NCBI GenBank assembly: GCA_037443445.1
Contig: JBBIOJ010000007.1
Location: forward strand, 5,383 to 69,382
Direction of reading: 5' to 3'
DNA: 64,000 bases
DNA from: Desulfarculaceae bacterium
GTDB lineage: Bacteria > Desulfobacterota > Desulfocorpusculales > Desulfocorpusculum
Shown here: positions 1 through 64,000 of the stretch, piece by piece
Layout of the letters: each line of letters opens with the position of its first letter
How positions within the stretch are numbered: position 1 is the stretch's first letter
Notes under the pieces: generated by a model
Seen by the model: the letters and a program-made list of their open reading frames with translations, nothing else
Told to the model about the DNA's origin: nothing
The model's database searches: none
Program-made: the position numbers and the translations under genes

Positions 1-299
1 GCCCAGCCCACACGCAGCAGATCCAGGACCAGAAAGCCCAGGAAAAGATACAGCATGGCCGCGAACCAAAAGGATCCGATCCAGATGAGAGCCTGGGAGA
101 CAGGCGAAATCCAGTAATTCTCAAGGCTGCGACCCAAGATGAAGGATGCAGCCAGGAAAAGAAAAAAGAGGAGGTAGCCCCTGGAGGAGCCCCAGCCGGG
201 CAGGAGCCCTCTTCTGCAACCAAAGAAGATGTATAGGTTGATGGCTCCGTACAGGGTGAAAAAAGTACCGTAGAAGAGGATGGCTCTGGTGGCAGGCAT
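1..299 (-). CDS. Partial CDS (N-terminal part, gene runs off the window start): polytopic membrane protein of unknown function
   Basis: Minus-strand reading frame open from an ATG at about 297-299 to the window edge. It is preceded by CCAGGAGGTG as a ribosome-binding site. The translated N-terminus (MPATRAILFYGTFFTLYGAINLYIFF...) is strongly hydrophobic. Confidence 0.4.
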   Translation of the reverse strand, partial: MPATRAILFYGTFFTLYGAINLYIFFGCRRGLLPGWGSSRGYLLFFLFLAASFILGRSLENYWISPVSQALIWIGSFWFAAMLYLFLGFLVLDLLRVGW

Positions 300-497
300 G
301 GAGTCGGGAAGAGCACCTCCTGGGAGAATTGGGATCAAGAAACCTTGGAAACTCTCGGTTGAGAACCCGTCCAATCCATGATTATTGCACGAGGCTGACC
401 GGGTATTCCAGGCTTGCTTTCTCTTTTCCCGGGCCTTATCATAAGTCCCGTGCGCCGGATCTGAAAAAGAGCTTTCAGCATAGATCGGGCGCCTGAC

Positions 498-575
498 GGT
501 GAGTGTAGCTCAGTTGGCCAGAGCACCAGGTTGTGGCCCTGGGGGTCGAGGGTTCGAGTCCCTTCACTCACCCCA
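498..575 (+). tRNA. tRNA-His (anticodon GTG)
   Basis: Folds as a cloverleaf with the anticodon loop TTGTGGC. It has the extra 5' G-1 that pairs with the C73 discriminator, which is characteristic of tRNA-His. The T-loop is GGTTCGAGTCC and CCA is encoded. Confidence 0.85.
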
Positions 576-635
576 AGCCCTCCCAGCCCAGGCCTTTGAA
601 GGGTCTGGCAGAGGGGAGAATTGTTCGCCTTGGGG

Positions 636-709
<74 letters not shown>

Positions 710-1250
710 CTTCTCACACAATGTGATTACCTTATCGAGGGCTTGATGAGTCACAAGAAGCTACGGCAGATTTGACCCACCATGCAGCCTCCTGCCCGGG
801 GAACAGCTCCACAGAGGCTGAAACAGCCCAGCTAGGGATTTCCAAAGCTGAATCCAAAGGAAGCCCCCAAGACCCTGATGGCTGGTTTCCAATAAGAGGG
901 TATAGCCCTCTCCCTGGCCGAGTGGCTGGCCTTGACAAGGTGCAGTCCATCCACAACGGCCTGGGGATGGACTTCCCGGAAATATTTCAGTCTGTTCCAA
1001 AAGGAGGCCATTTTGGATGAGTGGCTGGGTTATCTTGAGCCAGGCTGAGAAAGGAGAGATGTTGCACCAGAGCCCGGATGAAATGCAGGGCCAGGCTTTT
1101 CGGGCCGCCCTGATCAAAGGATAAAAATCTCCAAAGGCTTCCGCCCCTATCCTGCAGAGGAAAACCCGGGCAGCCTGCCCGGGGTTGCAAAGCCGCGGGG
1201 ATTGGGTTAGCATTGTCTCACAGTTGTCAAAGAGCCTAGTTGAATAGGTC

Positions 1251-1327
1251 GGGCGGCTAGCTCAATTAGGCAGAGCAACGGACTCTTAATCCGTAGGTTG
1301 AAGGTTCGATTCCTTCGCCGCTCACCA
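1251..1327 (+). tRNA. tRNA-Lys (anticodon CTT)
   Basis: Acceptor stem GGGCGGC/GCCGCTC. Anticodon loop CTCTTAA. T-arm GAAGGTTCGATTCCTTC. CCA is encoded. Confidence 0.8.
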
Positions 1328-1337
1328 AGAAAAACAA

Positions 1338-1369
1338 GGACTCAGGCCCAGAGACCTGAGTCCTTTTTT
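1338..1369. terminator. Rho-independent terminator hairpin (GGACTCAGG...CCTGAGTCC followed by TTTTTT); likely bidirectional for the tRNA cluster and the convergent oxidoreductase gene
   Basis: Perfect 9-bp stem followed by a T-run. It lies between the tRNA-Lys 3' end and the stop codon of the minus-strand gene 1368..2828. Confidence 0.6.
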
Positions 1370-2828
1370 ACTCTGAAGCTGCTTCACAGGCTCTGCCTTT
1401 CAGCTGAAACAGGAATTTGAGGCCTTTTTTCACCGTATCGGAATACAGCTTCCGGGCGAAGATGTTCCCCACGGTTCTCTTGTTTATCTCCCCCAGGGTG
1501 GGATAGGGATGAACGGCAGAGGCCACAGTGGATAGCCTTACCCCTCCGTTTATGATGGCCACCCATTCATTGAGCAACTCCCCGGCGCTTGGCCCGAGGA
1601 TCTGAATGCCGAGTGGCCTGCCTCTGGTGCCCAGGATCATTTTTATTTTCCCTATCCTCTCCCCCTCCGCGAGGCTTCTGTCATTATCTTGGAAGGCTTC
1701 TACCCATGTTGTGTAATCCAGCCCGGCCTCTTGGGCCATCTTTTCGTTCATTCCCATACCGGCTAGCTCTGGGTGTGTGAAAGTGCACCACGGCATCCAC
1801 CTGTAGTTTGCTTTTCGAGGGAGGTGCAGAACGGCATTGCTGACCACTATGCTTCCCTCATACCCGGCCACGTGGGTGAACTGATACTCCCCGGTGACAT
1901 CCCCGGCAGCATAGATGTGTCTGTGTCCTGTTCTGAGCCGATCCTCCACTTCCAAACCCTTCTTGTCAAACTTCAAGTCGATTCCCTCCAACCCCAACCC
2001 ACCCAGGTTGGCTTCCCGTCCCATGGCAACAAAGATGGTCTCTGCCCTGAGGCTTTTCAGATTCCCATCCCCGGTTCTCAAGGTTACCTCTTTCTCACTC
2101 CCAAGGTCTCTGACGCTCACCACAGAGGCATTGAGGTGGAACACGACTCCTTCCTCGGCAAGGAGGTTCATGAGAATGTCCGCCATGTCCTTGTCCTCCC
2201 TGCTCAGGATCTGGTTGCTGCGCTGGATCACAAAAACTTGAGTGCCTAGACGCTGGAACGCCTGGGCCATCTCTATGGCGATGGGTCCGGCACCGAGCAG
2301 GATCATGGATTGGGGTAAACGGTCCAGGGAGAAGATCTCCTTGTTGGTGACATAAGGAGTCTGATCCAACCCTGGTATGGCCGGAATTGCCGGGGAGGAA
2401 CCCGTGGCAATCACCCAGTTCTTGGCAGAAAAAGAAGTTCCGTTGAGCCGGATGGTATGCTCATCCGTGAATGCTGGCAGGCCAAATTCCACCTGGACTC
2501 CGAGCCTGCAGAACCGCTCTGGGGAATCGTGTTTTTGTATGGTGGCAATGACTTCCCGGATCCTTCTGACCACCTCCTTGTAGTCCACAGGCGGCAGTTC
2601 CACCGATGGAAGCCCGAATTTACCTGCGTTTTTCATCAGATGGCGTACATGGGCCGTCTTGATGAGAGTCTTGCTGGGAACACAACCAAAGTGGAGGCAA
2701 TCCCCTCCCAGTTCATTCTCCTTCTCAACCAGGAGAGTCTTGGCTCCCAGCTGGGCTGCACCCGCCGCCACAGTCAGGCCCGCGGCTCCACCCCCGAGAA
2801 TGCCGATATCGAAATCATGATTCGCCAT
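1368..2828 (-). CDS. Class I pyridine nucleotide-disulfide oxidoreductase (dihydrolipoamide dehydrogenase / mercuric reductase-like core)
   Basis: N-terminal FAD-binding GxGxxG motif (GILGGGAAG). Redox-active disulfide motif GGDCLHFGCVPSK. A dimerisation domain is present. There is no C-terminal vicinal Cys-Cys pair and no NmerA domain, so it is not a MerA. Confidence 0.8.
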   Translation of the reverse strand: MANHDFDIGILGGGAAGLTVAAGAAQLGAKTLLVEKENELGGDCLHFGCVPSKTLIKTAHVRHLMKNAGKFGLPSVELPPVDYKEVVRRIREVIATIQKHDSPERFCRLGVQVEFGLPAFTDEHTIRLNGTSFSAKNWVIATGSSPAIPAIPGLDQTPYVTNKEIFSLDRLPQSMILLGAGPIAIEMAQAFQRLGTQVFVIQRSNQILSREDKDMADILMNLLAEEGVVFHLNASVVSVRDLGSEKEVTLRTGDGNLKSLRAETIFVAMGREANLGGLGLEGIDLKFDKKGLEVEDRLRTGHRHIYAAGDVTGEYQFTHVAGYEGSIVVSNAVLHLPRKANYRWMPWCTFTHPELAGMGMNEKMAQEAGLDYTTWVEAFQDNDRSLAEGERIGKIKMILGTRGRPLGIQILGPSAGELLNEWVAIINGGVRLSTVASAVHPYPTLGEINKRTVGNIFARKLYSDTVKKGLKFLFQLKGRACEAASE

Positions 2829-2851
2829 AACGTCCTCCTAGTCATAAATAT

Positions 2852-3583
2852 TCACACCTTTGAAATTTCAGATGCCTTCCTTATTCTCACCTTGTACAGG
2901 GTCATCAGCTTCTTCACCAGGAGGGGAAACAGGCCCAAGATAGCGAAGGAGACGATAAGGCTAGGGGAAAGGATCCCGGAGAGGGAATCTATCTTGGCGA
3001 GCTCTTTCCCCGCGTTGACATAAATGGCTGTCCCCGGCAGCATTCCCACCTGGGAGACCCAGTAGAAAGTGAGCAATGGAACCTTGGTAAGCCCCATTAC
3101 CAGATTTATCATCCAGAACGGGAACAGAGGGATGAGGCGCAGGGTGAAGAGGTAGAAGGGGCCTTCCCTGGCGATTCCCTCGTTGATGGTGGTGAGGCGG
3201 TCGCCGAATTTGCCCTGAACCCAGTCCCTCAGCAAGAACCTGGAGACGAAGCAAGCCAGGGTCGCCCCTATGGTGCTTGCGAAAGAGACCACCAGAACGC
3301 CTACCCAAAAACCGAAAAGGGCCCCCCCGGCCAGGGTGAGGATGGTCGCCCCTGGCAGGGAGAGGGAAGTGGAGAGGATATAGATCACCATGTAAACGGC
3401 GATCACAAGGAGGCGATTCTCCGCGTAGAGGCTTGCGAACTTGGCCTCTGAGGCCTTGAGGTAGGAGAGGGATAAATACTGTTCCAGATCAAAGATATTG
3501 AAAGCTGCGATTAAGCCCAGGACCGCCCCGAGAATCAGGATCTTGTGGATAACCCTCTTGCTCTTGTGCTTTTCATTTTTCAT
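2852..3583 (-). CDS. DedA/TVP38 (SNARE-associated) family membrane protein
   Basis: Multi-TM protein of 243 aa with the DedA-like core (LPGATILTLAGGALFG). It sits immediately downstream of the oxidoreductase, a recurrent pairing. Confidence 0.7.
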   Translation of the reverse strand: MKNEKHKSKRVIHKILILGAVLGLIAAFNIFDLEQYLSLSYLKASEAKFASLYAENRLLVIAVYMVIYILSTSLSLPGATILTLAGGALFGFWVGVLVVSFASTIGATLACFVSRFLLRDWVQGKFGDRLTTINEGIAREGPFYLFTLRLIPLFPFWMINLVMGLTKVPLLTFYWVSQVGMLPGTAIYVNAGKELAKIDSLSGILSPSLIVSFAILGLFPLLVKKLMTLYKVRIRKASEISKV

Positions 3584-4436
3584 GGGAAGCCTCGTTCAGT
3601 TTCCAGTCGTAGTGATACTCGATCCTGCCTTTGTACCCGCTCAACTTCCCGGCCAGCGGATCCGCCGCATACCTAAGCAAATGTTGGATGACCCCGGCCT
3701 GGGTTCCTCCGAAATCCGCCTGGTACCAGTCATAGATGGACGAAAGGATCAGCCCCCTTCCTTCGAATCTGGCCCCCCGGGGATGATTCACGTATTGTCG
3801 TGCCCCTTTCTCCAGGAGCCCATCAGTGTTCTCCTGTGTGAATGCCTCTGGTTGAAGGTTGGGGCAACTCATGCTGGCGCAGTTGACAGCATAGTGAACT
3901 CGGTTGTCCTTCCAAATGGGCCGGAGGATGCGATGCTCGATGTCGTTGAGCGAGGCCTCCTCGCCCTCGATTCTAAGGAGTTTGGCTCCCCAGGGTCCCT
4001 TGCTGAACAATCCCGGGGAAATGTTGATGTCCAGGATGCTCTGGACCGGATAATGATCCAGGATCACCTTCACCGTGAGGGCGTTGTAAAGGTTTATCCA
4101 ATAAGCTTTTTGTTCAAGCCGGCTGAGCCCGGAGACTCGGACAGCCTGGAGCGCGCTTAGGTATTCTTCCAGTGACTTCCTGTCAGCTTCCGTGACCGCT
4201 CCATACCTGATTTTGTTGACCCCGGAGGGATCATCGGTCACCAGGTAGTTCTTCAGGAACCGATCCCACAGGCTGTGGTCCACTCGAATGGTGCTCAGTG
4301 GGTCGTTGGCCTCCCACCTGGGCCAAAGCTCTGCTTTGGGGGCCGCTCCGGTCTCCTTTACCCCAGCCCAGAGCGCCACAAGGACCGCCCCGGAAATGAA
4401 AAAACGCTTGAAAAACATTCTGTGACTCCTTTCCAC
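3573..4436 (-). CDS. DUF547 domain protein, secreted (paralog 1)
   Basis: Has a signal peptide and the DUF547 hallmark stretch (KAYWINLYNALTV ... HYAVNCASMSCP). Confidence 0.6.
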   Translation of the reverse strand: MERSHRMFFKRFFISGAVLVALWAGVKETGAAPKAELWPRWEANDPLSTIRVDHSLWDRFLKNYLVTDDPSGVNKIRYGAVTEADRKSLEEYLSALQAVRVSGLSRLEQKAYWINLYNALTVKVILDHYPVQSILDINISPGLFSKGPWGAKLLRIEGEEASLNDIEHRILRPIWKDNRVHYAVNCASMSCPNLQPEAFTQENTDGLLEKGARQYVNHPRGARFEGRGLILSSIYDWYQADFGGTQAGVIQHLLRYAADPLAGKLSGYKGRIEYHYDWKLNEASHEK

Positions 4437-4755
4437 CGGTTCATTCCTTTCACCGGCTCTTGATCCTGAGTCGTTCCGGGAAATGAATTGTTACAGCTTA
4501 CCTCAAGAAACACCGATGTCGGGGCAAAAGGCAATGCCCGGTGTAAAGTGGCAGGACCGGACTATGAATCCCTTCTCATGCCAGATGCCCTTGGGGTCCG
4601 GGCGCTCCCGGCAGCATGGAGGGGACGGCCTGTGCGCCCAACTTGACAAAATCAAATGAGATCGCAACAATGGCCTCGTCTTGGCGCCTGGTTTTCTTGG
4701 CGGTGCCTCCTTGCGGCTGTTGCAGGTCAAGTGTGGTTCAGTCTGAAGCAAGCCC

Positions 4756-5325
4756 ATGTCCCCGGATCCGGAAAAATGGCTTGATGAGCACGGGGACTAT
4801 CTTTTTGGCTATGCCTTTGCTCGTCTTCAGGACCGGGGCGTTGCCGAGGACATGGTGCAGGAGACCCTTTTGGCAGCCCTCGAGGCCAAGGACAGGTTTG
4901 AAGGCAGATCCTCTGAGAGGACCTGGCTGGTGGGGATTCTCAAGCACAAGATTTTGGACCATCTTCGCTCTCACAGCCGGGAAATCCCCGTGACCGAGCC
5001 GCTTGAACCCGACGGGGAGATGGAGGCTCTGTTCGATGAACGGGGAAAGTGGAAGGAGGGTTCGGCGCCCTGGAGGGATGATCCGCAATCCTTTCTGCAT
5101 CACAAGGAGTTCTGGAACACTTTGGTGCAATGTCTGGAGGAGCTGCCGGGGCGTTTGGGTCAGGTGTTTGCCTTGAGGGAGTTAGAGGGGCTCGGGACGA
5201 ACGAAATCAGTAATCTATTTGGGGTCACATCGACTAACCTTGGGGTTCTTCTTTACCGAGCCCGTATGCGCCTCAGGCGTTGCCTGGAGATCAACTGGCT
5301 CGGGGAGAAGCCGAGGAGCAAATGA
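4756..5325 (+). CDS. ECF (extracytoplasmic function) RNA polymerase sigma-70 factor
   Basis: Sigma-70 region 2 (YLFGYAFARLQDRGVAEDMVQETLL) and region 4 (LPGRLGQVFALRELEGLGTNEIS). Size is 189 aa. Confidence 0.8.
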   Translation: MSPDPEKWLDEHGDYLFGYAFARLQDRGVAEDMVQETLLAALEAKDRFEGRSSERTWLVGILKHKILDHLRSHSREIPVTEPLEPDGEMEALFDERGKWKEGSAPWRDDPQSFLHHKEFWNTLVQCLEELPGRLGQVFALRELEGLGTNEISNLFGVTSTNLGVLLYRARMRLRRCLEINWLGEKPRSK

Positions 5326-5328
5326 ATC

Positions 5329-5595
5329 ATGCTATCCTGTAAAGAGATCACCGCCCTGGTCTCCGAGTCGATGGACAGGAGACTTCCCTTTGGCCAACGC
5401 CTGGCGGTCAGGCTCCATCTGATGATATGCAGGTTCTGCTCGCGCTACAGAAGGCAGCTGTTGGCGGTGCGCGCTTCTGTGGGGCGGTATGTGGAGGAGA
5501 TGGAATCCTCCAATGGCCTAAACCCATTTTCACTTTCTGAGGAAGCCCGCTCCAGGATCAGGCAAGCCTTGGCCGGGCAGTCGGGCTCGCAATAA
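5329..5595 (+). CDS. Anti-sigma factor, zinc-finger (ZAS-type) small protein
   Basis: Its ATG lies 3 nt after the sigma stop codon (IMLSCKE). Carries the H-x3-C-x2-C motif (HLMICRFC). No transmembrane segment. Classic sigma/anti-sigma coupling. Confidence 0.6.
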   Translation: MLSCKEITALVSESMDRRLPFGQRLAVRLHLMICRFCSRYRRQLLAVRASVGRYVEEMESSNGLNPFSLSEEARSRIRQALAGQSGSQ

Positions 5596-5627
5596 GGCTC
5601 CATCAACCCCGCAAGGACTGGCATAGT

Positions 5628-7703
5628 CTATACCTTGCAGAGCCCATGGATAGACTCGCACGTGTTCGAGTAAAGCTTCTCGATCCAGTCGCCCCTTTGA
5701 ATATAAGGCATGGAGGGAGATCCGCATTCAGGGCAGATCCGGCTTCTGGCCATGCGACGCAGAAAACGGTGGGTTGTGGCGATGAATGCCGCATGGCTCC
5801 AGGCAAGAGGAGACACTGAGAGGGGCTCACCCGTCAATGGGTGGAGCTGTTCGGCCAGCACCCCGGAGGGGAGTGCGTGGGAGGCCACCCACCGAAGGAT
5901 TTCGTGCGCTTGGGTGACCTCCTCGTTGCTCTCACCCCGCTCCAGCAAGTAATCCGCCAGCCAAAGTGTACAGATGATCCAAGGGTTGCCGGGAACGTTG
6001 CTGCTTTGCCGGTGATAGGGATCGTTCTCATAGCGGGCCATTCCTCCGACACTCTGCACCCATAGCCTCTCCCGAAGGGTGGACATGCTGGACACTATGC
6101 GGGGGTCATCGGCGGAGTACATGCCAAAGGCAAACAATCCCCAAAGGCTTGAGTCACAGGTGGCATCGGTCTGCAGCTTGCCTTCTGGATTGGGATAAAG
6201 CATTCGGCAAAACCGATTCATGTCTTCCATCCAGAGGTGGGATGAAGCGGCATCCCGAACCTCTGCTGCCACGACTCGATACCGGTCCGCTTCCTCTTCC
6301 TCCCCAAAGACCTTGCAGAAGAGGGAGGCAGCCGTAAGCCCACCGAAAACCGCCCCCACCGTGAAAGCGGAGATACCGTAGCGTTCCTCCCACAGGTCGT
6401 AGGACGGGGCCGGAAGGCCGGTTCGTGGGTCCCTGAAGCGGCACATGAACTCCGCGGCCTTCTTGACCAGGTGGGCATACAAAGGCTTGACGAATTCGAT
6501 ATCCCGAAACATAACGAAATGGTGCCAAAGGGCCCATATGACGAGAGCCGTGGAGTCCTCCTGTATGGGCAACCGGGGCCGGCCCTCGTAAGACCAGGGG
6601 TGCCAGGAGGAGGCCAGCGTCCCGTCGGGGTTGTACTTGTGCAAGAGGTAACCCTCCGGCTCCAATCGATCAGCTATGAACTGAAAGAAGTTCCTGGACA
6701 GGCCGGGATAACCAGCCAGGTCCAGGGAATAGGCTGCCAACGCCCCGTCCCGGGGCCAGATATAGGAATAGGTGTCCCTGTTGAACTGAATCACATCCGA
6801 GTCATTGCCGGCCAGGATGCCCCCCTGCCAGTCGATCTGGATCCTCAGGACGAGCAAGCTGCGTTTGTACAGCCCGGCAACCTCCTCTGAGAGCTCAGAG
6901 AGCGGCGGCGACTCCTTTTTTACCCACAGCCCCCAGTAATCGGCCGTCCGCTGGGTCAACTTCCTGGGGTGCCTGTGTTTGACCAACGCATCCAGCCTTC
7001 GGACCTGTTCCCAGCTTTCTCCTGCTGTGATCCAGAAGTAGCATTTTTCCTCGGCCCCGGCCTGCAGGTTCATCCGCAGGGCAATGACCGAATCCACCGA
7101 TCCCTGGGCAATGGGGTTGCCTGAGAGCCGTCCGTCTTCCGCATCTTTGAAGGTCCCCATCCTGCCGCCTGTTGCGGTCTGCCCCGTAGCGAATTGATCC
7201 AAGCCTTCTCCGCCCTCCACCCAGCCGTTGGCCAAGAAATACCTGGCCCCCTTGTAATGGACAACGCCGCCGCTGGTGGGGTCAAAGGCCGCAGTGTCCC
7301 CCACTCTATTGCCGGATATTCCGAGATCCAGATGGAAAAACAGACGAATCTCCCGCGACCTGTCACTGAGATTCTCCACCGAGATCTCCCTGACATAGAT
7401 GTCTTCGTGGAAATCCACTGCATCGCTGCAGCTGAGGCGAAGCATCAGATCGGGCGAGAACAGTGTCACCTCCGTGATCAGGGTGTCGGCTGCATAGCGA
7501 AGCTCTGGATGCCATCCAGGGCCTACCCAGGAAAATCTGCCCTCCACCCACACCCCGAGCCTGGAGACATTGCCTCCTCCATGGTTCTCCTGCCCCACGT
7601 GCGGGTAATAGATGTCCCGGATGCAATAGTCCTTGTCGAAACAGATCAGGAGTTTTCCATTGCCCACAGGGATATCTCTCGGCATGGCCGTCACCTCCAT
7701 CAT
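5628..7703 (-). CDS. Glycoside hydrolase family 15 (glucoamylase / glucodextranase / trehalase-like)
   Basis: 691 aa with an (alpha/alpha)6 barrel and the GH15 signatures (IWPRDGA, LWEERYG). Has a C-terminal Cys cluster. Confidence 0.75.
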   Translation of the reverse strand: MMEVTAMPRDIPVGNGKLLICFDKDYCIRDIYYPHVGQENHGGGNVSRLGVWVEGRFSWVGPGWHPELRYAADTLITEVTLFSPDLMLRLSCSDAVDFHEDIYVREISVENLSDRSREIRLFFHLDLGISGNRVGDTAAFDPTSGGVVHYKGARYFLANGWVEGGEGLDQFATGQTATGGRMGTFKDAEDGRLSGNPIAQGSVDSVIALRMNLQAGAEEKCYFWITAGESWEQVRRLDALVKHRHPRKLTQRTADYWGLWVKKESPPLSELSEEVAGLYKRSLLVLRIQIDWQGGILAGNDSDVIQFNRDTYSYIWPRDGALAAYSLDLAGYPGLSRNFFQFIADRLEPEGYLLHKYNPDGTLASSWHPWSYEGRPRLPIQEDSTALVIWALWHHFVMFRDIEFVKPLYAHLVKKAAEFMCRFRDPRTGLPAPSYDLWEERYGISAFTVGAVFGGLTAASLFCKVFGEEEEADRYRVVAAEVRDAASSHLWMEDMNRFCRMLYPNPEGKLQTDATCDSSLWGLFAFGMYSADDPRIVSSMSTLRERLWVQSVGGMARYENDPYHRQSSNVPGNPWIICTLWLADYLLERGESNEEVTQAHEILRWVASHALPSGVLAEQLHPLTGEPLSVSPLAWSHAAFIATTHRFLRRMARSRICPECGSPSMPYIQRGDWIEKLYSNTCESIHGLCKV

Positions 7704-8063
7704 TCTGCACCGCCAGGGGGAGCATCATACCACGAGCCTTCAGGTGTAAGAATCCCGAGGGCCTGACAACCATGAACAGGAAGGAGTGGTACTTGTTGAC
7801 GAAGTGTGGCTGGGATGGGGAAAAGCCGCTGAGCCGGGAAGTTGCGCCAGAGGATGATCCCCAAAGCAGGCCTTTTTGGATGATTGCTCGGGTCCTTCCG
7901 CCATGGAGGAGGCTTCCCATTTCAATGCCTGTGCTGGATCAGGGGTTGTGGTACCGGGAGTCAGGATCCCCCGGCTGGAAACCGGATTTCCCACAAACCG
8001 GGGAGATGCGACAGGACCGATCCCGCGTTCCCGGACACGATTGCGGGACACCTTTGAGGGCTC

Positions 8064-8882
8064 TCAGGCGTTGAGGTTCCAGTCGTACGGTCGGTATCTC
8101 AATTTGAATTCGTCTCTGTGATCCGCGAGGACATCCTTCTTTTCACCCTCGTCCAGGAATCGCAGGAGTGTCTCCAGCACGCTCGTGTCCGTGCCGCCGA
8201 AGTCGGAACGGTACCAGCGAAATATCTTCGATAGGAGAACGACCCTATCTTCTGGGATGATCTCAACCTCAGGCCCGTTGATGAAGCTCGCAGCTGCAAG
8301 GTCAAGCTGGGAATCCACCCTGTCTGCCTCATAGAACCCCACGGGAGGGCACGAGCGTGCCCCACACACCAGGGCGAAATGGATCCTTGGGTCCAAGGGT
8401 GAAACCACAAACCGCCTCCTGGGATCCCTCCCGCGAAAGGGTTTCAGGAGCCCATACGGGGCTCTGCGATTGCTACGGAGAATCCCGTGTTCCATATCTT
8501 GCAAGGAAAATCGGTGTCCTCCTATCTCATAGGCCGCGCGGCAGAAGAAAAACGGGATCTCCCGTACAGACCGGCGCACCCCGAGCCTAACAACGCCGTG
8601 GATGACGGCCGCGTTGTATATGTTGATCCAGAAGGCCAGTCGCTGGCCTGGCTCGGAGAGGGAATCCAGATGGAAGGAACGAAGGCCATTGGCAAGGGCT
8701 TCGTATTTTCGAAACGTCTCCGAACGCAGCATCTCATGGTATTGGATCCTGCCGCTTTCAGGATCCAGGAATTCCGCCTTCAGATCAGCCAGGGTCAAAC
8801 TCAGAACCGTATCCACGGCCTGGCCTTCCGGCGGAGCCCCAGGCTCCCCGCGGTTGATCACTATTTTGGAACACGGGAACAC
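8064..8882 (-). CDS. DUF547 domain protein (paralog 2)
   Basis: Motifs LAFWINIYNAAVIHG and HFALVCGARSCPP. Second copy of the family in this 5-kb region. Confidence 0.6.
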   Translation of the reverse strand: MFPCSKIVINRGEPGAPPEGQAVDTVLSLTLADLKAEFLDPESGRIQYHEMLRSETFRKYEALANGLRSFHLDSLSEPGQRLAFWINIYNAAVIHGVVRLGVRRSVREIPFFFCRAAYEIGGHRFSLQDMEHGILRSNRRAPYGLLKPFRGRDPRRRFVVSPLDPRIHFALVCGARSCPPVGFYEADRVDSQLDLAAASFINGPEVEIIPEDRVVLLSKIFRWYRSDFGGTDTSVLETLLRFLDEGEKKDVLADHRDEFKLRYRPYDWNLNA

Positions 8883-8939
8883 TTTTTAACCCCCCTTCTT
8901 GCTCGGGGCAAAGGGTCACTGCCTGCTTCTCAATTGGCT

Positions 8940-9308
8940 CTAACTCGGCTCATTCTGCCCCGCAGCCTCCTCCATTCCACAGAGCCTCGGAAGAACACGG
9001 CTGCGGATAGCCGCTTCCTTCTCTGAGCTCCCCTCCCTCCCCAGGGCATCCAGGCTTCTCCACAACCTGATCTTTGCCTCGGTCCAGTTAATCTCAGGGG
9101 CCACTTGATGCAGATAATGCTCGATCTCGGCCTCTGTGGCCCTTCGATGTTTGCTCGAATGGAGAACATCACCGATGTTCCACTCGCCCTCTGGTCAGGC
9201 GGGGAAGAACACAAGGTTCCCGCCCTCCAAGAGAAGAATACTGTACTGCTCATCGTATCTCACGACCTTGAGAAAAGTCTCCGGCAGCTCAAAATCCTTT
9301 GCAGACAT
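8940..9308 (-). CDS. Candidate small selenoprotein or readthrough ORF: a 37-aa ORF with a strong RBS, an in-frame TGA at about 9195-9197, then 84 further in-frame codons with no internal start (about 122 aa in total); function unknown
   Basis: AGGAGGAGGTG sits 7 nt upstream of the ATG. The in-frame TGA is followed 14 nt later by the hairpin GAACAUC-GGU-GAUGUUC. The downstream in-frame segment (PEGEWNIGDVLHSSKHRRATEAEIEHYLHQVAPEINWTEAKIRLW...) has protein-like composition but no start codon of its own. Coordinates are +/-2. Confidence 0.25.
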
Positions 9309-9459
9309 CCCAACACCTCCTCCTATTTTGAGGCCTTCGGGCCTCACGCCAGGCGTTCTCGGCTAATGATTCCGAATCGGGCCATTCGATGTCATCCTCA
9401 ATAAATTAGTCAGCAAAGGCCAGCCCAGATTACAATCCAACTTTTTTCCCCTTTGCCTC

Positions 9460-9490
9460 TTGACCCCGTACTATGGTACGGGCTCTAGGC
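9460..9490 (+). promoter_or_regulatory. MerR-type operator/promoter: -35 TTGACC, a 19-20 bp spacer containing the dyad CCCGTAC-TATG-GTACGGG, then a -10-like TAGGCT
   Basis: Almost identical to the Tn21/Tn501 merO dyad (TCCGTAC-ATGA-GTACGGA), which is embedded in a long-spacer promoter. Located about 60 nt upstream of the merT-like gene. Confidence 0.6.
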
Positions 9491-9525
9491 TGAATTAGAA
9501 AGCACACGGTCAAGACGCCAGGTCA

Positions 9526-9966
9526 TTGACCAGCCGGGGAAGGGGGTTGATACCCATGAAGAACCACCTTGGTAAGATAGGTCTGGCAGGGGCGATTTTT
9601 GCCGCGCTGTGCTGTATCGGAACCCCGGCGCTGCTCACGATCCTAACATCCATCGGGGCAGGATTCCTGATCAACGATTCGGTCTTGCTGCCTTTGCTGG
9701 TGTTTTTCCTGACGCTCAACATCATTGGATTGCGCCTAACTTATAGAATCCATAGAAACCTCTGGCCCATGATACTTGGGGGACTGGCCTCGGCTGCCAT
9801 TGTGGTATTCATTTACGGCTGGTTCTTCAGGCCCGGCCTTTACCTGGGCCTGGGGGCCCTGGTAGCCAATTCGGTTTGGAACGCGGTTATGAAGAAGGGC
9901 TGCGAAACCAAGAGACCGCATCAAGTCCCGGGGCTTTTCCAGAGTTGTGAACGGGGGTCGCGATGA
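9526..9966 (+). CDS. merT: MerT-like mercuric/heavy-metal ion transport membrane protein
   Basis: Vicinal Cys pair in TM1 (AALCCIGTPALL), matching the MerT CC motif. A second TM segment follows, then a cytoplasmic Cys pair (GCETKRP...SC). The track start is TTG at 9526; an internal ATG at 9556 (MKNHLGKIGL) is more likely the real start. Confidence 0.55.
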   Translation: MTSRGRGLIPMKNHLGKIGLAGAIFAALCCIGTPALLTILTSIGAGFLINDSVLLPLLVFFLTLNIIGLRLTYRIHRNLWPMILGGLASAAIVVFIYGWFFRPGLYLGLGALVANSVWNAVMKKGCETKRPHQVPGLFQSCERGSR

Positions 9967-10154
9967 AGGAAACCATCACCGTGGAAGGCAATAGGCATTA
10001 TGAATGTGGCGTGTGTGGCTTCGCGTACGAGGAGAAGGAGTGGGCCGAGAAATGCGAGGCGTGGTGCTCGGCTCACGGAAGCTGCAACATGGACATTACT
10101 GAGCATGCAGTGCAGAGGAAGGTTCAGCATTCCCCACAGGAGGAACGATCCTGA
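9963..10154 (+). CDS. Small cysteine-rich protein (5 Cys in 63 aa; CGVCG ... C-x3-C-x5-C), candidate metal-binding protein
   Basis: Its start overlaps the merT-like stop (ATGA), indicating translational coupling within the mer-like operon. No recognisable family. Confidence 0.4.
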   Translation: MKETITVEGNRHYECGVCGFAYEEKEWAEKCEAWCSAHGSCNMDITEHAVQRKVQHSPQEERS

Positions 10155-10300
10155 CCAAAGGAAAATCCTCGGGCCAAAGCCTCGGTCGGTGCGCTTCACC
10201 GTGTGGGTGAACCGGGTGGTGAGCCGTCCCAAAGGAAGCTGAAAGGAGGGCTTGACTCTGCACTGTGCTCCAGGGTTTAAACTGCAAACAGAGGTGAGAC

Positions 10301-10714
10301 ATGGAGGGTCTGAGCATAGGCCAGCTGGCCAGGAAGTCCGGGGTGAATGTGGAGACCATACGCTACTACGAGAGACGGGGACTACTTCCGGCGCCGCCCC
10401 GTGGACGCTCCGGTTACCGGCATTACTCTCCGAGAGACATCCAAAGGGTACGGTTCATCAAGCGGGCTCAGAGGCTCGGATTCACACTGAAGGAGGTATC
10501 AGAGCTCTTGCAGCTGAAGGTGGATCCCCAGACCACTTGTGCTGATGTCAGAAGACGGGCTGAGATCAAGATGGCGGAAATAGACCAAAGGATTCTGGAG
10601 CTTCACGCAATGAGGCAAGCCCTTTCGAAGCTGGCAACCTCATGCCCAGGATCCGGTCCGAGTGCCGAGTGCCCGATACTGGATGTCTTGGACTCAAACG
10701 AGGAAAGGAGGTGA
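10301..10714 (+). CDS. merR: MerR-family Hg(II)-responsive transcriptional regulator
   Basis: N-terminal MerR HTH (IGQLARKSGVNVETIRYYERRGLL). Cysteines at positions 80, 115 and 124 are spaced exactly as the Hg-binding Cys82/Cys117/Cys126 of Tn501 MerR. Confidence 0.8.
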   Translation: MEGLSIGQLARKSGVNVETIRYYERRGLLPAPPRGRSGYRHYSPRDIQRVRFIKRAQRLGFTLKEVSELLQLKVDPQTTCADVRRRAEIKMAEIDQRILELHAMRQALSKLATSCPGSGPSAECPILDVLDSNEERR

Positions 10715-10719
10715 GAAAG

Positions 10720-10998
10720 ATGAATGCCAAGAGGAGGATAGAGATCTTCAGTGCAGGATGCCCCGTATGCAAGGAGGCGGTCGAGATGGTCAATGGAGCC
10801 GCCTGTCCTTCCTGCGAGGTGAGCGTGCTGGATATGCACGACTCCCAGGTCGCCAAGCGCGCGAAGGATTTGGGCATCTGTTCCGTTCCCGCGGTCCTGG
10901 TTGACGGGAAGCTAGCCGAGTGCTGCGCGGGACGCGGCCCTGATGAAGGGGCCCTCAGGGCAGCCGGGTTGGGAAGACCGATCCAGGAACACTTTTAG
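10720..10998 (+). CDS. Thioredoxin/glutaredoxin-like small redox protein with CPVC and a vicinal CC pair
   Basis: ATG at 10720 preceded by GGAGGTG. The 92-aa product carries CPVCKEA, CPSCEV and ECCAG. The track ORF 10642..10998 is the same frame with a spurious N-terminal extension. Confidence 0.5.
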   Translation: MNAKRRIEIFSAGCPVCKEAVEMVNGAACPSCEVSVLDMHDSQVAKRAKDLGICSVPAVLVDGKLAECCAGRGPDEGALRAAGLGRPIQEHF

Positions 10999-11168
10999 CA
11001 GAGGTCTAACTCTAGCGACAAGGCTCCGGGCAGGATCATCCCGCCAAGGGCCTTGTCGAGAAAGAGTCTTGGGAGCAAATGCACATTCAGCACCCGCGGA
11101 GCCGGACGGGAACATACAGTGCTTCCCGGTTCCTGCGAACTGCGGGCCATCATGGTGGCCCCGCGCCG

Positions 11169-11666
11169 TCAGCCCTTCTTCCTGCTCTTGTAGAACTTGA
11201 CCAGGCCCAGCACGTCGCGAGCCACCAGACGACCCACGGGCCCCGTGCTGTAACAGGCCACCTCCACCGTGCCCTCAGGTCGAATGAGAAAGCCGGTGGC
11301 ATGAATGATCTTGCGCTCCCTGTCATAGTAGGCCCCTGTGACCCTGGAGACCTCCTCAGCATCCATACCGTATGCCACGGGAAAGGTAATGCCCAGCCTC
11401 TCGACGGTCTGCTTGGCCTTCTCCAAAGGATCCACCGATGCGGCCACAATAGAGATCTGCTCAGCCTCGAGCTCCCCACCGAGGGCTTGGAAGTCAGCCA
11501 ACTGCTGACTGCAGAAAGGTCACCAGTGACCGCGGTAAAGGAGCACTACACCGTAGCCCGGCCCCAAATCTCGGGGCAGGACAAGCTCTGCACCCTCGAC
11601 AGTGCGCAGGCGAAGTTCGGGGAACCGGTCGTTTGCATCAAGAATTGTCTTGTTCATCCTGGCCAT
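11169..11666 (-). CDS. Peroxiredoxin-like redoxin (AhpC/TSA / PRX-like1 type) selenoprotein: in-frame TGA (11520-11522) at the peroxidatic Cys position, giving the motif W-U-P-F-C
   Basis: Track ORFs 11520..11771 and 11169..11501 share one frame and are separated only by TGA. Joined they read LLYRGHW-U-PFCSQQL, a canonical FYRGxWCPxC redoxin motif with U in place of C. The hairpin AGUCAGC-AGUUG-GCUGACU begins 9 nt after the UGA. Start is MARMNKTIL, preceded by GGGAGG. Confidence 0.6.
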
Positions 11667-11767
11667 CTCGACCTCCCAATGATATCCCATGAATCTTGTG
11701 GGTAGAACCCTTTTCCGAAGAGCTCCTTGGGCACGCCTGGGAAGGCTTCGAGGTGAGCCCAAGGTCC

Positions 11768-12448
11768 TCAAACCTGGATCCGGTACATCTGGTGATTCAG
11801 GCAGAACTCCCTTTGACCTTTGCGGTAATCCTCGAAGGCGGCCCTTACAATGGAAAACGCCTCAGAGCAGTCCTTGGCCAGGAATATCAGCTTCACATCT
11901 TCCTCATCCAGCAACCCGTCTCGAATGGGCCGATTCCTGATCCAGTCTACCAACTCTGCCCACATCTCTCCCAATAGGATCAACGGAATATGACACACAT
12001 GCCTTACCTGCATCAACTGCCAAGTGTAAAAGAACTCCAGAAGGGTTCCAATACCACCTGGAGCGATGACCGCCGCGTTGCTCAGCACCATGAAGTGATC
12101 AAGCCTTTCTGAGAAACGGGAGAAGTCTTTTTTCAAGTCCAGATGAAAGGCGTCCTTCTGTTCCTTAGGAAGACGGATGTTCAACCCAATGGAGTGAAGA
12201 GGCGCAGGGCCCCTTCCCGCGTGGTGTCCTTTGCTGGCCGCGTCCATCAGGCCGGGGCCCCCACCCGTCACAATGTCCATCCCCTCCGCGGCCAGAAGTC
12301 GCGAGAGGTTGTACACCATCCGGTATACCGGGTCACCCTCTTTGAGGCGCGCGGATCCAAAAATGGCGACTCTGAAGTGAGACCGTGCAATTTCATTTTC
12401 GATCTCCGCGGATACACCGGGTGCCCCTTTTTGATCTTGCCCGCTCAT
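11768..12448 (-). CDS. LOG family protein (cytokinin riboside 5'-monophosphate phosphoribohydrolase-like; TIGR00730)
   Basis: Motifs GGGPGLMDA and PGGIGTLLE. The ATG at 12446-12448 is preceded by AAGGAGGG. The track start at 12487 is an upstream TTG in the same frame. Confidence 0.7.
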   Translation of the reverse strand: MSGQDQKGAPGVSAEIENEIARSHFRVAIFGSARLKEGDPVYRMVYNLSRLLAAEGMDIVTGGGPGLMDAASKGHHAGRGPAPLHSIGLNIRLPKEQKDAFHLDLKKDFSRFSERLDHFMVLSNAAVIAPGGIGTLLEFFYTWQLMQVRHVCHIPLILLGEMWAELVDWIRNRPIRDGLLDEEDVKLIFLAKDCSEAFSIVRAAFEDYRKGQREFCLNHQMYRIQV

Positions 12449-12490
12449 GCTGCCCTCCTTGCCCTTGCCCCATGGGCGCGATTCCAAAGC

Positions 12491-13399
12491 TCATGGAGCT
12501 GTGAAGACCTCAGTGTCCGGGTGAAATGCCTGCCACGCAAACCAGTAGCTGTAGATGACCGGAATCTCCCCGCCACGATCATCGAAGATCCTTAGGAGCT
12601 CTCCCCCAGGGGAGATCTCGATCTGCACCTCCACTCCCCCGACTTCATCACGAAGCACTCCCGCCTTCTTTCTCAGGAGGGAGATCGGATAGGCCCTGGT
12701 GTGACCTTGGATCTCCAGGCCCAGGACCATCTCCTTGGGAGAAAGGTCGGTCCTCACGTCCCCGACGAGAAACCAGATCCCAAGACCCCTGTAATAGCCC
12801 TCGTAAGGGTCCACGGAGTAATCCCTTCGGTGGCCCGTATCCGTGGAGAGCACGAGCGTCTGGGGCTTCTTTTTCAGCCACGTCCTCCAGGTCGTTCTGA
12901 GCGAGGGAATCCTCCGCAAGGACTTGCCGGCGAGGGGGCCGGCAATGGCCTTCTCCATCATCTGGGACCAGAGGCTTTCGTTCTGGTGGTCGTAAAGAAG
13001 CACGTTGCTCTTGTAAAGCAATCCTGACACCCCGAATGTATGTGTCACGCCCTCCAAAGCCCGGGAGTAGACCACCCCCGATTGTGTGAGCGGTCAGAAG
13101 GTCACGACCACCGGAGCGCCGCCCACGGTGTCGTTGACGACCTCGTGCCAGTTGAGGATCTTGATGGGGTAAGCCTTTGCTTCCTCTCCCACCGCTACCC
13201 CTATGACCGTATCGTCGGGCTTGAGAAATAGTGCTTCCTGTGGACTTACGAACTTGGGTTCCAGAATCGCCGGGATCCCGTCCTTGGGAGGTCCTCCAGA
13301 GAGAATCTCCCCCTTCGGAACGATGGCGTTATCCAGCCGGAAGCCCGTGACCGCAACCCACAACCCAAAAGCGGTCAGGAATTGACCGATTCTCTTCAT
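12491..13399 (-). CDS. DUF3179 family secreted protein with an in-frame TGA at 13094-13096 (candidate selenoprotein; alternatively a nonsense pseudogene)
   Basis: Track ORFs 13094..13399 (signal peptide plus N-terminal half ...GGAPVVVTF) and 12491..13075 (C-terminal half, ...YWFAWQAFHP) are in the same frame and separated by a single TGA. The junction reads VVVTF-U-PLTQSG. The hairpin CGGGGGU-GGUCU-ACUCCCG begins 13 nt after the TGA. Confidence 0.45.
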
Positions 13400-13604
13400 G
13401 GCTTCTGCCCTGCGGATCCCTTCTCTTTAGTCCGACCAAGTCCGAAGATCTTACGCCAGTGGCAAAAGACATCATCACCTTGAGCGTTACACTCGATCCG
13501 CTGGAGGAAGGCTCCCGGCAATTCTCCCCTTGACTTACCCTTTTCTTTGTATATTGATGTATATCATCATTTAGCAAAGTAAAGAAGATAGGGGGAGGTA
13601 TCCC

Positions 13605-14822
13605 ATGGCCCTACTGGAGACGTTTCCCGAGCCCATGCGCTCGCACCTTGCCAAGCTGCCATGTCCCTCTTTCGAGACACATCCCTGGGTCCAGGGGCCG
13701 GCTCTTTCCAAGCGCCGTGTGGCCCTGATTTCCACAGCCGGCCTCCACAGGCGCAAGAACCGGCCCTTCGAGGGGATGACCGGAGAGTATCGTGTGATAC
13801 CGAAAGAGTGCGAAGCCAACGACCTGATCATGACGCATGTATCAACCAACTTCGACAGGACAGGGTTTCAACAGGACTGGAACGTGGTGTTTCCTCTGGA
13901 CCGACTCAGGGAACTGGCCGAGGAAGGTATCATCGGGAGCGTGGCCGATTATCATTACTCCTTCATGGGAGCTGCGGATCCTTGGGAAATGGAGCCGTGG
14001 GCCCGAAACCTGGCTGGAGTGCTCAAGGGTGGCCGGGTGGATGCTGCTCTGCTTGTCCCGGTCTGACCCTTCTGCACGCGCGCCGTGGGCGCGCTGGCCC
14101 ATTACCTTGAGGCAGAAGGGATTCCCACCACACAGATCAGCCTCATCAGAGAGCACACAGAGATCATCCGCCCTCCCAGGGCTCTCTGGGTTCCCTTCGA
14201 GTTGGGACGGCCTCTGGGCATTCCAGGCGACGCTGCTTTCCAAGGGCGGGTGCTGCGGGCGGCGCTTGAACTTCTGGAGTCGCAGGAAGGGCCCGTGCTG
14301 GAGGACTTCCCAGAAGATGCTCCCCAAGGGAAAGCCGGCCTTGAGGAAACCGCCCAGGCATGGGCGTGTCCGGTCAGTTTCTCAGCCGCGCCCGAAAAAG
14401 CAGGGGATGAAGGGGAACTCCTGCCCGCACTGCGGCGAGAGATCATGGAGCTGCGGCCCTGGTACGATCTCAGCCTGGAGCGCAGGAAGCGCACCTCGGT
14501 GGCATATTTCCCTCCCGAGGCTGCTTCCCAGTTCTTCGGTTCCGTCTTGCTGGGGGAAGCTCATCATATCCCTGAGAACTTGGCATCACCCGCAGTGGCC
14601 CTCAGGCTCGCAGCCCAGGATCTGAAGGCATTCTATTTCGAGTCCGTGACCGCTCGGCCGGGCTTCGCCACCCCGGGAGCCTCGGAGTTCAACAGGTGGT
14701 TCTGGCAGCAGACTGCTGCAGGCCGCCTCCTGAAGTCGGTGAGGAGGATCTGCGCAGACTCCCAGGATCAGGAGATGAGAGACGCCGCAGTGCGGTTCTT
14801 GATCCCGCTGGACCAGGCTTAG
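13605..14822 (+). CDS. Glycine/sarcosine/betaine/D-proline reductase component B family (GrdB/PrdB-like, PF07355) selenoprotein, with in-frame TGA at 14064-14066 (motif VPV-U-PFC)
   Basis: Track ORFs 13605..14066 and 14085..14822 are in one frame, separated by TGA. The sequence across the junction is continuous and family-like (LLVPV-U-PFCTRAVGALAHYLEAEGIPT). A 7-bp GC hairpin (GCGCGCC-GUG-GGCGCGC) begins exactly 11 nt after the UGA. RBS GGGGGAGG precedes the ATG. Assignment to PF07355 is from recalled motifs, not a search. Confidence 0.5.
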
Positions 14823-14865
14823 GGCCTGAGACCGGCTCATTTCGGTCCTGGATCGAGAGGATGAA

Positions 14866-15594
14866 GTGGAAAGATTGTTGAACGTGAGAGAGACCGCTGA
14901 GTTCCTGAATGTCTCGGAGATGACGGTGCGCAGGTGGACCAATGCGGGCTTGTTGCGCTGCTACCGCATCGGGCCCAAGCGAGAAAGGCGTTTCAAGCTC
15001 CGGGAATTGGAGGAATACCTTGCCGGCGCGGCCGCGTGGCAGAAGGTGTGTACCGTGCCACTGGGTCTCGCAGACTCGGAAGTCCCTGACGGAGCGCATC
15101 TGAGCCATCTTTATCATGATGGCCAGGAGGCTCTTGGTGTGGGCGTCCCGTATGTAATGGAGGGTCTTCGAGGCGGGGAAACCGTGCTGGTGGTGGCACA
15201 TGAGGCGGGTACCAGGGCCCTCCTGGAAGCCCTGGAGGGACAAGGTTTGGACATCCAGGCCCTGAGGGACAGGGGTAAGTTGCACCTGAGTGGCGGAATG
15301 CCAACTCCAGAGGAACAAGCAGCATACATAGCATCGGTGGCTTCATCCTCCACCGGCCGCTTCAGGTTGCTGGGGGACATGAATTGGGCCAAGGACAGGA
15401 GATGGAGCGCTGAGAACCTAAGAGGCCTTGAAGACATGACCAATAGAGGCACGTCTTGTCCTGGGAGGCTCATCCTTTGTCAATATTCCCTTGCGATATG
15501 CTCAGGACAAGAGGCCATGATGGTGATGGAAACTCACAATTACGCCATTTACAAAGGAAGAGTCCAGGAGAGCCCGTACTTTGGCTGCACCTGA
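14866..15594 (+). CDS. Transcriptional regulator: N-terminal excisionase/MerR-like HTH plus a C-terminal MEDS-like (DcmR-type) sensory domain
   Basis: HTH sequence LNVRETAEFLNVSEMTVRRWTNAGLL. The C-terminal roughly 170 aa resemble a MEDS domain (assignment is weak). Confidence 0.45.
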   Translation: MERLLNVRETAEFLNVSEMTVRRWTNAGLLRCYRIGPKRERRFKLRELEEYLAGAAAWQKVCTVPLGLADSEVPDGAHLSHLYHDGQEALGVGVPYVMEGLRGGETVLVVAHEAGTRALLEALEGQGLDIQALRDRGKLHLSGGMPTPEEQAAYIASVASSSTGRFRLLGDMNWAKDRRWSAENLRGLEDMTNRGTSCPGRLILCQYSLAICSGQEAMMVMETHNYAIYKGRVQESPYFGCT

Positions 15595-15891
15595 CTGGCG
15601 GGTTGACCCCCAAGGGCACTTACATCCATGAGGAACCTCTCCAATGACATGTAAGCCTCCCCCTCTTCCGGATATTAGGTGGCGACCCCGGCACAGGAGC
15701 AGGATGCCACATCCAGGCCTATGAGTGAGGCGATGCTCCGGTCCTTTTTCCCGTGAGAAAACACAAGCTCTTGGGAAGCGCGGCAGAATTGCCTTGTCCG
15801 CCCAGGTTTTCTTATCCTGTCTCAGGGGCAGAGGCCGGTTGTATACTTTGTACAAAGGACTTGGAACAAGAACCCCTTTGTCCGGGATTCA

Positions 15892-17745
15892 TTGCTTCAA
15901 GGGAGCATCCGAGGCAGAAAAGTGAACCCCCACAAGGAAAGACTAAGTGAGTTTCCAAGGTCCCCGGGAGTGTACCTCATGAGAGATGCCCGGGGCCAGG
16001 TGATCTACGTGGGCAAAGCCAAGGATCTGAGGGCCAGGCTGGGCTCCTACTTCAGGGGGAAAGGTGACCAGCGTCCGCTGGTGCGTTATCTGCTCAAGGA
16101 CCTGGAGAAAGTGGAGATAATGGTCACGGGCACAGAAAAGGAGGCCCTGATCCTGGAGAACAACCTCATAAAGAAACACAGGCCCAAATACAATGTGAGG
16201 TTCAGGGACGACAAGGACTACCTCCACATAAGGATCGACACCAGCCACCCCTTCCCCAGGCTGAGTGTGGCCAGAAGACCCCCCAGGGACGGTGCCCTTT
16301 ATTTCGGCCCCTACGCCTCGGCCCATGCGGCAAGGCAGACCATGAGGCTCCTTCAGCGACACATGGGACTTCGCACCTGCAAGGACACCCAGCTCAAGCA
16401 GAGCAAGAGGACATGCCTCAACCAGCAGATGGGCCGCTGTGCAGGGGTGTGCCGGGGCTCGGTGAGCCAGGAGGAGTACTCCCTCAGAGTCCAGGAGGCT
16501 GTGATGTTTCTCCAGGGCCGCTCCAGGGAGCTCATCAGGCAACTTGAGGGGAGGATGAAACTGGCCTCCCAGGAGCTGAGATTCGAGGAGGCGGCCCGTC
16601 TCAGGGATCAGATAAGGGAGCTGGAGCGGACCATAGAGGCCCAAAGGGTGGATACGCCCTTGGGGAGAGACCAGGATGTGGTGGGGTTGCACAGGGTGGG
16701 CATGGAGGGGAACCTGGTCCTTTTGAGAATAAAAGGGGGCAAGCTTTGGGAAAGGCACAGTTTCCCCATCTCGCCCACTCCTCTGGAAGACCCGGAGGTG
16801 ATCTGCTCTTTCCTTCAACAGTTCTACGGGGCAGGTCGCGTGCCTCCGGCCAGGATTCTGGTGCCCATCCCTTTGAGGGAACATTTTGGCATCCTGGAGG
16901 AGTGGCTGGGGGAGCTTGCGGGCTCCAAGGTCAGGATCCGGGTTCCTGCCAGGGGAGAGGGAAGAGGGCTTTTGGAAATGGCCCAGGAAAATGCCAGGCT
17001 GCTTCCAAAGCAGAGCAACGCCTGGGAGGAAACAGCCAGGGAGCTGGCCGGAAGGTTGGGGCTCAGGAGACCTCCCAGGATCATAGAGGCCTTTGACATC
17101 TCCAATTTGGGAGGGCAGGATTCGGTTGGATCTGCTGTGCGTTTTGTGGAAGGGGTCCCGGAGCCTTCCATGTACAGGAGCTATTCGGTGAGGAGGTCCT
17201 CCCAACCAGATGATTATGCCATGATGTACGAAGTGCTCCGCAGACATCTGCTTAGGAAGAAAGAAGAGGGCTCCCTCCCGGATCTGCTCCTGGTGGATGG
17301 CGGCAAGGGGCAGCTCCAGGTGGCCCTGCGGGTCTTGGAAGACCTGGGCATGGGGGAACCGGAGGTGGTGGCCCTGGCCAAGGCCAGGGCAGGGGAGAGG
17401 AAGGCCGAAGCCGTGCCCGACAGAATCTTTGTGCCCCTCCGCAAGGATCCCATTCCCATAGGCATTGGGGCGGCCCCCCTGAGGGTGCTCCAGCAACTGC
17501 GGGACGAGGCCCATCGCATGGCCTTGTCCAGGCACAGAAAGCGAAGAAATCTTAGACACCTGAGTTCCCCTTTGGAGGAGATCCCCGGGGTGGGACCTGC
17601 CAGGAGGAAAGCGCTTCTGAGACACCTGGGAAGCCTGAAAAGGATCCTGGAGGCAACCGAGGAGGAGCTGGCCCGGGTGCCTGGCATCTCCAGGAAAATG
17701 GCCGGGCGGATCCGTGGGGCCTTGCAAGGCCGCAAGGGTCTCTAG
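15892..17745 (+). CDS. uvrC: Excinuclease ABC subunit C (UvrC)
   Basis: GIY-YIG N-terminal nuclease (GVYLMRDARGQVIYVGKAKDLRARL), a UvrBC-interaction region, and C-terminal RNase H-like and HhH domains. 617 aa. Confidence 0.9.
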   Translation: MLQGSIRGRKVNPHKERLSEFPRSPGVYLMRDARGQVIYVGKAKDLRARLGSYFRGKGDQRPLVRYLLKDLEKVEIMVTGTEKEALILENNLIKKHRPKYNVRFRDDKDYLHIRIDTSHPFPRLSVARRPPRDGALYFGPYASAHAARQTMRLLQRHMGLRTCKDTQLKQSKRTCLNQQMGRCAGVCRGSVSQEEYSLRVQEAVMFLQGRSRELIRQLEGRMKLASQELRFEEAARLRDQIRELERTIEAQRVDTPLGRDQDVVGLHRVGMEGNLVLLRIKGGKLWERHSFPISPTPLEDPEVICSFLQQFYGAGRVPPARILVPIPLREHFGILEEWLGELAGSKVRIRVPARGEGRGLLEMAQENARLLPKQSNAWEETARELAGRLGLRRPPRIIEAFDISNLGGQDSVGSAVRFVEGVPEPSMYRSYSVRRSSQPDDYAMMYEVLRRHLLRKKEEGSLPDLLLVDGGKGQLQVALRVLEDLGMGEPEVVALAKARAGERKAEAVPDRIFVPLRKDPIPIGIGAAPLRVLQQLRDEAHRMALSRHRKRRNLRHLSSPLEEIPGVGPARRKALLRHLGSLKRILEATEEELARVPGISRKMAGRIRGALQGRKGL

Positions 17746-17782
17746 GAAGAGGGTTCCCCGTGGTGGAGGGGAAAGCCGCGGC

Positions 17783-18154
17783 TCAAAGCTTTATAGCCGG
17801 CGGAATGGGGTATTGCTCTGCCACCCGGTCGTGGTTTCGGATGCCCAGGGCCTCCCTGTGTATGATGAGCCACCGGAACTGTTCCAGGGCCTCCTGCCTG
17901 AGGGAATTGTAAGAGCTCACCTCCTGCTCCAGTTGGGCCCGGAGGGGGATCAAGTTCCCTGCCTGCAGCTCCCTGGCCAGGCTCTCTTTGATTTCCTCTA
18001 TGCGAGAGAAGCACTCCTGGAGCCTGATCAGGGCTCTTTCAACCCTCTCTCCCGAGTTCCCCAGAGCCTCGGCCATCTCCTGGAGGATTTCTGCATCCAG
18101 GCCGGGCTGGTCCCAAAGCCCTCTCTTGATGCGAACTCCATCCCCAGGATTCAA
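17783..18154 (-). CDS. Hypothetical protein (123 aa, acidic and helical)
   Basis: The ORF has non-shadow composition and no recognisable family. Confidence 0.3.
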   Translation of the reverse strand: MNPGDGVRIKRGLWDQPGLDAEILQEMAEALGNSGERVERALIRLQECFSRIEEIKESLARELQAGNLIPLRAQLEQEVSSYNSLRQEALEQFRWLIIHREALGIRNHDRVAEQYPIPPAIKL

Positions 18155-18242
18155 GGTTCCGTCCTCTCCAAAGCCTTCACAGACCCTTTCCAGGACCGGC
18201 CAGGGGCAAGCTCCTTGAGGTTCCAGGAAGCCCAGGGCCCTC

Positions 18243-19010
18243 TCAATACTGCTGGCCCAGCCTCCTGGAGAGTTCCTCGCAGACGCGCTTGAGATCCTTG
18301 CTCAGAGAACTCAGTCTTTCCTCAGTAAGCCTGGACTTGGGGCCTGAGAGGCTTATGGCGTATTCGGGTCTTCCGCTATAGTCGAACACTGGGGCAGCCA
18401 GGCAACGGATTCCTGTTACCATTTCCTCGTCGTCAGTGGCAAAGCCCCTCTCCCGGACGAGAGAAAGCTCCAGCCTGAGCTTTTCCGGATCAGTGTTGGT
18501 CTTGGGCGTGAGGGGTTTGAACTCTGCTGAGGAAAGGAAGATCCTGATCTCCTCCTCGGAGCGGTAGGCCAGTATGGCCTTTCCCATGGCAGAGCAGAAA
18601 GTGGGAACCCTGGTGCCTATGGCCAGATCCATCAAGAGCACCTCCCTGCTTTTCACCTTGTCTATGTAAACGATCTCCTCTCCTTCCCAATGGCCCAAAT
18701 TCACGGTCTCTCCCGAAATCTCGGCCAGCTCTTCCAGGAAGGGTCTAGTGATCTGGCGGATACCCAGGGCATTCACCATGGCTATGCCCATCTCGAAGAG
18801 ACGGAAAGAAAGCCTGTAGCGTGAGGAGGAGTCCTGGACAACATATCCCAGCTCCTTCAAGGTGGCCAGGAACCTGTGGGCCGCGCTTCTGTGGGTTCCC
18901 AAAAGGGAGGCTACCTCCGAGACCTTGAGGCTTCCCTTTTCGGCCAGAAGCTCCAGGATTCGAAGCCCCCGCTCCAAAGAAGAAACTTTGTAATAAGCCT
19001 TTTCCTCCAT
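18243..19010 (-). CDS. IclR-family transcriptional regulator
   Basis: N-terminal wHTH (LERGLRILELLAEKGSLKVSEVASLLG) and a C-terminal IclR effector domain. Divergent from the TRAP operon. Confidence 0.8.
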   Translation of the reverse strand: MEEKAYYKVSSLERGLRILELLAEKGSLKVSEVASLLGTHRSAAHRFLATLKELGYVVQDSSSRYRLSFRLFEMGIAMVNALGIRQITRPFLEELAEISGETVNLGHWEGEEIVYIDKVKSREVLLMDLAIGTRVPTFCSAMGKAILAYRSEEEIRIFLSSAEFKPLTPKTNTDPEKLRLELSLVRERGFATDDEEMVTGIRCLAAPVFDYSGRPEYAISLSGPKSRLTEERLSSLSKDLKRVCEELSRRLGQQY

Positions 19011-19350
19011 ATTGGTTCCTTATGGGAGACAAACTCGGAATGTGTGACTGTGTCATAGATAATAAAACACTTTACAAAAAATGGGCTTTAATGTCAATTC
19101 CTTATTTTCCACTTCTTCAGCCCAGTGCTTCCCCCTGACCGGTTCATGAACCACCTAAAGCCCCTTACTCTGACCGCTTGCCAAGACCCCAGGAGAATGG
19201 GGGGCTCGCCTGCTCACGGCCCCGGGATGCTCCAGGAGCTCAGGAGGCTCCCCCAAGTCATTGCCAGGGGCTTTCCATGGGGCACTGGGTTTCATGCAGG
19301 CAGCTCGAATCTGGCCTCCAATTGTAGCGAATAATGAGGATAAATAGGCT

Positions 19351-19412
19351 TGACATGCTTCTGAGGAGATAGTTACAATATGTGTATTCTTGTCACAAAT
19401 AGCGTGACAAGA
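19351..19412 (+). promoter_or_regulatory. Sigma-70-like promoter (TTGACA, 17 bp, TTACAAT) followed by the inverted repeat CTTGTCAC-N7-GTGACAAG; candidate operator for the divergent IclR regulator
   Basis: Near-consensus -35/-10 elements with a 17-bp spacer. An 8-bp perfect inverted repeat lies immediately downstream of the -10 element, in the IclR/TRAP intergenic region. Confidence 0.4.
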
Positions 19413-19476
19413 TTCCTGGGTTGGCTAACTCATGGTTGGTCTCCAACTGGTGGGAGCAGAAGGGAGGTGCTCGCCC

Positions 19477-19632
19477 ATGGGTACCACGATGTTCACCATA
19501 CCGTATAATACCACCTTGGTTATCGTGGGGCTCATAGTCCTGGGGGTGGTGGGTTTTGTGGTGTACGGTTTTATCAAGGGTTGGGAAAACGTCTTCAAAG
19601 AGGACTATGAGAAGGGACCCCACCATGGTTGA
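19477..19632 (+). CDS. Small single-TM membrane protein (about 51 aa) upstream of the TRAP transporter genes
   Basis: MGTTMFTIPYNTTLVIVGLIVLGVVGFVVYGFIKGW... The position is conserved-looking but no family is recognised. Confidence 0.3.
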   Translation: MGTTMFTIPYNTTLVIVGLIVLGVVGFVVYGFIKGWENVFKEDYEKGPHHG

Positions 19633-19785
19633 GGGGTCACCTGGGAGCCCTTTTGGACACCCCGGGGCCTCCCCATTAGGATAAGGCCCCGGAGAAGAGA
19701 TAAATGCGGCTGGATGGGGTCCCTTGTGCCACCCGCGGGGAGGTAAAGGCACTGGACAGGGTAAGGGGCCCGAGGCGATCACTCC

Positions 19786-20964
19786 TTGCAGGATCATTTC
19801 AGAACCCACAGGAAGGAGGAGGCCATGAGCGAGAAGGAGAAGAAGCAGAAGAGCACCTCTAGGCGCAGCTTTCTGAAGGCCGCTGCTGTGGCCGGGGGAG
19901 CTGCAGGCACCATCGGATTCCCGGCGGTCATGAGGGTTTCGGCCCAGCAGCCCATCAAGATCAAGATGCAGACCGCCTGGGATGCTGGCACCATCGGCTT
20001 TGAGGAGTTCAAGAAGTTCTGCAAGCTGGTGGGGGAGTTGAGCGAGGGCAAGCTGATAGTTGAGGGCTTCCCGGCAGGAGCCATAGTGGGCACCTTCGAG
20101 ATGTTCGATGCGGTCAAGGCAGGGGTCTTCGACGCCATGCACTGCTTCGACGTGTACTGGCCCGGTAAAGTCCCTGCCTGCACCTTCCTTTCCTCCTACC
20201 CCTTCGGCATGGACCGGCCCGACCAGTGGGAGACCTGGTACGAGACCCTGGGGGGGAAGGAAATAGCCAGGGAAGCTTACGGCGCCCACAACATGTATTA
20301 CCTGGGCCCCATCCAGCACGACGACAACCTGATCCACTCCAAGGTGCCCATCCGGTCCTTCGAGGACTTCAAGGGCAAGAAAATCAGGTACCCGGGCGGC
20401 ATCATAGCGGATATTTACAAGGCCGCAGGTGTGTCCACGGTGCTGCTTCCAGGAGGCGAGGTTTACCCTGCCCTGGAGAAGGGGGTGATAGACGCCTCCG
20501 ACTTTGTGGGCGCGGCTGTGAACTACAACCTTGGCTTCGGGGAAATAGCCAAGTACATCATCATGGGCCCGCCCTCCACACCCTGCCTGCACCAGCCCGT
20601 TGACCTGATGAGCGTCGAGGTCAACATGAACACCTGGAAGAAGCTCCCCAAGCACCTCCAGCAGATCCTGGAGGCCGCAGTGAAACAGCACTCCTGGGAG
20701 CACTACACCGCAATCCAGAAGGCTGACATAGAGGCCTTCGAGAAGTTCCAGAAAGAGCAGAAGGTAGAGGTGATCAGGCTCAAAGACGAGGACATAAACA
20801 AGTTCAAGAAGTTCGCCCCCAAGCTCTGGGTCGAGTGGGCCAAGAAGCACCCCCTTGCCACTAAAGCCTTCAAGAGCCAGTGGGAGTACATGAAGTCCGT
20901 CAAGATCGGCTATTACACCCAGGACGATCTCAGAGATCCAGAGGGAAAGAAGCTGGAGATCTAA
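19786..20964 (+). CDS. dctP: TRAP transporter substrate-binding protein (DctP family) with a Tat signal peptide
   Basis: Twin-arginine motif RRSFLKAAAV. DctP-type periplasmic binding fold. Confidence 0.85.
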   Translation: MQDHFRTHRKEEAMSEKEKKQKSTSRRSFLKAAAVAGGAAGTIGFPAVMRVSAQQPIKIKMQTAWDAGTIGFEEFKKFCKLVGELSEGKLIVEGFPAGAIVGTFEMFDAVKAGVFDAMHCFDVYWPGKVPACTFLSSYPFGMDRPDQWETWYETLGGKEIAREAYGAHNMYYLGPIQHDDNLIHSKVPIRSFEDFKGKKIRYPGGIIADIYKAAGVSTVLLPGGEVYPALEKGVIDASDFVGAAVNYNLGFGEIAKYIIMGPPSTPCLHQPVDLMSVEVNMNTWKKLPKHLQQILEAAVKQHSWEHYTAIQKADIEAFEKFQKEQKVEVIRLKDEDINKFKKFAPKLWVEWAKKHPLATKAFKSQWEYMKSVKIGYYTQDDLRDPEGKKLEI

Positions 20965-21074
20965 TTGGTCGGGGAGGGGGATACCCCCTCCCTTTTGTCT
21001 GAAGCAGAATGGTGTTCAGCGGGATTGTAGCTTTTCGGGCATGAGCTCCTCACTCAATATATGGGAGTCTGGGA

Positions 21075-21623
21075 ATGAAAGCGCTTCGCACCTTCATGAT
21101 GGCTGTTGACAAAACCAACATTTTCATAGGCAAGCTCATGGTGGGGGTCACGCTCCTGGCCGTTCTCGTGATAACCTTCGAGGTGGTCATGAGGTACATC
21201 TTCGGGGCCCCAACCAACTGGGGTCACGAGCTGATGACGCTCCTTTTTGCCATCTTCTACGTGGCGGCAGGCGGCTATGCCCACTACTACAGGGCCCACG
21301 TGAGGGTGGACGTGTTTTATGCCACAAGGTCCGAGCGGACCCGCGCAATTCTGGATCTCATCACATCGGTGCCGTTTTTTCTTTTCACGCTAGTTCTGTT
21401 TTACACGTCATGGGAGTTCTACTGGAGTTCCCAGACCATGGAGGCCGGGGCCGAGGTGCTCGGCATTCAGGTCCCCGGGGAAAGATCCTTCACGGACTGG
21501 GGTCCTGCTTACTATCCCATAAAATTCATGATGCCCTTTGGGGCATTGATGCTGATACTTCAGGGCCTTGTATGGCTAATGAGAGACATACACCTCGTGG
21601 CTACTGGGAGAAAGCTGTCATGA
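21075..21623 (+). CDS. dctQ: TRAP transporter small permease (DctQ)
   Basis: Four-TM protein of 182 aa. Its stop overlaps the dctM start (ATGA). Confidence 0.75.
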   Translation: MKALRTFMMAVDKTNIFIGKLMVGVTLLAVLVITFEVVMRYIFGAPTNWGHELMTLLFAIFYVAAGGYAHYYRAHVRVDVFYATRSERTRAILDLITSVPFFLFTLVLFYTSWEFYWSSQTMEAGAEVLGIQVPGERSFTDWGPAYYPIKFMMPFGALMLILQGLVWLMRDIHLVATGRKLS

Positions 21624-22936
21624 GCATAGAGACCATAACCATAACCATGTTCGGATCCATGATGTTGCTGCTGATGCTGGGGCTTCCCGTGGCCTTTTCC
21701 TGCGGCACGGTTGGGATGGTTTTCACGGCACTTATTCAAGGGCCCATGGCAGTGAGCATAGTGCCTACCAGGATCTTCGGCCTCATGACCAACTATCTCC
21801 TGGCAGCCATCCCCCTTTTCATATTCATGGCCTGCATCCTGGAAAGGGGCGGCCTCATAGCCGAGATCTACGAGATGGTTTACCAGTGGTTCGGAGGCCT
21901 GAAGGGAGGCGTTGCCACTGCGTCGGTCATGGCCTGCACCATGATGGCCGCCATGGTGGGCGTGATAGGAGCCAGCGAGGTGACCATGGGGGTTATAGCC
22001 CTGCCCGAGATGCTAAAGCGGCGCTACGACAAGTTCATATCCACAGGTAGCATCCTGGCAGGGGGCACCCTCGGCATTCTGATACCTCCAAGCGTGATGC
22101 TCATAGTGTACGGTATGGTGGATAACTCCTCCATCGGGCAGCTTTATGCTGGGGCCTTTCTCCCGGGCTTTCTCTTGGCAGGACTGTACATAGCCTACAT
22201 AAGCTTCAGATGCTACCTGAACCCCATCATGGGCCCTCCCATTCCCAAAGAGGAAAGGCTTCCACTGATAACTAGGATAAAGTTGCTTTTCCCCCTCATT
22301 CCCGCTGGAATATTGGTCTTCCTGGTCCTAGGCACTATCTGGTTGGGCATCGCAGCCCCCACAGAGGCAGCAGGTGTGGGGGCCGTGGGAGCCATGATCA
22401 TCACCTTTGCGCAGGGAAAGCTCAAGTGGAAGGGCATAGTGGAGGCCTGTGAGAACACGCTCAAATCCAGCGCCATGGTGCTCTGGACCATGTTCGGGGC
22501 GAACATATTCGTGGCCTTTTACATCATGGTCGGGGGAGGTGCCTTTGTGACCCAGCTGCTGGTGGGCTCCGGCCTGGACAGGTGGGTGATCCTCTGGATA
22601 ATGCAGCTGATCCTGATTTTCCTCGGGGCTTTCATAGACTGGGTCGGTATAATAATGCTCTGCGTGCCCCTCTTCGGGCCCATAATAAGAAAGCTTGGCT
22701 TTGATCCTATATGGTTTGGGGTGCTCTTTGCCGTGAACCTGCAGATGTCCTTCTTGACCCCGCCCTTTGGCTACGCACTTTTCTATCTGAAGGGGGTTGC
22801 CCCAAAGGAGATCTCAACCACGGACATCTGGAAGGGTGCGGCGGCATTCCTGGGCCTCCAGTTCGTAGGGCTGGTCTTGTGCATGATCTTCCCGGAGATC
22901 ATCCTGGTGGTTCCAAGGCTTCTATTCAGAGGTTGA
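21620..22936 (+). CDS. dctM: TRAP transporter large permease (DctM)
   Basis: Start is MSIETITITMFG, overlapping the dctQ stop. About 12 TM segments. The track ORF 21410 adds a spurious N-terminal extension in the same frame. Confidence 0.8.
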   Translation: MSIETITITMFGSMMLLLMLGLPVAFSCGTVGMVFTALIQGPMAVSIVPTRIFGLMTNYLLAAIPLFIFMACILERGGLIAEIYEMVYQWFGGLKGGVATASVMACTMMAAMVGVIGASEVTMGVIALPEMLKRRYDKFISTGSILAGGTLGILIPPSVMLIVYGMVDNSSIGQLYAGAFLPGFLLAGLYIAYISFRCYLNPIMGPPIPKEERLPLITRIKLLFPLIPAGILVFLVLGTIWLGIAAPTEAAGVGAVGAMIITFAQGKLKWKGIVEACENTLKSSAMVLWTMFGANIFVAFYIMVGGGAFVTQLLVGSGLDRWVILWIMQLILIFLGAFIDWVGIIMLCVPLFGPIIRKLGFDPIWFGVLFAVNLQMSFLTPPFGYALFYLKGVAPKEISTTDIWKGAAAFLGLQFVGLVLCMIFPEIILVVPRLLFRG

Positions 22937-23009
22937 GCTGTCCATACCTTCAACCATCGGGAGGTTGTGAGTACACGCAGAGAGCATTGCCTGACCCCTG
23001 AAGGAAGTT

Positions 23010-23447
23010 GTGGCAAAACCAAAGGCATCATACCAGGCACCTAGATTGGCCGTGGGGGGATTCTACTTGCTTCTGGCCGGATGGACTGTTGTATCTGTCG
23101 GGTTCATCTGGATAAAGGGAGAGCAGGGGGCAGGCGGAGATCTTCTGTGGTGGTTCATGATAGCCTTTGTGCTTGGGTTCACCTGGTATTTTTCCCTGGG
23201 CATATCCTACAAGGTGGAGATGGGCGAGGAAGGGGGGCTTGAGCTCACCAGCTTCAGGAGGGTGCTGCACGTCAAGCCAGGGGAAATAAGCCAGGTGGAG
23301 CCGCCTTTTCTGCCCTGGGGATTCCTGCGTTTCAACCTGGAGAGGGAAAAGGCTTACCTGTTCTGCTCGTTGACTCACAAGGATCTTCAGGCCATAGTCA
23401 GGAGACTGGTGGAGATGAATCCGGACATGAGGATAAGGATGCGCTGA
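23010..23447 (+). CDS. Hypothetical membrane protein (2 TM segments plus a soluble domain)
   Basis: 145 aa; no family assigned. Confidence 0.35.
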   Translation: MAKPKASYQAPRLAVGGFYLLLAGWTVVSVGFIWIKGEQGAGGDLLWWFMIAFVLGFTWYFSLGISYKVEMGEEGGLELTSFRRVLHVKPGEISQVEPPFLPWGFLRFNLEREKAYLFCSLTHKDLQAIVRRLVEMNPDMRIRMR

Positions 23448-23491
23448 GAGCCGCATCCGGTCATGAATTCCATCCGAGTCAGGGGTGCAGA

Positions 23492-24415
23492 ATGAGAATA
23501 GTCCTTTTCGCGCAGGCGGCATTCGGGGAGGAGGTCCTCAGGCGTCTGGTTCAAAGAAAAGAGGAGGTGGTGGCACTCTACACTCCTGCTGAGCCCCGAG
23601 GAGCAAAAAACCCCATCAAGGAGCTGGCCTTGGCCTCGGGCATCCGGGTCTTGCAGCCCAAGCGCATGAGAGATTCGGAGGTGGTGGCACAATACAAGAC
23701 GCTCTCCCCCGAGCTGAACCTCCTGGCCTTTGTGACTGACATAATCCCGGGGGAGATCCTCAACCTCCCCACCAACGGCTCCATCCAGTACCACCCCTCC
23801 CTTCTCCCAAAGCACAGGGGCAGAAGCGCCATAAACTGGGCTGTGATAAATGGGGAGAAGAAGACAGGGCTCAGCATATTCTGGGTGGACGAGGGCATAG
23901 ACACCGGCCCCATTCTCCTCCAGAAGGAGGTGGAGATCTCTGAGGAGGACACCACGGGCTCCCTTTACTTCAACAAGCTTTTCCCCCTGGGGGTGGAGGC
24001 CCTTCTGGAAGCCCTGGATCTGGTAAAGGAGGGTAGGGCTGCAAGGATCCCCCAGGATGAATCCCAGGCCACTTACGAGCCCCCCTGCCAGGAAGAGCAT
24101 GCCAGGGTGGACTGGAGCAAGCCCCTGTCCTCTATCTACAACTTGATAAGGGGCTGTGACCCTCAACCAGGAGCCTGGAGCTTGCTGAAGGGCTCAAAGG
24201 TGCAGTTTTACTCTGCGAGGCCTCCGGGGCAGGCACCTGGGGGGAGGAGGGGGAAGCCCGGGGAGATATTGGGCCTGGATGAAAAAGGTCTTCTGGTCGC
24301 CGCTGGGGAGGGGGCTTTGTGGATCGGGAAACTCAAGCCCCAAGGCGGGGTGAAGATGGACGGGGCAAGCTTCGCAAGAGAGTTGGGGGTCCAAGAGGGG
24401 GAAAGGTTCCAATAA
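23492..24415 (+). CDS. Formyltransferase family protein (methionyl-tRNA formyltransferase-like)
   Basis: Formyl_trans_N motifs (HPSLLPKHRG, SIFWVDEGIDTGPIL) and a C-terminal Fmt-like domain. Not adjacent to def, so a housekeeping fmt role is uncertain. Confidence 0.65.
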   Translation: MRIVLFAQAAFGEEVLRRLVQRKEEVVALYTPAEPRGAKNPIKELALASGIRVLQPKRMRDSEVVAQYKTLSPELNLLAFVTDIIPGEILNLPTNGSIQYHPSLLPKHRGRSAINWAVINGEKKTGLSIFWVDEGIDTGPILLQKEVEISEEDTTGSLYFNKLFPLGVEALLEALDLVKEGRAARIPQDESQATYEPPCQEEHARVDWSKPLSSIYNLIRGCDPQPGAWSLLKGSKVQFYSARPPGQAPGGRRGKPGEILGLDEKGLLVAAGEGALWIGKLKPQGGVKMDGASFARELGVQEGERFQ

Positions 24416-24483
24416 AGGATCCCCGGGGGGGATGTCTCTCGGGTTCGGAAGTTGACCCGTCCCCCCCCCCGGAGTTTGGCAAA

Positions 24484-25308
24484 TCAGGCATATCTGGTGG
24501 CCGGAACCAACTTGAGGTCGTTGAGGACCTTGCCCACACCAGACACCCCAGCCACAACCTTTTGAGCCTTGTCCAAGCTGGCCTGATCCTCAACAAAACC
24601 CGAAAGCCGGGCCACCCCGGGCTCAGGCACCTCAATGGATATGGAAAGGGTATGCCCATAGGCCAACCCCGCCTCCATTATGGCCGCCTCTATCCTGCTC
24701 TTGAGGGCCATCATCTCTATCTGGCGCATGGCATCCAAGGAGCAGGCTTTGATTTCCTCGGACCTGGCCACCCTCACCACCGTCTCCACAGCCAGATCCA
24801 GACTCAGCTTGTCCATGTTGATGACCAGGTCGTAGAGATCCGGATCGTCCCAGTCCACCCCAAAGGCGAACTTGATGAAGGCTTCCCGGTCATGGTCCCC
24901 CCTTTCTATGAGCCTGGGGGCGTCCTCTGCACTCACTCCGCGCCGGATGAGGTTCTGGATTCTTTTTTCCCTGGAGGCTATGACACGCACGTGAAGGGCA
25001 CAGTCAAAGGCCCTGAGCAGCATGTGGCTTCCCCAGCCAAGGAAAACAGCGTCCCCCTGCTTTGCCAGCTCGTACACCACGGAGTTGAGTCGGTCCAGAT
25101 CCACAGCGGGCTTTGAGGAGAAGATTCTCTGGAAAAAGGAGGGGGGCCTCTCCGGGATCTCCATGATGTCCTCCCTGAAGCCCATCTCCCCGGCCTTGTA
25201 CTCTATGGCGTCGGTGTCATAGAACCTGTAGCCCATCTTCTCGGCCACCTTCCGGGCTACCTCCCCCCCGCCTGCCCCGTATCTCCTGGAGAAGGTTATG
25301 AAGTGCAT
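24484..25308 (-). CDS. Cytidylate kinase-like family protein with a C-terminal BON domain
   Basis: Start is MHFITFSRRYGAGGGEVARKVAEKMGYRFYD, matching the cytidylate kinase-like family PF13189. The C-terminal stretch GVSGVGKVLNDLKL is BON-like. Confidence 0.5.
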   Translation of the reverse strand: MHFITFSRRYGAGGGEVARKVAEKMGYRFYDTDAIEYKAGEMGFREDIMEIPERPPSFFQRIFSSKPAVDLDRLNSVVYELAKQGDAVFLGWGSHMLLRAFDCALHVRVIASREKRIQNLIRRGVSAEDAPRLIERGDHDREAFIKFAFGVDWDDPDLYDLVINMDKLSLDLAVETVVRVARSEEIKACSLDAMRQIEMMALKSRIEAAIMEAGLAYGHTLSISIEVPEPGVARLSGFVEDQASLDKAQKVVAGVSGVGKVLNDLKLVPATRYA

Positions 25309-25521
25309 GGCTTCCCTCCCGAGCTTTGGAGTCATGAGGGGTGAACCCCCCCCTGCACCTAGGGTGCTCCTGAGCACAGAACAGGTCAAGCCCCTGGAGG
25401 GCTGAAGCTCTTTTCTCCTGCCAGGAGGCCATTTGTCTTGTGTGAGTGAATCCGAGGCAAGAAACCTAGAGAGGAAAAAACTGCCTGAGGAAGGGGGCGG
25501 CCGTCCCCCTTCCTGCTATGT

Positions 25522-26475
25522 TTACTCCTGGGGCTCCTGCGGGGCCTCAAGGGAGATTCGCACCTTGGCTTCCAGGCGGCGGAACTGCTCATCCACATTC
25601 TTTTGAATCTCTTCCACCATGCTGTCCGTGAGGTGCCTGAAGCGGCCTTGCTTCTTGAGGTATTCCACCACCGGGACCTGCTTGGGAGGCTTGGGTACAA
25701 ACCTGTAACGGCCGTTTTCCACCTCGTAGAGCGGGAAGACCCGGCTGGCCACTGCCAGCTTCCCCAGTTCTATGGACTCTTCAGGCTGGCTCCTCCACCC
25801 CGTGGGGCAAACTGAGAGGATGTGAACATATGCTGGCCCTTCCACCAGGGCTGCCTTCTGGACCTTTTTCATGAGGTCCCAGGGGTAACTTGGGCAGGCT
25901 GTGGCCACATATGGGATGCCGTGAGCTGCGGCTATCTCGGCCACGTTTTTTTTCTGGGTGGATTGGCCGAAGGACAAACGGCCGGGTGGGGAAGTGGTGG
26001 TCATGGCCCCGTACGGGGTGGAAGAGGAGCGCTGAATGCCTGTGTTCATGTAAGCCTCATTGTCAAGACAGATGTAAACCATGTCATGGCCTCTCTCCAG
26101 AGCGCCCGAGAGGGCCTGCATGCCGATGTCGGCTGTGCCGCCGTCACCGGCTATGGCCACGCAGTGGACCTGTTTCCTGGGGAGCCTGGCCTTTCGCATC
26201 AGAGCCTTGAGGCCGGCCTCCACTCCTGAACAGACAGCTGCCGCGTTTTCAAAACCCACGTGTATGTAAGGCACCACCCAGGAGGTGGTGGGAAGAGGCG
26301 TGGAGACTATCTCCATACAGCCCGTGGCATTGGCCACCACCGTGTCCCTACCCAGGGCCTTGAGGGCCAGCCTCAAAGCCAAGACTTCAGCACAACCCTG
26401 GCAGGCTCTGTGCCCGGGGGCAAAGAGTTCCTCCAGGGGCAGATTCTTTGGTCCAAAGGCCTTGATTTCTGTCAT
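25522..26475 (-). CDS. porB: 2-oxoacid:ferredoxin oxidoreductase beta subunit (TPP-binding), PorB/KorB type
   Basis: TPP-binding motif (GDGG...D) and the PFOR beta family fold. Last gene of porGDAB. Confidence 0.85.
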   Translation of the reverse strand: MTEIKAFGPKNLPLEELFAPGHRACQGCAEVLALRLALKALGRDTVVANATGCMEIVSTPLPTTSWVVPYIHVGFENAAAVCSGVEAGLKALMRKARLPRKQVHCVAIAGDGGTADIGMQALSGALERGHDMVYICLDNEAYMNTGIQRSSSTPYGAMTTTSPPGRLSFGQSTQKKNVAEIAAAHGIPYVATACPSYPWDLMKKVQKAALVEGPAYVHILSVCPTGWRSQPEESIELGKLAVASRVFPLYEVENGRYRFVPKPPKQVPVVEYLKKQGRFRHLTDSMVEEIQKNVDEQFRRLEAKVRISLEAPQEPQE

Positions 26476-26554
26476 GGCATTCTCCTTACTAGAGCCCCAC
26501 GGCCTCAACCGGGTTTCCCCGAGAGCCCGTGTTGGCCTGGCTTCGGCCTCAAGC

Positions 26555-27736
26555 TTATCCTCTCACTCCGTAAATCTCGTAGTCCTCCTGCCGGTCCTGC
26601 ATCTTGGAAAGGGCCTCTTCCACCATGTGCTGAAAGTCCTGAGGGGAGACGTCCCTGCCGGCCAGGCCTCCTATGAAGTTGACCACCCTGGGGCGGGAGG
26701 GCTCTCCGTACATGGCTGCCCGGATCTCAGAGGCCACTGGTCCTCCCTGACCTCCGAAAGAGACGCACCTGTCGAACACCACGGCTACCTTGGCCTTACT
26801 CAGGACTTCCCTGACCTGCCTGAAGGGGAAAGGCCTCCAGAGTCTTATCTTCATCACCCCAACGGCCGTCCCCTGGTTTCTCATCCTGTCTGCTGCCTCG
26901 CAGGCCGTCTCTCCCATGGAGCCCATGGTGACCAGAACCACCTCCGCGTCCTGGGTACGGTGGGTCTCAACCGGGTTGTACTCCCTGCCTGTCAGTGCCT
27001 CCCACTGCCTCCATCCCTCAAGGAGCACGGGCCAGGTGGCTTTCAAGGCCTCGTCCTGGGCCTTCTTGGCCTCTGTATAGAGTTCGGGCAGGGCAAAAGC
27101 CCCCATTGTGACCGGTTTGTCAGGATGCAGCCTGTGGATGGGCTCAAAGGGAGGCAGGTATTTGTTGACCAGCTCCTTGTCCACCATCTCCAGGGCCTCT
27201 ACCATGTGGCTCAAGATGAAGCCGTCCATGTGGAGCATGACCGGGATCAAGACCCTCCTGTCCTCCCCCACTCGGTAGGCCCAGAAAACATGGTCATAGG
27301 CCTCCTGACCGTTTTCCGCAAAGACCTGGATCCAGCCCGTGTCCCTGACGCTCATCACATCCGAGTGATCGTTCCAGATGCTGAGGGGCGCACTCAGGGA
27401 GCGGTTGGAGACCACCATGACTATGGGGAGCCTGAGGGAAGAGGCAATGTATACCACCTCGTTCATGAGGGCCAGGCCCTGGGAGCTTGTGGAAGTGAAG
27501 GTCCTGGCCCCTGCGGCCGAGGAACCGATGCACACGCTCAGGGCAGAGTGCTCTGATTCCACCGGGACGAACTCTGCATCCAGGTGACCGTCTGCCACCA
27601 GCTCCGAGAGATGCTCCACGATGTGTGTCTGAGGTGTGATGGGATAGGCCGCCACCACATCCACGTCGGCCTGGCAGGCCGCCTCTGCCACAGCTATCGA
27701 GACTTCCATTCCGACTCTCTTGCCCATGTCCCTCAC
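26555..27736 (-). CDS. porA: 2-oxoacid:ferredoxin oxidoreductase alpha subunit
   Basis: PFOR alpha (transketolase-like) domains. Overlaps porD by 4 nt. Confidence 0.85.
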   Translation of the reverse strand: MRDMGKRVGMEVSIAVAEAACQADVDVVAAYPITPQTHIVEHLSELVADGHLDAEFVPVESEHSALSVCIGSSAAGARTFTSTSSQGLALMNEVVYIASSLRLPIVMVVSNRSLSAPLSIWNDHSDVMSVRDTGWIQVFAENGQEAYDHVFWAYRVGEDRRVLIPVMLHMDGFILSHMVEALEMVDKELVNKYLPPFEPIHRLHPDKPVTMGAFALPELYTEAKKAQDEALKATWPVLLEGWRQWEALTGREYNPVETHRTQDAEVVLVTMGSMGETACEAADRMRNQGTAVGVMKIRLWRPFPFRQVREVLSKAKVAVVFDRCVSFGGQGGPVASEIRAAMYGEPSRPRVVNFIGGLAGRDVSPQDFQHMVEEALSKMQDRQEDYEIYGVRG

Positions 27737-28029
27737 TCCCCTTCCGGAACCATGTCAATGCACTTGACCGGGCATTCGTGGGCGCAAATTCCGCAACCCT
27801 TGCAATAGTAAAGATTGGGCAGGAAATAGCCCTGTTCATTTCTCTCTATGGCCGCATCCGGGCAGAAGATGTAGCATTGCGCGCACTTGATGCAGCGTTC
27901 CGTGTCCACCTTGGGATGCCCCACTGTGCGCCAATCCCCCGTCTTGTATTTCCTGGCATTGCCTGGCTCCACTATGACGCAGCCGGGTTCCAGCTCTATC
28001 CAGGTAATCTCAGTTATAGGTTTTGCCAT
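27733..28029 (-). CDS. porD: 2-oxoacid:ferredoxin oxidoreductase delta subunit (2x[4Fe-4S] ferredoxin)
   Basis: Two CxxCxxCxxxCP motifs (CIKCAQCYIFCP, CKGCGICAHECP). Confidence 0.85.
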   Translation of the reverse strand: MAKPITEITWIELEPGCVIVEPGNARKYKTGDWRTVGHPKVDTERCIKCAQCYIFCPDAAIERNEQGYFLPNLYYCKGCGICAHECPVKCIDMVPEGE

Positions 28030-28086
28030 TTTAAGTACACCTCCGTATGGGACCGGCCGCGAGGCGGTTTGTGCCGGTCTGCCGGG

Positions 28087-28632
28087 TCAAACCCTAAGGG
28101 AATCGTAAGCCCTTTTCATGGCCTCCAGGTTCCGGTCTGCCAGCCGCCCGAAGCGCTCCCGCACAGGAGCCTCCAAGCTCTCCAGTTCCACCACACCGGT
28201 AGCTTTCAAGAGGGCCCCTATCATGGTGGTGTTGGTTATGGGTCGTCCCAGCACCTCAGCGGCTATGGCATGGGCATCCACCGAGTAAAATCGCTGAGCA
28301 GGCTTCAATCTGGACAGGAAGCCCTTGGGCTCCCCTGACACATTGGCCACCACCGCCCCGTCTTCTTTAAGGCCCTCCTCCACCGGGACCAGCTCCAGGA
28401 GAGACTGGTCCAGAACCACCACCACGTCAGGCTCGTACACCTTGGATCTGATTCGGATCGGCTCCTGGGATATCCTGGCAAAGGCCATGACCGGGGCTCC
28501 CCTCCTCTCAGGGCCGAAGCTAGGAAAGGCCTGGGCGTATTTCCCCTGGGCAATGGCTGCAAGAGCCAAGAGCTCGGCAGTGGTCACAGCACCCTGCCCA
28601 CCCCGACCATGAATGCGAAACTCCTTCATCAT
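28087..28632 (-). CDS. porG: 2-oxoacid:ferredoxin oxidoreductase gamma subunit
   Basis: Start is MMKEFRIHGRGGQGAVTTAELLA, the hallmark POR gamma N-terminus, preceded by GGAGGAAG. The track start at 28854 is a spurious upstream extension. Confidence 0.8.
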   Translation of the reverse strand: MMKEFRIHGRGGQGAVTTAELLALAAIAQGKYAQAFPSFGPERRGAPVMAFARISQEPIRIRSKVYEPDVVVVLDQSLLELVPVEEGLKEDGAVVANVSGEPKGFLSRLKPAQRFYSVDAHAIAAEVLGRPITNTTMIGALLKATGVVELESLEAPVRERFGRLADRNLEAMKRAYDSLRV

Positions 28633-29213
28633 TCTTCCTCCATCCAATGTCGCGAATCGGCCCAGCCCAGGTCCCTGGGGCGCTCGGTAAAGCAGGGGCT
28701 TTCCCCGCGAGGAGGCCATCTGCGAGAACGGCTCCACCCCATAGGCCACACCTGGGGAATGGCCAGGGTTGCCTGGGAGAAAGCCTGCAGGCTTCTGGAT
28801 GGAGCCGGATTCAGTCGCCAGTGGCCTTGGGGCGCACATCCAGAGTGCACACACTCTATGTTCCTGCGATGAAAAAACTGGGGTTCGGTGATGAGGGCCT
28901 GAAACTCCCCCGGGGCGATCTCCTCCATCTCGAGGGTCACCGAGTCACCGAACCACGGAGGGCCTTCCATGCTGAAGCGGACGCTCCAGTGAGGTCCGTA
29001 CCAGTCTCTGAAGATCTCCACCCGGGCTCGCTCCACTTCACCCTTGCCCCCTGGGGCCAGAATCCAGTCCTCCGAAAGCCATTCCAAGAAAGCCGAGGTG
29101 GCCTGGCTAACCAGCTCCTGCACTGTCTCAGGTTCTTGTCCCAAGGAACCGCTAAAGCCCAGCTCCAGCACCGCAGCAGCCCCTCCGTCCTCACAGCAAC
29201 CGCAGCCCATCAA
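28629..29213 (-). CDS. Hypothetical protein with an N-terminal Cys cluster (MMGCGCCEDGG), first gene of the por operon
   Basis: Its stop overlaps the porG start (ATGA). The N-terminal 130 aa have protein-like composition; the C-terminal tail is Arg/Trp-rich and may be partly artefactual. Confidence 0.3.
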   Translation of the reverse strand: MMGCGCCEDGGAAAVLELGFSGSLGQEPETVQELVSQATSAFLEWLSEDWILAPGGKGEVERARVEIFRDWYGPHWSVRFSMEGPPWFGDSVTLEMEEIAPGEFQALITEPQFFHRRNIECVHSGCAPQGHWRLNPAPSRSLQAFSQATLAIPQVWPMGWSRSRRWPPRGESPCFTERPRDLGWADSRHWMEEE

Positions 29214-29346
29214 GTCCTCTGAGGAGAATTCTTCTTGTCAGTAGGCCGGCTATCCTTTTCGCTATTTGTGACGATGTCTCACATACTAGCACGATAAACT
29301 CACCAAGGAGTTTTGTCAAGGGTTTTCCTGCAGGGGGGATGATCAC

Positions 29347-30843
29347 TCAGGCCTTGTAGCGCTCCAGGTAAGAACGCATCTTGAGCTTGCTGAGTGCGCT
29401 GGAGGAGCTCATGTATCGGACTGTCCCGAAAATCGCCCTCTTGGGTCCCCAAGGCCTGTCGTACCTTCCCAGACACCAAAAGATCCCGCTATAGGAATTG
29501 GGATCCCGGCCGTCCAAGGCCCATCTGTTGTTCAGTTGGATCATCACCCGCAGGGCCTCCCTGGGGTTCGGGGACCACTCCAAGATCTTCTTTCCCCACA
29601 GCATCCTCAGGTAGTTGTGTAACCTACCCTCCCTGAGGAGTTGCCTCTGGGCCCCGTTCCAGACAATGTCATGGGTCAGGGCGGCTTGCAGCTCCTCCGG
29701 TCTGTAAAGGTAAGGCCTGGGATCTGCGGCATGCTCCTCCAGGGTGCTCTTGGCCCAGGGGGGAAGGGACTCATACTCGCAGTAATCCTCTCGATGGAAG
29801 CAGAAATTGAACCCAAGCTCCCTCCAGGTTATGATCTGGTCCAGGAAGGCTTCCAGGTCTGGACTCAATCCCCACCACCCCCTGGCCGAGCCGGTTGCCC
29901 TCCTGGCCAGGAGCGAGGGTGACCAGCCCTCCTCCTGGAGGGCCTCCTTTACCACCTGCTGGGAGGAGATATGCCCGAAGTGCAGGTAGGGCGAAAGGCC
30001 GCTCGTTACAGCCTCGTCAGGATGGTTCCTGCCTGAGGCATAACGTGTCAACCCCTCTTCCAGAAACCGTTTTAGGGTTTCCTGGGCCTTGGAGGCTCCC
30101 CCCACCAAGGGGGCTGGGGCCACCGACCCATCCAAAGGCAAGCCCTTGAGGAGTTCCGTGGGCCTGTCCAGCTCCGAGCTGGGAACCCGAGGCCATTTTC
30201 TCAAAAGCTCCTGGGGAATCTCCCAAGCCCCCCGGGGCTTCAGTCTCTCCAGAGGGTCTTTGCTGGGCATTTCCCTTAGGTGCTTTTCCAGACATCCCTG
30301 CAAGAAACGCCTGAATGAGTGGGCCGAGGCAAAGGCCTTTGGGGAAGCCCGCAAGGGAAGGATTCCGTTGGAATCCACTTTCTCCATCAGGACCCGCAGT
30401 TTCCTGGAGGCCGAGTGCACCATCCGGGGCAGAAAAAAAGCCGGGAACTCGTCTGTGACCACGACACAGGCCTCTCTTGACAGAGAGGCAAGCAACCCCT
30501 TGCCTGCACCGGGCCAGGGCTCCAGGTAGGGGTAGTACAGGAGCCCTCTTTGCTTGCAAAGCTTGGAGTTTTCGGCCATTCCCTGTATGATGAAGGCGTG
30601 GATCCTATGGTTGGCCCACTCATAACCCACCCTGAGGGCCTCCAGGATGAGCAGGGGTTTCCCCAGACAGTTGCACCAATCCACAGCCCTTTGGAGGGCA
30701 AAATTCCACTCCAGTCGTCTAAAGGAGATCATCCAGTAAAGCACAAAGGCTCCCTTGGGGTTCAAAGGGGCCTGGTTGCAGCGTGTGACCCGCCCCACGG
30801 GGACTGTGGAGTGAGCACTGGTTTCTGTGAGAGAACTTTTCAT
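29347..30843 (-). CDS. phr: Deoxyribodipyrimidine photolyase (class II CPD photolyase-like)
   Basis: Photolyase N-terminal alpha/beta domain and a FAD-binding C-terminal domain (conserved W/R-rich helical region). Confidence 0.7.
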   Translation of the reverse strand: MKSSLTETSAHSTVPVGRVTRCNQAPLNPKGAFVLYWMISFRRLEWNFALQRAVDWCNCLGKPLLILEALRVGYEWANHRIHAFIIQGMAENSKLCKQRGLLYYPYLEPWPGAGKGLLASLSREACVVVTDEFPAFFLPRMVHSASRKLRVLMEKVDSNGILPLRASPKAFASAHSFRRFLQGCLEKHLREMPSKDPLERLKPRGAWEIPQELLRKWPRVPSSELDRPTELLKGLPLDGSVAPAPLVGGASKAQETLKRFLEEGLTRYASGRNHPDEAVTSGLSPYLHFGHISSQQVVKEALQEEGWSPSLLARRATGSARGWWGLSPDLEAFLDQIITWRELGFNFCFHREDYCEYESLPPWAKSTLEEHAADPRPYLYRPEELQAALTHDIVWNGAQRQLLREGRLHNYLRMLWGKKILEWSPNPREALRVMIQLNNRWALDGRDPNSYSGIFWCLGRYDRPWGPKRAIFGTVRYMSSSSALSKLKMRSYLERYKA

Positions 30844-30933
30844 TCAGCAGGCTGGGGAGCGAGGCCCGGTTTCCACGAGAGCCTCCAGTGGACTTTCGAT
30901 TAAGACCCTCTTTGGATATTCTAAAAGAAAGGA

Positions 30934-31617
30934 TTGAGGTTTGTGGAGATAGAGTTGTCCCAGATAAAGGTGGTTATCTACGATTGCGACGGGGTTCTTT
31001 TCGACTCCAGGGAGTCCAACGAGGCCTTCTACAACCATATTCTGGCCAGTTTCGGGCTTCCTCCCCTGGAGCCCGAACAGCTCTCCTTTGTGCATGCCAG
31101 CACTGCCGAGGAGGCCGTGGATTTTCTCTTCAAGGAAGATCCCAGGAGGCTTGAGGCCCAGAAGTACAGGCTCACCATGGACTATTCCCCTTTTGTTCCC
31201 CTCATGAGACTCGAGCCTTACGTGAAGGAGGTCCTGGGGAGGCTTCGCCCGGATCGTGCCACGGCCATCGCCACCAACCGAGGGCTCACCATGCCGCTTG
31301 TGATGAAGGCGCATGGCCTGGAGGGGCTTTTCGATCTGACGGTGACAAGCCTGGATGTGAAGGAGCCAAAGCCACACCCGGAGTGCTTGCTGAAGATCCT
31401 GGGTCACTTTGGTGTAAGGCCAGCCCAGGCTCTCTATGTTGGGGACTCGGAGGTGGACAGGCTTGTGGCCGAGCGGGCAGGGGTCTGTTTCGTGGCATAC
31501 AAGAACCCTGGCTTGAGGGCAATCCACCACATGAAGGACCACAGGGAAATTCTTGAAATATTGGACGGGAGGGGAAGACCCCTGCCGGGAGGCTGCAATT
31601 CCCAGAGTTCAAGGTAA
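30934..31617 (+). CDS. HAD-superfamily hydrolase (phosphoglycolate phosphatase-like)
   Basis: Motif I VVIYDCDGVLFDS and motif IV GDSEVD. Confidence 0.7.
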   Translation: MRFVEIELSQIKVVIYDCDGVLFDSRESNEAFYNHILASFGLPPLEPEQLSFVHASTAEEAVDFLFKEDPRRLEAQKYRLTMDYSPFVPLMRLEPYVKEVLGRLRPDRATAIATNRGLTMPLVMKAHGLEGLFDLTVTSLDVKEPKPHPECLLKILGHFGVRPAQALYVGDSEVDRLVAERAGVCFVAYKNPGLRAIHHMKDHREILEILDGRGRPLPGGCNSQSSR

Positions 31618-33283
31618 CCTTCAGGGCCTGAGACCTTCGGACCACAGGAGGCTCCAGAGGCTCTACCACAGAAGGGTATCCCCCAAGCAGGTTCTCAGCC
31701 CGGAGCTGGCCCGACAACTGGCTGAGATCTCCAGGGAGATAGGCCGACAGGTAGGCCTCTTGCTGGACAGAAAGGGCCTGGTCTTCATGGTCGTGGTGGG
31801 AGACGACCACAAGCTGGAGATACCTTCCCTCCAGGGGTTTCGCCAGGCTTCCACGCGGCTCCTGGGACTGAGGCTGGTGCACACCCATCTAAAAGGGGAG
31901 CCCCTCACCCAGGACGATCTCACGGATCTGGCCCATCTGAGGCTGGATCTGATCTGCCAGGTGCAGGTGGGTGAAGAGGGCCAACCTGGCAGGCTTCAAA
32001 TGGCACATCTGCTCCCCCCCAATCCCCGCGAGGAGCAATGGGCATTAATGGAGGCTGAGAGCCCATGGAGCCTGGATCTGGACGCACAAGCCCTGGTGGA
32101 GGGCCTGGAGGACGAGTTTGCCAGGATTCTCAGGGCCAGAAAGGTTCAGCAGAGAGGGGAAAGGGTGATCCTCGTGGGGGTTTATCCCAGCGGGGGGAAG
32201 AGGGCCTCGGCATCCATGGCCGAGCTGAGGGAGCTGGCCAGATCCAGCGGCCTCCAAGTCCTGGACGAGGTGGTTCAGGTGCGGCCCCAGCCGGATCCCC
32301 GCTTTGTGATTGGGAAAGGCAAGCTGGAAGATCTGGTGATCAGAAGCAAACAGCTCGGGGCAGAGGTGCTCCTCTTCGACAGGGACCTGAACCCGGGACA
32401 GCTCAGGAATCTCTCGGAGCTCACAGACCAGAAGATAATAGACCGGACGCAGCTGATTCTGGACATATTCGCACAGCATGCCCACAGCAGGGACGGCAAG
32501 ATCCAGGTGGAGTTGGCCCAGCTTCGCTACCTGCTTCCCAGGCTGGTGGGAAAGGGAACCTCCATGTCCAGGCTGAGAGGCGGCATAGGGCTCAGGGGGC
32601 CTGGGGAGACCAAGCTGGAGGTGGACCGCCGCAGGGTGCGAGATCGCATTGCCAGGTTGGAAAAGGAGCTGGAAGAGGTCAGGAAGGCCCGTATCCAAAG
32701 AAGGGCTCGCAGAGGTCGCAAGGGCCTTCCTGTAGTGAGCATAGTGGGATACACCAATGCCGGGAAATCCACGCTCTTGAACGCTCTCACCCACAGCCGC
32801 GTGACCGTGGAGGACAAGCTCTTTGCCACTCTTGACCCTGCCAGCCGAAGGCTTCGTTTCCCGAGAGAGAGGGATGTGATAGTTACGGACACGGTGGGCT
32901 TTATTCGGGACCTTCCACCGGATCTGGTGAACGCTTTCAGGGCCACCCTGGAGGAGCTGGAAGAGGCCGAGCTCTTGCTCCACGTGGCCGACATTTCCAG
33001 TGGGTACGTGGAGGAGCAGATCCGCTCCGTGAGGGGGATCCTCTCTGAGATGGGGTTGCAAAGGAAAAAGGAGCTGCTGGTCTTCAACAAGAAAGACCTT
33101 GTGGAGCCCTGGCGGCTGCAGGAAATGCTCTCCAGGTACCCGGCTTTGGCAATCTCGGCCTTGAGAGGGGAAGGACTGGAGGAGTTGTCGCGGCTGATGG
33201 CCTCCCTCTTGTTTCCACAAGGCGGGGTTGTCAGGTCCATGAGCCAAGCCGGGGCCGGGCTGCAAAGCGAACTCGGCTCTTGA
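31553..33283 (+). CDS. hflX: GTPase HflX
   Basis: HflX N-terminal domain and a G-domain (GYTNAGKST, DTVGF). The true start is probably about 31617, downstream of the track start. Confidence 0.85.
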   Translation: MKYWTGGEDPCREAAIPRVQGNLQGLRPSDHRRLQRLYHRRVSPKQVLSPELARQLAEISREIGRQVGLLLDRKGLVFMVVVGDDHKLEIPSLQGFRQASTRLLGLRLVHTHLKGEPLTQDDLTDLAHLRLDLICQVQVGEEGQPGRLQMAHLLPPNPREEQWALMEAESPWSLDLDAQALVEGLEDEFARILRARKVQQRGERVILVGVYPSGGKRASASMAELRELARSSGLQVLDEVVQVRPQPDPRFVIGKGKLEDLVIRSKQLGAEVLLFDRDLNPGQLRNLSELTDQKIIDRTQLILDIFAQHAHSRDGKIQVELAQLRYLLPRLVGKGTSMSRLRGGIGLRGPGETKLEVDRRRVRDRIARLEKELEEVRKARIQRRARRGRKGLPVVSIVGYTNAGKSTLLNALTHSRVTVEDKLFATLDPASRRLRFPRERDVIVTDTVGFIRDLPPDLVNAFRATLEELEEAELLLHVADISSGYVEEQIRSVRGILSEMGLQRKKELLVFNKKDLVEPWRLQEMLSRYPALAISALRGEGLEELSRLMASLLFPQGGVVRSMSQAGAGLQSELGS

Positions 33284-33312
33284 GTCCCCGGTGATTGAAC
33301 AGGCAGTGGTTC

Positions 33313-33981
33313 TCAGCGGGCTATCATGGCCCGCATCACGTCCCCTGCGTTCTCTGCGTGGTTGCTTATGTCACCCATGTACTCCACCAGGCGGATCAGG
33401 TGAAAAACTGTTATGGCATCCACCGAGGGCAGGGAGAAAATGTCGCTCTTGAGCTTGCGCTCTATGGTGTCGCTCTCAGACTCTTTGAGCCTCAAAGCCT
33501 TTATCACTTCCTTGACGTGCTTGCGATCCTTGTCAGAGTAAGAGCGCAAATACACCATGGCCCTTCCCACCATCAAGGGAAGCTGGCTGATGGAATCCAC
33601 AGCCTTGTCCACAAGAAGCAACAGGTCATCCACCAGCATGTCGGGCACATCGGTGTTTCTGTAGGAGAGCCAGTGAAGGGAGTCCTGCACCGCGTCCAGG
33701 GCCTTGTCCTGCTCCCTCAGGTACAGCAGAAACTGGAACTTGTCCACGGGCATCATGAGCCCCCGGGGAAGGTGACCCCTGATGTTGCGCTTCAGGCGGT
33801 CTGCCTCGTGCTCCATTCGGGTCACGTTCATGTGGAAAGCGTCGAACTCGGTGCAAGAGCCATCCAGGTAGCAGATGACAGCCTTGCGGAAAAGCCCACC
33901 CCCTTCCTGCACTATCTCAGCATGCTTGAGGAGCTTCACAAAGGGGGACTCCCGAAACAGGTGCACGAAAGGCGATCGCAT
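33313..33981 (-). CDS. DUF47 / PhoU-like phosphate transport regulator (TIGR00153)
   Basis: Helical protein of about 220 aa with the conserved partner context (adjacent PiT transporter). Confidence 0.65.
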   Translation of the reverse strand: MRSPFVHLFRESPFVKLLKHAEIVQEGGGLFRKAVICYLDGSCTEFDAFHMNVTRMEHEADRLKRNIRGHLPRGLMMPVDKFQFLLYLREQDKALDAVQDSLHWLSYRNTDVPDMLVDDLLLLVDKAVDSISQLPLMVGRAMVYLRSYSDKDRKHVKEVIKALRLKESESDTIERKLKSDIFSLPSVDAITVFHLIRLVEYMGDISNHAENAGDVMRAMIAR

Positions 33982-34003
33982 AGCTCCTCTTTTTTTTCTC
34001 CTT

Positions 34004-35227
34004 TCAGAGGAAAATTGCTCGCAATGCCACAAAAAAGATCATACAGGAAAGCGCTGAGACAGGCAACGTGACCACCCAGTAAAGGCATATTTTCCCAACC
34101 AGTCTGAAGTCCACTGCGGCCATTCCCCTGGCCAGGCCCACTCCCACCACGGCTCCCACGGCAGCGTGCGTTGTGGAGACCGGCAGGCCCAGTTTGGAGG
34201 CCAGCAACACCGAGGTGGCTACCCCGAAATCTACTGAGAAGCCTCGGGTGTTTGTAAGCTCTGTTATCTGGTGCCCCAGAGTCTCTATCACCCTGTAGCC
34301 CCAAACAAAGCACCCCAAGGCTATGAAAAGCCCTCCAAAGGCCAGCAGAAAGGTGGGCACAGGGGCCTGAGGGCTTATGGTTCCTGTTGCGAAGATGATG
34401 TATATGCCAGCCACTGGGCCTATGGCGTTGGCCACGTCATTTGCCCCGTGGGCCACCGAGACGTAGCAGGCGGTCATTATCTGAAGCTTCCTGAAGACCT
34501 CTTCTGTGCTCTGTTCTGACCTGCGTACAAGAGTCCTCTTGAGCCAGAGGTAAGAAAGACCACCCAGAGCCGCGGATATGCCCAGGGCCAGAAGCAGGCT
34601 TTGGATCGCTCCCAGCCCCAATCGCTTCCCCAATGGGGTGTCCAGAAACAGGGATGCCAAGATTATGAAGAAGGTCAGGCCCACGAAGATGGGGCCCAGC
34701 CTCAGGGCCTCGCGAAAAAGGTGTTTGCCGCTCAGGAGATTTCTCCTTATGACCTCGAAGACGAGATATCCCAAGCCGCAGGCAAAAACCGGGGAGACCA
34801 CCCAGGAGAGAATTATGCCCACCAGGGTCCACCACCTAACAGCCCAGACTCCTCCAGCCACCATCCCGAAGCCCACCATGGAGCCCACAATGGAATGGGT
34901 GGTGGAAACCGGGATCTGCTTCCAGGAGGAGAGGAAGACCCAAAGGCTGGCTGCCAGCAGTGCTGCCAGGAGCCCCAGAGACATCACGTGGGGATCCTGC
35001 ACTGAGGAGGGGTCCACTATGCCCTTGCGGATCGTGTCCGCCACATGGGAGCCTATGAAGGTGGCACCTATGAAGTCCAGAACTCCGCCTATGAGAACGG
35101 CCTGGCGCAGCGTGATGGCCTTGGCTCCCACAGGGGAGGCCATCCCGTTGGCCACGTCGTTGGCCCCTATGTTCCAGGCCATGTAGGCCCCCACCGCCAG
35201 GCCCAGGATGAGGATCAGGATCTCCAA
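34004..35227 (-). CDS. pit: Inorganic phosphate transporter, PiT family
   Basis: Two GANDVAN signature repeats and about 10 TM segments. Confidence 0.85.
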   Translation of the reverse strand: MEILILILGLAVGAYMAWNIGANDVANGMASPVGAKAITLRQAVLIGGVLDFIGATFIGSHVADTIRKGIVDPSSVQDPHVMSLGLLAALLAASLWVFLSSWKQIPVSTTHSIVGSMVGFGMVAGGVWAVRWWTLVGIILSWVVSPVFACGLGYLVFEVIRRNLLSGKHLFREALRLGPIFVGLTFFIILASLFLDTPLGKRLGLGAIQSLLLALGISAALGGLSYLWLKRTLVRRSEQSTEEVFRKLQIMTACYVSVAHGANDVANAIGPVAGIYIIFATGTISPQAPVPTFLLAFGGLFIALGCFVWGYRVIETLGHQITELTNTRGFSVDFGVATSVLLASKLGLPVSTTHAAVGAVVGVGLARGMAAVDFRLVGKICLYWVVTLPVSALSCMIFFVALRAIFL

Positions 35228-35282
35228 GGTGTCTCGACCTTACTCTGAACTCGGATTCTGGAAATGATCTGTTGCCTTTGTG

Positions 35283-36113
35283 TCAGGTGCTCTCTGGGAT
35301 GGCCCCTGGGTCCAGGGCAACCACGTGCAGGACTTTGGGGCCGTGGGCCCCCAGGACCAGCGTGAGCTCTATGTCCGCGGTGCGGCTCGGGCCGGTTATG
35401 AGATGGATACCGCTGGGGAGCTGCCCCTCAGTAGAGAGCCATTGCCTCCACAGGGGAACCAGATCCCCCACTGTGCGCAGCCTCTGCCTGGCCGTCAGGA
35501 TGGCCACGTGAACCGGGGGTAGAAGGGAGGCGGCCCTGGGCCATCCCTGGGAGGCCCTGACCATCAAGGCCCCTGACTCCACTATGGCGCATTCGGCGGC
35601 CGTGATGCCCAGATCAGCCCTGGCAACTTGCCCGACAAAGCCTTCTGCTTTCCTGGGGTCGAGCACTTCCACTGCTTCTGCTCCCAGCAACCCTCTGACC
35701 TCGAGGGCCTCCAGCAGGGGATGCTCCCAGAAAAGCGCCCTTCGCACCTCATGTTCCCTCAGAATGGCTCCCAGCACTCCTGGGAATTCCTCCAGCCTCT
35801 CCACTTCGTGAAAAACAGCAGAGAGGGCTTCCAGTTCTTTCTTTAGGGGCTCCCATGGCTCCTCAGCAGGGATCCAGGGAACCTCCTGCGTGGGGGCTCT
35901 TGACTCTAGCAGACTCGGATCCCTGGGTGGAAAACCCAGAGCCAGCTCCACAGCCGAGAGGATCTTGTCCCTGCTTGAAATGCTCATGAGCCTGTTCCCC
36001 CTTGTGCCAGCTTCCTCTTGAGGCTTGGCCAAGTCCTGGAGAAGGATCGGGTAGGGGCCGGCACGTGCCTCTTGCGTGCCCAGCCGGACAAAGCGGGTGG
36101 AAGCCAGGCCCAT
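35283..36113 (-). CDS. lutC: Lactate utilization protein C (LutC, LUD domain)
   Basis: LUD/DUF162 fold. Third gene of lutABC. Confidence 0.65.
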   Translation of the reverse strand: MGLASTRFVRLGTQEARAGPYPILLQDLAKPQEEAGTRGNRLMSISSRDKILSAVELALGFPPRDPSLLESRAPTQEVPWIPAEEPWEPLKKELEALSAVFHEVERLEEFPGVLGAILREHEVRRALFWEHPLLEALEVRGLLGAEAVEVLDPRKAEGFVGQVARADLGITAAECAIVESGALMVRASQGWPRAASLLPPVHVAILTARQRLRTVGDLVPLWRQWLSTEGQLPSGIHLITGPSRTADIELTLVLGAHGPKVLHVVALDPGAIPEST

Positions 36114-37432
36114 CTTCCGTCATGTACCAGGAATTTGGAGGCGGCCCTGGCACCCTCCATGGCCAGCCTGTAAAGGCTGTAATGAGTCAGAAGCCAGCCG
36201 TGAAATCTGGCTGCCAGCCTCACCATCAGGGGGATGCCTCCGTCGAAATTGGGGTCTTCCGTGAGTCTTTGCCTCATGATCAGGAGCAACTTGGGTAGCT
36301 CTATCTTAACTGGGCAGACCTCGGCGCAGGCTCCGCAGAGGGTGGATGCAAAGGGCAGGTCCCTGGCCAGCCTGGGTGGGACGAGCTGAGGGGTTATCAC
36401 AGCCCCTATGGGGCCGGAATAGACCCAGCCGTAGCTGTGCCCGCCTACCTTTCGATACACTGGGCACACATTCAAGCAGGAGCCGCAGCGCAAACAGTAG
36501 AGGCTTTGGCGCCGGTCTGGGTCTGCCAGGATCCTGCTTCGGCCATTGTCCAGGAGAATCAGGTGGAACTCCTGGGGCCCATCCACCTCCCCTGGTCTCC
36601 TGGGGCCAGTGATGATGCTTGTGTAGGAGGAAAGCTTCTGGCCGGTTGCGCTTCTTGGCAGGAGGGCCAGGATCACGGCCAAATCATCCAGGGTGGGTAT
36701 GACCTTCTCTATGCCTACCACTGCCACGTGGATCCTGGGGAGAGTGACGCTCAGGCGTATGTTCCCCTCGTTTTCCAGCAACACGATGGAGCCGGTCTCG
36801 GCTACCGCGGCATTGGCCCCGGTAATGCCCATGTCCGCCCCCACGAACTTCTCTCTGAGGGTTTCCCTGGCAATCCTGGTCAGCTCCTCGGGGGCCTCCA
36901 CCCTCGCCACCCCCAGCTTTTCTGCGAACAGCTCCGCGATCTGATCCTTGCTCTTGTGAACCGCAGGTCCGATTATGTGGGAAGGGGGCTCCCCTGCCAG
37001 CTGGATAATGAATTCCCCCAGATCTGTCTCCCAAACCTCTATGCCTTGGGCCTGAAGCGTCTGGTTCAGACCGATCTCCTCGGTCACCATGGACTTGCCT
37101 TTCACCACGGTGCGAACCCCTCTGTCCCGGGCCAGATCCCCCACTATGCTGCAGGCCTCTTGGGCGGTTCGGGCCCAGTGCACCACTCCTCCGGCTTCTT
37201 TTACCTTGGCCTCCAAGGTTTCCAGGAGAAAGGGGAGATTGGCCAAGGATTTCTCCTTGATGGCTCGGCCCAGGTCTCTCAAACCCTCCGGATCCTCCAG
37301 GGCTGCAAAGGCCATATCCCTGCCCAGCTTGAACCTCACCCCTATGCGTTGCAGATTCCTCTGCAGCCGCTCATCCAGAAGAGCCTCTTGGGCCCGCTTG
37401 CTGAATTCCAGGCAACGCACCTGCATTTTCAT
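35984..37432 (-). CDS. lutB: Lactate utilization protein B (LutB; Fe-S protein with 4Fe-4S ferredoxin motifs plus a DUF3390/LUD region)
   Basis: Motifs CLRCGSCLNVCPV and CGACAEVCPV. Start MKMQV at about 37430 overlaps the lutA stop. Confidence 0.75.
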   Translation of the reverse strand: MKMQVRCLEFSKRAQEALLDERLQRNLQRIGVRFKLGRDMAFAALEDPEGLRDLGRAIKEKSLANLPFLLETLEAKVKEAGGVVHWARTAQEACSIVGDLARDRGVRTVVKGKSMVTEEIGLNQTLQAQGIEVWETDLGEFIIQLAGEPPSHIIGPAVHKSKDQIAELFAEKLGVARVEAPEELTRIARETLREKFVGADMGITGANAAVAETGSIVLLENEGNIRLSVTLPRIHVAVVGIEKVIPTLDDLAVILALLPRSATGQKLSSYTSIITGPRRPGEVDGPQEFHLILLDNGRSRILADPDRRQSLYCLRCGSCLNVCPVYRKVGGHSYGWVYSGPIGAVITPQLVPPRLARDLPFASTLCGACAEVCPVKIELPKLLLIMRQRLTEDPNFDGGIPLMVRLAARFHGWLLTHYSLYRLAMEGARAASKFLVHDGRWAWLPPALSGWARKRHVPAPTRSFSRTWPSLKRKLAQGGTGS

Positions 37433-38160
37433 TCTCCCCGGTGGGCCAATACTTGGGCTATGTGCAGGGCCTCCACCCCATGGCCTTGTTTGCGCAGGTA
37501 GCCTCCTATGTTCATAAGGCAACTGATCTCCGCGCTGACCAGCAGCTGTGCCCCCGTGGCCAGGATGTGGGAGACCTTCTCGGCCACCATGGCCTCTGAC
37601 ACAGCCGGGAACTGCAGGCTGAAGCTGCCTCCGAAACCGCAACACACATCAGCCTGCTCCATTTCCACCAGTTCCAGCCCCTGAACCCGGGACAGCAACA
37701 GCCGAGGTTCCCTGTGGATCCCCAGGGCCCTGTACACCTGGCAGGAGTCATGGTACACGGCCTTTGTTTCCCATCGGGCCCCGAGCTCCTCCACCTGGGC
37801 CACCCTCACCAGAAATTCGGTCAGCTCAAAGAGCCTTTTCCCAAGATCTACTGCTCTGTCCCTCCAGAGGGGTTCGTCCCGGAAAAGCTCAGGATAGTAC
37901 TTGCGCACCATGTTCACACAGGATCCAGAGGGGGCCACCACTGTCTCGCAACCCTGGAAGACCTGGAGGAAATGGCGTGCCACAGCCCTGGCGCTCTTCC
38001 AGTTGCCGCTCTTGTACTGAAGCTGCCCGCAGCAGGTCTGGCCCTTGGGGTACTGCACCGACATGCCGGCACGGGCCAGGACCCTGGCCGTGGCCTCTGC
38101 CACTTGGGGGTGGAAGTCCTGCACCATACAAGGCACGAAAAGGGCCACTTTCACTGGCAT
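37429..38160 (-). CDS. lutA: Lactate utilization protein A (LutA; CCG-domain Fe-S oxidoreductase)
   Basis: Two cysteine-rich CCG domains (GQTCCGQ, DVCCGFGG). Start is MPVKVALFVPC. Confidence 0.75.
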   Translation of the reverse strand: MPVKVALFVPCMVQDFHPQVAEATARVLARAGMSVQYPKGQTCCGQLQYKSGNWKSARAVARHFLQVFQGCETVVAPSGSCVNMVRKYYPELFRDEPLWRDRAVDLGKRLFELTEFLVRVAQVEELGARWETKAVYHDSCQVYRALGIHREPRLLLSRVQGLELVEMEQADVCCGFGGSFSLQFPAVSEAMVAEKVSHILATGAQLLVSAEISCLMNIGGYLRKQGHGVEALHIAQVLAHRGE

Positions 38161-38253
38161 TCCTCCTGGGTGGCCTGGGAGATGAAGGGGTGCGGCCACA
38201 AAGAGATCCTATCTTACTCCGGCCCTGGGTCCTGCTTCAACCCCTTGACCCCA

Positions 38254-38628
38254 ATGCGGCTCTGGTGCAAGCTTGGCTGGAAAGGACAGCCAGAGTTGAG
38301 AGCATATCTGATAGACGAGATCTCCCCATCCGACCTGGAAAAAGCCCGAGGCTACCTGCAAGCACACGCGCAGGCCTCGGCCGTGCAGGACTTGTTCTGG
38401 TTGGAGCTCCCCAAGAGGCTTCTAAGAGGTGTTCACGCTGAGCACGTGGAGTGTTGGCCCTATTGCGTGGCAATAGAGTTGGGGGCTCACTTCGTGCGCT
38501 TTGAGCTCCTGGTGCGAAGCCGAATGAACCACAGGTGCGGCTGCTCCAGGTATGCAGAGCCAGAGCAAAGGGAGTTTGTGATAGGCTTCGCAGAGAAGCT
38601 GCTTCAGGAGCTCTCCATAAGAACCTAA
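38254..38628 (+). CDS. Hypothetical protein (124 aa) in the lutA/EEP intergenic region
   Basis: Protein-like tail of track ORF 37714..38628 (MRLWCKLGWKGQPELRAYLIDEISPSDLEKARGYLQ...). The upstream part of that ORF is shadow of lutA. Confidence 0.25.
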   Translation: MRLWCKLGWKGQPELRAYLIDEISPSDLEKARGYLQAHAQASAVQDLFWLELPKRLLRGVHAEHVECWPYCVAIELGAHFVRFELLVRSRMNHRCGCSRYAEPEQREFVIGFAEKLLQELSIRT

Positions 38629-38872
38629 CCGGTAATTCCATATCCCCATGGGGTGATGGCACGGGTTTCGACCCTTAGACTGAGTCTGCCCCAAGGGGGG
38701 GAAGGAGCCGGGCAGGCAAGCGGCCTGCAAGCATGAAGTCAACATGAAGCACGAGTGCAGGAACCCCAGGCCTTGGATTCGCCCTCTTTCATTGTGGAAA
38801 AAGGGGATCCATAGGGGATGCGCTCTTTGAAATTGGAAATGAGGCATGTGGCAGCAAAGTCCGATCAAGATA

Positions 38873-39637
38873 ATGACTTTCAATGTCAGGTTTGAGAATC
38901 CCCAGGACGGCCCCAATGCATGGCCCTTTCGTAAAGAGCTGGTGGCCAGGACCATACTGGAGGAGGCTGCGGATTTGCTCGGCACACAGGAGTGCACAGC
39001 CTCCCAGTTGCAATACCTGAAGGAGAACCTGGAGGGTTATGCCGCCTGCTTTCCCCCAAGGCAAGAGGATGATGACCCGGCAGTGCAGATGCCCACCATC
39101 TTTTTTCGTCTGGGGCAACTGAACCCTTTAGAGTGCGGGGAATTCTGGCTTTCAGAGAGCCCGTCGATCTACAGGAGCAAGAGCTGGGAGGCTGCCTTCC
39201 CAAGGCTTTTCACTTACGGAAAGTTCCTGCATGTTCCAACCGGAAGGAAGTTCTGGTTTTCAAACACCCATCTGGACCATGTCTCTGCCCTGGCCCGCTC
39301 AATGGCCGCCAGGATGATCAGGGCCTGGGCAGTGGGAAGGAGGCTCCCCCTGGTGCTTGTGGGGGATTTCAACGAGGAGGCCGGGGGGCCCGTGCACCGG
39401 ATTCTGACCAGCGGGAAAAGAGGACTCAGGGATGTGTGGAGGCAGCACTCTCAGGCCCCTGGGCCCGAGCCCTCGACCATTCATCACTTCACAGGCAAGG
39501 GGGAGGGGGGACGCATAGACTGGATTCTTGCATCCAATCATTTCAAGGTGTTGGAGACTCACCTGGTCACAAGGCAGGAAGGGTTCCCCTCGGACCACTT
39601 CCCCTGCGTGGCCACCTTGCAACTTGGGGAGACCTGA
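38873..39637 (+). CDS. Endonuclease/exonuclease/phosphatase (EEP) family protein
   Basis: EEP fold motifs and the C-terminal SDHFP signature. Confidence 0.7.
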   Translation: MTFNVRFENPQDGPNAWPFRKELVARTILEEAADLLGTQECTASQLQYLKENLEGYAACFPPRQEDDDPAVQMPTIFFRLGQLNPLECGEFWLSESPSIYRSKSWEAAFPRLFTYGKFLHVPTGRKFWFSNTHLDHVSALARSMAARMIRAWAVGRRLPLVLVGDFNEEAGGPVHRILTSGKRGLRDVWRQHSQAPGPEPSTIHHFTGKGEGGRIDWILASNHFKVLETHLVTRQEGFPSDHFPCVATLQLGET

Positions 39638-39855
39638 GCAGGGCCAAAAAAGTTCCTGACAAGTCCCTTGACAGGGAAGAGGAAGTTGTGAAATCTACTG
39701 TAGACAATAGACAGAGCGGGCGCTTTTGTCTTGGTGCCCGGCCTTTTTAAGAGACTCGCAAGGAAAGGGAGCCTTGATCGCCGGGGCCAAGCCCCATGCC
39801 CGGGCCTGGAAGGCCCCTTTTGGGGCGAGTCCACACAAAGCCAGGAGGGAAGGCC

Positions 39856-40935
39856 ATGTGCAAGCTATGCAATGAAAGCAGGAGAGACTTCCTCAAGGGG
39901 CTGGCCATCGGAGGGGTGGCCTTAGGGACGGGCCTCTATCCCAGGGGCGGGCTTCTGGCACAAACCACCAAGCTCAAGTTCAGCACCTGGCACCCTCCTG
40001 TGAGCAGGGAGGTGAAGACCGTCTGGATTCCCATGATGGACAAGGTCAAGGAAAAAAGCGGCGGGAAGATTGACTACACCATGTACGCAGGTGCGGCCCT
40101 GGGCAAGGGTCCCGAGCACTTCGACATAGTGGCCAAGGGGCTTTCGGACCTGGGCTATTTCACCGCCACCTGGACCCCCGGGCGTTTCCCCCTGACAGAT
40201 GTCTTGTCCCTGGCCGTCTGGGTGGACGGAAAGGACATAGCAGCCGACATAGGAAATGCTGTGTACAACCGGATCCTGAAGGATGAGTTCAAGGACGTAA
40301 AGGTCCTGGAGCTGAACGGTTGCATTCAGTCCTTCATCTGGACCAAGAAGCCGATCCAGAAGATGGAGGATCTAAAGGGGTTGAAGCTCAGGTCCCCGGG
40401 AGGCCACCAGACCAACTACATCAAGGCCCTAGGTGCGGAACCCATCTTCATGCCTCTCGGGGACGTGTACATGGCCATAGAGACCGGCACAGTGGATGGG
40501 ATAGTGACCTGCCCTCCTTTGGTCGTGGCTTTCAAGCTTTTTGAGGTGGCCAAGTACGGGGCCATGGTGACCTTGGGCTGTGTTTCCGAGGGCACGGTGA
40601 TGAACCTGAATGTTTGGAACAAGTTGCCCGAGGATCAAAAAAAGCTGATAGAGGAGCTTTGTTCCAATCCCTTCAAGACCTCGGGAGGACTCACCCGGGC
40701 GGAGTATCCCAAGCTAATGCAGCAGATCGAAAAGGAAGGCGTGAAGCTGACCGAGGTGCCCAAGGCGGAGTCAAAGCGCTGGTACGAACAGTTCCAGGAA
40801 GTGACCCGCAAGTGGGCGGCCGAGCTGGAGGCCAAGGGCCTGCCTGCCAAAAAGGCCGTGGCCATAATGAACGAGGAGTGCGAGAAGAGGGGGATAGAGC
40901 TTGTGGCCTGTCCCCCTGAGTTCAGGAAAGTTTGA
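39856..40935 (+). CDS. dctP: TRAP transporter substrate-binding protein (DctP family, Tat signal), second system
   Basis: Twin-arginine motif RRDFLKGLAIGG. DctP fold. Confidence 0.8.
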   Translation: MCKLCNESRRDFLKGLAIGGVALGTGLYPRGGLLAQTTKLKFSTWHPPVSREVKTVWIPMMDKVKEKSGGKIDYTMYAGAALGKGPEHFDIVAKGLSDLGYFTATWTPGRFPLTDVLSLAVWVDGKDIAADIGNAVYNRILKDEFKDVKVLELNGCIQSFIWTKKPIQKMEDLKGLKLRSPGGHQTNYIKALGAEPIFMPLGDVYMAIETGTVDGIVTCPPLVVAFKLFEVAKYGAMVTLGCVSEGTVMNLNVWNKLPEDQKKLIEELCSNPFKTSGGLTRAEYPKLMQQIEKEGVKLTEVPKAESKRWYEQFQEVTRKWAAELEAKGLPAKKAVAIMNEECEKRGIELVACPPEFRKV

Positions 40936-41049
40936 GAAAGCCTGGCTGGTGCTCTTGCGGCCCGACCTGGACCGACAAAGGCAGCAAAAGACGGAAAACG
41001 GGAGGGGGAAACCCCTCCCATGCTGTTGTGGGATCGCCTCGGGGCCTCT

Positions 41050-41553
41050 ATGGGAATGGAAGTCCTCATGGAAAGATTTCGGGTATTGGTCAGGAAGCTG
41101 AGCTACGGGGCCTGTTTCATTGGCATGCTTTTCGCCTTGCCTCTCATGCTCTTGACAGTGGCGGATGTTGCGGGCCGGGTCTTTTTTGACAAGCCAATTC
41201 CAGGCAGCTTCGAGCTTTCAGAGTACATGCTCTCAGTGCTGATCCTCATGGGAGCGGCCTACACCCAGCATGTGAAAGGGCATGTCGGGGTGGACTTTCT
41301 GACCAAGAGATTCTCCTCCAAGCTTCAGGACCTTTGCGGGGTGATCACCACCCTGGCCTGTCTTTTCATAGTCTCCATCTTGGTCTGGCAAGGCTATGTG
41401 GATGCCATGGCAGAGACAGCCGTGTCGGACCAACTCAGGATTCCCCAGCGGCCCTTCAAGATGCTTGTGGCATTGGGGGGGGGGCTGCTTTTCATGGAGT
41501 TCGCGGTGGATCTCTGGGAGAAGCTAGAGAGGCTCATGGGGAGGCGGCCATGA
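41050..41553 (+). CDS. dctQ: TRAP transporter small permease (DctQ), second system
   Basis: Four-TM protein of about 165 aa. Its stop overlaps the dctM start. Confidence 0.6.
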   Translation: MGMEVLMERFRVLVRKLSYGACFIGMLFALPLMLLTVADVAGRVFFDKPIPGSFELSEYMLSVLILMGAAYTQHVKGHVGVDFLTKRFSSKLQDLCGVITTLACLFIVSILVWQGYVDAMAETAVSDQLRIPQRPFKMLVALGGGLLFMEFAVDLWEKLERLMGRRP

Positions 41554-42857
41554 GCCCGATTCTGGCCGGATTGCTGGGGAGCCTTCTTCTTGTTGTGCTG
41601 CTGCTCCTGGGCATGCCCATAGCCTTCATGATGATGTTCGTGGGCTTCCTGGGGATCTGGCATCTGACCTCTCTGGAGGCAGCACTTCCCATAGTGGCCA
41701 AGACCCTCTATGGGGTGGCGGCACACTACCCTTACACCATCATCCCGCTTTTCATCCTGATGGGAGGGTTTGCCAGCGCAGCCGGGATCACCAGGGAGCT
41801 CTACGAGACCTTCGACAAGTGGTTCAGGAGACTGCCGGGAGGTCTCGGGGTGGCCACCATAGCGGCCTGTGCCGGGTTCGCGGCGGTGAGCGGATCCTCT
41901 GTGGCGGCAGCGGCTGCCATGGGCAATGTGGCCCTCCCTGAGATGCGCCGTTTCGGCTATGCCCCCAGGCTGGCCACCGGGGTGGTGGCTGCCGGGGGAA
42001 CTCTGAGTTTCCTTATCCCGCCAAGCTTGGGCTTCGTGGTTTACGGGATGCTCACGGAACAGTCCATTGGAAAGCTTCTTATCTCAGGGATCTTCCCTGG
42101 GATCATACTGGCCGGGGCCTATGGGCTTGTGGTGGTTTTTTGGGCCAAGCTCAAGCCAGAGGCGGCTCCGGCCTCTCCTCAAAAAGTGGGTTTCAGGGAA
42201 AAGATCCTGGCTCTGAGGGGGATATGGGAGACCTTCCTTGTGTTCCTTCTTGTCATGGGAGGGATCTACCTGGGCTTCATCAACCCCACTGAGGCCGGGG
42301 CCATGGGGGCCTTTGCACTTCTGGTGATAGTGCTCTTGAAAAGGAAGCTCACCTGGGGGGCTGCCGTGGCCTCTCTTCTGGAAGCCGCGCGTATCTCCAT
42401 CATGGTGCTCTTCCTGGTGGCAGGAGCCACTGTTTTCAGCTACTTTCTGGCACTCTCCACAATACCGGCAGCTGTCTCGGGTTGGATAGCAGGGTTGGAG
42501 ATCTCCAGGTACGTGATACTGGCCATAATAATTCTCATCTATTTCTTTCTGGGCTGCTTTCTGGATGCGGTATCAATGATGGTGCTGACCCTTCCTGTGA
42601 TATTCCCGGTGATACTGGCTCTAAACTTTCATCCCATATGGTTCGGAGTTGTGGCCATACTCATGATGGAGGCGGGCCTCATAACCCCACCGGTTGGGCT
42701 GAATGTTTACACCTTGGCCGGGGTGGCCAAGGATGTGCCGATGGCGGAGATTTTCAGAGGGGCCGTGCCCTTTCTCATGGCCATTGTCTTGACCGCAGTG
42801 ATCCTCACGGCGTTTCCAAAGATTGCGCTTTACCTGCCTGGTCTCATGGGCCGGTAA
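41550..42857 (+). CDS. dctM: TRAP transporter large permease (DctM), second system
   Basis: Start is MSPILAGLLGSLLLVV. DctM fold. Confidence 0.8.
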   Translation: MSPILAGLLGSLLLVVLLLLGMPIAFMMMFVGFLGIWHLTSLEAALPIVAKTLYGVAAHYPYTIIPLFILMGGFASAAGITRELYETFDKWFRRLPGGLGVATIAACAGFAAVSGSSVAAAAAMGNVALPEMRRFGYAPRLATGVVAAGGTLSFLIPPSLGFVVYGMLTEQSIGKLLISGIFPGIILAGAYGLVVVFWAKLKPEAAPASPQKVGFREKILALRGIWETFLVFLLVMGGIYLGFINPTEAGAMGAFALLVIVLLKRKLTWGAAVASLLEAARISIMVLFLVAGATVFSYFLALSTIPAAVSGWIAGLEISRYVILAIIILIYFFLGCFLDAVSMMVLTLPVIFPVILALNFHPIWFGVVAILMMEAGLITPPVGLNVYTLAGVAKDVPMAEIFRGAVPFLMAIVLTAVILTAFPKIALYLPGLMGR

Positions 42858-42869
42858 AGGAGGTCGGGC

Positions 42870-43619
42870 ATGACTAACTCGAGGTACAAGGAGGCCAGAT
42901 CCACCCCACAGGTGGTTTCTCTAGTGGATTATGCCTTGGAATACCTGGCAGAGGCCATAATCTCGGGCAGGTTGAGCCCTGGGCAACAGATAAAGGAGGA
43001 GGTGGTGGCCTCCAGGCTGGGTATAAGCCGCCCCCCCCTCAGGGAGGCCCTCAAGGCCCTGGAAATGGAAGGCCTGGTGGTGAGAAAGCCCAGAAAGGGG
43101 GTCTTTGTCTCTGAGATCAGAGAACAGGATGTCTGGGAGATCTATACCCTGAAGATGGCCTTGTATGGGCTTGCCACGTCTTTGGCGCTGGGGAAAGCCG
43201 CCCCCAAGGATCTCCAGAGGCTGGAGCGAACAGTGGAGCGCATGGAGGGCTGCCTGGCCAGGAGACCCCCAGATGTGTCCCGCTACCAGCTTTACCACGA
43301 GGAGTTCCACGGCCTCATCATGGACATGGCCGGAAACGAGAGACTAAAGAGGATTGCCTGGAGCCTCCACAAACAGGTCAAGCGCTTCAGCTACCGGTCC
43401 TTGATCCACGAGGGGCACCTGAGGAACTCCTGCAGGAGGCACAGGGAGATACTCCAGGCATTGCGGGAGAAAGACCCCGGGAAGGCGGAAGACTTGAGCA
43501 GGAAGCATGTCATGGAAGCCCTGGAGTTCCTGCTCGGGGTTCTCTCCGGGGGCCTCAGCTCCTTCGCGGAAAAGGGCCGTATCGAGCCTCTCAGGACCGT
43601 GCAAGGCGCTGTTTCTTGA
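42870..43619 (+). CDS. GntR-family transcriptional regulator (FadR/FCD subfamily)
   Basis: N-terminal GntR wHTH and a C-terminal FCD domain. Confidence 0.8.
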   Translation: MTNSRYKEARSTPQVVSLVDYALEYLAEAIISGRLSPGQQIKEEVVASRLGISRPPLREALKALEMEGLVVRKPRKGVFVSEIREQDVWEIYTLKMALYGLATSLALGKAAPKDLQRLERTVERMEGCLARRPPDVSRYQLYHEEFHGLIMDMAGNERLKRIAWSLHKQVKRFSYRSLIHEGHLRNSCRRHREILQALREKDPGKAEDLSRKHVMEALEFLLGVLSGGLSSFAEKGRIEPLRTVQGAVS

Positions 43620-43670
43620 TACTGCTCTAAGCGGCAAGAGCCATTCAATCCAGACAGGGGGGCTGCGTAA

Positions 43671-45224
43671 ATGACGGCTTCAAACCATGAACCCAGAAGG
43701 CTCAAGATTTACATCAACGGAAACTGGCTCGATTCAGAGACTCAAGAGTGGCTGGAGGTCAGAAATCCGGCAACGGATCAGGTCATAGCCTTGTGCCCTG
43801 AGGTGACCAAGGCTGAGATAGATCAAGCGGTGAGGGCGGCCCAGGAAGCCTTCTGGAGCTGGCGGATGACCCCTGCTCCCAGGAGGGCCAAACTCTTGTT
43901 CGAATTCCACAGGAGACTGCAGGAACATCAAGAAGAACTGGCCCGCCTCATAGTGAACGAGCACGGCAAGACCCTCTCGGACGCCATGGGGGAGCTCACG
44001 CGCTCATTTGAGTATGTGGAACATGCCTGCGCTGGGCCTGAACTGCTCAAAGGCGCCCATGCAGAGAATGTGGGAAGCGGAGTGGACACCCTGTACGTGA
44101 GGGAGCCCCTGGGCCCCTTTGTTTTCCTCCCCCCCTTTAACTTCCCGGCCATGATAGCCCTGTACTTCGTTTGGGCCATAGCCGCGGGCAACACAGCCAT
44201 TATCAAGGCCAGCCGCCTCTGCCCCATGACCGTGGTGCGCATCGTGGAGCTGGCTCACGAGTGCGGGTTCCCCAAAGGGGTCATAAACCTCCTGACTGGA
44301 TCAGGCAGGGGTGTGGGAAACCTCCTGGTGGTGCATCCGGGCACGGTGGGTGTGAGCTTTGTAGGTTCCTCAAGGGTGGGGGAGGAGGTCTACAAGATGG
44401 CCATACTTCACGGGAAAAGGGCCCAGTGTCAGGGGGGGGCCAAGAACCACGTGCTCATAGCCAAGGATGCCTTCCTGGATGAGGTTATCCCCAATGTGGT
44501 GGCCTCCTGCTTCGGCCACGTGGGGGAGCGTTGCTTTGCAGTGTCCAACGTGCTGGCGGTTGAAGAGGTGTACGAGGAGGTAAAGGAACGTTTTCTGGAA
44601 GAGTCAAGGAAACTCGTCTTGGGCTATGGTATGGATCCCAAGGTGAGCCTGGGGCCTGTGATCTCCAAGGAGGCGCTCCAGTCCATGCACCAGGAAATAG
44701 AAAGGGCTTTGGGGGAAGGGGCCAGGCTTCTCCTGGACGGCCGGAACCCTCAGGTGGAGGGGTACCCCAACGGGTATTTCCTGGGGCCTACGGTGTTGGA
44801 GGCAGAGCCGGAGATGAGGGTCTTCCAGGAGGAGATTTTCGGGCCTGTGCGTTGCCTAAAAAAGGTGAAAGGCCTGGCCGAAGGCGTGGAAATAATCAAT
44901 AGAAGTCCTTTTGGCCACACAGCCAACCTTTACACTGAAAACGGAGGCTGGGCCAGGGAGTTCGCCCTAAGGGTGAACGTGGGCCAGGTGGGCATAAACA
45001 TAGGCACCCCGGCTCCCATAGCCTATTTCCCTGTGGGGGGACGCAAGATTTCCATGTTCGGGGACATCAGGGGGAGGGCCAACGAGGCCATAGACTTTTA
45101 CACGGACAAGAAGGTGATCATAAGCCGATGGCATTCTTCCATAGGCGGTAAGGCAGGCTCTTTGGACGACGGCTTTGCCATGAGCTATGGGCCGGCAAGC
45201 ACCGGGGGGAAAAGGGGGGCATGA
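43671..45224 (+). CDS. Aldehyde dehydrogenase, methylmalonate-semialdehyde dehydrogenase (CoA-acylating)-like
   Basis: ALDH fold with catalytic Cys in GERCFAVS and NAD-binding motifs. MMSDH-like features. Confidence 0.75.
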   Translation: MTASNHEPRRLKIYINGNWLDSETQEWLEVRNPATDQVIALCPEVTKAEIDQAVRAAQEAFWSWRMTPAPRRAKLLFEFHRRLQEHQEELARLIVNEHGKTLSDAMGELTRSFEYVEHACAGPELLKGAHAENVGSGVDTLYVREPLGPFVFLPPFNFPAMIALYFVWAIAAGNTAIIKASRLCPMTVVRIVELAHECGFPKGVINLLTGSGRGVGNLLVVHPGTVGVSFVGSSRVGEEVYKMAILHGKRAQCQGGAKNHVLIAKDAFLDEVIPNVVASCFGHVGERCFAVSNVLAVEEVYEEVKERFLEESRKLVLGYGMDPKVSLGPVISKEALQSMHQEIERALGEGARLLLDGRNPQVEGYPNGYFLGPTVLEAEPEMRVFQEEIFGPVRCLKKVKGLAEGVEIINRSPFGHTANLYTENGGWAREFALRVNVGQVGINIGTPAPIAYFPVGGRKISMFGDIRGRANEAIDFYTDKKVIISRWHSSIGGKAGSLDDGFAMSYGPASTGGKRGA

Positions 45225-45365
45225 AGGGGTTGAACCGAGCCTGCTCAGCAAGTGCCTAAGGCAACAACGCTGGAGGGGGCAGGTGGGCTTGGGGTAGGCC
45301 CAAGGCCATCCAGGTCACAAACCCGGGGAGCAGGACTCCCACTCTCTTGCAAAAGGAGGACGGCC

Positions 45366-46121
45366 ATGAAGCAGGTTCTAACTTTCTCCATGATAGCCGC
45401 TTTGGTGGGGATGCTTTTGGCATGGCCACAGGCAATGGCTCAGGGGCCCAAGGTCCAGGGGGGCAAGGCCGCCCAGGCCCAATCCAAGGTAGGGGTGATA
45501 GTGGTGGACGTGCAGGGGGATTTCACCCAGTGGAAAAAAGGCTCTCTGGCTGTGCCCGGCACAGATAAGGCCTTTGTGGAAAAGGTTCGCAAGGCCACAG
45601 CCGCACTGGGCAAGGCAGGCTTTACCCTTTATGCCACCCAGGACTGGCACCCCTCTGATCATGTCTCCTTTTTCACCAACCATCCGGGCAAAAAGGCTTT
45701 TGACCTCATCAAGGTGGGCACCAAGGATCAGGTGCTTTGGCCCCCTCACTGCGTGCAAGGCACAGAGGGAGCCAGGGTGCTGGTGGACAACGATCTCTTC
45801 CTGGCCATCGTGAAGAAGGGGCAGGACAAGAACTTTGACAGCTACTCTGGGTTTCAGGACGATGGCGGGGCCAAGACCGAGATGGAGCGAATCCTCAAGG
45901 CCCGAGGCATAGAAAGGCTCATCATCTATGGGATAGCCACTGACTACTGCGTGAAAGCCACAGCCTTGGATGCGCTCGCAGCCGGGTTCAAGGTGACAGT
46001 GGTGGAAGAGCTCTGCCGGGGGGTGGCTCCCGAGACCACGGCCAAGGCCTTGGAGGAGATGAAAGCCAAAGGCGTCACTGTGCTCAAGTCTTTGGACCTG
46101 GAAGCCTTGAAGAGGATGTGA
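45366..46121 (+). CDS. pncA: Nicotinamidase/pyrazinamidase (isochorismatase family, PncA-like), with a signal peptide
   Basis: Motifs VVDVQGDF, ATQDWHPSDHVSF, WPPHCVQGTEGA and GIATDYCV, covering the catalytic D/K/C triad and metal ligands of PncA. Confidence 0.7.
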   Translation: MKQVLTFSMIAALVGMLLAWPQAMAQGPKVQGGKAAQAQSKVGVIVVDVQGDFTQWKKGSLAVPGTDKAFVEKVRKATAALGKAGFTLYATQDWHPSDHVSFFTNHPGKKAFDLIKVGTKDQVLWPPHCVQGTEGARVLVDNDLFLAIVKKGQDKNFDSYSGFQDDGGAKTEMERILKARGIERLIIYGIATDYCVKATALDALAAGFKVTVVEELCRGVAPETTAKALEEMKAKGVTVLKSLDLEALKRM

Positions 46122-46633
46122 CCGTGGAATGGGAGGAGCAAGAATCCCCTGCTCCCATCGGGGTGCGCTTCAGGCTGAACGGTCGGGAGGTGGCCCTGGA
46201 GGTTAGCCCCGGGGAGAGCCTGCTTTACCTGCTCAGGGAGAGGCTTGGTCTGAGGGGTACCAAGGAGGGGTGTGGCATCGGGGAGTGCGGGGCCTGCACC
46301 GTGGTGGTGGATGGGAAGGCTGCCAATGCCTGTCTCATGATGGCTGCACAGCTGGATGGAAGGGAGGTCCTGACAGTGGAGGGTCTGGAAAGCCCTGTGG
46401 GCCTTCACCCCCTGCAGGAGGCCTTCCTGGAACACCATGCCGTGCAATGTGGCTTTTGCACCCCGGGGATGCTCATGAGCTCGTACGCCTTGCTTTCATG
46501 CAATCCCAAACCCACAAGGGATCAGATCGTGGAGGCCCTGGCAGGGAACCTATGCCGCTGTACAGGCTACGAGCAGGTCCTGGAGGCTGTGGAGGCTGCT
46601 GCCAGGAGACTGGCCAATGGAAGGGGAAGGTGA
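46118..46633 (+). CDS. Molybdenum hydroxylase small subunit (2x[2Fe-2S]; CoxS/XdhC/NdhS-like)
   Basis: Motifs CGIGECGACTV and CGFCTPGM...CRCTGY. Confidence 0.85.
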   Translation: MTVEWEEQESPAPIGVRFRLNGREVALEVSPGESLLYLLRERLGLRGTKEGCGIGECGACTVVVDGKAANACLMMAAQLDGREVLTVEGLESPVGLHPLQEAFLEHHAVQCGFCTPGMLMSSYALLSCNPKPTRDQIVEALAGNLCRCTGYEQVLEAVEAAARRLANGRGR

Positions 46634-47490
46634 GGGGGACTTTCGCATATCACCGACCGAGTGACCTGGACGGGGCTCTGGAGCTCATGGATGAGTTGGG
46701 GGGGCAGGCCCTTCCCCTGGCAGGTGGGACCGACCTCATGGTGGAAATGCGAGAGGGGAAATACAGGGGTTACCACCTGGTGGATATCAGTAGGCTCCCC
46801 GAACTCAAGCTCCTGGAGCTACAGGATGGGGAGATTCACCTGGGGGCCGGCCTCACCTTCACCGAGATCTCGGGCTCGGAGCTTCTCAGGCTGCACGCCC
46901 CTGCCCTCGTGCAGGCAGCTTCCCAGATAGGGAGCCTCCAGATACGCAATGTGGCCACATTGGGAGGGAACGTGGTGCATTGCTCCCCCTGCGCGGACAG
47001 CGTGCCTGGGTTGTTGGTGCAGGACGCCAGGGCAATCTTGAGAAGTCTGGGAGGTACACGGGAGGTGCCGCTTCAGGAAATCCTTGTGGGGCCTTACAAG
47101 AGCGGTATACAGGCCGGGGAACTCCTGACTTGTTTCTGCCTCAGAAGCGCCTCAGGCATGTGGGGGGCCTTCCACAAGCTGGCCAGGAGAAGCTCCCTGG
47201 CCATAGCCAGGTTGAGCTTGGCAGTTCTGACAAGGCAGGGAGAAGAGGGGTTGAGTGATGTGCGGATCGCCCTTGGCTCTGGGACTCCTGTGCCACGCCG
47301 CATGGTGGAGGCTGAGGAGTTCCTCCTGGGCAAGGCCCCAAGAGAAAAGGATCTTTGGGAGGCAGGCCGTGTGCTGGCCTCAAAGATGGTGGAGGTGACC
47401 GGCAAAAGGCCTTCCACTGTTTACAAGGAGAAGGCGGCTCAGGGCCTCCTGGTCCAGGCCATGCTGCCCTTGGTGAGACATGGGAACTGA
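46630..47490 (+). CDS. Molybdenum hydroxylase FAD-binding medium subunit (CoxM-like)
   Basis: Probable GTG start overlapping the small-subunit stop. FAD-binding domain of the CO dehydrogenase flavoprotein family (AGGTDLMVEM). Confidence 0.65.
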   Translation: MRGTFAYHRPSDLDGALELMDELGGQALPLAGGTDLMVEMREGKYRGYHLVDISRLPELKLLELQDGEIHLGAGLTFTEISGSELLRLHAPALVQAASQIGSLQIRNVATLGGNVVHCSPCADSVPGLLVQDARAILRSLGGTREVPLQEILVGPYKSGIQAGELLTCFCLRSASGMWGAFHKLARRSSLAIARLSLAVLTRQGEEGLSDVRIALGSGTPVPRRMVEAEEFLLGKAPREKDLWEAGRVLASKMVEVTGKRPSTVYKEKAAQGLLVQAMLPLVRHGN

Positions 47491-49762
47491 GTTGGAATGG
47501 ATCTCCAGGTCCGTGCCCAGGATCGGTGCGCTGGAGCGCTTGAGGGGCATGCCCATTTTCGGTGCGGACATCCAGCTGGAAGATTGTCTGGTGCTCAGGG
47601 TATTCAGGAGCCACAGGCCTCATGCCAAGATCATGGAGCTGGACGTGGAAGAGGCCAGGAAGCTCCGGGGTGTGGAGGGGGTGTTCACAGCTAGGGATAT
47701 CCCCGGCAAAAACCTCATGGGCCTCATCACCAAGGACCAGCCGCTTCTGGCCCAAGACAGGGTGCGTTTCGTGGGAGACCCGGTGGCCTTGGTGGCCGCC
47801 AGGGACGAGGAGTCTGCCCAGAGGGGTTTGGAGGCCATAAGGGTCAGGTACCAGGAGCTCCCAAGCATCTTCTCTCCTGAGGAGGCCCTGGCCGAGGGGG
47901 CCGTGGCCATCCACGACAAGGGCAACCTGCTTCACAGAAGAGTGGTGCGAAAGGGGGATGCGGCCTCTGCCATGGAGAGGGCCGCCGTGGTGGTGGAGCG
48001 CACTTACCGAACCCCTCACATCGAGCACACTTACCTGGAGCCAGATGCCGGGGTCGGGTACCGGGAGTGGGACGGCACCTTGGTGATTCTGGCCTCCACA
48101 CAGAACCCCCACTATGACCAGAAGGAGGTGGCAGGGCTCCTGGGCCTGCAGGAGGAGAAGGTAAGGGTCATACAGGCTGCCACAGGGGGAGGGTTCGGCT
48201 CCAAGCTGGATCTCACAGTGCAGGGGTTCATAGGGCTTGCCCTGTACCACTTGGGAAGGCCGGTGCGTTTGGTCTTCACTCGGGAGGAGGCATACCTGGC
48301 CACTCCCAAGCGCCATCCCCTCACCATATGGATGAGGACAGGGGCTGACTCCAAGGGCAAGCTCCTGGCCCTCCAGGCCAGGATAGTGTGTGACACAGGA
48401 GCCTACTCCTCTTACGGGGTGGCAGTTGCCACCAGGGCCGCCATCCACGCCACTGGACCCTACGAGGTGGAAAACGTGGAGGTGGAGAGCCTGGCCGTTT
48501 ACACCAACAATCCCATAGCCGGTGCCATGAGGGGTTTCGGGGTTCCCCAGGTGGCCTTTGCCCATGAATCCCAGATGGATCTCTTGGCCCAGGAGCTTGG
48601 GATGGATCCTCTCCAGATCCGCCTCAGAAACGCTTTTCAGGAGGGATCCTCCACCGCAACGGGCCAGAAGCTGGGCTCCAGCGTTGGAATCCTGGAGTGC
48701 CTGGAGGCCCTGGAGCCCCATTATCGTGAGGCTGTAAGCTCCTGGAAGGGCTCGGGCGGCTCCAGGTACCTGAGAAGAGGTGTTGGGCTTGGGGCCATGT
48801 GGTACGGCATAGGCAACACAGGGGTCCAAAACCCGTCCACTGCCAGGGTTGAGCTGGACGATGACGGCCGTGTCACGCTTTATATAGGGGCGGCTGACAT
48901 GGGGCAGGGCTCCACAACGGTCCTGGCCCAGATAGCAGCCCAGGTGCTGGGCATGCAGCCAGAGAGGCTAAGACTGGTGGTGGCGGACACTGCACGCACT
49001 TCCAATGCCGGGGCTTCCTCTGCCAGCCGCCAGACATACATATCAGGCAATGCCGTGCTGGAGGCCTGTGCCAAGCTGGCCCAGGTGCTCCTCACAGAGG
49101 CTTCGGACATGCTCAGGGCCCCCAAGCACACACTTCTGCTCAAGGGTGAGGGGGTGGCTGACTCCACGGATCCCCAAAGGAGTGTCTCTTTCATGGAGCT
49201 GGCACAAAGGGCCAGGAAAAAGAACATACCCCTGTCCTGGCAAGGCTACTTCGATCCAGAGACTACCCCCCTTGACCCGGAGACCGGCCAGGGAATCCCC
49301 TACGCCACTTACGCCTTTGCATGTCAGATGGCCCAGGTGGAAGTGGATGTGCTCACGGGCAGGGTGAGGGTTCGCAGGGTCGCGGCTGCACACGATGTGG
49401 GAAGGGCAGTGCACCCCGAGGCGGTGAAGGGGCAGATCCTGGGAGGGGTGGCCATGGGCTTGGGCTTCGCGCTCATGGAGGAGTTCGTTCCCGGCTCCAC
49501 TGTATCCATGAAGGACTATCACATCCCCACTGCTGCGGACATGCCCGAGGTGGTTCCCATCATAGTAGAAGCTCCAGAGCCCACAGGTCCTTTTGGGGCA
49601 AAGGGAGTGGGGGAGCCTGCCCTGATCCCAACCGCCCCGGCCATCCTGAATGCCATAGCCGATGCCTTGGGGGAGCGGATATACCAGCTGCCCGCCAATC
49701 TGGAGAGGGTGCTGGAGGCCTGCATCAGGGCAGGCCATTTTCCAAGCATGGAGGTCAAGTGA
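47480..49762 (+). CDS. Molybdenum hydroxylase large (molybdopterin-binding) subunit, xanthine dehydrogenase family
   Basis: 760 aa with aldehyde oxidase/xanthine dehydrogenase a/b hammerhead and MoCo-binding domains. Confidence 0.85.
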   Translation: MGTELEWISRSVPRIGALERLRGMPIFGADIQLEDCLVLRVFRSHRPHAKIMELDVEEARKLRGVEGVFTARDIPGKNLMGLITKDQPLLAQDRVRFVGDPVALVAARDEESAQRGLEAIRVRYQELPSIFSPEEALAEGAVAIHDKGNLLHRRVVRKGDAASAMERAAVVVERTYRTPHIEHTYLEPDAGVGYREWDGTLVILASTQNPHYDQKEVAGLLGLQEEKVRVIQAATGGGFGSKLDLTVQGFIGLALYHLGRPVRLVFTREEAYLATPKRHPLTIWMRTGADSKGKLLALQARIVCDTGAYSSYGVAVATRAAIHATGPYEVENVEVESLAVYTNNPIAGAMRGFGVPQVAFAHESQMDLLAQELGMDPLQIRLRNAFQEGSSTATGQKLGSSVGILECLEALEPHYREAVSSWKGSGGSRYLRRGVGLGAMWYGIGNTGVQNPSTARVELDDDGRVTLYIGAADMGQGSTTVLAQIAAQVLGMQPERLRLVVADTARTSNAGASSASRQTYISGNAVLEACAKLAQVLLTEASDMLRAPKHTLLLKGEGVADSTDPQRSVSFMELAQRARKKNIPLSWQGYFDPETTPLDPETGQGIPYATYAFACQMAQVEVDVLTGRVRVRRVAAAHDVGRAVHPEAVKGQILGGVAMGLGFALMEEFVPGSTVSMKDYHIPTAADMPEVVPIIVEAPEPTGPFGAKGVGEPALIPTAPAILNAIADALGERIYQLPANLERVLEACIRAGHFPSMEVK

Positions 49763-49763
49763 C

Positions 49764-50927
49764 ATGTCTACGGTGCTTCTCAGGAACATAGGTACACTCG
49801 TGAGTGGAAAGCTCGAGGAGCCTCTCCTGGTGGCGGATGCCATTCTCATCCGGGACGGGAAGATCCAGAAGGTGGGTTTCCTCAGGGACATGGAGGAATC
49901 CCAGGCCCAAGTGGTCATAGACTGTGCCGGGACAACAGTAATCCCAGGCCTGGTGGACTCCCACTGCCACCCGGTACTGGGGGACTTCACTCCCAGGCAG
50001 AACCAAGTGGGCTATTTGGACAGTGGGGTGCACGGGGGTGTCACCACGGTGATATCGGCCGGGGAGGTGCATCTGCCTGGAAGGCCAAAAGACCCGGCAG
50101 GCACAAAGGCCTTGGCAATACTGGCTGCCAAGAGCTTTTCCGCATTTCGTCCGGGTGGAGCAAAGGTGCTGGGCGGGGCCCTCATCCTGGAGAAAGGTCT
50201 TACAGAGGCAGACTTTGAGGAGGCTGCCAGGGAAGGTGTCAAGGTGGTAGGTGAGATAGGGTTGGGCTCTGTCAAGTCACCCGAAGACGCCAGGCCCATG
50301 GTGAGGTGGGCCAAACAAAACGGAATGGTTGTCATGATGCACACTGGGGGGACTTCCATTCCCGGCAGTTCCACGGTGGGGGCGGAGCAGGTCATGGCCG
50401 TGGGGCCTGACGTGGTATCTCACATAAACGGCGGCACCACCGCCATGTCCATGGCCGAGGTACAGAGACTCATCAGAGAAACCCCCTATGCCCTGGAGAT
50501 AGTGCATTGCGGGAACATGAAGGTGGCGGTGGAGGCAGCCGGGCTCATAGCCGAGGCTGGAGCCAAGCAAAGGGTGGTGATCGGAAACGATGCCCCCTCG
50601 GGCACAGGGGTGGTGCCTCTTGGCATCCTAAGGGTTATCACTCTTTTGGCAGGGCTGTCCCCTATCAGGCCCGAAGAAGCCGTGTGCATGGCCACAGGCA
50701 ATACCACACGCCTTTACAAACTGCCCAGGGGGATAATAGAGCCCGGCATGGAGGCAGACTTGGTGATAATGGACGCCCCTTTGGGCTCTGTGGGCAGAGA
50801 TGCTCTCTCGGCCATGGCCGCGGGAGACATCCCCGGGATTTCCATGGTGCTGGTGGATGGGCAAGTCTTGGTGCAGAAAAGCAGAAACACCCCGCCCGCC
50901 ACCAGGCAGGCCTTTGTGGTGAAATAG
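49764..50927 (+). CDS. Amidohydrolase-superfamily enzyme, enamidase-like (6-oxo-1,4,5,6-tetrahydronicotinate amidohydrolase-like)
   Basis: Metal-binding HxH (VDSHCHPVLGDF). Size and context match enamidase of the nicotinate fermentation pathway (inference). Confidence 0.55.
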   Translation: MSTVLLRNIGTLVSGKLEEPLLVADAILIRDGKIQKVGFLRDMEESQAQVVIDCAGTTVIPGLVDSHCHPVLGDFTPRQNQVGYLDSGVHGGVTTVISAGEVHLPGRPKDPAGTKALAILAAKSFSAFRPGGAKVLGGALILEKGLTEADFEEAAREGVKVVGEIGLGSVKSPEDARPMVRWAKQNGMVVMMHTGGTSIPGSSTVGAEQVMAVGPDVVSHINGGTTAMSMAEVQRLIRETPYALEIVHCGNMKVAVEAAGLIAEAGAKQRVVIGNDAPSGTGVVPLGILRVITLLAGLSPIRPEEAVCMATGNTTRLYKLPRGIIEPGMEADLVIMDAPLGSVGRDALSAMAAGDIPGISMVLVDGQVLVQKSRNTPPATRQAFVVK

Positions 50928-51101
50928 GCCTAACCCTCAGCCCTCTTAGCAAGCACTGTGGAAGCGTGCCAGGGGTTTGGGGGCGAAGCCCCCAATCTGG
51001 CGGTTCCTGGAGAATTGTCCTAGCCAATTGCGGGCGGCTCTACGCCCGGTTCTGAATCCTGGACTCTCAAGGCCGCCGTGGGCCGCGGCCCAAGAGGTGA
51101 G

Positions 51102-52616
51102 ATGATGCTAGTTGATTCTAGGAAATGCACTGGTTGCGGGGAGTGCGTGCTGGCCTGCCCTCTGGGGGTCTTGAGGCTGAAGGCCAAGAAGGCCCATGTT
51201 GGAGAGGGCTGCAGCCTCTGCGGGGCCTGCAAGAGGGTCTGTGCCCAGGAAGCCATTGATTTTCCAAGAGATACGCCCCAGGGCTCTGTGCGCTGCGAGG
51301 CCTGCCCCGTAGGGTGCCAGATCAGGGAAGGTTTCCTGGGAGCCTGCCAGAGGTATCGCAACCAGCAGGGGCTTCTGGTAAGGGAGGTCCCTCTCCACAG
51401 CTTCAGGGATGTGGCCCAGGTGGTGGGGGAAGATGTGGCCCAGGAGCTGAGAAAGCCCCTGATCACGGCCATAGGAGCAGGCACCACCTATCCTGACTGC
51501 AGGCCGGCCCCCCATATTTTGCGCGGGAAGGTAAGAGGGGTGGAGGTGGTGACGGTTGTGACAGAGGCGCCTCTCAGCTACAGTTCGGTGCTGGTGAAGG
51601 TGGACACGGACTTGCCAGTGGGGGAAGAGGGGGCAAGGGTGAAGGTGGGCAAGAAGACCGTGGGTCACCTGACCACAGAGCAGTACGGCTCCAAGATGCT
51701 CTCCATAGGGGGGGTGAATCTCTTGACCGGCCCGGAGGGTATGGTGGTGGCCCGAACCCTTTGCGACATTGCCAACCGCAGGCCCGTGAGGCTGACCGTG
51801 GAAGGAGGAGCCAGGCTCGAGCTCCGAGTGGGCTTTCCCCCGGTCGTGGATGGTAAGGAGGCCTCCAGGATGCGGGTGGGCTGCGGAAGCGCCACCATGG
51901 GGCTTTTTGCACCTCTGTTCAAGGAGGCGGCCGACGAGGTGATAGTCCTGGACTCCCACCTGACAGGCCTCATGAGCGAACATGCTGCCGGGAGGTTTGT
52001 AGGGGTTAGGCCCACGGGGGTAAGGCTCCGTTTCAGGCAATCCACCCCCGGGAGATATTTCGGTGACCAAGGATCGGGTTGGGGGGGTACCTCCATCCTG
52101 GAGCCCAGGGAGGTGATCCAGGAGGTGGACATGAAGGTGGCTTGGCCTGGAATGAGAATACTTGTCACCGAGACCACCGGGGAAAGGGCAGTCATGTTCC
52201 AGGTGGGCCATGGAGGGGACCTCCAGGAAGTGGAGCTGACAGAGCAGGCCAAGCAGGCCGTAAGGGCCGTGGCTTCCAGCTGCGAGCCTGCCCGCGTGTC
52301 CGCCCTCTACATGGGAGGGGCGGGGGGTAGCGCCAGGGCCGGGGTGAGCAGGTACCCCATCAAGCTTACCCAGGCGGTGCATGCCAGAAAGGCCAATTTG
52401 ACTGTGGGAGGGGCCCCCAGTTTCATTCTGCCGGGCGGAGGAATAAACTTCATGGTGGATGTGGAGAGGGTGAAGATGGGCTCTTTCTATTGGACCCCCA
52501 CTCCAGCCACCATCTGCCCCATAGAGTACACCATGCGCCTTAGTGACTACCAAGAGATGGGCGGGCATGTGGAAGCCATGAAGCCTTTCCGGGTGGCCAG
52601 AGGGAAAGGGGTATGA
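51102..52616 (+). CDS. 6-hydroxynicotinate reductase-like protein (N-terminal 2x[4Fe-4S] ferredoxin domain plus a large uncharacterised domain)
   Basis: Motifs CTGCGECVLACP and CSLCGACKRVC at the N-terminus. Architecture and adjacency to the enamidase-like and Mo-hydroxylase genes (inference). Confidence 0.45.
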   Translation: MMLVDSRKCTGCGECVLACPLGVLRLKAKKAHVGEGCSLCGACKRVCAQEAIDFPRDTPQGSVRCEACPVGCQIREGFLGACQRYRNQQGLLVREVPLHSFRDVAQVVGEDVAQELRKPLITAIGAGTTYPDCRPAPHILRGKVRGVEVVTVVTEAPLSYSSVLVKVDTDLPVGEEGARVKVGKKTVGHLTTEQYGSKMLSIGGVNLLTGPEGMVVARTLCDIANRRPVRLTVEGGARLELRVGFPPVVDGKEASRMRVGCGSATMGLFAPLFKEAADEVIVLDSHLTGLMSEHAAGRFVGVRPTGVRLRFRQSTPGRYFGDQGSGWGGTSILEPREVIQEVDMKVAWPGMRILVTETTGERAVMFQVGHGGDLQEVELTEQAKQAVRAVASSCEPARVSALYMGGAGGSARAGVSRYPIKLTQAVHARKANLTVGGAPSFILPGGGINFMVDVERVKMGSFYWTPTPATICPIEYTMRLSDYQEMGGHVEAMKPFRVARGKGV

Positions 52617-52702
52617 GCCGGGGGGGAAAGAGCCCTGGTGGTTTCAAGCCTGGAACTCCCCAAAGCGCGCAAGAGAAAGGCCGCTGGGTTTCCTGAAGAA
52701 GC

Positions 52703-53554
52703 ATGGGCTACGAGCAAGAGATAAGCTTGCTTAGGGATGGCTCGGTTCTGGTGGAGTGTGGGCCCATGCGCCTCAGAATCTGGGCCTGGATGGGAAGGCT
52801 TTCGCAGCCCAAGGAGGCCATGAGGGCGGCCCAGGAGTCCATCGGTTTGCTTGAGCAGGCAGCAGCCCAACGGCCTTGGCTCACGGCTTCCTGGGAATCA
52901 GTCTGCCAGGAAAGACTGGGATCCCTGGGGCACAGGATGTGGCAGAGTGTGGCCATGGTGGGGGATCCTGACCTCACACCCATGGCTGCCGTGGCCGGGA
53001 GCATAGCAGACGGGGTTGCGGATTTTCTGGAGGCCAGGGGTCTTACCAGGGTGATCGTGGAAAACGGCGGAGACATAGCCTTGAGGCTGGCCCCTGGGGA
53101 AAAGGTGCAAGTGGGACTGCGCCCCAGGGTGGACCGCAAGAGGGTGAGCCACTCTCTGGGACTTGATGGCTCAAGAGCCTCCTGGGGGGTGGCCACAAGC
53201 GGTCTTGGAGGCAGGAGCTTCACGCGCGGAATAGCCTGGTCTGCCACGGTTGTGGCCCCCAGGGCATCCATCGCAGATGCGGCTGCAACGGCCGTGGCCA
53301 ATGCCACCTGGTTTCCCTGCGAGCAGGCAAGGAGAGTCAGGGCCGGGCAACTGGACCCTGATTCGGACATAGCCAAACTGGAGGTGACCGTGGGGGTAGG
53401 AAGGCTTCCCTTGGATGTGGCTTCCAGGGGTTTGGAAAAGGGGCTGGCAAGAGCCGCGGATCTGAGAGCTCGCGGGGTCATAGAGGGGGCTTTTTTGTGC
53501 GTGGGTTCCATGTGCGGCTCGGTGGGGCTTGGGGATCTTCTTGAGGCAGTCTGA
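52703..53554 (+). CDS. UPF0280/ApbE-like family protein
   Basis: 283 aa with Gly/Ala-rich conserved blocks. Family assignment is tentative. Confidence 0.35.
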   Translation: MGYEQEISLLRDGSVLVECGPMRLRIWAWMGRLSQPKEAMRAAQESIGLLEQAAAQRPWLTASWESVCQERLGSLGHRMWQSVAMVGDPDLTPMAAVAGSIADGVADFLEARGLTRVIVENGGDIALRLAPGEKVQVGLRPRVDRKRVSHSLGLDGSRASWGVATSGLGGRSFTRGIAWSATVVAPRASIADAAATAVANATWFPCEQARRVRAGQLDPDSDIAKLEVTVGVGRLPLDVASRGLEKGLARAADLRARGVIEGAFLCVGSMCGSVGLGDLLEAV

Positions 53555-53571
53555 AAGGAGGAGGTGCTCAG

Positions 53572-54150
53572 ATGGAAATAAGGAAAATAGTCACCCTGGT
53601 GGAGGAGGTTTGGGAAGAGGGAGGCATGGTTGTGAAACCCCCTGTGAAAAGGGCCGCTGCCATAGCCGTGATCAAGAACCCTTTTGCAGGAAAGTTCGTC
53701 CAGGAGCTTTCGGAGCTCATTGATGCAGGGGAGAAGCTGGGGGATCTCCTGGGGAAAAAGGCCGTAGAGGTGCTGGGAGTCCCGCCTGAGAAGGTGGAGA
53801 GTTATGGCAAGGCGGCCATAGTTGGGAGCAAGGGTGAGCTGGAGCACGCCGCTGCGATTCTTCATCCCAAGCTGGGCACTCCTTTTAGGGCAGCCGTGGG
53901 AGGGGGCAAGGCCATCATCCCCTCTGCCAAGAAGTTCGGGGTGCCGGGAACGGAAATAGACGTGCCCGTGCACTTCAAGGATGCGGCATTTGTGCGCTCT
54001 CACTTCGATGCCATGCCCGTGAGGGTGTACGACGCTCCCAGGGAGGACGAGATAGTTGTAGCCCTGGTGGTCACAGACTCGGGCCGTCCCCTTCCCAGGA
54101 TAGGCGGGCTCAAGAAAGAGGAGGCCAAGAAGGAAGACGGGCTTAGGTAA
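53572..54150 (+). CDS. Amino-acid-synthesis (PF06684-like) family protein
   Basis: 192 aa; tentative family match (KAAIVGSKGELEHAAAILHP). Confidence 0.35.
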   Translation: MEIRKIVTLVEEVWEEGGMVVKPPVKRAAAIAVIKNPFAGKFVQELSELIDAGEKLGDLLGKKAVEVLGVPPEKVESYGKAAIVGSKGELEHAAAILHPKLGTPFRAAVGGGKAIIPSAKKFGVPGTEIDVPVHFKDAAFVRSHFDAMPVRVYDAPREDEIVVALVVTDSGRPLPRIGGLKKEEAKKEDGLR

Positions 54151-54173
54151 TTCACACCCCGGGGGTGGTCGGA

Positions 54174-54650
54174 ATGGATAAGTCGGGGCTTCTCAAAAGG
54201 CTGGAGAAGGCCTGGGAGGAACTCAAGGACTCCTACGCAGACTTGGGGGAGCAGGAGCTCTTGGAGTCCGGCGTGACAGGCGATTGGTCGGTTAAAGATA
54301 TTGTCGCGCATGTGAGCTCCTGGGAGGAGGAGGCCCTGACTTACCTACCCGTGATCCTGGAGGGGGGAAAACCGCCTAAGTACTCAGTCCTGTACGGAGC
54401 CATAGACACCTTCAATGCCCGTATGACCCAAGAAAACCGAAAACTCTCACTCTCAGAGGTAATCCAGAGACGGGATTTCATCCATGCCAAGCTCTTGGAA
54501 TTCATAGGAGAGGTCCAGCAAGAATATTTTCTCAAGGAAAACCGTTTTAGGCGTAGGCTTAGGTTGGACACCTACGGCCACTATAGAGAGCACGCCCAAG
54601 CCATAAAAAACTGGAAGGAAAGGAAGGCCCAGGTCTCCTGCAACAGATAG
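54174..54650 (+). CDS. ClbS/DfsB-family (DUF1706) four-helix-bundle protein
   Basis: Motif WSVKDIVAHVSSWEEE, typical of the family. Confidence 0.45.
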   Translation: MDKSGLLKRLEKAWEELKDSYADLGEQELLESGVTGDWSVKDIVAHVSSWEEEALTYLPVILEGGKPPKYSVLYGAIDTFNARMTQENRKLSLSEVIQRRDFIHAKLLEFIGEVQQEYFLKENRFRRRLRLDTYGHYREHAQAIKNWKERKAQVSCNR

Positions 54651-55605
54651 CCGTGGAAAACCTTGTGCCTGGGAGCACTGTCTGCCGGGTTTTCGGGGGC
54701 AGGCTGGAGTTGCTTCTCTGTTTCAGGTTCAAGGCGGTTTGAGTGAGAATAGGTAGCGGTCCCCATAGGGCTTACGGCTAAGCTCCAAGAGTTTCTGATT
54801 CAGTCAAACTTGCCGGTTTGAAAACAAGGCTTGGGCTGTAGGCAGAGGGGATCATTCGGTATTGAGTCTTTTGCTCTCGAAGGCCTCGCAAAAAATAAAT
54901 CAGAATTTGTTAAAGCGTGTAAAGATGAGGGCTAGGGCCAGTAACTCGGGCCCTGCCAACGTGAACTCCTCTGCCAAACCCGGCAGCACGGAGCCTGTGA
55001 GTTCCAGGAACTCCTCGTATGCTATGGAGACGAGCGCCCAAGAGACCTCGCACACCTCCCGGCCGAACTTGCAGCCCAACATCTTGTGGAGCCCATCGAA
55101 CCCCGGCTCCCACACGAAAAGCCTTCTGTGACCGGGCAGGGCTCGCGGTGCGACAACGGCAACTCGAAGATGTCGGCCAGCGAAGGGGTCTGATCGGTGC
55201 ATATCACCAGGGTAGGCTCCCCGCTTCGGGCACAGTGCAGTATCGTATTCCCCGTGTGCTCCGTTGAAACAAGGAAACATGTTCTTGCAGGCGATCGCCT
55301 AGGTGGGTTGGGGCACCTCTTTTCGCTTCACCTCTTCTGCGCTTAAGCCTTCAGAGGGTTCGGCCTCCGGAGGGGCCTTGCCTCACCCCCCCGCTCAGTC
55401 AAGGCTGGGCTTCGGCCGGACGCGCTTGAGCCGGACCCCAGGTCTAGGTCCCGGGAGACTGCCTCCAAGCTGCGCTTACTTGAGCTCAGTCGGTAACTGA
55501 TTTATCACTTAGCGGCATCGGGGCGCGCCCCTGAAGCCCCCAATCTGTTTCCCTTATCGCTTAGGGAAAACTATCCAAGTCAAAGGCAAGGGGGCAAGCT
55601 CTTTT

Positions 55606-55652
55606 GTGCCTGGGGCGGGAATCGAACCCGCACGGGGACAAGCCCCAAGGGA
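55606..55652 (-). repeat. 47-bp direct repeat identical to the 3' half of tRNA-Leu(TAA) (anticodon-stem 3' strand through discriminator); island distal att site
   Basis: Exact match to 63255..63302. Contains the GGTTCGATTCC T-loop in minus orientation but has no 5' half, so it is a tRNA fragment and not a gene. Confidence 0.7.
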
Positions 55653-56007
55653 TATTGAGCCAGGATCTCGAATCGGGCGATTCCCCAGAGTAGTTCCAAA
55701 CCACACAGACAAGAACCTGGATCTCGGCTCCGGGGGCCTGTTGCCCGTCCTTGAGCTTGGGGATCCAGTTGTATGCCAATGACTTGCTCGGGCAAGTAAG
55801 ACAGATGGCGTGCACAGTGGCATGACGAGGGTTATACCGTCGACCGGGTCCGCACAACGGGCTGCGACTTCGCAGTTAATCCTAGATGAATGCATTGTCA
55901 CATCAGGCCAAGACAGGCGATCTCTCTTGGAGGGGGGTGCGCCCATCTCAAATCCTGCTTCCCTGTGCTGGGTCCCGAAGGCACTGCCACGACCTGGACC
56001 CGGGCTT

Positions 56008-56955
56008 TCATCCAGCCACGCCGGAAAGGTCGAATAACCGGACCGCAAGGGACTCTATGAACCCTCCATGGGAGATCTTCTGAGACCATTGCCGGGGGAT
56101 TCTCTCCCAGCCGTAGTAGGCCCCGGCAATCTGTCCGTATACGGCCCCGGTTGTGTCTGCGTCCTCCCCCAGGTTGACGGCCAGGAGGCAGCCCTCCTCA
56201 AAGGTCGAGCCCCGGTGGAAGGCCCAGAGGGCCGCCTCCAGGGACTGGACCACGTAGCCGGTCCCCCGGATGGCAGGGGGTTCCTTGCGTTTGAACGATC
56301 CCGATGCTACGTCACGGATCTCTGACACCAAAGGTCTCCTCTCCCAGTAGTCAGGGACGGGGGTAAAGCGATCGGAGAGCAGTTCGTCCTTGGAGGCCCC
56401 CCGGACTGCACCCACGATCAGGGCCCCGAGATATCGGCAGGCATCCACGGCCGAGGGTGCGCCGTGGGTCGTCCTGGAGCTCTCGCCGGATCTCTCCATG
56501 GCCTCCTCCGGGTTCTTGGCAAAAAAGAGGGGGACAGGGGCCAGCCGCATGATGGACCCATTGCCTGCGCTTCGGGGGTCCGTGGACCCACTGAAGGGTT
56601 CTCCAGTCTTCTCGAAACGAACGAGCGCGTCCCTGACCGTGTTCCCGATGTCGAAGCAGCGGCCCGTGCTGCTCAGATGCCCTTCCCGATACCACCTCAG
56701 GTATCGCCGCATCTGGTCCTCTGGGTCGAACCCCTTGCACTCGATGAGGCTCTGGGCCAGGCACAGGGCCATGGAGGTGTCGTCCGTCCATTCCCCTGGT
56801 TTGAGGTGGAAGGGCCCACCACCCACCATGTCCGAGATGGGCTCGAAGGTCCCGGGACGCCGGAACTCCAGGGTCGTTTCCAGGGCATCCCCCACGGCCA
56901 GCCCCACAAGGCACCCACGATAGCGATCCAGGAGTTCTTCACGGGTCACGCACAC
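56008..56955 (-). CDS. ADP-ribosylglycohydrolase (ARH/DraG family)
   Basis: N-terminal [13 protein letters not shown] and C-terminal [20 protein letters not shown], the Mg-binding hallmarks of ARH. Confidence 0.85.
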
Positions 56956-57517
56956 CTCCCTTCGCAGTCCGGTCCATCTTGTCCCAGCCTCTCACCATGT
57001 CCCGCTGGGCCCCTGTCTCCGGCGAGGCCCCATGCGCGTCCGGGGTGTCCTTGCGGAACTCTTTGATCCTCCTCAGGGCCTCTTCCCCAGTCATGCCTTG
57101 GCGCACCAGGTAGCAGCCCACCACGGTCCCGGTCCGGCCCCGTCCGCCCCAGCAATGGACGTAGACCGGACGTCCTGCCTGGATGGCCCCGTCGATCTCG
57201 TCCAGGATGGCGTTCATCCTCTCGGCGGTGGTTATATGCATGTCCCGGATCGACAGGCGGCTCGTGCTGACTTCCATACCCCGCTCTACACCCAACTGTT
57301 TGAACACCTGCTCGTAGGGAACGAACGACCGCCCCGTGTGGTCCACCTCGCCCTCCTCCATGAGGTTCACCACGTGCCGGATCCCGCACTCCAGCAGGCC
57401 CTGGATCTTCCGCCTGGCCTCGGCCGGGTCCTTGTGGCCCGGGTACGCGCCTGCCAGGAATCTCCCGGGGATGACCCAGTAGGATCTTGGAAAAGGTGTC
57501 TCCACGTGAACCTTCAA
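56939..57517 (-). CDS. Dual-specificity / protein-tyrosine phosphatase-like protein (HCxxGxxR P-loop)
   Basis: P-loop [12 protein letters not shown]. Overlaps the ARH start by 17 nt, suggesting translational coupling. Confidence 0.7.
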
Positions 57518-57872
57518 CTCACCTTCACAAGCTCCATCCGATCGTTACCGGCCTTGTTGTGCCACCAACTGAAGCGCATCCCGAAAGCCTCTGCAATGGG
57601 GATGAACTTGTCCCAGAATTGGCCCGCCTATTCGGGTCCTAAGCCGTAGGTTTCCATCAAATTTAGAAGTCATTCACTTCCAACCCGTGGTCCTTCACAT
57701 ACTGAAACATGATGGCGATATGGATGGAGAAATCCAGCTGCTCATGCTACCACAGCTCATCCCGAGTCCAGCCGGTATGGTGTTCGGGTGTCATGCGGTC
57801 CTCCCGGGGTCAGGGTGTAATCGGAAATGTTGAGGTCTGGACTTCCCTCAACGCATAGGTCGCGAGTGCCTC

Positions 57873-58220
57873 TTATGAGAAGAACCTTACCCTCGCCAAG
57901 GGAGGCACCCTGTGATCATGATTGCATCCCGCAGTGCGTCTATTCATCCGCCTGTAGACTTCTCGAGTCGCTTCGTGCCACGATACCCCTGAGTCGACCA
58001 ACCTCAGGACCTCGGCTGCTACGGGACCCGTATCAAAGGGCCCTTCACGACACCAATCCAGGTATCGCCGACCAAGGTCTTCGATATCGAATTCTTTGTT
58101 TTCCACAAAACTCTGGGGCAACCGGAGGGCCATTCGTGTGGGTCTACCGTTGCGGTCTCCAGCTGCGAAGCCCAGCATTACTCCTCTGACGCGATCAGTT
58201 CTTTCCCGGCTCAGCGACAT
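57873..58220 (-). pseudogene. Truncated ADP-ribosylglycohydrolase (N-terminal about 115 aa only)
   Basis: Motif GVMLGFAAGDRNG (the ARH N-terminal motif). The reading frame then ends, and downstream frames contain only stop-interrupted protein-like fragments (57530..57870). Confidence 0.45.
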
Positions 58221-58248
58221 CTAAGCCTCCGAGTCACCTTGTGAGAAA

Positions 58249-58711
58249 TTATCTCCTCTTCCTGTGCGCGAACATGTAGCCCATGATTGCGTTGCCGATG
58301 ATCTTAGGGATCGAGGAATTGAATCCCTCCAGCGGAACATCGATCAAAGTTCCCAGGCACCTCTCGCAAATGGCTCTATATCGCCTCATTATCGTTAGGA
58401 ACTTGTCGTCGTCGGAACCGTGCAGTAGGGACCTGAAGAGCCCGCACGTGTAGGAACGCTCAATCGGCGGGACAAGATCGGTAAGGACGTGCTGGAGAAT
58501 CTTCCATTGGCCAACAAGCTTGGATGGCCCCCCCATAAAGCGTATTCCCGACTTTTCTCAGGGTGCCTACGATCCCTTCAAGATTGGTTTCGGTGAGGTC
58601 CGCCAGTTTCCTCTCAGCAAGCCCCTCCAACACATTTCGCTGGCCAGTGATCGAATCCGCAAGAACATAATAGCCTCCCATCTTGGGTCTTTTTGAGCCC
58701 ATGGTGTGCAT
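58249..58711 (-). pseudogene. Hypothetical gene with a frameshift inside a G6-7 homopolymer run (about 58545); two overlapping ORFs join into an approximately 175-aa protein
   Basis: ORFs 58460..58711 and 58249..58536 overlap and shift frame exactly at TATGGGGGGCC. This is either a sequencing error, phase variation or decay. Confidence 0.35.
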
Positions 58712-58764
58712 GCCCCAAGAGACCAGGACTCCGTAAATAGCTTCCAGGAACTATTCTTCCTTTA

Positions 58765-59862
58765 TTAAGACTTGCATTGTCTACAGGACATATGGTATCA
58801 TGTTTATATGAGCTCGATGGACGGCAGGAAGCTGGACCACAAGACCAGGGAAGCCATCCGGATCCGTGCGGTCAGGAGGGTCCTGGCCGGGGAGAGCCCG
58901 GAGGTGGTGGTAAAGGCTCTGGGGTTCAGCAGGCAGAGGATCTACGAGTGGCTTGCAAGGTATAGGGAAGGTGGGGAGGAGGCTCTTAGATTTAAGGGGA
59001 TACCCGGCAGGAAGCGAAAGCTCAGTGATGCTCAGATGAGGAAGCTCTACGGGATTGTGACGGGCAAGAACCCTCTTCAGCTCAAGTTTCGCTTTGCTCT
59101 TTGGACCCGTGGGATGGTAAGGCAGCTGATATTGGAGCGATTTGGGGTAAGTCTTAGCGAGTCTCAGGTTGGCAGATTGTTGAAGGGGATGGGTTTGACA
59201 GCTCAGAGGCCTCTCAGCAGGGCTATGGAGAGGGATCCTCAGAGTGTTGAGAAGTGGCTCAGGGAGGAGTATCCCAGGATCCGTGCCCTGGCCAGGGAGA
59301 AGAAGGCCACGATTTACTTCGGGGACGAGGCTGGGGTTCGCTCTGATTACCACAGTGGCACCACCTGGGCTCCCAGGGGGAAGACCCCTGTTGTTGAAAG
59401 CACTGGGGCTCGCTTCAGGTTGAATTTGGTCTCTGCAATAAGCTCCAAGGGGCAGCTACGCTTCATGACCACCCCCGGGAGGATGAGCGCAGGGAAGTTT
59501 GTGGAGTTTCTAAGAAGGCTCATGCACAACCAGAGAAGGCCCGTGTTTCTGATTCTGGATGGGCATTCCATTCACAAGGCCAAGGTGGTGAGGGACTACG
59601 TGGAGTCTACCAAGGGGAAGCTTCGGCTTTTTCATCTTCCTCCCTACTCCCCGGATCTGAACCCTGGGGAGCTGGTGTGGAACCATCTGAAGAACCACAA
59701 CCTAGGTCGGGAGGTCGTCAAGGGTCAGGAGCACATGAGACAGAGGGTGCTCTCCATAATGAGGAGCCTTCAGCGCATGCCGGCAAAGATCATCTCCTTC
59801 TTCAAGGCCCCCAGGCTGCGCTACGCCCTCGCCTAATGTCCTGAAGACAATGACCTCCTTAA
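58765..59862 (+). mobile_element. IS630-family insertion sequence (about 1.1 kb) with imperfect terminal inverted repeats and a TA target-site duplication
   Basis: Left end TTAAGACTTGCATTGTCTACAGGACAT pairs with right end ATGTCCTGAAGACAATGACCTCCTTAA (about 24 of 32 nt match). TA dinucleotides flank at 58763-64 and 59863-64. Confidence 0.7.
58772..59836 (+). CDS. IS630-family DDE transposase
   Basis: N-terminal HTH domains, a DDE domain (RLNLVSAISSKG ... LILDGHSIHKAK ... PPYSPDLNPGE) and the characteristic size. Confidence 0.85.
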   Translation: MHCLQDIWYHVYMSSMDGRKLDHKTREAIRIRAVRRVLAGESPEVVVKALGFSRQRIYEWLARYREGGEEALRFKGIPGRKRKLSDAQMRKLYGIVTGKNPLQLKFRFALWTRGMVRQLILERFGVSLSESQVGRLLKGMGLTAQRPLSRAMERDPQSVEKWLREEYPRIRALAREKKATIYFGDEAGVRSDYHSGTTWAPRGKTPVVESTGARFRLNLVSAISSKGQLRFMTTPGRMSAGKFVEFLRRLMHNQRRPVFLILDGHSIHKAKVVRDYVESTKGKLRLFHLPPYSPDLNPGELVWNHLKNHNLGREVVKGQEHMRQRVLSIMRSLQRMPAKIISFFKAPRLRYALA

Positions 59863-60597
59863 TAGCAGGTGAACATGGTCGGCCGAGTTACTGATCCTTC
59901 CGATTAGTTTCTGGTGAAAGAAGAAGCTGGGACCGGAAAATGGATTTCGACTGTTGAAGTGGTCCAGGTAATTATGGAAGTTAAGGCACAACTCATCGAG
60001 CCTTCCGATGAGGCTTCGAGGGACCCGAGATCCGTTTGCCTGTGGTGTTGTCCTCGTTGGCTGGCCATCCGTCGCCACGAAGTGCCTTCTTATTTGATTG
60101 TTATACCAATCTAGGAGATACCTGTGTCCGGCTGGGATCTTCTCCCGGTGGAGTTTGGTTTGCCGATTACGATATCTGCTTTCATGCATCGCATCTCCGG
60201 GCACGAACAATCTACATCTTCCGTGCCCGTCATCCGAGAGGTAGTACCTGTTGTAGCCTGTGTTCAGCTTCTTCTGGGCGACAACATGTTGACTCACGTG
60301 GGTTGCGATGCCAGGCTTTGTGTCGTTGAAAAGTCTCTCCGCCTCCTCAATAATTCTTTCATTCGAAACCGTGTGCCTCGGATTGTTGGCTTCATGGGCC
60401 AATCGAGCCATGGCGATCCACATCTCAACGGTATCTTGGGCATGAACAACGCCTGTCCCAAAGGCAAAGAGCCAGCCCAACTCATCAGGATGGCAGCCTT
60501 CAGGCCCGCACGAAGTTGGGTCCTTGTCGACTGGATATCGGCGGGCAAGGAGCCTCGCAGCCATGACACAGATGGCTTCATAGATCGGCGTCGTCAC
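59833..60597 (-). CDS. Hypothetical protein (254 aa); the C-terminal few codons are supplied by the IS630 end
   Basis: Frame is open from 60597. The IS inserted within the last 5 codons or just 3' of the gene. No family recognised. Confidence 0.3.
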   Translation of the reverse strand: MTTPIYEAICVMAARLLARRYPVDKDPTSCGPEGCHPDELGWLFAFGTGVVHAQDTVEMWIAMARLAHEANNPRHTVSNERIIEEAERLFNDTKPGIATHVSQHVVAQKKLNTGYNRYYLSDDGHGRCRLFVPGDAMHESRYRNRQTKLHREKIPAGHRYLLDWYNNQIRRHFVATDGQPTRTTPQANGSRVPRSLIGRLDELCLNFHNYLDHFNSRNPFSGPSFFFHQKLIGRISNSADHVHLLLRRSLSSGH

Positions 60598-60641
60598 TTT
60601 CTTGCCTCTCTATGATTCGCCTCTCCCCTGGGACTCCAGAA

Positions 60642-61745
60642 CTAGGTTTCCCGCTCCAGTTCCGCCAACAACTCATCTAGCACCTTGAAGTCACACCTCT
60701 CTGGCAGAAGGATCCAGAGCATCCCGAGATACGCGAGCGATGCACTCCGAAGGCATCGCCCGAGCAAGCCGACGAACCTTTGGGCTGGAAGCGACCCATG
60801 CCGGGTTCCAATCATGGGGAGGGCCACGGAACGGACCCGCCTCTTCTCCGTCTCGTGGAACAGGCGCCTCAGCGCAGATTCAACCCACTCCTCCCTCCAA
60901 GAGGGCTCCTGGTCGAGGTCGTGCACTATAGCGAAAATCCTCAGAGGATTCCTGCCCCCTACGACAACACTCCCAGGTTCATATGGTTGATGATCTTCCA
61001 GTCGTGCTCTGAGACGGCTGATGTCCTCATCGATGTCAGGGATTTTCGGATCCGCGCTCAACACGAGACAGGTGTCCTCCTCAAAAACACGGGCCTGATG
61101 TCTAGGTAGTTCGGCCTTCTCCGGGACCTCCAGTATCTCTGTAGGGCCAAATCGAATTCCCATCTGTCCATCCACATCGATTCTTTCAAGCCTTCGCCGG
61201 CTAAGCTGCCTTGGTTTCTCGAACGGGACGATCTTCCCCCTGTCCTGTGGCCGTGACAGCCGGTTCTTGATGGAGTCCACTCGGTTCGCCAGCCCAAAAG
61301 TTTCCAGAATCATCTCAACGGCCTTCAGCAAGAATTCCGCTTCTGTGCGGCTCGCCTCCCGTCCGTTATGGATCAGATCGTTTCGCAGGCGGTTTAATTC
61401 ATCCAGGTTGATCATGCGGAGACCACTGACATCGCGGCCCGAAGCCTTCGACCACGCGTCGAGGAATTTCGATTCCCGATATACCCCTATGAGCTGGCCC
61501 AAGGTGAAGCGTTCGAAACCCTTTTCGCCTTTACCCAGATTCATCTCAGCTTTGTGAACCCTGATTCGATCCCCTTCCTCCAATTTCATCACTTGTTCAC
61601 GGAAAAGGAGCCGGAAGGCCGCCTCGATGATTCCGATACATTCCTTGGCCGCTATCGTGTATCCCTCGACTTCGAGGTTGCGCCGTATCAAATCCATCCT
61701 CCGCTTGACATCCATGGGTCTCTCCTGATGTCCTCCTACGTACAA
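60642..61745 (-). CDS. HEPN (Rx4HN; Swt1-like) to macro-domain fusion protein
   Basis: N-terminal helical domain with RNDLIHN (R-x4-H HEPN motif). The C-terminal roughly 140 aa contain macro-domain-like blocks (PGSVVVGGRNPLRIFAIVHD ... RSVALPMIGTRHGSLP). Domain calls are from motifs only. Confidence 0.45.
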   Translation of the reverse strand: MYVGGHQERPMDVKRRMDLIRRNLEVEGYTIAAKECIGIIEAAFRLLFREQVMKLEEGDRIRVHKAEMNLGKGEKGFERFTLGQLIGVYRESKFLDAWSKASGRDVSGLRMINLDELNRLRNDLIHNGREASRTEAEFLLKAVEMILETFGLANRVDSIKNRLSRPQDRGKIVPFEKPRQLSRRRLERIDVDGQMGIRFGPTEILEVPEKAELPRHQARVFEEDTCLVLSADPKIPDIDEDISRLRARLEDHQPYEPGSVVVGGRNPLRIFAIVHDLDQEPSWREEWVESALRRLFHETEKRRVRSVALPMIGTRHGSLPAQRFVGLLGRCLRSASLAYLGMLWILLPERCDFKVLDELLAELERET

Positions 61746-61822
61746 TCCACCGTGAACCCTCGGAATCCCCCCGCCCCCGGTTGCTGAGTCGGTGGTTGGA
61801 AATTACACGCAACAAACCTGCC

Positions 61823-62107
61823 TTATTGGTTCCAGTTGCTCTGGATGAAGTTCACGATCTCCTGAGAGTCAAGCCCGCGAGTTGTGTTGCCCACCCGGAT
61901 GTGAAACTCCTCTTTTTCCTCCGGCCTCAGTTCAAACATGAAATCAGGAGGGAATCTGTCTCTATTGCCTTTGACTGCCTGGTTCATGGCCTCGGTGGTT
62001 ACGCCGTAGAGCGTGGCCAGATCAGTAGTTAGCACGATTTCTTGCCCACGGAGGATGGCGCGCTCAATGCGCTCCACGGGGACGAGGCCCTGATCAGGCA
62101 TCTCCAC
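61823..62107 (-). CDS. ORF6N-domain protein (phage/antirepressor-associated KilA-N-like DNA-binding domain)
   Basis: Motif ILRGQEIVLTTDLATLYGVTTEAMNQAVKGNRDRFPPDFMFEL matches the ORF6N consensus. Confidence 0.5.
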   Translation of the reverse strand: MEMPDQGLVPVERIERAILRGQEIVLTTDLATLYGVTTEAMNQAVKGNRDRFPPDFMFELRPEEKEEFHIRVGNTTRGLDSQEIVNFIQSNWNQ

Positions 62108-62387
62108 CTCCGCGTGGACTTGGGGTGCTGAATTGTGACCTCAAACTCCCTGAAAGTTCGACTAGGTTCGCTTCAGATGGGGTCCCCTCGAAGACCTCCT
62201 GGGGGGCGATGAGATCCCGGTAGGTGGTGCGCTGCCCGATCCCCTCCCGCTGCGCCACTTGAGCCACGGTCAATCCGTTCGGACTGGCTTCAATGGAACG
62301 GATTATCCGCCGCTGGCGGGCAAGCTGGTCCCCTCGCATGACCCCTCCTCGAGAAGAGTAAACAGGGCGACCGCCGGACAGCCTCAT
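62094..62387 (-). CDS. Small HTH DNA-binding protein (recombinase/transposase-type HTH)
   Basis: Sequence LTVAQVAQREGIGQRTTYRDL. Overlaps the ORF6N gene start. Confidence 0.4.
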   Translation of the reverse strand: MRLSGGRPVYSSRGGVMRGDQLARQRRIIRSIEASPNGLTVAQVAQREGIGQRTTYRDLIAPQEVFEGTPSEANLVELSGSLRSQFSTPSPRGGGDA

Positions 62388-62661
62388 ACTATCAGCGGCC
62401 TCCTTCTTTGGTCAATGATTCCGGATCACTGAGCCCTCCGGCCCGCCGCTGGCTGAAGGGGCTGTAGCACAAGCGCTCCCTCTCCCGGCTTGAACCGCCC
62501 TCCCTCCTGAATGCCGAGAGGTGAAGGAGACGGTCACCAACGACCAGGGCCGAGGCCGAGAGGGCCTCTCCATCCAGGGACCGCCCAAATGCCGCCTGGT
62601 GGCCAAAGCACTGGACCTCCTGACCATTGAGGGCGAATACCGCGCAGGCCTGGCACTCAAC

Positions 62662-63100
62662 CTAGGGAAACGCCTTCAGATAATTCCCCAGGGGATCCCG
62701 TGGGCGCTCGAAGAGGTCGGCCATGGCCCGGGTGCGGCTCCTCACCCCCATGCGGGCACTCTTGGCCGCCAAGGCGTTCCAGATCATGCCCTGATCCGAG
62801 CGAAACCACTTCCCCGCCACCTTCCTGTCGGACATCGCCCGCCGGTGTTCCCTCCTCAGGCTCGCGTGCACCAGCCTTGCACCGGAGTCGAACTGCCTAC
62901 CCCTCTAGGCACACCTCCCCTGCGCCACGCAGCTCGAGGGAATGACCATCTCGGAACGCCCAGCGAACCGGATGGTGACATTAAGGATGCGGTTCTGCCC
63001 CGAGTTCCTTCCCGGCCGCGATCGCGCCGGCATCCCCAAGCGGGCAGCGATGACCATCTCGGGCCACAAGACACGCCCGGTGGCCTAGCGCTACAACATC
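62662..63100 (-). pseudogene. Degenerate tyrosine integrase (P4-like C-terminus), interrupted by stop codons
   Basis: The frame yields ...GKWFRSDQGMIWNALAAKSARMGVRSRTRAMADLFE, resembling a P4-type integrase C-terminal tail (xWADyLd). Upstream frames are broken. Sits directly adjacent to tRNA-Leu. Confidence 0.3.
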
Positions 63101-63252
63101 TCAGCTGGAGAAGACCTGAAGCAGCCGGCCAGAAAGCAGGGAATCCATGCCCAGAGCCAATCCATGGATGGGACCTTTCCCCATTGCGTTCCTGGCTTCG
63201 GTTTTGGCGGGATGGGCAGGCGCAAGCACCGAGGGCAAGTTCTTGAAATCAC

Positions 63253-63340
63253 TGGTGCCTGGGGCGGGAATCGAACCCGCACGGGGACAAGCCCCAAGGG
63301 ATTTTAAGTCCCTTGCGTCTGCCTATTTCGCCACCCAGGC
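63253..63340 (-). tRNA. tRNA-Leu (anticodon TAA), class II with long variable arm
   Basis: Acceptor stem GCCTGGG/CCCAGGC. D-arm GGCGAAATAGGCAGACGC (Leu-like). Anticodon loop CTTAAAA. Variable arm GGGGCTTGTCCCC. T-arm GCGGGTTCGATTCCCGC. CCA encoded. Confidence 0.8.
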
Positions 63341-63500
63341 TCAGATCATTATGCTAACCTCGAACCTGCCCCAAGGCCAGCCACTTGGACAGCCCGACCT
63401 CTTCTTTGGGACGGCCTCCCAAGATTTTCCTCGGAGCCAATGGCTTGTCCGGAAAAGACATCAAAAAGGGCTCTCCAGGATGCCCCCCCTCAACCCAAGC

Positions 63501-64000
63501 TCAATGCGCCTCCTCAGACAGGTAGAAGAGGGGATTCCTGGCCACGTTCCTGACCCTCACCTCGAAGTGCAAGTGGGCCCCCTCGCTCTGGCCGCTGTTG
63601 CCCACAGTGCCTATGGGTTGCCCCTGCCGGAGCTGTGCATGGTCTGAAACATGGATCTCGTTCAAGTGGGCATAAACAGTGGCCAACTCCTCAGAGTGCC
63701 TCAAGATCACTATGTTCCCATATCCTCTCAACTGTCCTTTGTAGATCACCTCTCCATCCGCTGCTGCCACAACAGGGGTCCCCACCGGGGCCTTGATGTC
63801 CACGCCGGAGTGCTTCATCCCGTTTCTTACCCCAAAAGAAGAGGATATCTGACCCCGAACAGGCCAAATGAGCTTACCGGCAAAGAACTGTATCTTGGGC
63901 TCTGGCTCCGGGGGGCTGCCTGGAGAGGCTTTGGGCAGCTCCACCCTGGCGGATCCTGAGGCACCCGGAATGAAAATCTTCTGTCCCTCCCTGATCTGGG
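63501..64000 (-). CDS. LysM-M23 family metallopeptidase (partial; N-terminus lies beyond the window end)
   Basis: M23 motifs HSGVDIKAP and GAHLHFEV. Upstream in-frame sequence running to the window edge (QIREGQKIFIPG) looks like a LysM domain end. Confidence 0.75.
   Translation of the reverse strand, partial: QIREGQKIFIPGASGSARVELPKASPGSPPEPEPKIQFFAGKLIWPVRGQISSSFGVRNGMKHSGVDIKAPVGTPVVAAADGEVIYKGQLRGYGNIVILRHSEELATVYAHLNEIHVSDHAQLRQGQPIGTVGNSGQSEGAHLHFEVRVRNVARNPLFYLSEEAH

What the first reader, a model, noticed from the sequence alone, without database searches (positions are those of the whole stretch)
8940..14822. Four in-frame TGA codons with SECIS-like hairpins within 6 kb: a selenoprotein-rich island
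Four consecutive genes each contain a single in-frame TGA. In each, protein-like sequence continues on both sides and no start codon follows the TGA. A stable hairpin with a G/U-containing apical loop starts 9, 11, 13 and 14 nt after the TGA. The genes are the small ORF (8940..9308), a peroxiredoxin-like redoxin, a DUF3179 protein and a GrdB/PrdB-like protein. This is the geometry of bacterial SECIS elements, as in E. coli fdhF. Finding it four times in neighbouring, functionally unrelated genes argues for an organism with an expanded selenoproteome that is densely represented in this locus. The alternative is four independent nonsense mutations. Two of the four (DUF3179 and the small ORF) are not families I recognise as known selenoproteins.
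Basis: partly seen in the sequence, partly recalled or inferred. Interest (0 to 1): 0.85.

Follow-up and report, generated by a model that had tools for sequence, protein, structure and literature searches.

The report
Four selenoprotein genes, one apparently undescribed
Four neighbouring genes really do use the stop codon TGA to encode selenocysteine; three belong to known selenoprotein families, and the fourth is a small, widely conserved protein that is in no family database searched and has no cysteine-containing relatives.

Summary
There are four in-frame TGAs at 9195-9197(-), 11520-11522(-), 13094-13096(-) and 14064-14066(+). Each is followed by a hairpin that fits the published bacterial SECIS model: the loop starts 16-21 nt after UGA and carries a G in one of its first two positions. 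About 4% of window positions fit this by chance, so four of four is about 3e-6.

TGA is otherwise the commonest ordinary stop here (22 of 35 genes). The TGAs and hairpins are kept in related contigs.

Three genes belong to listed selenoprotein families:
- Prx-like thiol:disulfide oxidoreductase (UxxC).
- DUF3179 (UxxT; homologues have Cys at that column).
- A distant GrdB/PrdB-superfamily protein (UxxC) that is not a true PrdB.

The 122-aa ORF is the real finding. Relatives occur in 58 other loci (Desulfobacterota, Methylomirabilota, Acidobacteriota). TGA sits at codon 38 in 52 of the 59 loci and is never replaced by a Cys codon. In 40 distinct sequences the four degenerate codons of the hairpin stem never vary, while all 45 other conserved degenerate codons do. 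The family matches nothing in Pfam or NCBIfam.

In other genomes it sits next to DUF3179-Sec, ArsS, a MerA-like reductase, DedA and Prx-Sec. Sec machinery could not be tested: it is not in the window.

The parts
8940..9308 (-). g1: 122-aa small selenoprotein gene, motif FFPA-U-PEGEWNIGDV, strong RBS AGGAGGAGG upstream
   Evidence: Translation. RBS. 58 homologous loci, 52 of 59 with TGA at codon 38. No Pfam or NCBIfam match.
9195..9197 (-). g1 Sec codon (UGA, codon 38)
   Evidence: Invariant TGA in 40 distinct full-length sequences.
9156..9185 (-). g1 bSECIS hairpin (core 9163-9181: GGAACAUC-GGU-GAUGUUCU)
   Evidence: Stem codons AAC, ATC, GAT and GTT are invariant in 40 sequences, while the loop codon GGN uses all four bases.
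11169..11666 (-). g2: Prx-like thiol:disulfide oxidoreductase selenoprotein (GHW-U-PFC)
   Evidence: PF00578, 62 bits. TGA kept in L001, L002, L022, L023 and L042.
11520..11522 (-). g2 Sec codon
11492..11510 (-). g2 bSECIS hairpin AGUCAGC-AGUUG-GCUGACU
   Evidence: The 38 nt after the TGA are identical in L002, although the sequence beyond them diverges.
12491..13399 (-). g3: DUF3179 selenoprotein (VTF-U-PLT), with a hydrophobic N-terminal segment (read by eye; no signal-peptide tool run)
   Evidence: PF11376, 292 bits. Homologues have CPLT or CPLC at the same place. TGA kept in L001, L002, L006, L038 and L042.
13094..13096 (-). g3 Sec codon
13061..13081 (-). g3 bSECIS hairpin UCGGGGGU-GGUCU-ACUCCCGG
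   Evidence: A G.U pair becomes A-U in L002 and L006.
13605..14822 (+). g4: 405-aa GrdB/PrdB-superfamily selenoprotein (VPV-U-PFC) with a C-terminal extension of about 180 aa
   Evidence: PF07355, 33.7 bits. TIGR04483, 95.9 bits, below the 300 cut-off. Full-length TGA-containing orthologues in L001, L005, L013, L037 and L062.
14064..14066 (+). g4 Sec codon
14078..14094 (+). g4 bSECIS hairpin GCGCGCC-GUG-GGCGCGC
   Evidence: Only wobble-compatible stem changes in L013 and L005.
1368..3583 (-). MerA-like FAD disulfide oxidoreductase (1368-2828) and DedA/VTT membrane protein (2852-3583). The same families sit next to g1 homologues elsewhere.
   Evidence: VTT domain assigned from L001 and L022. 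tblastn co-occurrence.
9556..10998 (+). Divergent metal-type cluster between g1 and g2: MerC/MerF-like transporter, 63-aa Cys-rich ORF, MerR regulator, Thioredoxin_3 (CPVC)
14866..15594 (+). HTH_17 + MEDS regulator immediately after g4. The pair is conserved in L001 and L013.

Best explanation
The region holds four genuine selenoprotein genes. In each, a UGA is read as selenocysteine. By analogy with the E. coli fdhF mechanism, the hairpin 9-12 nt downstream (a bacterial SECIS inside the coding sequence) recruits SelB carrying Sec-tRNA(Sec) to the ribosome.

g2 is a Prx-like UxxC oxidoreductase. g3 is a DUF3179 protein with UxxT. g4 is a distant GrdB/PrdB-superfamily protein with UxxC. All three are members of selenoprotein families already on record.

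g1 belongs to a conserved family of about 107 aa, (L/I)(I/V)FFPA-U-PxGEWNIGDVHHSxRHRRAT. This family is effectively invisible in protein databases, because gene callers stop at the UGA. It is found with Sec, or rarely Arg, Trp or Ser, and never with Cys. It matches no model in Pfam or NCBIfam.

The four genes are part of a wider, recurrent neighbourhood. In the window this spans about 1.4-15.6 kb and includes a MerA-like reductase, DedA, an ECF sigma factor and DUF547 genes; ArsS joins it only in other genomes. The neighbourhood suggests a shared role in handling thiophilic metals or metalloids (Hg, As, Se, Te).

Shown by computation: the recoding signals and their conservation. Inferred: actual Sec insertion and the function.
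For: Signals in the window. In-frame TGAs with open frames on both sides. All four hairpins meet the published bSECIS constraints: 3-9 nt loop, G in the first two loop positions, 16-37 nt spacing, free energy at or below -7.5 kcal/mol. g1 meets the energy limit only with its lower stem; its core hairpin is -7.3 (model read; measured). The chance rate is 4.2% per position.

TGA is a normal stop here: 22 of 35 genes end in TGA.

Orthologous contigs:
- L001 (about 96% nt identity) keeps the TGA and hairpin in g2, g3 and g4. L002 (g3 product 77% identical) keeps them in g2 and g3.
- More distant TGA-containing orthologues show only pair-compatible stem changes.

Family assignments:
- DUF3179 homologues carry Cys where g3 has UGA.
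- Pfam and NCBIfam hits.
- The reviews list Prx-like UxxC, DUF3179 UxxC/T and GrdB/PrdB UxxC as selenoprotein families.

g1 family:
- 11 genome loci and 43 metagenome loci, plus further contigs fetched from protein hits.
- 52 of 59 loci have TGA at codon 38, and none has TGT or TGC.
- Amino acids after the UGA are conserved while their synonymous sites vary, so that part is translated.
- 4 of 4 degenerate stem codons are frozen, against 0 of 45 other conserved degenerate codons. The loop wobble base uses A, C, G and T. My Fisher estimate from those counts is about 5e-6.
- Database proteins with W at the site include at least one mistranslated TGA: one is verified as TGA, one is a true TGG, and the rest were not checked.
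- No Cys form was found among 5.8 billion proteins or in an exhaustive HMMER scan of 1.84 billion representatives.

Neighbourhood:
- DUF3179-Sec lies directly upstream of g1 in L006, L022, L023, L025, L038 and L042.
- L022 carries the run ArsS, DUF3179-U, g1-U, MerA-like, DedA, Prx-U.
- PrdB-like-U occurs in L005, L013, L037 and L062.
Against: - No tRNA-Sec, selA, selB or selD lies in the 64-kb window or in the fetched loci (tRNA scan only). The source genome could not be located.
- There are no experimental data.
- g1 fails the usual Cys/Sec-pair criterion.
- In the closest relative (L001) the part of g1 holding the start, the UGA and the hairpin is deleted. Other in-frame deletion or decayed variants exist. 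The gene is therefore dispensable, and the window copy could be on its way out: it has a 15-aa C-terminal extension and Leu where most members have His49.
- The g1 stem never covaries among TGA-bearing members. The RNA evidence is frozen synonymous sites rather than compensatory pairs.
- The functional inference rests only on gene neighbourhood.
- I could not read Haft & Tolstoy 2025 or Deng et al. 2026, so 'undescribed' is not proven.
Confidence: 0.85

Rival explanations
1. The four TGAs are nonsense mutations, pseudogenes or sequencing errors, and the hairpins are coincidental.
For: Gene callers split all four genes. GTG or TTG codons lie a few codons after three of the TGAs.
Against: The same TGA sits at the same codon in independent assemblies and in distant relatives. 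Coding conservation continues across the TGA. The hairpins are conserved. Four of four hairpins is about 3e-6 by chance.
Confidence: 0.02
2. TGA is a reassigned sense codon (Trp or Gly, as in genetic codes 4 and 25), or is read through without selenocysteine.
For: Some database entries translate the homologous codon as W.
Against: 22 of 35 well-supported genes in the window end in TGA, and each of the four genes has only one internal TGA. The W entries checked at the DNA level are TGA on short contigs called with the wrong code. In DUF3179 homologues the site aligns with a Cys of a CxxC/CxxT motif, and g2 and g4 carry the UxxC motif listed for their families.
Confidence: 0.02
3. g1 only: translation ends at the UGA and gives a 37-aa peptide. 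The hairpin is a regulatory or terminator-like element, and the downstream conservation belongs to something else.
For: There is no Cys homologue. The hairpin is also kept in the CGA, CGG and TGG variants that no longer need a SECIS. The structure model is poor.
Against: The 69 codons after the UGA are conserved at the amino-acid level with free synonymous variation and no start codon of their own. The Arg and Trp variants read straight through in the same frame. The hairpin has bSECIS geometry and no U-tract.
Confidence: 0.05
4. The g1 family is real, but the copy in this window is a decaying, non-functional remnant.
For: The nearest relative, L001, has lost about 280 bp covering the RBS, start, UGA and hairpin. 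The window copy has an atypical 15-aa tail, and Leu replaces the usual His at position 49. Deletion variants recur elsewhere.
Against: The window copy is intact: strong RBS, ATG, UGA, a perfect consensus hairpin and an open frame to TAG. It is 53-64% identical to family members over residues 1-106, with all invariant residues kept.
Confidence: 0.12

Closest known systems
Bacterial SelB/SECIS-dependent Sec insertion, as in E. coli fdhF (bSECIS consensus model of Zhang & Gladyshev)
   Same: In-frame UGA. A hairpin inside the coding sequence starts about 9-12 nt downstream. The apical loop is small, with G then G or U in its first positions. UGA-to-loop spacing is 16-21 nt.
   Different: The loops are very short (3-5 nt). 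No bulged U like that of fdhF was seen. The cognate SelB and tRNA-Sec were not observed.
Prx-like thiol:disulfide oxidoreductase selenoproteins (PF00578, UxxC; Kryukov & Gladyshev 2004, as listed in PMC13188914)
   Same: g2 has the AhpC-TSA domain and a W-U-P-F-C motif.
   Different: Nothing notable; it is an ordinary member.
DUF3179 selenoproteins (PF11376, UxxC/T; first reported from the Olavius algarvensis symbiont metagenome)
   Same: g3 gives a full-length PF11376 match with U-P-L-T. Homologues carry CPLT or CPLC.
   Different: Here and in several other genomes it is linked to the g1 family, often as the gene immediately upstream. That link is not mentioned in the papers I could read.
GrdB / PrdB (glycine and D-proline reductase selenoprotein B)
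   Same: g4 shares the fold region and a UxxC at the equivalent position (PrdB model positions 26-220 align to residues 33-226).
   Different: It scores far below the PrdB and GrdB equivalog cut-offs. It has an extra C-terminal region of about 180 aa. No PrdA or GrdA type partner is next to it; it is paired with an HTH-MEDS regulator instead.
Multi-selenoprotein operons described by Haft (the SAO system and the Tso operon)
   Same: Several unrelated selenoprotein genes are co-located with metal or organometal-type genes.
   Different: The gene content differs. No NCBIfam model for Sao or Tso proteins matches g1. The primary paper could not be read.

Membership tests
Bacterial selenoprotein gene (general) | In-frame UGA conserved at the same codon in orthologues | tested here: met
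   g2-g4. g1: 52 of 59 loci.
Bacterial selenoprotein gene (general) | bSECIS hairpin meeting the consensus model (loop 3-9 nt, G in the first two loop positions, 16-37 nt from UGA, at or below -7.5 kcal/mol) | tested here: met
   Model read. The g1 core is -7.3 and reaches -12.5 with its lower stem.
Bacterial selenoprotein gene (general) | Cys-containing homologues with Cys aligned to the UGA | tested here: inconclusive
   Met for g3. For g2 and g4 it rests on the family motif UxxC/CxxC. Not met for g1: no Cys form in any search.
Bacterial selenoprotein gene (general) | selA, selB, selD and tRNA-Sec present in the genome | not testable with these tools
   None is in the window. The source contig is not in the collections.
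Bacterial selenoprotein gene (general) | Selenium actually incorporated (75Se labelling or mass spectrometry) | not testable with these tools
   Requires an experiment.
Prx-like thiol:disulfide oxidoreductase selenoprotein (g2) | PF00578 domain above the gathering score, with U in a UxxC motif | tested here: met
   62.2 bits against a cut-off of 26. Motif W-U-P-F-C.
DUF3179 selenoprotein (g3) | PF11376 domain, with U in a UxxC/T motif at the conserved Cys column | tested here: met
   291.7 bits against a cut-off of 27. U-P-L-T aligns with CPLT or CPLC in homologues.
D-proline reductase PrdB (g4) | TIGR04483 score above the curated cut-off | tested here: not met
   95.9 bits against a cut-off of 300.
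D-proline reductase PrdB (g4) | Partner genes of the reductase complex (PrdA etc.) nearby | tested here: not met
   The neighbours are DUF3179 and an HTH-MEDS regulator in the window, and the same regulator in L001 and L013.
GrdB/PrdB superfamily (g4) | PF07355 above the gathering score, with UxxC at the homologous position | tested here: met
   33.7 bits against a cut-off of 22, motif U-P-F-C. TIGR01918 is 48.7, below its cut-off of 65.45.
Any described selenoprotein family (g1) | Match to a Pfam or NCBIfam model, including NCBI's selenoprotein-specific NF04xxxx models | tested here: not met
   No hit at E<=1 for any of 11 members. No PDB relative. The motif is not found in full-text search.
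mer (mercury resistance) operon (context genes) | True MerA and MerT/MerP/MerC equivalogs | tested here: not met
   MerA model 362 bits, below the 454 cut-off. MerC and MerF models are below their cut-offs. Only MerR-family and MerC Pfam domains are present.

The most novel reading that the evidence does not exclude
g1 founds a previously unrecognised, obligately Sec-dependent small-protein family. It was missed because every major discovery pipeline requires Cys homologues. It works together with DUF3179-Sec, Prx-Sec, a MerA-like reductase, DedA and (in other genomes) ArsS as a dedicated multi-selenoprotein pathway for handling a metalloid or thiophilic metal.
Probability: 0.4. Interest if true: 0.7.

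Novelty: new member of a known kind. Interest (0 to 1): 0.55.

Why it matters
More than 110 prokaryotic selenoprotein families are catalogued. [quoted passage not shown] A family that occurs with Sec and never with Cys is therefore a blind spot of those methods.

It is also a natural case for asking what selenium does that sulfur cannot. Its extremely rigid SECIS gives a clean handle for reporter experiments.

The recurrent linkage with DUF3179, which has no known function, gives that large family a testable context. The other recurrent neighbours are ArsS, a MerA-like reductase, DedA and Prx-Sec.

The rest of the finding, three known selenoprotein families close together in a probably deltaproteobacterial genome, is ordinary.

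Tried and rejected
- Rfam, at gathering and at permissive thresholds, found no SECIS family and only chance hits.
- Looking up the source contig by exact protein failed twice. The organism and its Sec machinery therefore stay unknown. The best synteny is with Desulfobacterota MAGs (L005, L013), which is inference only.
- The first word-indexed protein search with g1 found nothing. This was misleading: DNA-level searches then found the family.
The C-terminal 84 aa were used instead and returned only family fragments.
- A profile search of PDB gave one insignificant hit to a designed TIM barrel.
- The AlphaFold2 model from the 11-sequence alignment was poor (pLDDT 57), so no fold search was run.
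- A window-wide scan for further TGA-interrupted genes gave candidates at 32527-34032, 27778-28872 and 39796-41553. On translation these were adjacent genes or antisense frames.
- No tRNA-Sec was found in 33 related loci.
- Haft & Tolstoy 2025 and Deng et al. 2026 are not held in the paper library.
- Homologues of ArsS, ExtM-like cytochrome, YyaL, CrtC-like protein and ATP sulfurylase, which neighbour g1 elsewhere, are absent from the window.

Full report
**Observation**

| Gene | Coordinates | Sec codon |
|---|---|---|
| g1 | 8940-9308 (-) | 9195-9197 |
| g2 | 11169-11666 (-) | 11520-11522 |
| g3 | 12491-13399 (-) | 13094-13096 |
| g4 | 13605-14822 (+) | 14064-14066 |

Coordinates were checked. 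Each TGA is followed by a compact hairpin:

| Gene | Hairpin | Free energy (kcal/mol) | Loop starts after UGA |
|---|---|---|---|
| g1 | GGAACAUC-GGU-GAUGUUCU | -7.3 core, -12.5 with lower stem | 21 nt |
| g2 | AGUCAGC-AGUUG-GCUGACU | -9.5 | 16 nt |
| g3 | UCGGGGGU-GGUCU-ACUCCCGG | -10.4 | 20 nt |
| g4 | GCGCGCC-GUG-GGCGCGC | -12.9 | 18 nt |

These satisfy the published bacterial SECIS model, read. That model requires a loop of 3-9 nt, a G in the first two loop positions, 16-37 nt between UGA and the loop, and a free energy at or below -7.5 kcal/mol. My simple implementation of the rule is met at 4.2% of all positions of the window on both strands. Four hits at four sites is therefore about 3e-6 by chance.

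- The genes are not consecutive. Five other genes are interspersed.
- GTG or TTG codons do follow the TGAs.
- The stems begin about 9-12 nt after UGA.

**The TGAs are recoding sites, not errors or a changed code**

TGA is the commonest ordinary stop in this window: 22 of 35 well-supported genes end in it. That excludes a reassigned code.

A protein search with g3 returned a C-terminal fragment 95% identical to it, on a 68-kb Logan contig. Fetching that contig (L001) gave a syntenic locus about 96% identical in DNA. In L001, g2, g3 and g4 are all split at the same TGA, with near-identical hairpins.

A second contig (L002), whose g3 product is 77% identical in protein, keeps the TGAs of g2 and g3. 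In g2 the 38 nt after the TGA are identical to the window, although the sequence beyond them diverges. In g3 a G.U pair of the stem has become A-U.

Further TGA-bearing orthologues were found in unrelated contigs: g3 in L006, L038 and L042; g2 in L022, L023 and L042; g4 in L005, L013, L037 and L062. They show only pair-compatible stem changes.

**Family assignment of g2, g3 and g4**

- g2 is an AhpC/TSA-fold protein with W-U-P-F-C.
- g3 is a full-length DUF3179 protein with U-P-L-T (292 bits). Its full-length homologues carry CPLT or CPLC at that column.
- g4 matches the GRDB Pfam family. It aligns to the PrdB model across the Sec position with U-P-F-C, but it scores far below the PrdB and GrdB equivalog cut-offs (95.9 against 300). 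It has an extra C-terminal region of about 180 aa. Its conserved neighbour is an HTH-MEDS regulator, not PrdA.

Two reviews (PMC9312934 and PMC13188914) list all three as known selenoprotein families: Prx-like (UxxC), DUF3179 (UxxC/T) and GrdB/PrdB (UxxC). g4 is best described as a distant member of the GrdB/PrdB superfamily, not a proline reductase subunit.

**g1, the small ORF**

g1 has a strong RBS (AGGAGGAGG) and an ATG. It has no Pfam or NCBIfam match, and the first protein search found nothing. In the closest relative, L001, about 280 bp covering the RBS, start, TGA and hairpin are missing. At that point g1 looked doubtful.

A DNA-level search changed the picture.
- Scanning 185,579 species genomes found 11 loci with 51-64% identity across residues 1-106. 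They come from Desulfobacterota-type MAGs, three Methylomirabilota and one Vicinamibacterales. Every one has TGA at codon 38.
- A scan of JGI metagenomes added 43 loci.

Over all 59 loci, including the window and contigs fetched from protein hits, the codon at that position is as follows:

| Codon | Loci | Distinct 45-nt contexts |
|---|---|---|
| TGA | 52 | 37 |
| CGG | 3 | 1 |
| CGA | 2 | 1 |
| TGG | 3 | 1 |
| TGT or TGC (Cys) | 0 | 0 |

A profile search of 5.8 billion proteins found 11 full-length entries, nine with W and two with R at the site. One W entry checked at the DNA level is TGA called with the wrong genetic code. One is a true TGG, and the R entries are CGG and CGA. The other seven W entries were not checked at the DNA level. 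An exhaustive HMMER scan with the C-terminal 84 aa found only fragments of the same family.

The strongest evidence is at synonymous sites.
- In 40 distinct TGA-bearing sequences, all 45 other conserved degenerate codons vary synonymously, including those after the UGA. The downstream part is therefore translated and under protein-level selection.
- The four degenerate codons that form the hairpin stem never vary: AAC, ATC, GAT and GTT.
- The Gly codon in the loop uses GGA, GGC, GGG and GGT.
- Four of four against zero of 45 gives about 5e-6 by Fisher's test, which I calculated from the counts.
- One non-TGA variant (L016) shows a compensatory A-U to C-G change in the stem.

Is the family already described?
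- None of 11 members hits any NCBIfam (June 2026) or Pfam model, even at E<=1.
- No PDB relative exists.
- The motif does not occur in the searchable literature.
- It matches none of the 119 families and motifs tabulated in the 2026 review.
- The discovery pipelines I could read (the SECIS-independent Cys/Sec-pair searches, Haft's method and the homology filter of deep-Sep) require Cys homologues. That would explain a miss.
- I could not read Haft & Tolstoy 2025 or Deng et al. 2026. 'Undescribed' is therefore likely but not certain.

**Context and likely function**

The four genes belong to a larger set that recurs around g1 homologues.
- DUF3179-Sec lies immediately upstream of g1 on the same strand, 27 nt away, in L006, L022, L023, L025, L038 and L042.
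- A MerA-like FAD disulfide reductase, a DedA/VTT membrane protein and Prx-Sec lie downstream.
- The arsenosugar radical-SAM (seleno)protein ArsS (TIGR04167, 419 bits) occurs in seven loci.
- PrdB-like-Sec occurs in L005, L013, L037 and L062.
- An ECF sigma factor occurs in eleven loci.
- A multihaem cytochrome lies directly upstream of g1 in five loci. It resembles ExtM of a selenite/tellurite reduction operon, at a score below that model's cut-off.
- L022 carries the tight run ArsS, DUF3179-U, g1-U, MerA-like, DedA, Prx-U.

The window holds most of this set between 1368 and 15594, but not ArsS or the ExtM-like cytochrome. It also holds a divergent cluster of MerR, a MerC/F-like transporter, Thioredoxin_3 and a Cys-rich ORF.

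g1 has no obvious N-terminal hydrophobic segment (read by eye; no signal-peptide tool run). Next to the Sec it has a conserved His/Arg-rich segment, DVHHSxRHRRAT. From this I infer, with low confidence, a role in binding or reducing a thiophilic metal or a chalcogen/pnictogen oxyanion. The AlphaFold2 model was too poor to use (pLDDT 57).

**What could not be tested**

No tRNA-Sec, selA, selB or selD is in the window. No tRNA-Sec is in 33 related loci. The source genome could not be retrieved. Actual Sec insertion is therefore inferred from the cis signals and their conservation.

**Verdict**

Three of the four genes are ordinary members of known selenoprotein families. Dense selenoproteomes are already documented in such lineages: 46 to 63 genes per genome.

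The added value is g1. It is a conserved, Sec-but-never-Cys small-protein family with an unusually rigid SECIS. It matches no model in Pfam or NCBIfam and is linked to DUF3179-Sec.

Novelty: a new member of a known kind. Interest: moderate (0.55).

Noticed in passing
L001:5897-9583 and L002:1-2622, against window 13400-13604: The close relatives carry an insertion between the PrdB-like and DUF3179 genes that the window lacks. It holds an aldehyde dehydrogenase and a TPP-dependent enzyme; L001 also has two small ORFs there.
   Followed up: no
L001:13504-13895, against window 8883-9556: In the nearest relative, about 280 bp of g1 are deleted (RBS, start, 37 codons, UGA, hairpin). The 3' 50 codons remain at about 96% identity. 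Separate in-frame deletion variants that lack the Sec core (DRDY|FRQ) exist as P0134 and P0135.
   Followed up: partly
L014, L015 and L041 (CGG); L016 and L017 (CGA); L019-L021 (TGG); L065:2850-3300 (TCA plus frameshift): Non-Sec variants of the g1 family use Arg, Trp or Ser codons. All but CGG are one mutation away from TGA. None uses Cys, although TGT and TGC are equally close. The Arg and Trp variants are flanked by a different radical SAM gene and an ATP sulfurylase gene.
   Followed up: partly
L003, Sec codons at 4571 and 7329: One Deltaproteobacteria MAG contig carries two paralogues of the g1 family, both with TGA.
   Followed up: no
L022:227-9590: A compact same-strand run: glucokinase, phosphoglucose isomerase, ArsS, DUF3179-U, g1-U, MerA-like reductase, DedA, Prx-U, MFS transporter. 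The sugar-metabolism genes next to ArsS echo the GH15 glycoside hydrolase beside g1 in the window (5628-7703).
   Followed up: partly
L028, L032, L033, L035, L056 (gene ending about 139-204 nt upstream of g1's Sec codon, so nearly abutting g1): A multihaem c-type cytochrome lies directly upstream of g1 homologues. It resembles ExtM of a selenite/tellurite reduction operon, with 258 bits, below the cut-off of 800.
   Followed up: no
L034 (coordinates not recorded): Another Prx-like gene with an in-frame TGA (RGGW-U-PYC) and a downstream hairpin lies on a contig that also carries a g1 homologue.
   Followed up: no
window 9556-10998: A MerR-family regulator, a MerC/MerF-like transporter, a 63-aa Cys-rich ORF and a Thioredoxin_3 (CPVC) protein form a divergent cluster between g1 and g2. 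PF13192, the Thioredoxin_3 family, has Sec-containing subfamilies elsewhere; here it is the Cys form.
   Followed up: partly
window 45252-49762: An isochorismatase-family gene sits next to a xanthine-dehydrogenase-type molybdenum hydroxylase cluster. The 2022 review mentions isochorismatase-like genes in connection with an uncharacterised SelD-linked selenium trait.
   Followed up: no
window 58772-59836: A DDE_3 transposase with HTH domains (an IS element). A tRNA cluster (His, Arg, Lys) lies at 499-1327 and tRNA-Leu at 63253-63340.
   Followed up: no

What the first reader, a model, noticed from the sequence alone, without database searches (positions are those of the whole stretch)
8940..9308. 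Small ORF with strong RBS, in-frame TGA and downstream hairpin; 84 further in-frame codons with no start
AGGAGGAGGTG-N7-ATG drives a 37-codon ORF ending in TGA. The same frame stays open for another 84 codons of protein-like sequence (EAEIEHYLHQVAPEINWTEAKIRLWRSLDALG...) that lacks any start or RBS. A 7-bp hairpin (GAACAUC-GGU-GAUGUUC) begins 14 nt after the TGA. This could be a small novel selenoprotein, a programmed readthrough, or a gene killed by a nonsense mutation. No Cys flanks the putative Sec, which is atypical and lowers confidence.
Basis: seen in the sequence. Interest (0 to 1): 0.55.

Follow-up and report, generated by a model that had tools for sequence, protein, structure and literature searches.

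The report
Uncatalogued small bacterial selenoprotein gene
The in-frame TGA is very probably a selenocysteine codon in a roughly 106-122 residue protein family, found in at least four bacterial phyla, that gene callers split in two and that matches no selenoprotein family in the catalogues I could check.

Summary
An SD and ATG open a 37-codon stretch, followed by TGA (9197..9195), 84 more codons and TAG. A 7-bp hairpin starts 14 nt after the TGA.

This is neither a pseudogene nor a 37-aa peptide. I recovered about 60 homologous loci from Desulfobacterota, Methylomirabilota, Acidobacteriota and Bacillus. Of 42 distinct full-length DNA copies, 41 carry TGA at codon 38. Both halves are under purifying selection (dN/dS 0.16 and 0.11).

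The hairpin GAACAUC-GGN-GAUGUUC fits the bacterial SECIS model. Its stem codons show no synonymous variation in 40-42 sequences, whereas the loop codon varies freely. One lineage has a compensatory A-U to C-G change. The only Cys form has lost the hairpin.

The window holds three other selenoprotein genes (Prx-like, DUF3179, PrdB/GrdB-like), so the host very probably decodes Sec.

The family matches no Pfam or NCBIfam model and no family in a 2026 list of 119. The AlphaFold model (pLDDT 86) is not a thioredoxin fold and has no PDB match. There is no CxxU/UxxC motif and almost no Cys homologues, which probably explains why Sec/Cys-pair methods missed it.

The biochemical function is unknown; I infer a selenol redox or chalcogen-handling role.

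The parts
8937..9308 (-). Whole gene: 122 codons including Sec at codon 38, plus the TAG stop
   Evidence: Translation. Homologues are collinear over residues 1-106.
9316..9324 (-). Shine-Dalgarno sequence AGGAGGAGG, 7 nt upstream of the ATG
   Evidence: Read directly from the sequence. A GGAGG-like motif sits at the same place in many homologous loci.
9198..9308 (-). N-terminal coding part, codons 1-37 (MSAKDFELPETFLKVVRYDEQYSILLLEGGNLVFFPA). In the model of a homologue this region forms beta strands 1-3.
   Evidence: dN/dS is 0.16. Public gene calls list it as a separate 37-aa protein, P0062.
9195..9197 (-). TGA, the inferred selenocysteine codon (codon 38), always followed by a CCN Pro codon
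   Evidence: TGA in 41 of 42 distinct copies. Also TGA in the Bacillus and Firmicutes-type members.
9181..9194 (-). 14-nt spacer between the TGA and the hairpin (codons P39-E42 and part of W43). It may form a small helix with the codons just upstream of the TGA.
   Evidence: the lower helix is inconclusive.
9164..9180 (-). SECIS-like hairpin GAACAUC-GGU-GAUGUUC: 7-bp stem and GGN loop, 21 nt from the UGA to the loop. It also encodes W-N-I-G-D-V (beta strand 4).
   Evidence: Stem invariant in 29-30 of 30 sequences. No synonymous variation in the stem codons while the loop codon is free. One compensatory A-U to C-G change in L062. Hairpin energy -7.1 to -7.3 kcal/mol, z about -3.5 to -3.8.
8940..9194 (-). 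C-terminal coding part, codons 39-122: strand 4, a basic loop (LHSSKHRRAT), three helices and a 16-residue tail specific to this window
   Evidence: dN/dS is 0.11.
8937..8939 (-). True stop codon, TAG
   Evidence: In homologues the terminal stop is variously TAA, TAG or TGA.
9366..9395 (-). Weak sigma-70-like promoter match (ATGACA-18-AATCAT), about 58 nt upstream of the ATG
   Evidence: Consensus scan only. Not evidence of function.

Best explanation
Window 8937..9308 (minus strand) is one intact gene for a small cytoplasmic selenoprotein.

How the recoding works (inferred). The ribosome starts at the SD and ATG. At codon 38 the UGA is read as selenocysteine rather than stop. The 17-nt hairpin that starts 14 nt downstream acts as a bacterial SECIS element. 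It recruits SelB carrying GTP and Sec-tRNA(Sec) to the ribosome while the UGA is in the A site. The invariant C after the UGA, from the Pro codon, probably gives a weak termination context. When selenium or SelB is limiting, the likely by-product is the 37-residue N-terminal peptide.

The product. It is about 106 residues in most species and 122 here. The model has a four-stranded beta unit followed by three helices, with Sec in the tight turn PA-U-P-x-G between strands 3 and 4. The SECIS stem also encodes strand 4 (W-N-I-G-D-V), so those nucleotides are constrained both as RNA and as protein.

What is shown here:
- conservation of the TGA;
- purifying selection on both sides of it;
- RNA-level constraint on the hairpin;
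- loss of the hairpin where the TGA has become Cys (TGC) or Ser (TCA);
- other selenoprotein genes in the same window;
- no match to any known family model.

What is inferred: actual Sec insertion, and the protein's chemistry.

My best guess for function (about 0.3). The lone selenol is a redox or chalcogen-handling nucleophile, working next to the conserved basic loop (HHSxRHRRAT, or TRRR in the Bacillus type). It would act within thiol or oxidative stress and S/Se/As redox gene neighbourhoods.
For: 1. All 11 genome loci and 42 of 43 metagenome loci have TGA at codon 38. Counted as distinct full-length DNA copies, that is 41 of 42. Residues are conserved on both sides: FFPA-U-P-x-GEWNIGDVHHS.
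2. Divergent Bacillus/Firmicutes-type members, about 35-38% identical, have the same TGA and the same hairpin.
3. dN/dS is 0.16 for the N-terminal part and 0.11 for the C-terminal part. Synonymous sites are near saturation elsewhere (pS 0.77-0.80) but pS is 0.216 in the hairpin codons.
4. Stem codons are fixed: AAC 42/42, ATC 42/42, GAT 40/40, GTT 42/42. The loop codon GGN has entropy 1.83 of a possible 2 bits. Other conserved codons average 0.80 normalised entropy.
5. L062 carries a compensatory change (ATC to CTC with GAT to GAG, making A-U into C-G). In L046/L048 the loss of the top pair is accompanied by a new bottom G-C pair.
6. The Cys form (L058, TGC) and the Ser/frameshift form (L056, TCA) have lost the hairpin.
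7. The published bSECIS model requires a 3-9 nt loop, a 4-16 bp stem, a G in the first two loop positions and 16-37 nt from the UGA to the loop (PMC13188914). This hairpin has a GGN loop (or C-GGN-G), a 7-bp stem and 21 nt spacing.
8. TGA is the true terminator of the same gene in at least 10 loci, so the genetic code is standard.
9. The window contains three further genes with in-frame TGA at known Sec positions and a hairpin downstream: Prx-like RGHW-U-PFC, DUF3179 VTF-U-PLT, and PrdB/GrdB-like VPV-U-PFC.
10. Public protein sets hold only halves (37-aa N-terminal and 46-54-aa C-terminal fragments) or full-length calls with W at position 38. The one W call I checked does not translate under table 11.
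Against: - There is no experimental evidence of selenium incorporation.
- selA, selB, selC and selD could not be examined in any host. ARAGORN found no tRNA-Sec in the window or the loci.
- The hairpin alone folds at -7.1 to -7.3 kcal/mol, just short of the model's -7.5 threshold. Its 3-nt loop is at the lower limit.
- Folding 71 nt of this window alone gives a different minimum-energy structure.
- The stem is nearly invariant, so covariation support rests on one lineage.
- Only one Cys-containing lineage exists.
- Two Arg variants (CGG and CGA) keep the hairpin, which a pure SECIS role does not predict unless the loss is recent.
- Gene neighbourhoods are variable. The commonest neighbour appears in 9 of 36 loci, so the functional inference is weak.
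Confidence: 0.85

Rival explanations
1. SECIS-independent programmed readthrough. The leaky UGA-C context, helped by the downstream hairpin, is read by a near-cognate tRNA (Trp, Cys or Arg), so the full-length protein carries an ordinary residue at position 38.
For: UGA followed by C is a weak terminator (my own knowledge of tetranucleotide stop signals in E. coli). Variants with Arg, Ser or Cys codons exist at this position, and two Arg variants keep the hairpin. No Sec machinery was seen directly.
Against: If an ordinary residue sufficed, a one-step change to TGG, TGY or CGA would remove the cost of termination and should be common. Instead TGA is kept in 41 of 42 copies across four phyla. 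The hairpin matches the bSECIS geometry and the G-G loop rule. The host has three other standard selenoprotein genes nearby. The hairpin is lost in the Cys form.
Confidence: 0.07
2. Two products: a genuine 37-residue peptide that ends at the TGA, and a separately translated downstream protein made by reinitiation or coupling.
For: Gene callers and NCBI annotation list exactly such halves (P0062 at 37 aa; 46-54-aa C-terminal fragments).
Against: No start codon follows the TGA for 30 codons in this window (the first is GTG at 9104). The most conserved residues, P-x-GEWNIGDVHHSxRHRRAT, lie in that start-less stretch. The frame is continuous in every homologue. AlphaFold places residues 32-47 in one beta hairpin spanning the TGA, with pLDDT 86 overall.
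Confidence: 0.03
3. A pseudogene inactivated by a nonsense mutation.
For: It has an in-frame stop, and this genome's annotation carries only the 37-aa half.
Against: The same TGA is present in about 60 loci from four phyla. dN/dS downstream of it is 0.11. The true stops vary.
Confidence: 0.01
4. UGA is reassigned to Trp or Gly (code 4 or 25) in these organisms.
For: Several database proteins show W at position 38.
Against: The one W-call checked, P0043, does not translate under table 11; by inference the other W-calls are likewise alternative-code gene predictions on short contigs. TGA terminates the same gene in at least 10 loci. The lineages involved (Desulfobacterota, Methylomirabilota, Acidobacteriota, Bacillus) use the standard code (my own knowledge).
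Confidence: 0.01

Closest known systems
Canonical bacterial Sec recoding: UGA followed immediately by a SECIS hairpin bound by SelB, as in E. coli fdhF
   Same: An in-frame UGA inside the coding region. A stem-loop starts 14 nt downstream, with G-G in a small apical loop 21 nt from the UGA. The hairpin itself is translated.
   Different: The hairpin is short (7 bp, about -7 kcal/mol) and has no bulge. It is essentially identical in sequence from Bacillus to Desulfobacterota. By contrast, bSECIS elements are described as usually bearing no resemblance to one another (PMC13188914).
Computationally predicted 'hypothetical' selenoprotein families (deep-Sep DG/DW/DF; GOS_B/GOS_C; OS_HP3-5)
   Same: Small proteins of unknown function, recognised only through a conserved TGA, a bSECIS and TGA-containing homologues (PMC12013277; PMC13188914).
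   Different: This protein matches none of their NCBIfam or Pfam models. [quoted passage not shown] This one has a single Cys lineage among 56 database hits.
Glycine reductase selenoprotein A (GrdA)
   Same: A small selenoprotein family that, to my recollection of the literature (not checked here), essentially lacks Cys-containing homologues. In that sense it is also Sec-obligate.
   Different: GrdA has a CxxU motif and a defined role in the glycine reductase complex. There is no sequence or domain similarity here, and no grd genes are consistently adjacent.
Thioredoxin-fold redox selenoproteins (Prx-like, Trx, Grx, SelW-like, DsbA-like), which make up most of the known prokaryotic selenoproteome
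   Same: They occur in the same genomic islands; a Prx-like UxxC selenoprotein gene lies 2 kb away. The role is presumably redox.
   Different: There is no CxxU or UxxC motif and no partner Cys. The predicted fold is a four-stranded beta unit plus three helices, and PDB hits are at most weakly SH3-like (best E = 1.6).

Membership tests
Bacterial selenoprotein gene (UGA-Sec with bSECIS) | The in-frame UGA is conserved at the same position in orthologues | tested here: met
   TGA at codon 38 in 41 of 42 distinct copies, plus the Bacillus/Firmicutes-type members.
Bacterial selenoprotein gene (UGA-Sec with bSECIS) | Protein-coding conservation continues in frame on both sides of the UGA | tested here: met
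   dN/dS is 0.16 upstream and 0.11 downstream. Residues flanking the UGA are invariant.
Bacterial selenoprotein gene (UGA-Sec with bSECIS) | bSECIS geometry: 4-16 bp upper stem, 3-9 nt loop, G in the first two loop positions, 16-37 nt from the UGA to the loop (PMC13188914) | tested here: met
   7-bp stem, GGN loop (or C-GGN-G), 21 nt spacing.
Bacterial selenoprotein gene (UGA-Sec with bSECIS) | bSECIS minimum free energy of -7.5 kcal/mol or lower | tested here: inconclusive
   -7.1 to -7.3 kcal/mol for the 19-nt hairpin and -8.5 for the 39 nt from the UGA. The result depends on the stretch folded.
Bacterial selenoprotein gene (UGA-Sec with bSECIS) | The RNA structure is itself under selection | tested here: met
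   No synonymous variation in the four stem codons while the loop codon is free. One compensatory pair and one stem shift. The hairpin is lost in the Cys and Ser forms.
Bacterial selenoprotein gene (UGA-Sec with bSECIS) | Cys-containing homologues align Cys with the UGA | tested here: met
   Met by one lineage only: P0010/L058 has TGC at the aligned position, FNA-C-PNVEWNIGDA. Such homologues are otherwise absent.
Bacterial selenoprotein gene (UGA-Sec with bSECIS) | The host encodes selA, selB, selC (tRNA-Sec) and selD | not testable with these tools
Indirect support: three other selenoprotein genes in the window.
Bacterial selenoprotein gene (UGA-Sec with bSECIS) | Selenium incorporation demonstrated (75Se labelling or mass spectrometry) | not testable with these tools
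   This needs an experiment.
Any of the 119 catalogued prokaryotic selenoprotein families (PMC13188914, Table 1) | Match to the family's Pfam, NCBIfam or TIGRFAM model, or to its Sec motif | tested here: not met
   No Pfam hit and no NCBIfam (release 20) hit at E up to 10 beyond noise. The motif PA-U-P-x-G is not in the table. 'WNIGDV' occurs in no paper searched. PGAP annotates only a 48-aa fragment in Bacillus sp. AK128.
Thioredoxin-fold redox selenoproteins | A CxxU or UxxC (or TxxU) motif on a thioredoxin fold | tested here: not met
   No Cys near the Sec. The model is four beta strands plus three helices, with no PDB match.
Nonsense-mutation pseudogene | The stop is not shared by orthologues, and selection downstream is relaxed | tested here: not met
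   The stop is shared by about 60 loci, and downstream dN/dS is 0.11.
UGA sense-codon reassignment (codes 4 and 25) | UGA is never used as a terminator in the organism | tested here: not met
   TGA terminates this same gene in at least 10 loci.

The most novel reading that the evidence does not exclude
The family is a Sec-obligate sensor or gate tied to the ECF sigma / zinc-finger anti-sigma pair that flanks it in a quarter of loci, sometimes only 13-51 nt away in the same orientation. Two versions are possible. In one, the lone selenol senses oxidants or chalcogen oxyanions and signals to the anti-sigma factor. In the other, the efficiency of UGA decoding, which depends on selenium supply, gates translation of the downstream sigma gene. 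Either would be a selenium-dependent regulatory device rather than an enzyme.
Probability: 0.08. Interest if true: 0.85.

Novelty: new member of a known kind. Interest (0 to 1): 0.62.

Why it matters
It adds a family to the prokaryotic selenoproteome that the catalogues I checked do not contain. The family is unusual in four ways. It does not have a thioredoxin fold. It has no CxxU/UxxC motif. It has almost no Cys-containing relatives, although nearly all selenoenzymes have abundant ones (PMC13188914). Its SECIS is frozen at the nucleotide level across four phyla.

Sec/Cys-pair pipelines and deep-Sep, by their authors' own account, may miss families without Cys homologues (PMC12013277). The family is therefore a concrete example of a blind spot in those methods. 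It is also a natural case for asking when Sec cannot be replaced by Cys.

Members occur in cultured Bacillus isolates (AK128, ISL-47), so the prediction can be tested directly. Practically, many genomes carry two spurious small ORFs where one selenoprotein gene should be annotated.

Tried and rejected
- **First protein search.** A word-indexed search with the 122-aa translation (U replaced by C) found nothing. Homologues are split by gene callers, so DNA-level searches were needed.
- I used the 84-aa C-terminal part for the search, and a full-length database homologue for the model.
- **Rfam.** No relevant family at either threshold.
- **tRNA-Sec.** No tRNA-Sec in the window or in 32 loci.
- **ECF promoter.** A search for a shared ECF-type promoter (GGAAC-N15-18-CGT) upstream of the gene across 39 loci found nothing consistent.
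- **Possible eukaryotic subgroup.** I suspected that P0003/P0005/P0010 were eukaryotic. They come from bacterial contigs and are Cys or Ser/frameshift derivatives.
- **Literature.** The Haft and Tolstoy 2025 paper on selenoprotein neighbourhoods is not held. Its families are covered only indirectly, through the NCBIfam scan.
- **Antisense ORF.** I rejected the antisense ORF 9105..9404(+) as a gene. Synonymous-site patterns fit the minus-strand frame.

Full report
**1. The observation**

The feature lies on the minus strand.
- AGGAGGAGG (9324..9316) sits 7 nt upstream of ATG 9308.
- 37 sense codons follow, then TGA at 9197..9195.
- The same frame stays open for 84 more codons, to TAG at 8939..8937.
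- The first in-frame start codon after the TGA is GTG at 9104, which is codon 69.
- The hairpin GAACATC-GGT-GATGTTC occupies 9180..9164 and begins 14 nt after the TGA.

GC content by codon position is gene-like in both halves and matches neighbouring genes.

**2. Is the TGA conserved?**

A word-indexed protein search with the joined translation found nothing. Searching DNA worked.
- Eleven loci in representative genomes match residues 1-106 at 51-64% identity. They come from Desulfobacterota including Desulfomonile and Desulfobacteraceae MAGs, from Methylomirabilota, and from a Vicinamibacterales MAG.
- Forty-three metagenome loci do the same.
- Every genome locus has TGA at codon 38. The true terminators vary between TAA, TAG and TGA.
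- Among 42 distinct full-length DNA copies, 41 have TGA. One (L029) has CGG.
- The residues around the TGA are the most conserved in the protein: FFPA-U-P-x-G-E-W-N-I-G-D-V-H-H-S-x-R-H-R-R-A-T.

HMMER searches of 1.84 and 5.8 billion proteins found three kinds of entry:
- halves, namely 37-aa N-terminal and 46-54-aa C-terminal fragments;
- full-length calls with W at position 38 (the one checked, P0043, does not translate under table 11);
- rare variants.

The searches also revealed a divergent Firmicutes-type subgroup. One member lies in the complete genome of Bacillus sp. AK128. NCBI annotates only the last 48 residues there. The DNA reads MKIIKENREYGIYLLDDGVSIIHPA-TGA-PTSLWNIGDV..., with the identical hairpin. 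L060 shows the same arrangement.

**3. Is it coding on both sides?**

Nei-Gojobori estimates over all pairs give a median dN/dS of 0.16 for codons 2-37 and 0.11 for codons 39-106. This excludes both a decayed pseudogene and an unrelated downstream sequence. TGA also serves as the real terminator of this gene in at least 10 loci, so the code is standard.

**4. The hairpin**

RNAalifold on 27 distinct sequences returns the 7-bp hairpin as the consensus structure. It is invariant in 29-30 of 30 sequences, so classical covariation is scarce. Synonymous sites provide the evidence instead.
- Asn44 is AAC in 42 of 42 copies, Ile45 is ATC in 42 of 42, Asp47 is GAT in 40 of 40, and Val48 is GTT in 42 of 42.
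- The loop codon Gly46 uses all four GGN codons (entropy 1.83 of 2 bits).
- Thirty-nine other conserved degenerate codons average 0.80 normalised entropy.
- Synonymous divergence is 0.216 in the hairpin codons, all of it from the loop codon, against 0.77-0.80 elsewhere.

The searches used peptide patterns and protein profiles, so this is not an artefact of how the loci were found.

Three natural variants agree with a structural role.
- L062 has ATC to CTC together with GAT to GAG. This turns an A-U pair into C-G and changes both amino acids.
- L046 and L048 lose the top C-G pair (GAT to TAT) and gain a G-C pair at the bottom (CAT to CCT). The result is a 7-bp stem with a CGGGU loop.
- The Cys form (L058, TGC) and the Ser/frameshift form (L056, TCA) have stem-breaking substitutions and no longer fold.

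Measured against the published bSECIS model, the element fits on loop size, stem length, G-G in the loop and spacing (21 nt). The free-energy criterion is marginal: -7.1 to -7.3 kcal/mol for the hairpin alone and -8.5 for 39 nt.

A possible second small helix enclosing the UGA shows some covariation between the third positions of the Pro36 and Gly41 codons. It is absent from the Bacillus type, and I leave it open.

**5. Does the host decode Sec?**

No Sec machinery lies in the window. However, three other genes within 5 kb have an in-frame TGA at the known Sec position of established selenoprotein families, each followed by a strong hairpin:
- a Prx-like thiol:disulfide oxidoreductase (RGHW-U-PFC, TGA at 11522);
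- a DUF3179 protein (VTF-U-PLT, TGA at 13096);
- a PrdB/GrdB-like protein (VPV-U-PFC, TGA at 14064).

All four Sec codons in the window are followed by a Pro codon.

**6. What is the protein?**

No Pfam or NCBIfam model matches. An AlphaFold2 model of a full-length homologue, built with a 41-sequence alignment, is confident (pLDDT 86, pTM 0.80).
- Strands lie at 15-19, 24-27, 32-37 and 42-47.
- Helices lie at 59-69, 75-81 and 95-106.
- Sec38 sits in the turn between strands 3 and 4.

Foldseek against the PDB gives nothing better than E = 1.6, with weak SH3-like hits. A profile search of PDB sequences is empty. The protein is therefore not a thioredoxin fold. There is no signal peptide or membrane segment visible in the sequence, by my reading.

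Features conserved in both subfamilies are PA-U-P, WNIGDV, an Arg cluster, and the helical LWRS...G..G(S/T).EKE..I...IL.

**7. Variants at the Sec codon**

Four different one-step replacements occur, each rare.
- CGA (L062) and CGG (L029) encode Arg.
- TGC encodes Cys (L058).
- TCA encodes Ser and comes with a 1-nt frameshift (L056 group).

No replacement has spread. I read this as a sign that Sec is hard to replace in this protein. The two Arg forms still carry the hairpin, which I cannot fully explain; recent loss is the simplest account.

**8. Genomic context**

The loci collapse to 39 groups at 93% amino-acid identity, and 36 of these have at least 1.5 kb of flanking sequence. Within 4 kb of the gene, those groups contain:
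- an ECF sigma factor of the TIGR02943 type in 9, with a short zf-HC2 anti-sigma factor in 4;
- an ArsS-type radical SAM (seleno)protein in 6;
- a DUF3179 selenoprotein in 5;
- a VTT/DedA protein in 5;
- an ExtM-like multihaem cytochrome in 5;
- a CrtC-lipocalin in 4;
- MerR-TPR in 3;
- a GrdB-like protein in 3.

In some loci the spacing is operon-like. DUF3179 ends 18 nt upstream of the gene, and the sigma gene starts 13 nt downstream of it. In this window the gene sits 55 nt upstream of a DUF547 gene. It is also divergent from a MerC-like / MerR / thioredoxin-like operon. The sigma/anti-sigma pair lies 3.6 kb away.

No neighbour is universal. The context suggests thiol or oxidative stress and S/Se/As redox chemistry, but it does not assign a function.

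**9. Comparison with what is known**

A 2026 review lists 119 prokaryotic selenoprotein families with their models and motifs (PMC13188914). None corresponds to this one. The NCBIfam release of June 2026 carries the recent Haft and deep-Sep families, and it does not match either. BSepDB covers 111 known families found by homology.

The deep-Sep authors state that their method may not identify selenoproteins lacking Cys homologues (PMC12013277). Nearly all known selenoenzymes have abundant Cys homologues. That probably explains why this family escaped.

I could not read Haft and Tolstoy 2025 or the groundwater MAG survey cited in the review. An unpublished or very recent description therefore cannot be excluded.

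**10. Verdict**

This is a real, intact gene. It is very probably a selenoprotein gene that uses the ordinary bacterial UGA/SECIS/SelB mechanism (confidence about 0.85). It represents a family that is absent from current catalogues and annotation.

The mechanism is known, while the family, its fold, its near-total dependence on Sec and its frozen SECIS are new. I rate it a new member of a known kind, with interest 0.62.

Noticed in passing
window 11169..11771 (-), TGA at 11522..11520: A Prx-like / ResA-like thiol:disulfide oxidoreductase gene with an in-frame TGA in the classic RGHW-U-PFC motif and a strong hairpin downstream. ORF lists split it into two ORFs.
   Followed up: partly
window 12491..13399 (-), TGA at 13096..13094: A DUF3179 selenoprotein gene (VTF-U-PLT; Pfam E = 8e-87 with U replaced by C). 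The same gene lies 18 nt upstream of the family member in seven loci (L004, L012, L013, L015, L032; 54 nt in L023; further away in L003).
   Followed up: partly
window 13605..14822 (+), TGA at 14064..14066: A PrdB/GrdB-like selenoprotein gene (VPV-U-PFC) with the hairpin GCGCGCC-GTG-GGCGCGC just after the TGA. All four Sec codons in the window are followed by a Pro codon.
   Followed up: partly
window 4756..5595 (+): An ECF sigma factor (TIGR02943 family, above its cutoff) and an 88-aa zf-HC2 anti-sigma factor. The same pair flanks the family member in 9 of 36 non-redundant loci, sometimes 13-51 nt away.
   Followed up: partly
window 9556..10998 (+): An operon divergent from the finding: a MerC-like membrane protein, a 63-aa Cys-rich ORF with no Pfam or NCBIfam match (9963..10154), a MerR-family regulator and a Thioredoxin_3 protein.
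   Followed up: partly
window 1368..4436 (-) and 8064..8882 (-): A pyridine nucleotide-disulfide oxidoreductase, a VTT/DedA protein and a DUF547 protein in a row. A second DUF547 gene starts 55 nt downstream of the finding.
   Followed up: partly
window 9345..9330 (-): A GC-rich hairpin, GAGGCC-CGAA-GGCCTC, in the 5' leader, ending 5 nt before the SD. No T-run follows on either strand, so it is not a typical terminator. I did not check whether it is conserved.
   Followed up: no
L001 (MGQQ01000096.1) 4460..4804 and a second copy on the same contig: Two paralogous copies of the family, both with TGA and the hairpin, on one 9-kb contig.
   Followed up: no
L062 2099..2101 and L029 (Sec position): Two independent Sec-to-Arg variants (CGA and CGG) that keep the hairpin. 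L062 carries the only compensatory stem change seen (A-U to C-G).
   Followed up: partly
L056/L057 about 6100..6160; L058 5001..5357: A subgroup from contigs that carry Ser/Thr kinase and FGE-sulfatase genes. It has a different C-terminus (..NAFLYQF..FDLDKF.KKIL). Position 38 is Cys (TGC) in L058, and Ser (TCA) with a 1-nt frameshift in L056. The frameshift form is represented by eight near-identical gene calls (one cluster at 90% identity) from several contigs and assemblies.
   Followed up: partly
L018 613..2952 and relatives (L001, L024, L026, L047): A 779-aa multihaem cytochrome ends 29 nt upstream of the family member. It resembles ExtM of the 'selenite/tellurite reduction operon' (NCBIfam NF040943, 258 bits, below the 800-bit cutoff).
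   Followed up: partly
alignment A5, columns 2-7 with 15-19 (window about 9203..9181, minus strand): A possible small helix enclosing the UGA. The third positions of the Pro36 and Gly41 codons covary (6 pair types, 20 of 30 paired; score above 500 of 500 shuffles). It is not formed in the Bacillus-type members.
   Followed up: partly

What the first reader, a model, noticed from the sequence alone, without database searches (positions are those of the whole stretch)
9460..10998. mer-like operon with a canonical MerR operator but no merA/merP; novel small Cys proteins instead
The upstream dyad CCCGTAC-TATG-GTACGGG, set in a long-spacer promoter, is almost the Tn21/Tn501 merO sequence. The MerR homolog has Cys residues at the exact Hg-ligand spacing (80/115/124 versus 82/117/126). 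A MerT-like transporter with a TM1 CC pair is present. There is no mercuric reductase or MerP. In their place are a translationally coupled 63-aa five-Cys protein and a 92-aa thioredoxin-fold protein with CPVC plus a vicinal CC, reminiscent of the MerA C-terminal CC. The nearest disulfide reductase (1368..2828) lacks MerA-specific features. This may be an alternative Hg or thiophilic-metal handling module (import and sequestration or thiol exchange) adjacent to the selenoprotein island.
Basis: partly seen in the sequence, partly recalled or inferred. Interest (0 to 1): 0.6.

Follow-up and report, generated by a model that had tools for sequence, protein, structure and literature searches.

The report
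Mercury-sensing operon without mercuric reductase
A mercury-type sensor (MerR) with its textbook DNA operator controls a membrane carrier and two small cysteine-rich proteins but no mercury-reducing enzyme. The sensor plus thioredoxin-like pair recurs across many bacterial phyla, nearly always without the reductase, and none of five literature searches found it described.

Summary
The sequence features are real. A perfect 7-4-7 dyad, CCCGTAC-TATG-GTACGGG (9465-9482), lies in a 20-bp-spacer promoter and matches 12 of 14 arm bases of Tn21 merO. Four intact co-directional genes follow.

- The transporter belongs to the MerC family, not MerT.
- The 63-aa protein belongs to Pfam DUF7128, a small zinc-finger-like family. 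Elsewhere it sits in thiol-redox gene clusters, not mer operons.
- The MerR has the three Hg-ligand cysteines.
- The 92-aa protein has a thioredoxin fold and six conserved cysteines (CxxC, CxxC, CC). At least 2,941 cluster representatives are known.

In 37 species-representative genomes this thioredoxin-like gene sits beside a MerR gene in 31. None has merA in the same operon. The closest relatives carry merO-type operators.

One related metagenome contig, at the same chromosomal site, has cys63-merR-trx followed by merTP-merA-merC. The window is therefore a reductase-less version of a true mer locus. No merA, merP or HMA motif occurs in the 64 kb.

The best reading is an Hg(II)-induced uptake and thiol hand-off or buffering module. 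The mechanism is inferred, not shown. I class it as a new variant of a known kind, of moderate interest.

The parts
9460..9491 (+). Promoter P1 with a merO-type operator. It reads -35 TTGACC (9460-9465), dyad CCCGTAC-TATG-GTACGGG (9465-9482), -10 TAGGCT (9486-9491), with a 20-bp spacer. It drives merC and cys63.
   Evidence: The core is unique in the window with 0 expected by chance. The same architecture lies upstream of merR or trx in relatives. It is conserved in L001. The Tn21 reference was verified.
9556..9966 (+). merC-like gene (136 aa). It has a vicinal Cys19-Cys20 in the first hydrophobic segment, four hydrophobic segments, and C-terminal Cys115 and Cys130.
   Evidence: Pfam MerC PF03203 gives 48.9 bits against a cutoff of 27.6. 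The NCBIfam MerF, MerC and MerT models all score below cutoff. It is 43% identical to the MerC encoded downstream of merA in L004.
9963..10154 (+). cys63, a 63-aa DUF7128-family protein. Cys15, Cys18, Cys31, Cys35 and Cys41 are invariant. The predicted fold is a beta-beta-alpha zinc-finger-like unit. The gene is translationally coupled to merC through an ATGA overlap.
   Evidence: The AF2 model has pLDDT 79, about 90 in the core. No significant PDB fold match was found; the nearest shapes are C2H2-type fingers.
10192..10214 (+). Hairpin CGCTTCACC-gtgtg-GGTGAACCG between cys63 and P2. It may be an attenuator or terminator but has no T-run.
   Evidence: repeat I5. The terminator scan did not call it.
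10252..10283 (+). Promoter P2, also MerR-type. It reads TTGACT (10252-10257), a 20-bp spacer holding the degenerate dyad TCTGCAC-TGTG-CTCCAGG, then TAAACT (10278-10283). It drives merR and trx.
   Evidence: It is identical in L001. L004 has TTGACT-20-TAGACT at the same place. The right arm CTCCAGGG equals that of the B. thailandensis plasmid operator.
10301..10714 (+). merR (137 aa), a heavy-metal MerR with Cys80, Cys115 and Cys124.
   Evidence: TIGR02051 MerR gives 144.8 bits against a cutoff of 150.85. CueR gives 136.7 against 147.4. The best PDB hits are Bacillus MerR 4UA1 (103 bits), CueR (101) and Tn501 MerR 5CRL (100), with all three Cys aligned to the MerRs. It is 74% identical to the L004 MerR that heads an operon containing merA.
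10720..10998 (+). trx-like gene (92 aa). It has a thioredoxin fold with C14PVC17, C29PSC32, cis-Pro57 and C68C69 on a low-confidence, probably flexible, C-terminal tail.
   Evidence: Pfam Thioredoxin_3 gives 34.9 bits against a cutoff of 24.8. The AF2 model has pLDDT 78: the core is 87-94 and the tail is below 55. The nearest structure is NE0084, PDB 2K8S.

Best explanation
This is an Hg(II)-responsive, MerR-controlled module that lacks a reductase. It has two co-directional MerR-type promoters.
- P1 has a perfect merO-type dyad and expresses a MerC-family membrane carrier and a small zinc-finger-like Cys protein (DUF7128).
- P2 has a degenerate dyad and expresses MerR itself and a cytosolic six-Cys thioredoxin-fold protein.

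Shown:
- the anatomy of the locus;
- the family assignments;
- that the MerR-Trx pair under a MerR-type long-spacer promoter (merO-type in the closest relatives) is a recurrent unit in many phyla, almost always without merA in the operon;
- that a relative carries the same genes at the same site fused to merTP-merA-merC.

Inferred:
- Hg(II)-MerR activates both promoters.
- MerC takes Hg(II) across the membrane on its Cys19-Cys20 pair and passes it to its C-terminal cysteines.
- The Trx-like protein then takes Hg(II) by thiol ligand exchange on CPxC and the flexible CC tail. This is functionally like NmerA plus the MerA C-terminal tail.
- The Trx-like protein either buffers the metal or passes it to whatever sink the genome has. 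That sink is MerA where present, as in L004. It may be efflux pumps in other genomes. In this genome it is unknown.
- The locus probably arose from, or gave rise to, the full mer operon by loss or gain of a 3.5-kb merTP-merA-merC block.
For: - Operator: unique and not expected by chance, and 12 of 14 arm bases match the verified Tn21 merO.
- MerR: the three Hg-ligand Cys align with solved Hg-MerRs. The first ligand position is Cys, where the aligned CueR sequence has Ser.
- L004: MerR is 74%, Trx 72% and cys63 69% identical. The flanks are the same (candidate Sec ORF on the left, Sec peroxiredoxin-like gene on the right). A MerA scoring 554 bits against the 454 cutoff lies downstream of trx, and no MerR-type promoter was seen by eye in the trx-merTP gap.
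- Survey of 37 GTDB species loci: MerR is adjacent in 31, a MerC-like gene lies between merR and trx in 17, and merA is in the same operon in 0.
- merO-type promoters lie upstream of the module in relatives.
- Other Hg-related partners occur elsewhere: MerT-MerP-GDCCVxC and MerB.
- All four ORFs and both promoters are intact in the window and in the 97%-identical L001. dN/dS against L004 is 0.13-0.26.
- Trx family: six conserved Cys and a disordered CC tail.
Against: - No experiment supports any step.
- MerR is 6 bits below the NCBIfam MerR cutoff and scores almost as well on the CueR and ZntR models.
- P2 has only a weak dyad.
- More distant Trx-MerR pairs carry CadR-, ZntR- or CueR-like operators and sit by P-type ATPases or RND pumps. 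The Trx family is therefore not Hg-specific.
- Importing Hg(II) without a reductase is known (general knowledge of mer genetics) to cause hypersensitivity, so a sink is needed and none is visible.
- The rest of the genome could not be searched for merA.
- The window-versus-L001 comparison has too few substitutions to show selection on merC (dN/dS 0.61 from 14 changes).
Confidence: 0.55

Rival explanations
1. The locus is a relic. The four genes are what remains of a complete mer operon after deletion of merTP-merA-merC (and of the MerC-like gene between merR and trx). They have no adaptive role of their own.
For: L004 has the complete operon at the syntenic site. The window has 189 bp where L004 has 3.48 kb, and merR abuts trx where L004 has a 143-aa gene. 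L004 itself shows decay of the first merC, which lacks its N-terminus and has a degraded operator.
Against: All four ORFs, the ATGA coupling and a perfect P1 dyad are intact in two genomes. dN/dS is below 0.3 against L004. merA-less MerR-Trx units are the rule in 37 species. A direct MerR-Trx junction recurs in L006, L010, L011, L015, L020 and L026. The direction of change, loss here or gain in L004, is not resolved.
Confidence: 0.15
2. The locus is an accessory module for a merA encoded elsewhere in the genome. It would supply Hg(II) uptake and hand-off while reduction is done by a distant MerA, or by the nearby flavoprotein disulfide reductase at 1371-2828. Synechocystis offers a precedent, with Slr0701 (MerR) controlling a distant MerA-like Slr1849.
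For: In three loci a separate merA lies 6-10 kb from the module (L011, L022, L025). Synechocystis provides the precedent for dispersed MerR and MerA (PMC6741143). A 486-aa flavoprotein disulfide reductase lies 6.6 kb upstream, next to DedA and DUF547 genes.
Against: No MerA occurs in 64 kb. The operator motif occurs nowhere else in the window. The nearby flavoprotein fails the MerA model (362 bits against 454) and lacks the C-terminal CC and NmerA. The rest of the genome is unavailable.
Confidence: 0.2
3. The effector is not Hg. The module would respond to another thiophilic metal (Cd, Zn, Pb, Cu, Au) or to disulfide stress, with the Trx-like protein acting as a general thiol-repair oxidoreductase.
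For: MerR scores nearly equally on the CueR and ZntR models. Distant Trx-MerR pairs have CadR-, ZntR- or CueR-like dyads and P-type ATPase or RND neighbours. The right arm of P2 equals the ZntR-like operator of L049. The surrounding genes are thiol- and redox-themed: a Sec peroxiredoxin-like gene, a flavoprotein disulfide reductase, and an ECF sigma factor with a zf-HC2 anti-sigma.
Against: P1 is a GTAC-core merO dyad. The transporter is MerC family. The 74%-identical MerR in L004 heads an operon with a bona fide MerA. MerB, MerT and MerP are partners in other loci.
Confidence: 0.1

Closest known systems
Tn21/Tn501 narrow-spectrum mer operon (merR / merO / merTP(C)AD)
   Same: It has a MerR with three Cys ligands, a 7-4-7 GTAC-core dyad inside an over-long-spacer sigma-70 promoter (12 of 14 arm bases identical), and a Cys-pair membrane carrier of the MerC family.
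   Different: There is no merA, merP, merT or merD. merR is co-directional and downstream instead of divergent. The spacer is 20 bp instead of 19. There are two MerR-type promoters. It has extra DUF7128 and Trx-like genes.
Gram-positive mer operons (Bacillus RC607 / pI258 type)
   Same: merR is transcribed in the same direction as the structural genes. The best solved-structure match of the MerR is the Bacillus MerR 4UA1. A longer-spacer promoter in those operons is recalled from memory and was not tested here.
   Different: Those operons carry merA (and merB). Here merR is the third gene and has its own promoter.
MerR-(MerC-like)-Trx cassette seen here in 37 GTDB species and on plasmids. Examples: B. 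thailandensis p1 has trx-merR-merT-merP-GDCCVxC; Chloroflexi L055 has MerB and ArsR next to MerR-Trx.
   Same: The MerR and Trx families are the same (45-57% and 55-75% identity). A merO-type 20-bp-spacer promoter is present, and no merA lies in the operon.
   Different: The window lacks the MerC-like gene, often a 240-aa fusion, that normally lies between merR and trx. It has instead a separate upstream merC-cys63 unit under its own merO promoter. The cassette was not found described in any paper in five full-text searches.
NmerA domain and C-terminal CC tail of MerA
   Same: This is a functional analogy only. Both offer a soluble CxxC site plus a mobile vicinal CC that could accept Hg(II) by ligand exchange.
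   Different: NmerA has an HMA (ferredoxin-like) fold, whereas this protein has a thioredoxin fold. No homology is claimed.
Small Thioredoxin_3 proteins (MTH895/ArsE family, MJ0307, NE0084 = PDB 2K8S)
   Same: The minimal thioredoxin fold, the N-terminal CPxC and the cis-Pro are shared.
   Different: Scores are far below the NCBIfam cutoffs (24 bits against 62-93). The extra conserved CxxC and C-terminal CC are absent from NE0084 in the alignment.
Synechocystis Slr0701 (MerR) / Slr1849 (MerA-like) / Grx1
   Same: It is an Hg-responsive MerR regulon not organised as a classical mer operon, with a link to a glutaredoxin-type protein (PMC6741143).
   Different: That system has a reductase. The cyanobacterial Trx-MerR pairs found here have a different, CueR-like, operator.

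Membership tests
Canonical mer operon (Tn21/Tn501 type) | MerR-type activator with three Hg-ligand cysteines | tested here: met
   Cys80, Cys115 and Cys124 align with the Cys of 4UA1 and 5CRL.
Canonical mer operon (Tn21/Tn501 type) | merO dyad (TCCGTAC-N4-GTACGGA) within a 19-20-bp-spacer promoter | tested here: met
   CCCGTAC-TATG-GTACGGG lies at 9465-9482 between TTGACC and TAGGCT. None is expected by chance. The reference was verified in R100.
Canonical mer operon (Tn21/Tn501 type) | Mercuric reductase MerA in the operon | tested here: not met
   tblastn with the L004 MerA finds only a 36%-identical flavoprotein at 1371-2828. That protein scores 362 bits against the 454.45 cutoff of TIGR02053.
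Canonical mer operon (Tn21/Tn501 type) | MerT and MerP uptake pair | tested here: not met
   No MerTP hit occurs in the window. No GMTCxxC motif is present. The MerT Pfam score is 12.5 against a cutoff of 32.9.
Canonical mer operon (Tn21/Tn501 type) | Hg(II)-inducible transcription and Hg(II) resistance | not testable with these tools
   This needs reporter and growth assays.
NCBIfam TIGR02051 MerR (Hg-responsive equivalog) | Score at or above the curated cutoff of 150.85 bits | tested here: not met
   The score is 144.8 bits. CueR gives 136.7 against 147.4, and ZntR PRK09514 gives 133.7 against 143.
Pfam MerC (PF03203) | Score at or above the gathering threshold of 27.6 bits | tested here: met
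   The score is 48.9 bits over residues 7-110. The NCBIfam MerC equivalogs are not met (29 bits against 140-170).
Pfam Thioredoxin_3 (PF13192) | Score at or above 24.8 bits, with the CxxC and cis-Pro of the thioredoxin fold | tested here: met
   The score is 34.9 bits. C14xxC17 and P57 are invariant. The predicted fold is thioredoxin-like.
Pfam DUF7128 (PF23447) | Score at or above the gathering threshold of 25.7 bits | tested here: inconclusive
   The window protein scores 18.7 bits. Its homologues at 50-70% identity carry precomputed PF23447 hits and share all invariant residues.
MerR-(MerC-like)-Trx cassette (defined here) | MerR and Trx-like genes adjacent on one strand under a MerR-type long-spacer promoter | tested here: met
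   merR ends at 10714 and trx starts at 10720. P2 lies at 10252-10283. The same layout is seen in 31 of 37 loci.
MerR-(MerC-like)-Trx cassette (defined here) | MerC-like membrane gene (CPAC motif) between merR and trx | tested here: not met
   It is absent in the window and L001. It is present in L004 and 17 loci.

The most novel reading that the evidence does not exclude
The six-Cys thioredoxin-fold family is the conserved effector of a widespread, MerA-independent route for handling Hg(II) and other thiophilic metals. Under MerR control it would strip metal from membrane carriers or damaged thiols and hold or relay it. In this lineage it is joined by a DUF7128 zinc-finger protein. The invariant Cys41 of DUF7128 (replaced by an in-frame UGA in one homologue) would be a reactive partner of thiol-lined membrane proteins. 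This would define two new functional classes of mer accessory proteins.
Probability: 0.25. Interest if true: 0.7.

Novelty: new variant of a known kind. Interest (0 to 1): 0.45.

Why it matters
Mercury resistance is taught as reduction by MerA, and surveys of Hg cycling count merA and merB. Here a MerR regulator is paired with a conserved six-Cys thioredoxin-like protein in dozens of species across many phyla. The closest relatives carry textbook merO operators, and merA is almost never in the operon. If this unit really handles Hg(II), three things follow.

- Gene-based estimates of microbial Hg tolerance miss a common mechanism.
- A simple two-gene sensor-plus-binder unit becomes available for biosensing and metal capture.
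- The window, L001 and L004 together offer a natural with-and-without-merA comparison at one chromosomal site.

The module is directly testable with reporter fusions and metal-binding assays.

Tried and rejected
- Exact look-ups of the window MerR and Trx proteins in the contig index found nothing. Cluster look-up gave no names or organism, so the host genome could not be identified or searched for merA.
- Five full-text literature searches found no description of the module or of either small protein. The terms were: mer operon with thioredoxin-like, MerR with glutaredoxin-like, GDCCVxC, DUF7128, and MerR with 'thioredoxin family protein'. The one 'thioredoxin family protein' lead (Nitratiruptor) was an ars-type gene and unrelated.
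- Neighbour clustering with greedy ORF picking was swamped by antisense ORFs in high-GC loci. I replaced it with targeted tblastn.
- A profile comparison of the Trx family with the N-terminal soluble domain of the 240-aa MerC-like fusions was not significant (probability 1%). I therefore dropped the idea that the two are paralogues.
- A fold search with the cys63 model gave no significant PDB match (best E = 0.64).
- Rfam found nothing in 8000-12500.
- I considered the 1371-2828 flavoprotein as a cryptic MerA and rejected it.
- I looked for a link to mercury methylation. No hgcA motif occurs in the window.
- I looked for a composition anomaly that would suggest recent transfer. None was found: GC is 0.569 in the mer region and 0.583 in the window.
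Full report
**1. What is in the sequence**

Between 9460 and 10998 there are four co-directional ORFs and two promoter-like sites.

- P1 reads TTGACC (9460-9465), a 20-bp spacer, then TAGGCT (9486-9491). The spacer holds the perfect dyad CCCGTAC-TATG-GTACGGG (9465-9482).
- The core CCGTAC-N4-GTACGG occurs once in the 64 kb. It occurred in none of 100 dinucleotide-preserving shuffles, even with one mismatch allowed.
- I verified the reference operator. The 42-mer CTTGACTCCGTACATGAGTACGGAAGTAAGGTTACGCTATCC is found in 2,209 plasmids. In R100 it lies between merR and merT. The window dyad matches 12 of 14 arm positions, with a spacer of 20 instead of 19.
- P2 reads TTGACT (10252-10257), a 20-bp spacer, then TAAACT (10278-10283). 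It lies 17 bp upstream of merR and carries only a degenerate dyad, TCTGCAC-TGTG-CTCCAGG.

**2. The four proteins**

- *Transporter, 9556-9966 (136 aa).* It is MerC family: PF03203 gives 48.9 bits against a cutoff of 27.6, while MerT gives only 12.5 bits. All NCBIfam mer transporter equivalogs score below cutoff.
- *cys63, 9963-10154 (63 aa).* Its start overlaps the merC stop codon (ATGA).
  - As a single query it finds 5 relatives. As a profile it finds 185, and 858 cluster representatives in the exhaustive search. Many carry Pfam DUF7128.
  - Invariant residues are C15, C18, C31, C35, C41, Y22, W34 and N42.
  - The AF2 model has pLDDT 79, about 90 in the core. It shows a beta-hairpin with the CxxC followed by a helix with the CxxxC, a beta-beta-alpha zinc-finger geometry.
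  - It has no significant PDB neighbour.
- *MerR, 10301-10714 (137 aa).*
  - It scores 144.8 bits on TIGR02051 MerR (cutoff 150.85), 136.7 on CueR and 133.7 on ZntR.
  - Its best solved relatives are Bacillus MerR 4UA1 (103 bits), CueR (101) and Tn501 MerR 5CRL (100).
  - In both MerR alignments Cys80, Cys115 and Cys124 align with cysteines of the MerRs. In the CueR alignment position 80 is a serine.
- *Trx-like protein, 10720-10998 (92 aa).*
  - It passes Thioredoxin_3 (34.9 bits against 24.8).
  - It belongs to a family with at least 2,941 cluster representatives of about 89 aa, at 70-80% identity to the window protein among the best 120.
  - C14xxC17 and Pro57 are invariant. C29xxC32 and C68C69 are conserved in at least 90% of a broad alignment and in all members of a closer one.
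  - The AF2 model has pLDDT 78. It has a confident Trx core (87-94) and a low-confidence tail from residue 66 on that carries the CC.
  - The nearest structure is the uncharacterised Trx-like NE0084, PDB 2K8S.

**3. No reductase here**

- tblastn with a bona fide MerA and a MerTP fusion finds nothing in the 64 kb except the flavoprotein at 1371-2828, which is 36% identical.
- That protein scores 362 bits on the MerA model (cutoff 454). It fits 'FAD-containing oxidoreductase' better and ends ...KGRACEAASE, without a CC pair.
- No HMA GMTCxxC, GDCCVxC or hgcA motif occurs in any frame.

**4. Relatives at the same chromosomal site**

- *L001* (a Logan assembly) is 97% identical in DNA. It has the same four genes and both promoters.
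- *L004* (a JGI metagenome contig) is about 71-79% identical in DNA and shares both flanks. These are a small minus-strand ORF with an in-frame TGA on the left, and a Sec peroxiredoxin-like gene, GRDB and MEDS on the right.
  - L004 carries: a truncated merC lacking its N-terminus, cys63, merR, a 143-aa MerC-like gene, trx, merT-HMA, merA, merC and orf87.
  - Its MerA passes TIGR02053 (554 bits). It has an N-terminal GMTCGHC and a C-terminal SCCSA.
  - By eye I saw no MerR-type promoter in the trx-merTP gap. The L004 MerR is 74% identical to the window MerR. It therefore most likely controls merA.
- The window differs from L004 by two indels: 423 bp between merR and trx, and 3.48 kb (against 189 bp) after trx.
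- Whether the window lost these segments or L004 gained them is not resolved. Across that divergence dN/dS is 0.13-0.26 for cys63, merR and trx.

**5. The wider family**

A scan of one genome per GTDB species with the Trx-like protein returned 37 loci. They come from Desulfobacterota-type MAGs, Nitrospinota, Planctomycetota, Verrucomicrobiota, Acidobacteriota, Myxococcota, Alpha-, Beta- and Gammaproteobacteria, Cyanobacteria, Spirochaetota and others. Targeted tblastn gave the following.

- A MerR gene lies adjacent on the same strand in 31 of 37.
- A MerC-like gene lies between merR and trx in 17. It is often a ~240-aa fusion of a soluble Cys domain and a CPACWPAY membrane domain.
- The direct merR-trx junction seen in the window occurs in 7.
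- merA is in the same operon in none. A separate merA lies 6-10 kb away in 3.

The promoter upstream of the first gene of the module is always MerR-type, and the operator class tracks relatedness.

- The closest relatives have TTGACy-CCGTA(C/G)-N4-GTACGG-...-TAnnnT with a 20-bp spacer.
- More distant subclades differ. Pyrinomonadaceae have CTGTA-N6-TACAG next to a P-type ATPase. Cyanobacteria have CTTGAAG-N4-CTTCAAG. A B. thailandensis plasmid has a ZntR-like CCTGGAG-CGTA-CTCCAGG.

Partners of the module elsewhere vary.

- MerT-MerP-GDCCVxC occurs without merA on the B. thailandensis plasmid, where PGAP calls the protein 'thioredoxin family protein'.
- MerB plus ArsR occurs in a Chloroflexi MAG.
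- A CusCBA-like RND pump and a P-type ATPase occur in L054.

The Trx-like protein is thus a general partner of MerR-family thiophilic-metal sensors. The window belongs to the Hg-type subclade.

**6. DUF7128 contexts**

- Outside the window lineage, cys63 homologues are not in mer operons.
- In CPR and Chloroflexota genomes they sit among DsbD_TM/CcdA, DSBA, VKOR, glutaredoxin and AhpC-TSA genes. Some lie next to a thioredoxin-reductase-like gene or a heavy-metal ATPase. They often directly follow a small membrane protein.
- L002 has a second copy that overlaps the end of a Thioredoxin_3 gene downstream of an HMA protein.
- In L051 the invariant Cys41 codon is TGA. The frame continues NIEITTHGVPLG and stops where the Cys-containing homologues stop. 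This single case hints at a Sec/Cys pair, and so at Cys41 being the reactive residue.

**7. Interpretation**

*Shown.* This is a mer-type regulatory unit with a MerC carrier, no reductase in 64 kb, and two Cys-rich small proteins. One of them (Trx-like) is a conserved MerR partner across phyla. Both also occur in a true merA operon at the syntenic site.

*Inferred.* Hg(II)-MerR activates P1 and P2. MerC carries Hg(II) in. The Trx-like protein accepts it by ligand exchange on CPxC and the mobile CC. It then buffers the metal or relays it to a sink that is not visible here.

*Rivals.*
- A relic of a deleted mer operon.
- An accessory to a merA elsewhere in the genome.
- A module that responds to a metal other than Hg, or to thiol stress.

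The main weakness is that Hg(II) import without a reductase should be harmful, and the rest of the genome could not be examined.

**8. Novelty**

Five full-text searches found no description of the MerR-Trx cassette, of DUF7128 or of GDCCVxC proteins. The components belong to known superfamilies and the regulatory logic is classical MerR. I therefore rate this a new variant of a known kind and of moderate interest. It is easy to test and may be common, but nothing here is mechanistically surprising yet.

Noticed in passing
window 8945-9308 (- strand); L004 about 1150-1531 (- strand): A small ORF, preceded by the sequence GGAGGAGG, has an in-frame TGA at 9195-9197 (..LVFFPA-TGA-PEGEWNIGDV..) and reads on for 84 more codons. 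L004 has the same TGA, conserved downstream protein sequence, and an identical hairpin GGAACAUCGGUGAUGUUC about 13 nt after the TGA. There is no Pfam hit. It is a candidate new selenoprotein, transcribed divergently from merC.
   Followed up: partly
window 9112-9378 compared with L001 8285-8298: L001 lacks 268 bp that the window and L004 have, with a 13-bp overlap at the junction. The deletion removes the 5' part of the candidate selenoprotein gene but leaves P1 intact.
   Followed up: partly
window 11169-11666 (- strand): An AhpC/TSA-like ORF is interrupted by an in-frame TGA in the motif LLYRGHW-U-PFCSQQ. It looks like a Sec-containing peroxiredoxin-like protein, convergent with trx. The same gene flanks the mer locus in L001 and L004.
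   Followed up: partly
L051 389-547 (JGI 3300023278): A DUF7128 homologue has TGA exactly at the invariant Cys41 position. The conserved frame continues to a normal TAA stop. This is a possible Sec/Cys pair that would mark Cys41 as the reactive residue. Only one case was found among about 258 family members inspected.
   Followed up: partly
L005, L007, L009, L012, L014, L016, L017, L022, L027, L040, L054 (gene between merR and trx): The MerC-like gene of the cassette is usually about 240 aa. It has an N-terminal soluble domain (ELIYDxxCPN...GSPTxLVxG...CCRxY) fused to a membrane domain with CPACWPAY and a C-terminal CxxC. There is no Pfam or NCBIfam model for the soluble part. A profile comparison with the Trx family was not significant.
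   Followed up: partly
window 1371-4436 and 8064-8882 (- strand): A flavoprotein disulfide reductase (486 aa), a DedA/VTT membrane protein and a DUF547 protein form a cluster. A second DUF547 gene lies just left of the mer locus. An ECF sigma factor with a zf-HC2 anti-sigma pair lies between them. The neighbourhood is thiol- and redox-themed, and its relation to the mer module is unknown.
   Followed up: no
L049 (B. thailandensis plasmid NZ_CP068711, 91.6-93.3 kb); also L008 and L029-L031: Small 'GDCCVxC domain-containing (seleno)protein' genes accompany Trx-MerR-MerT-MerP units that have no merA. This is another uncharacterised Cys-rich mer-associated family.
   Followed up: no
window 13409-13594 compared with L001 12316-16317: L001 carries about 4 kb that are absent from the window at this point. 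By the gene calls for L001, the extra DNA encodes a TPP enzyme, an aldehyde dehydrogenase and small ORFs.
   Followed up: no
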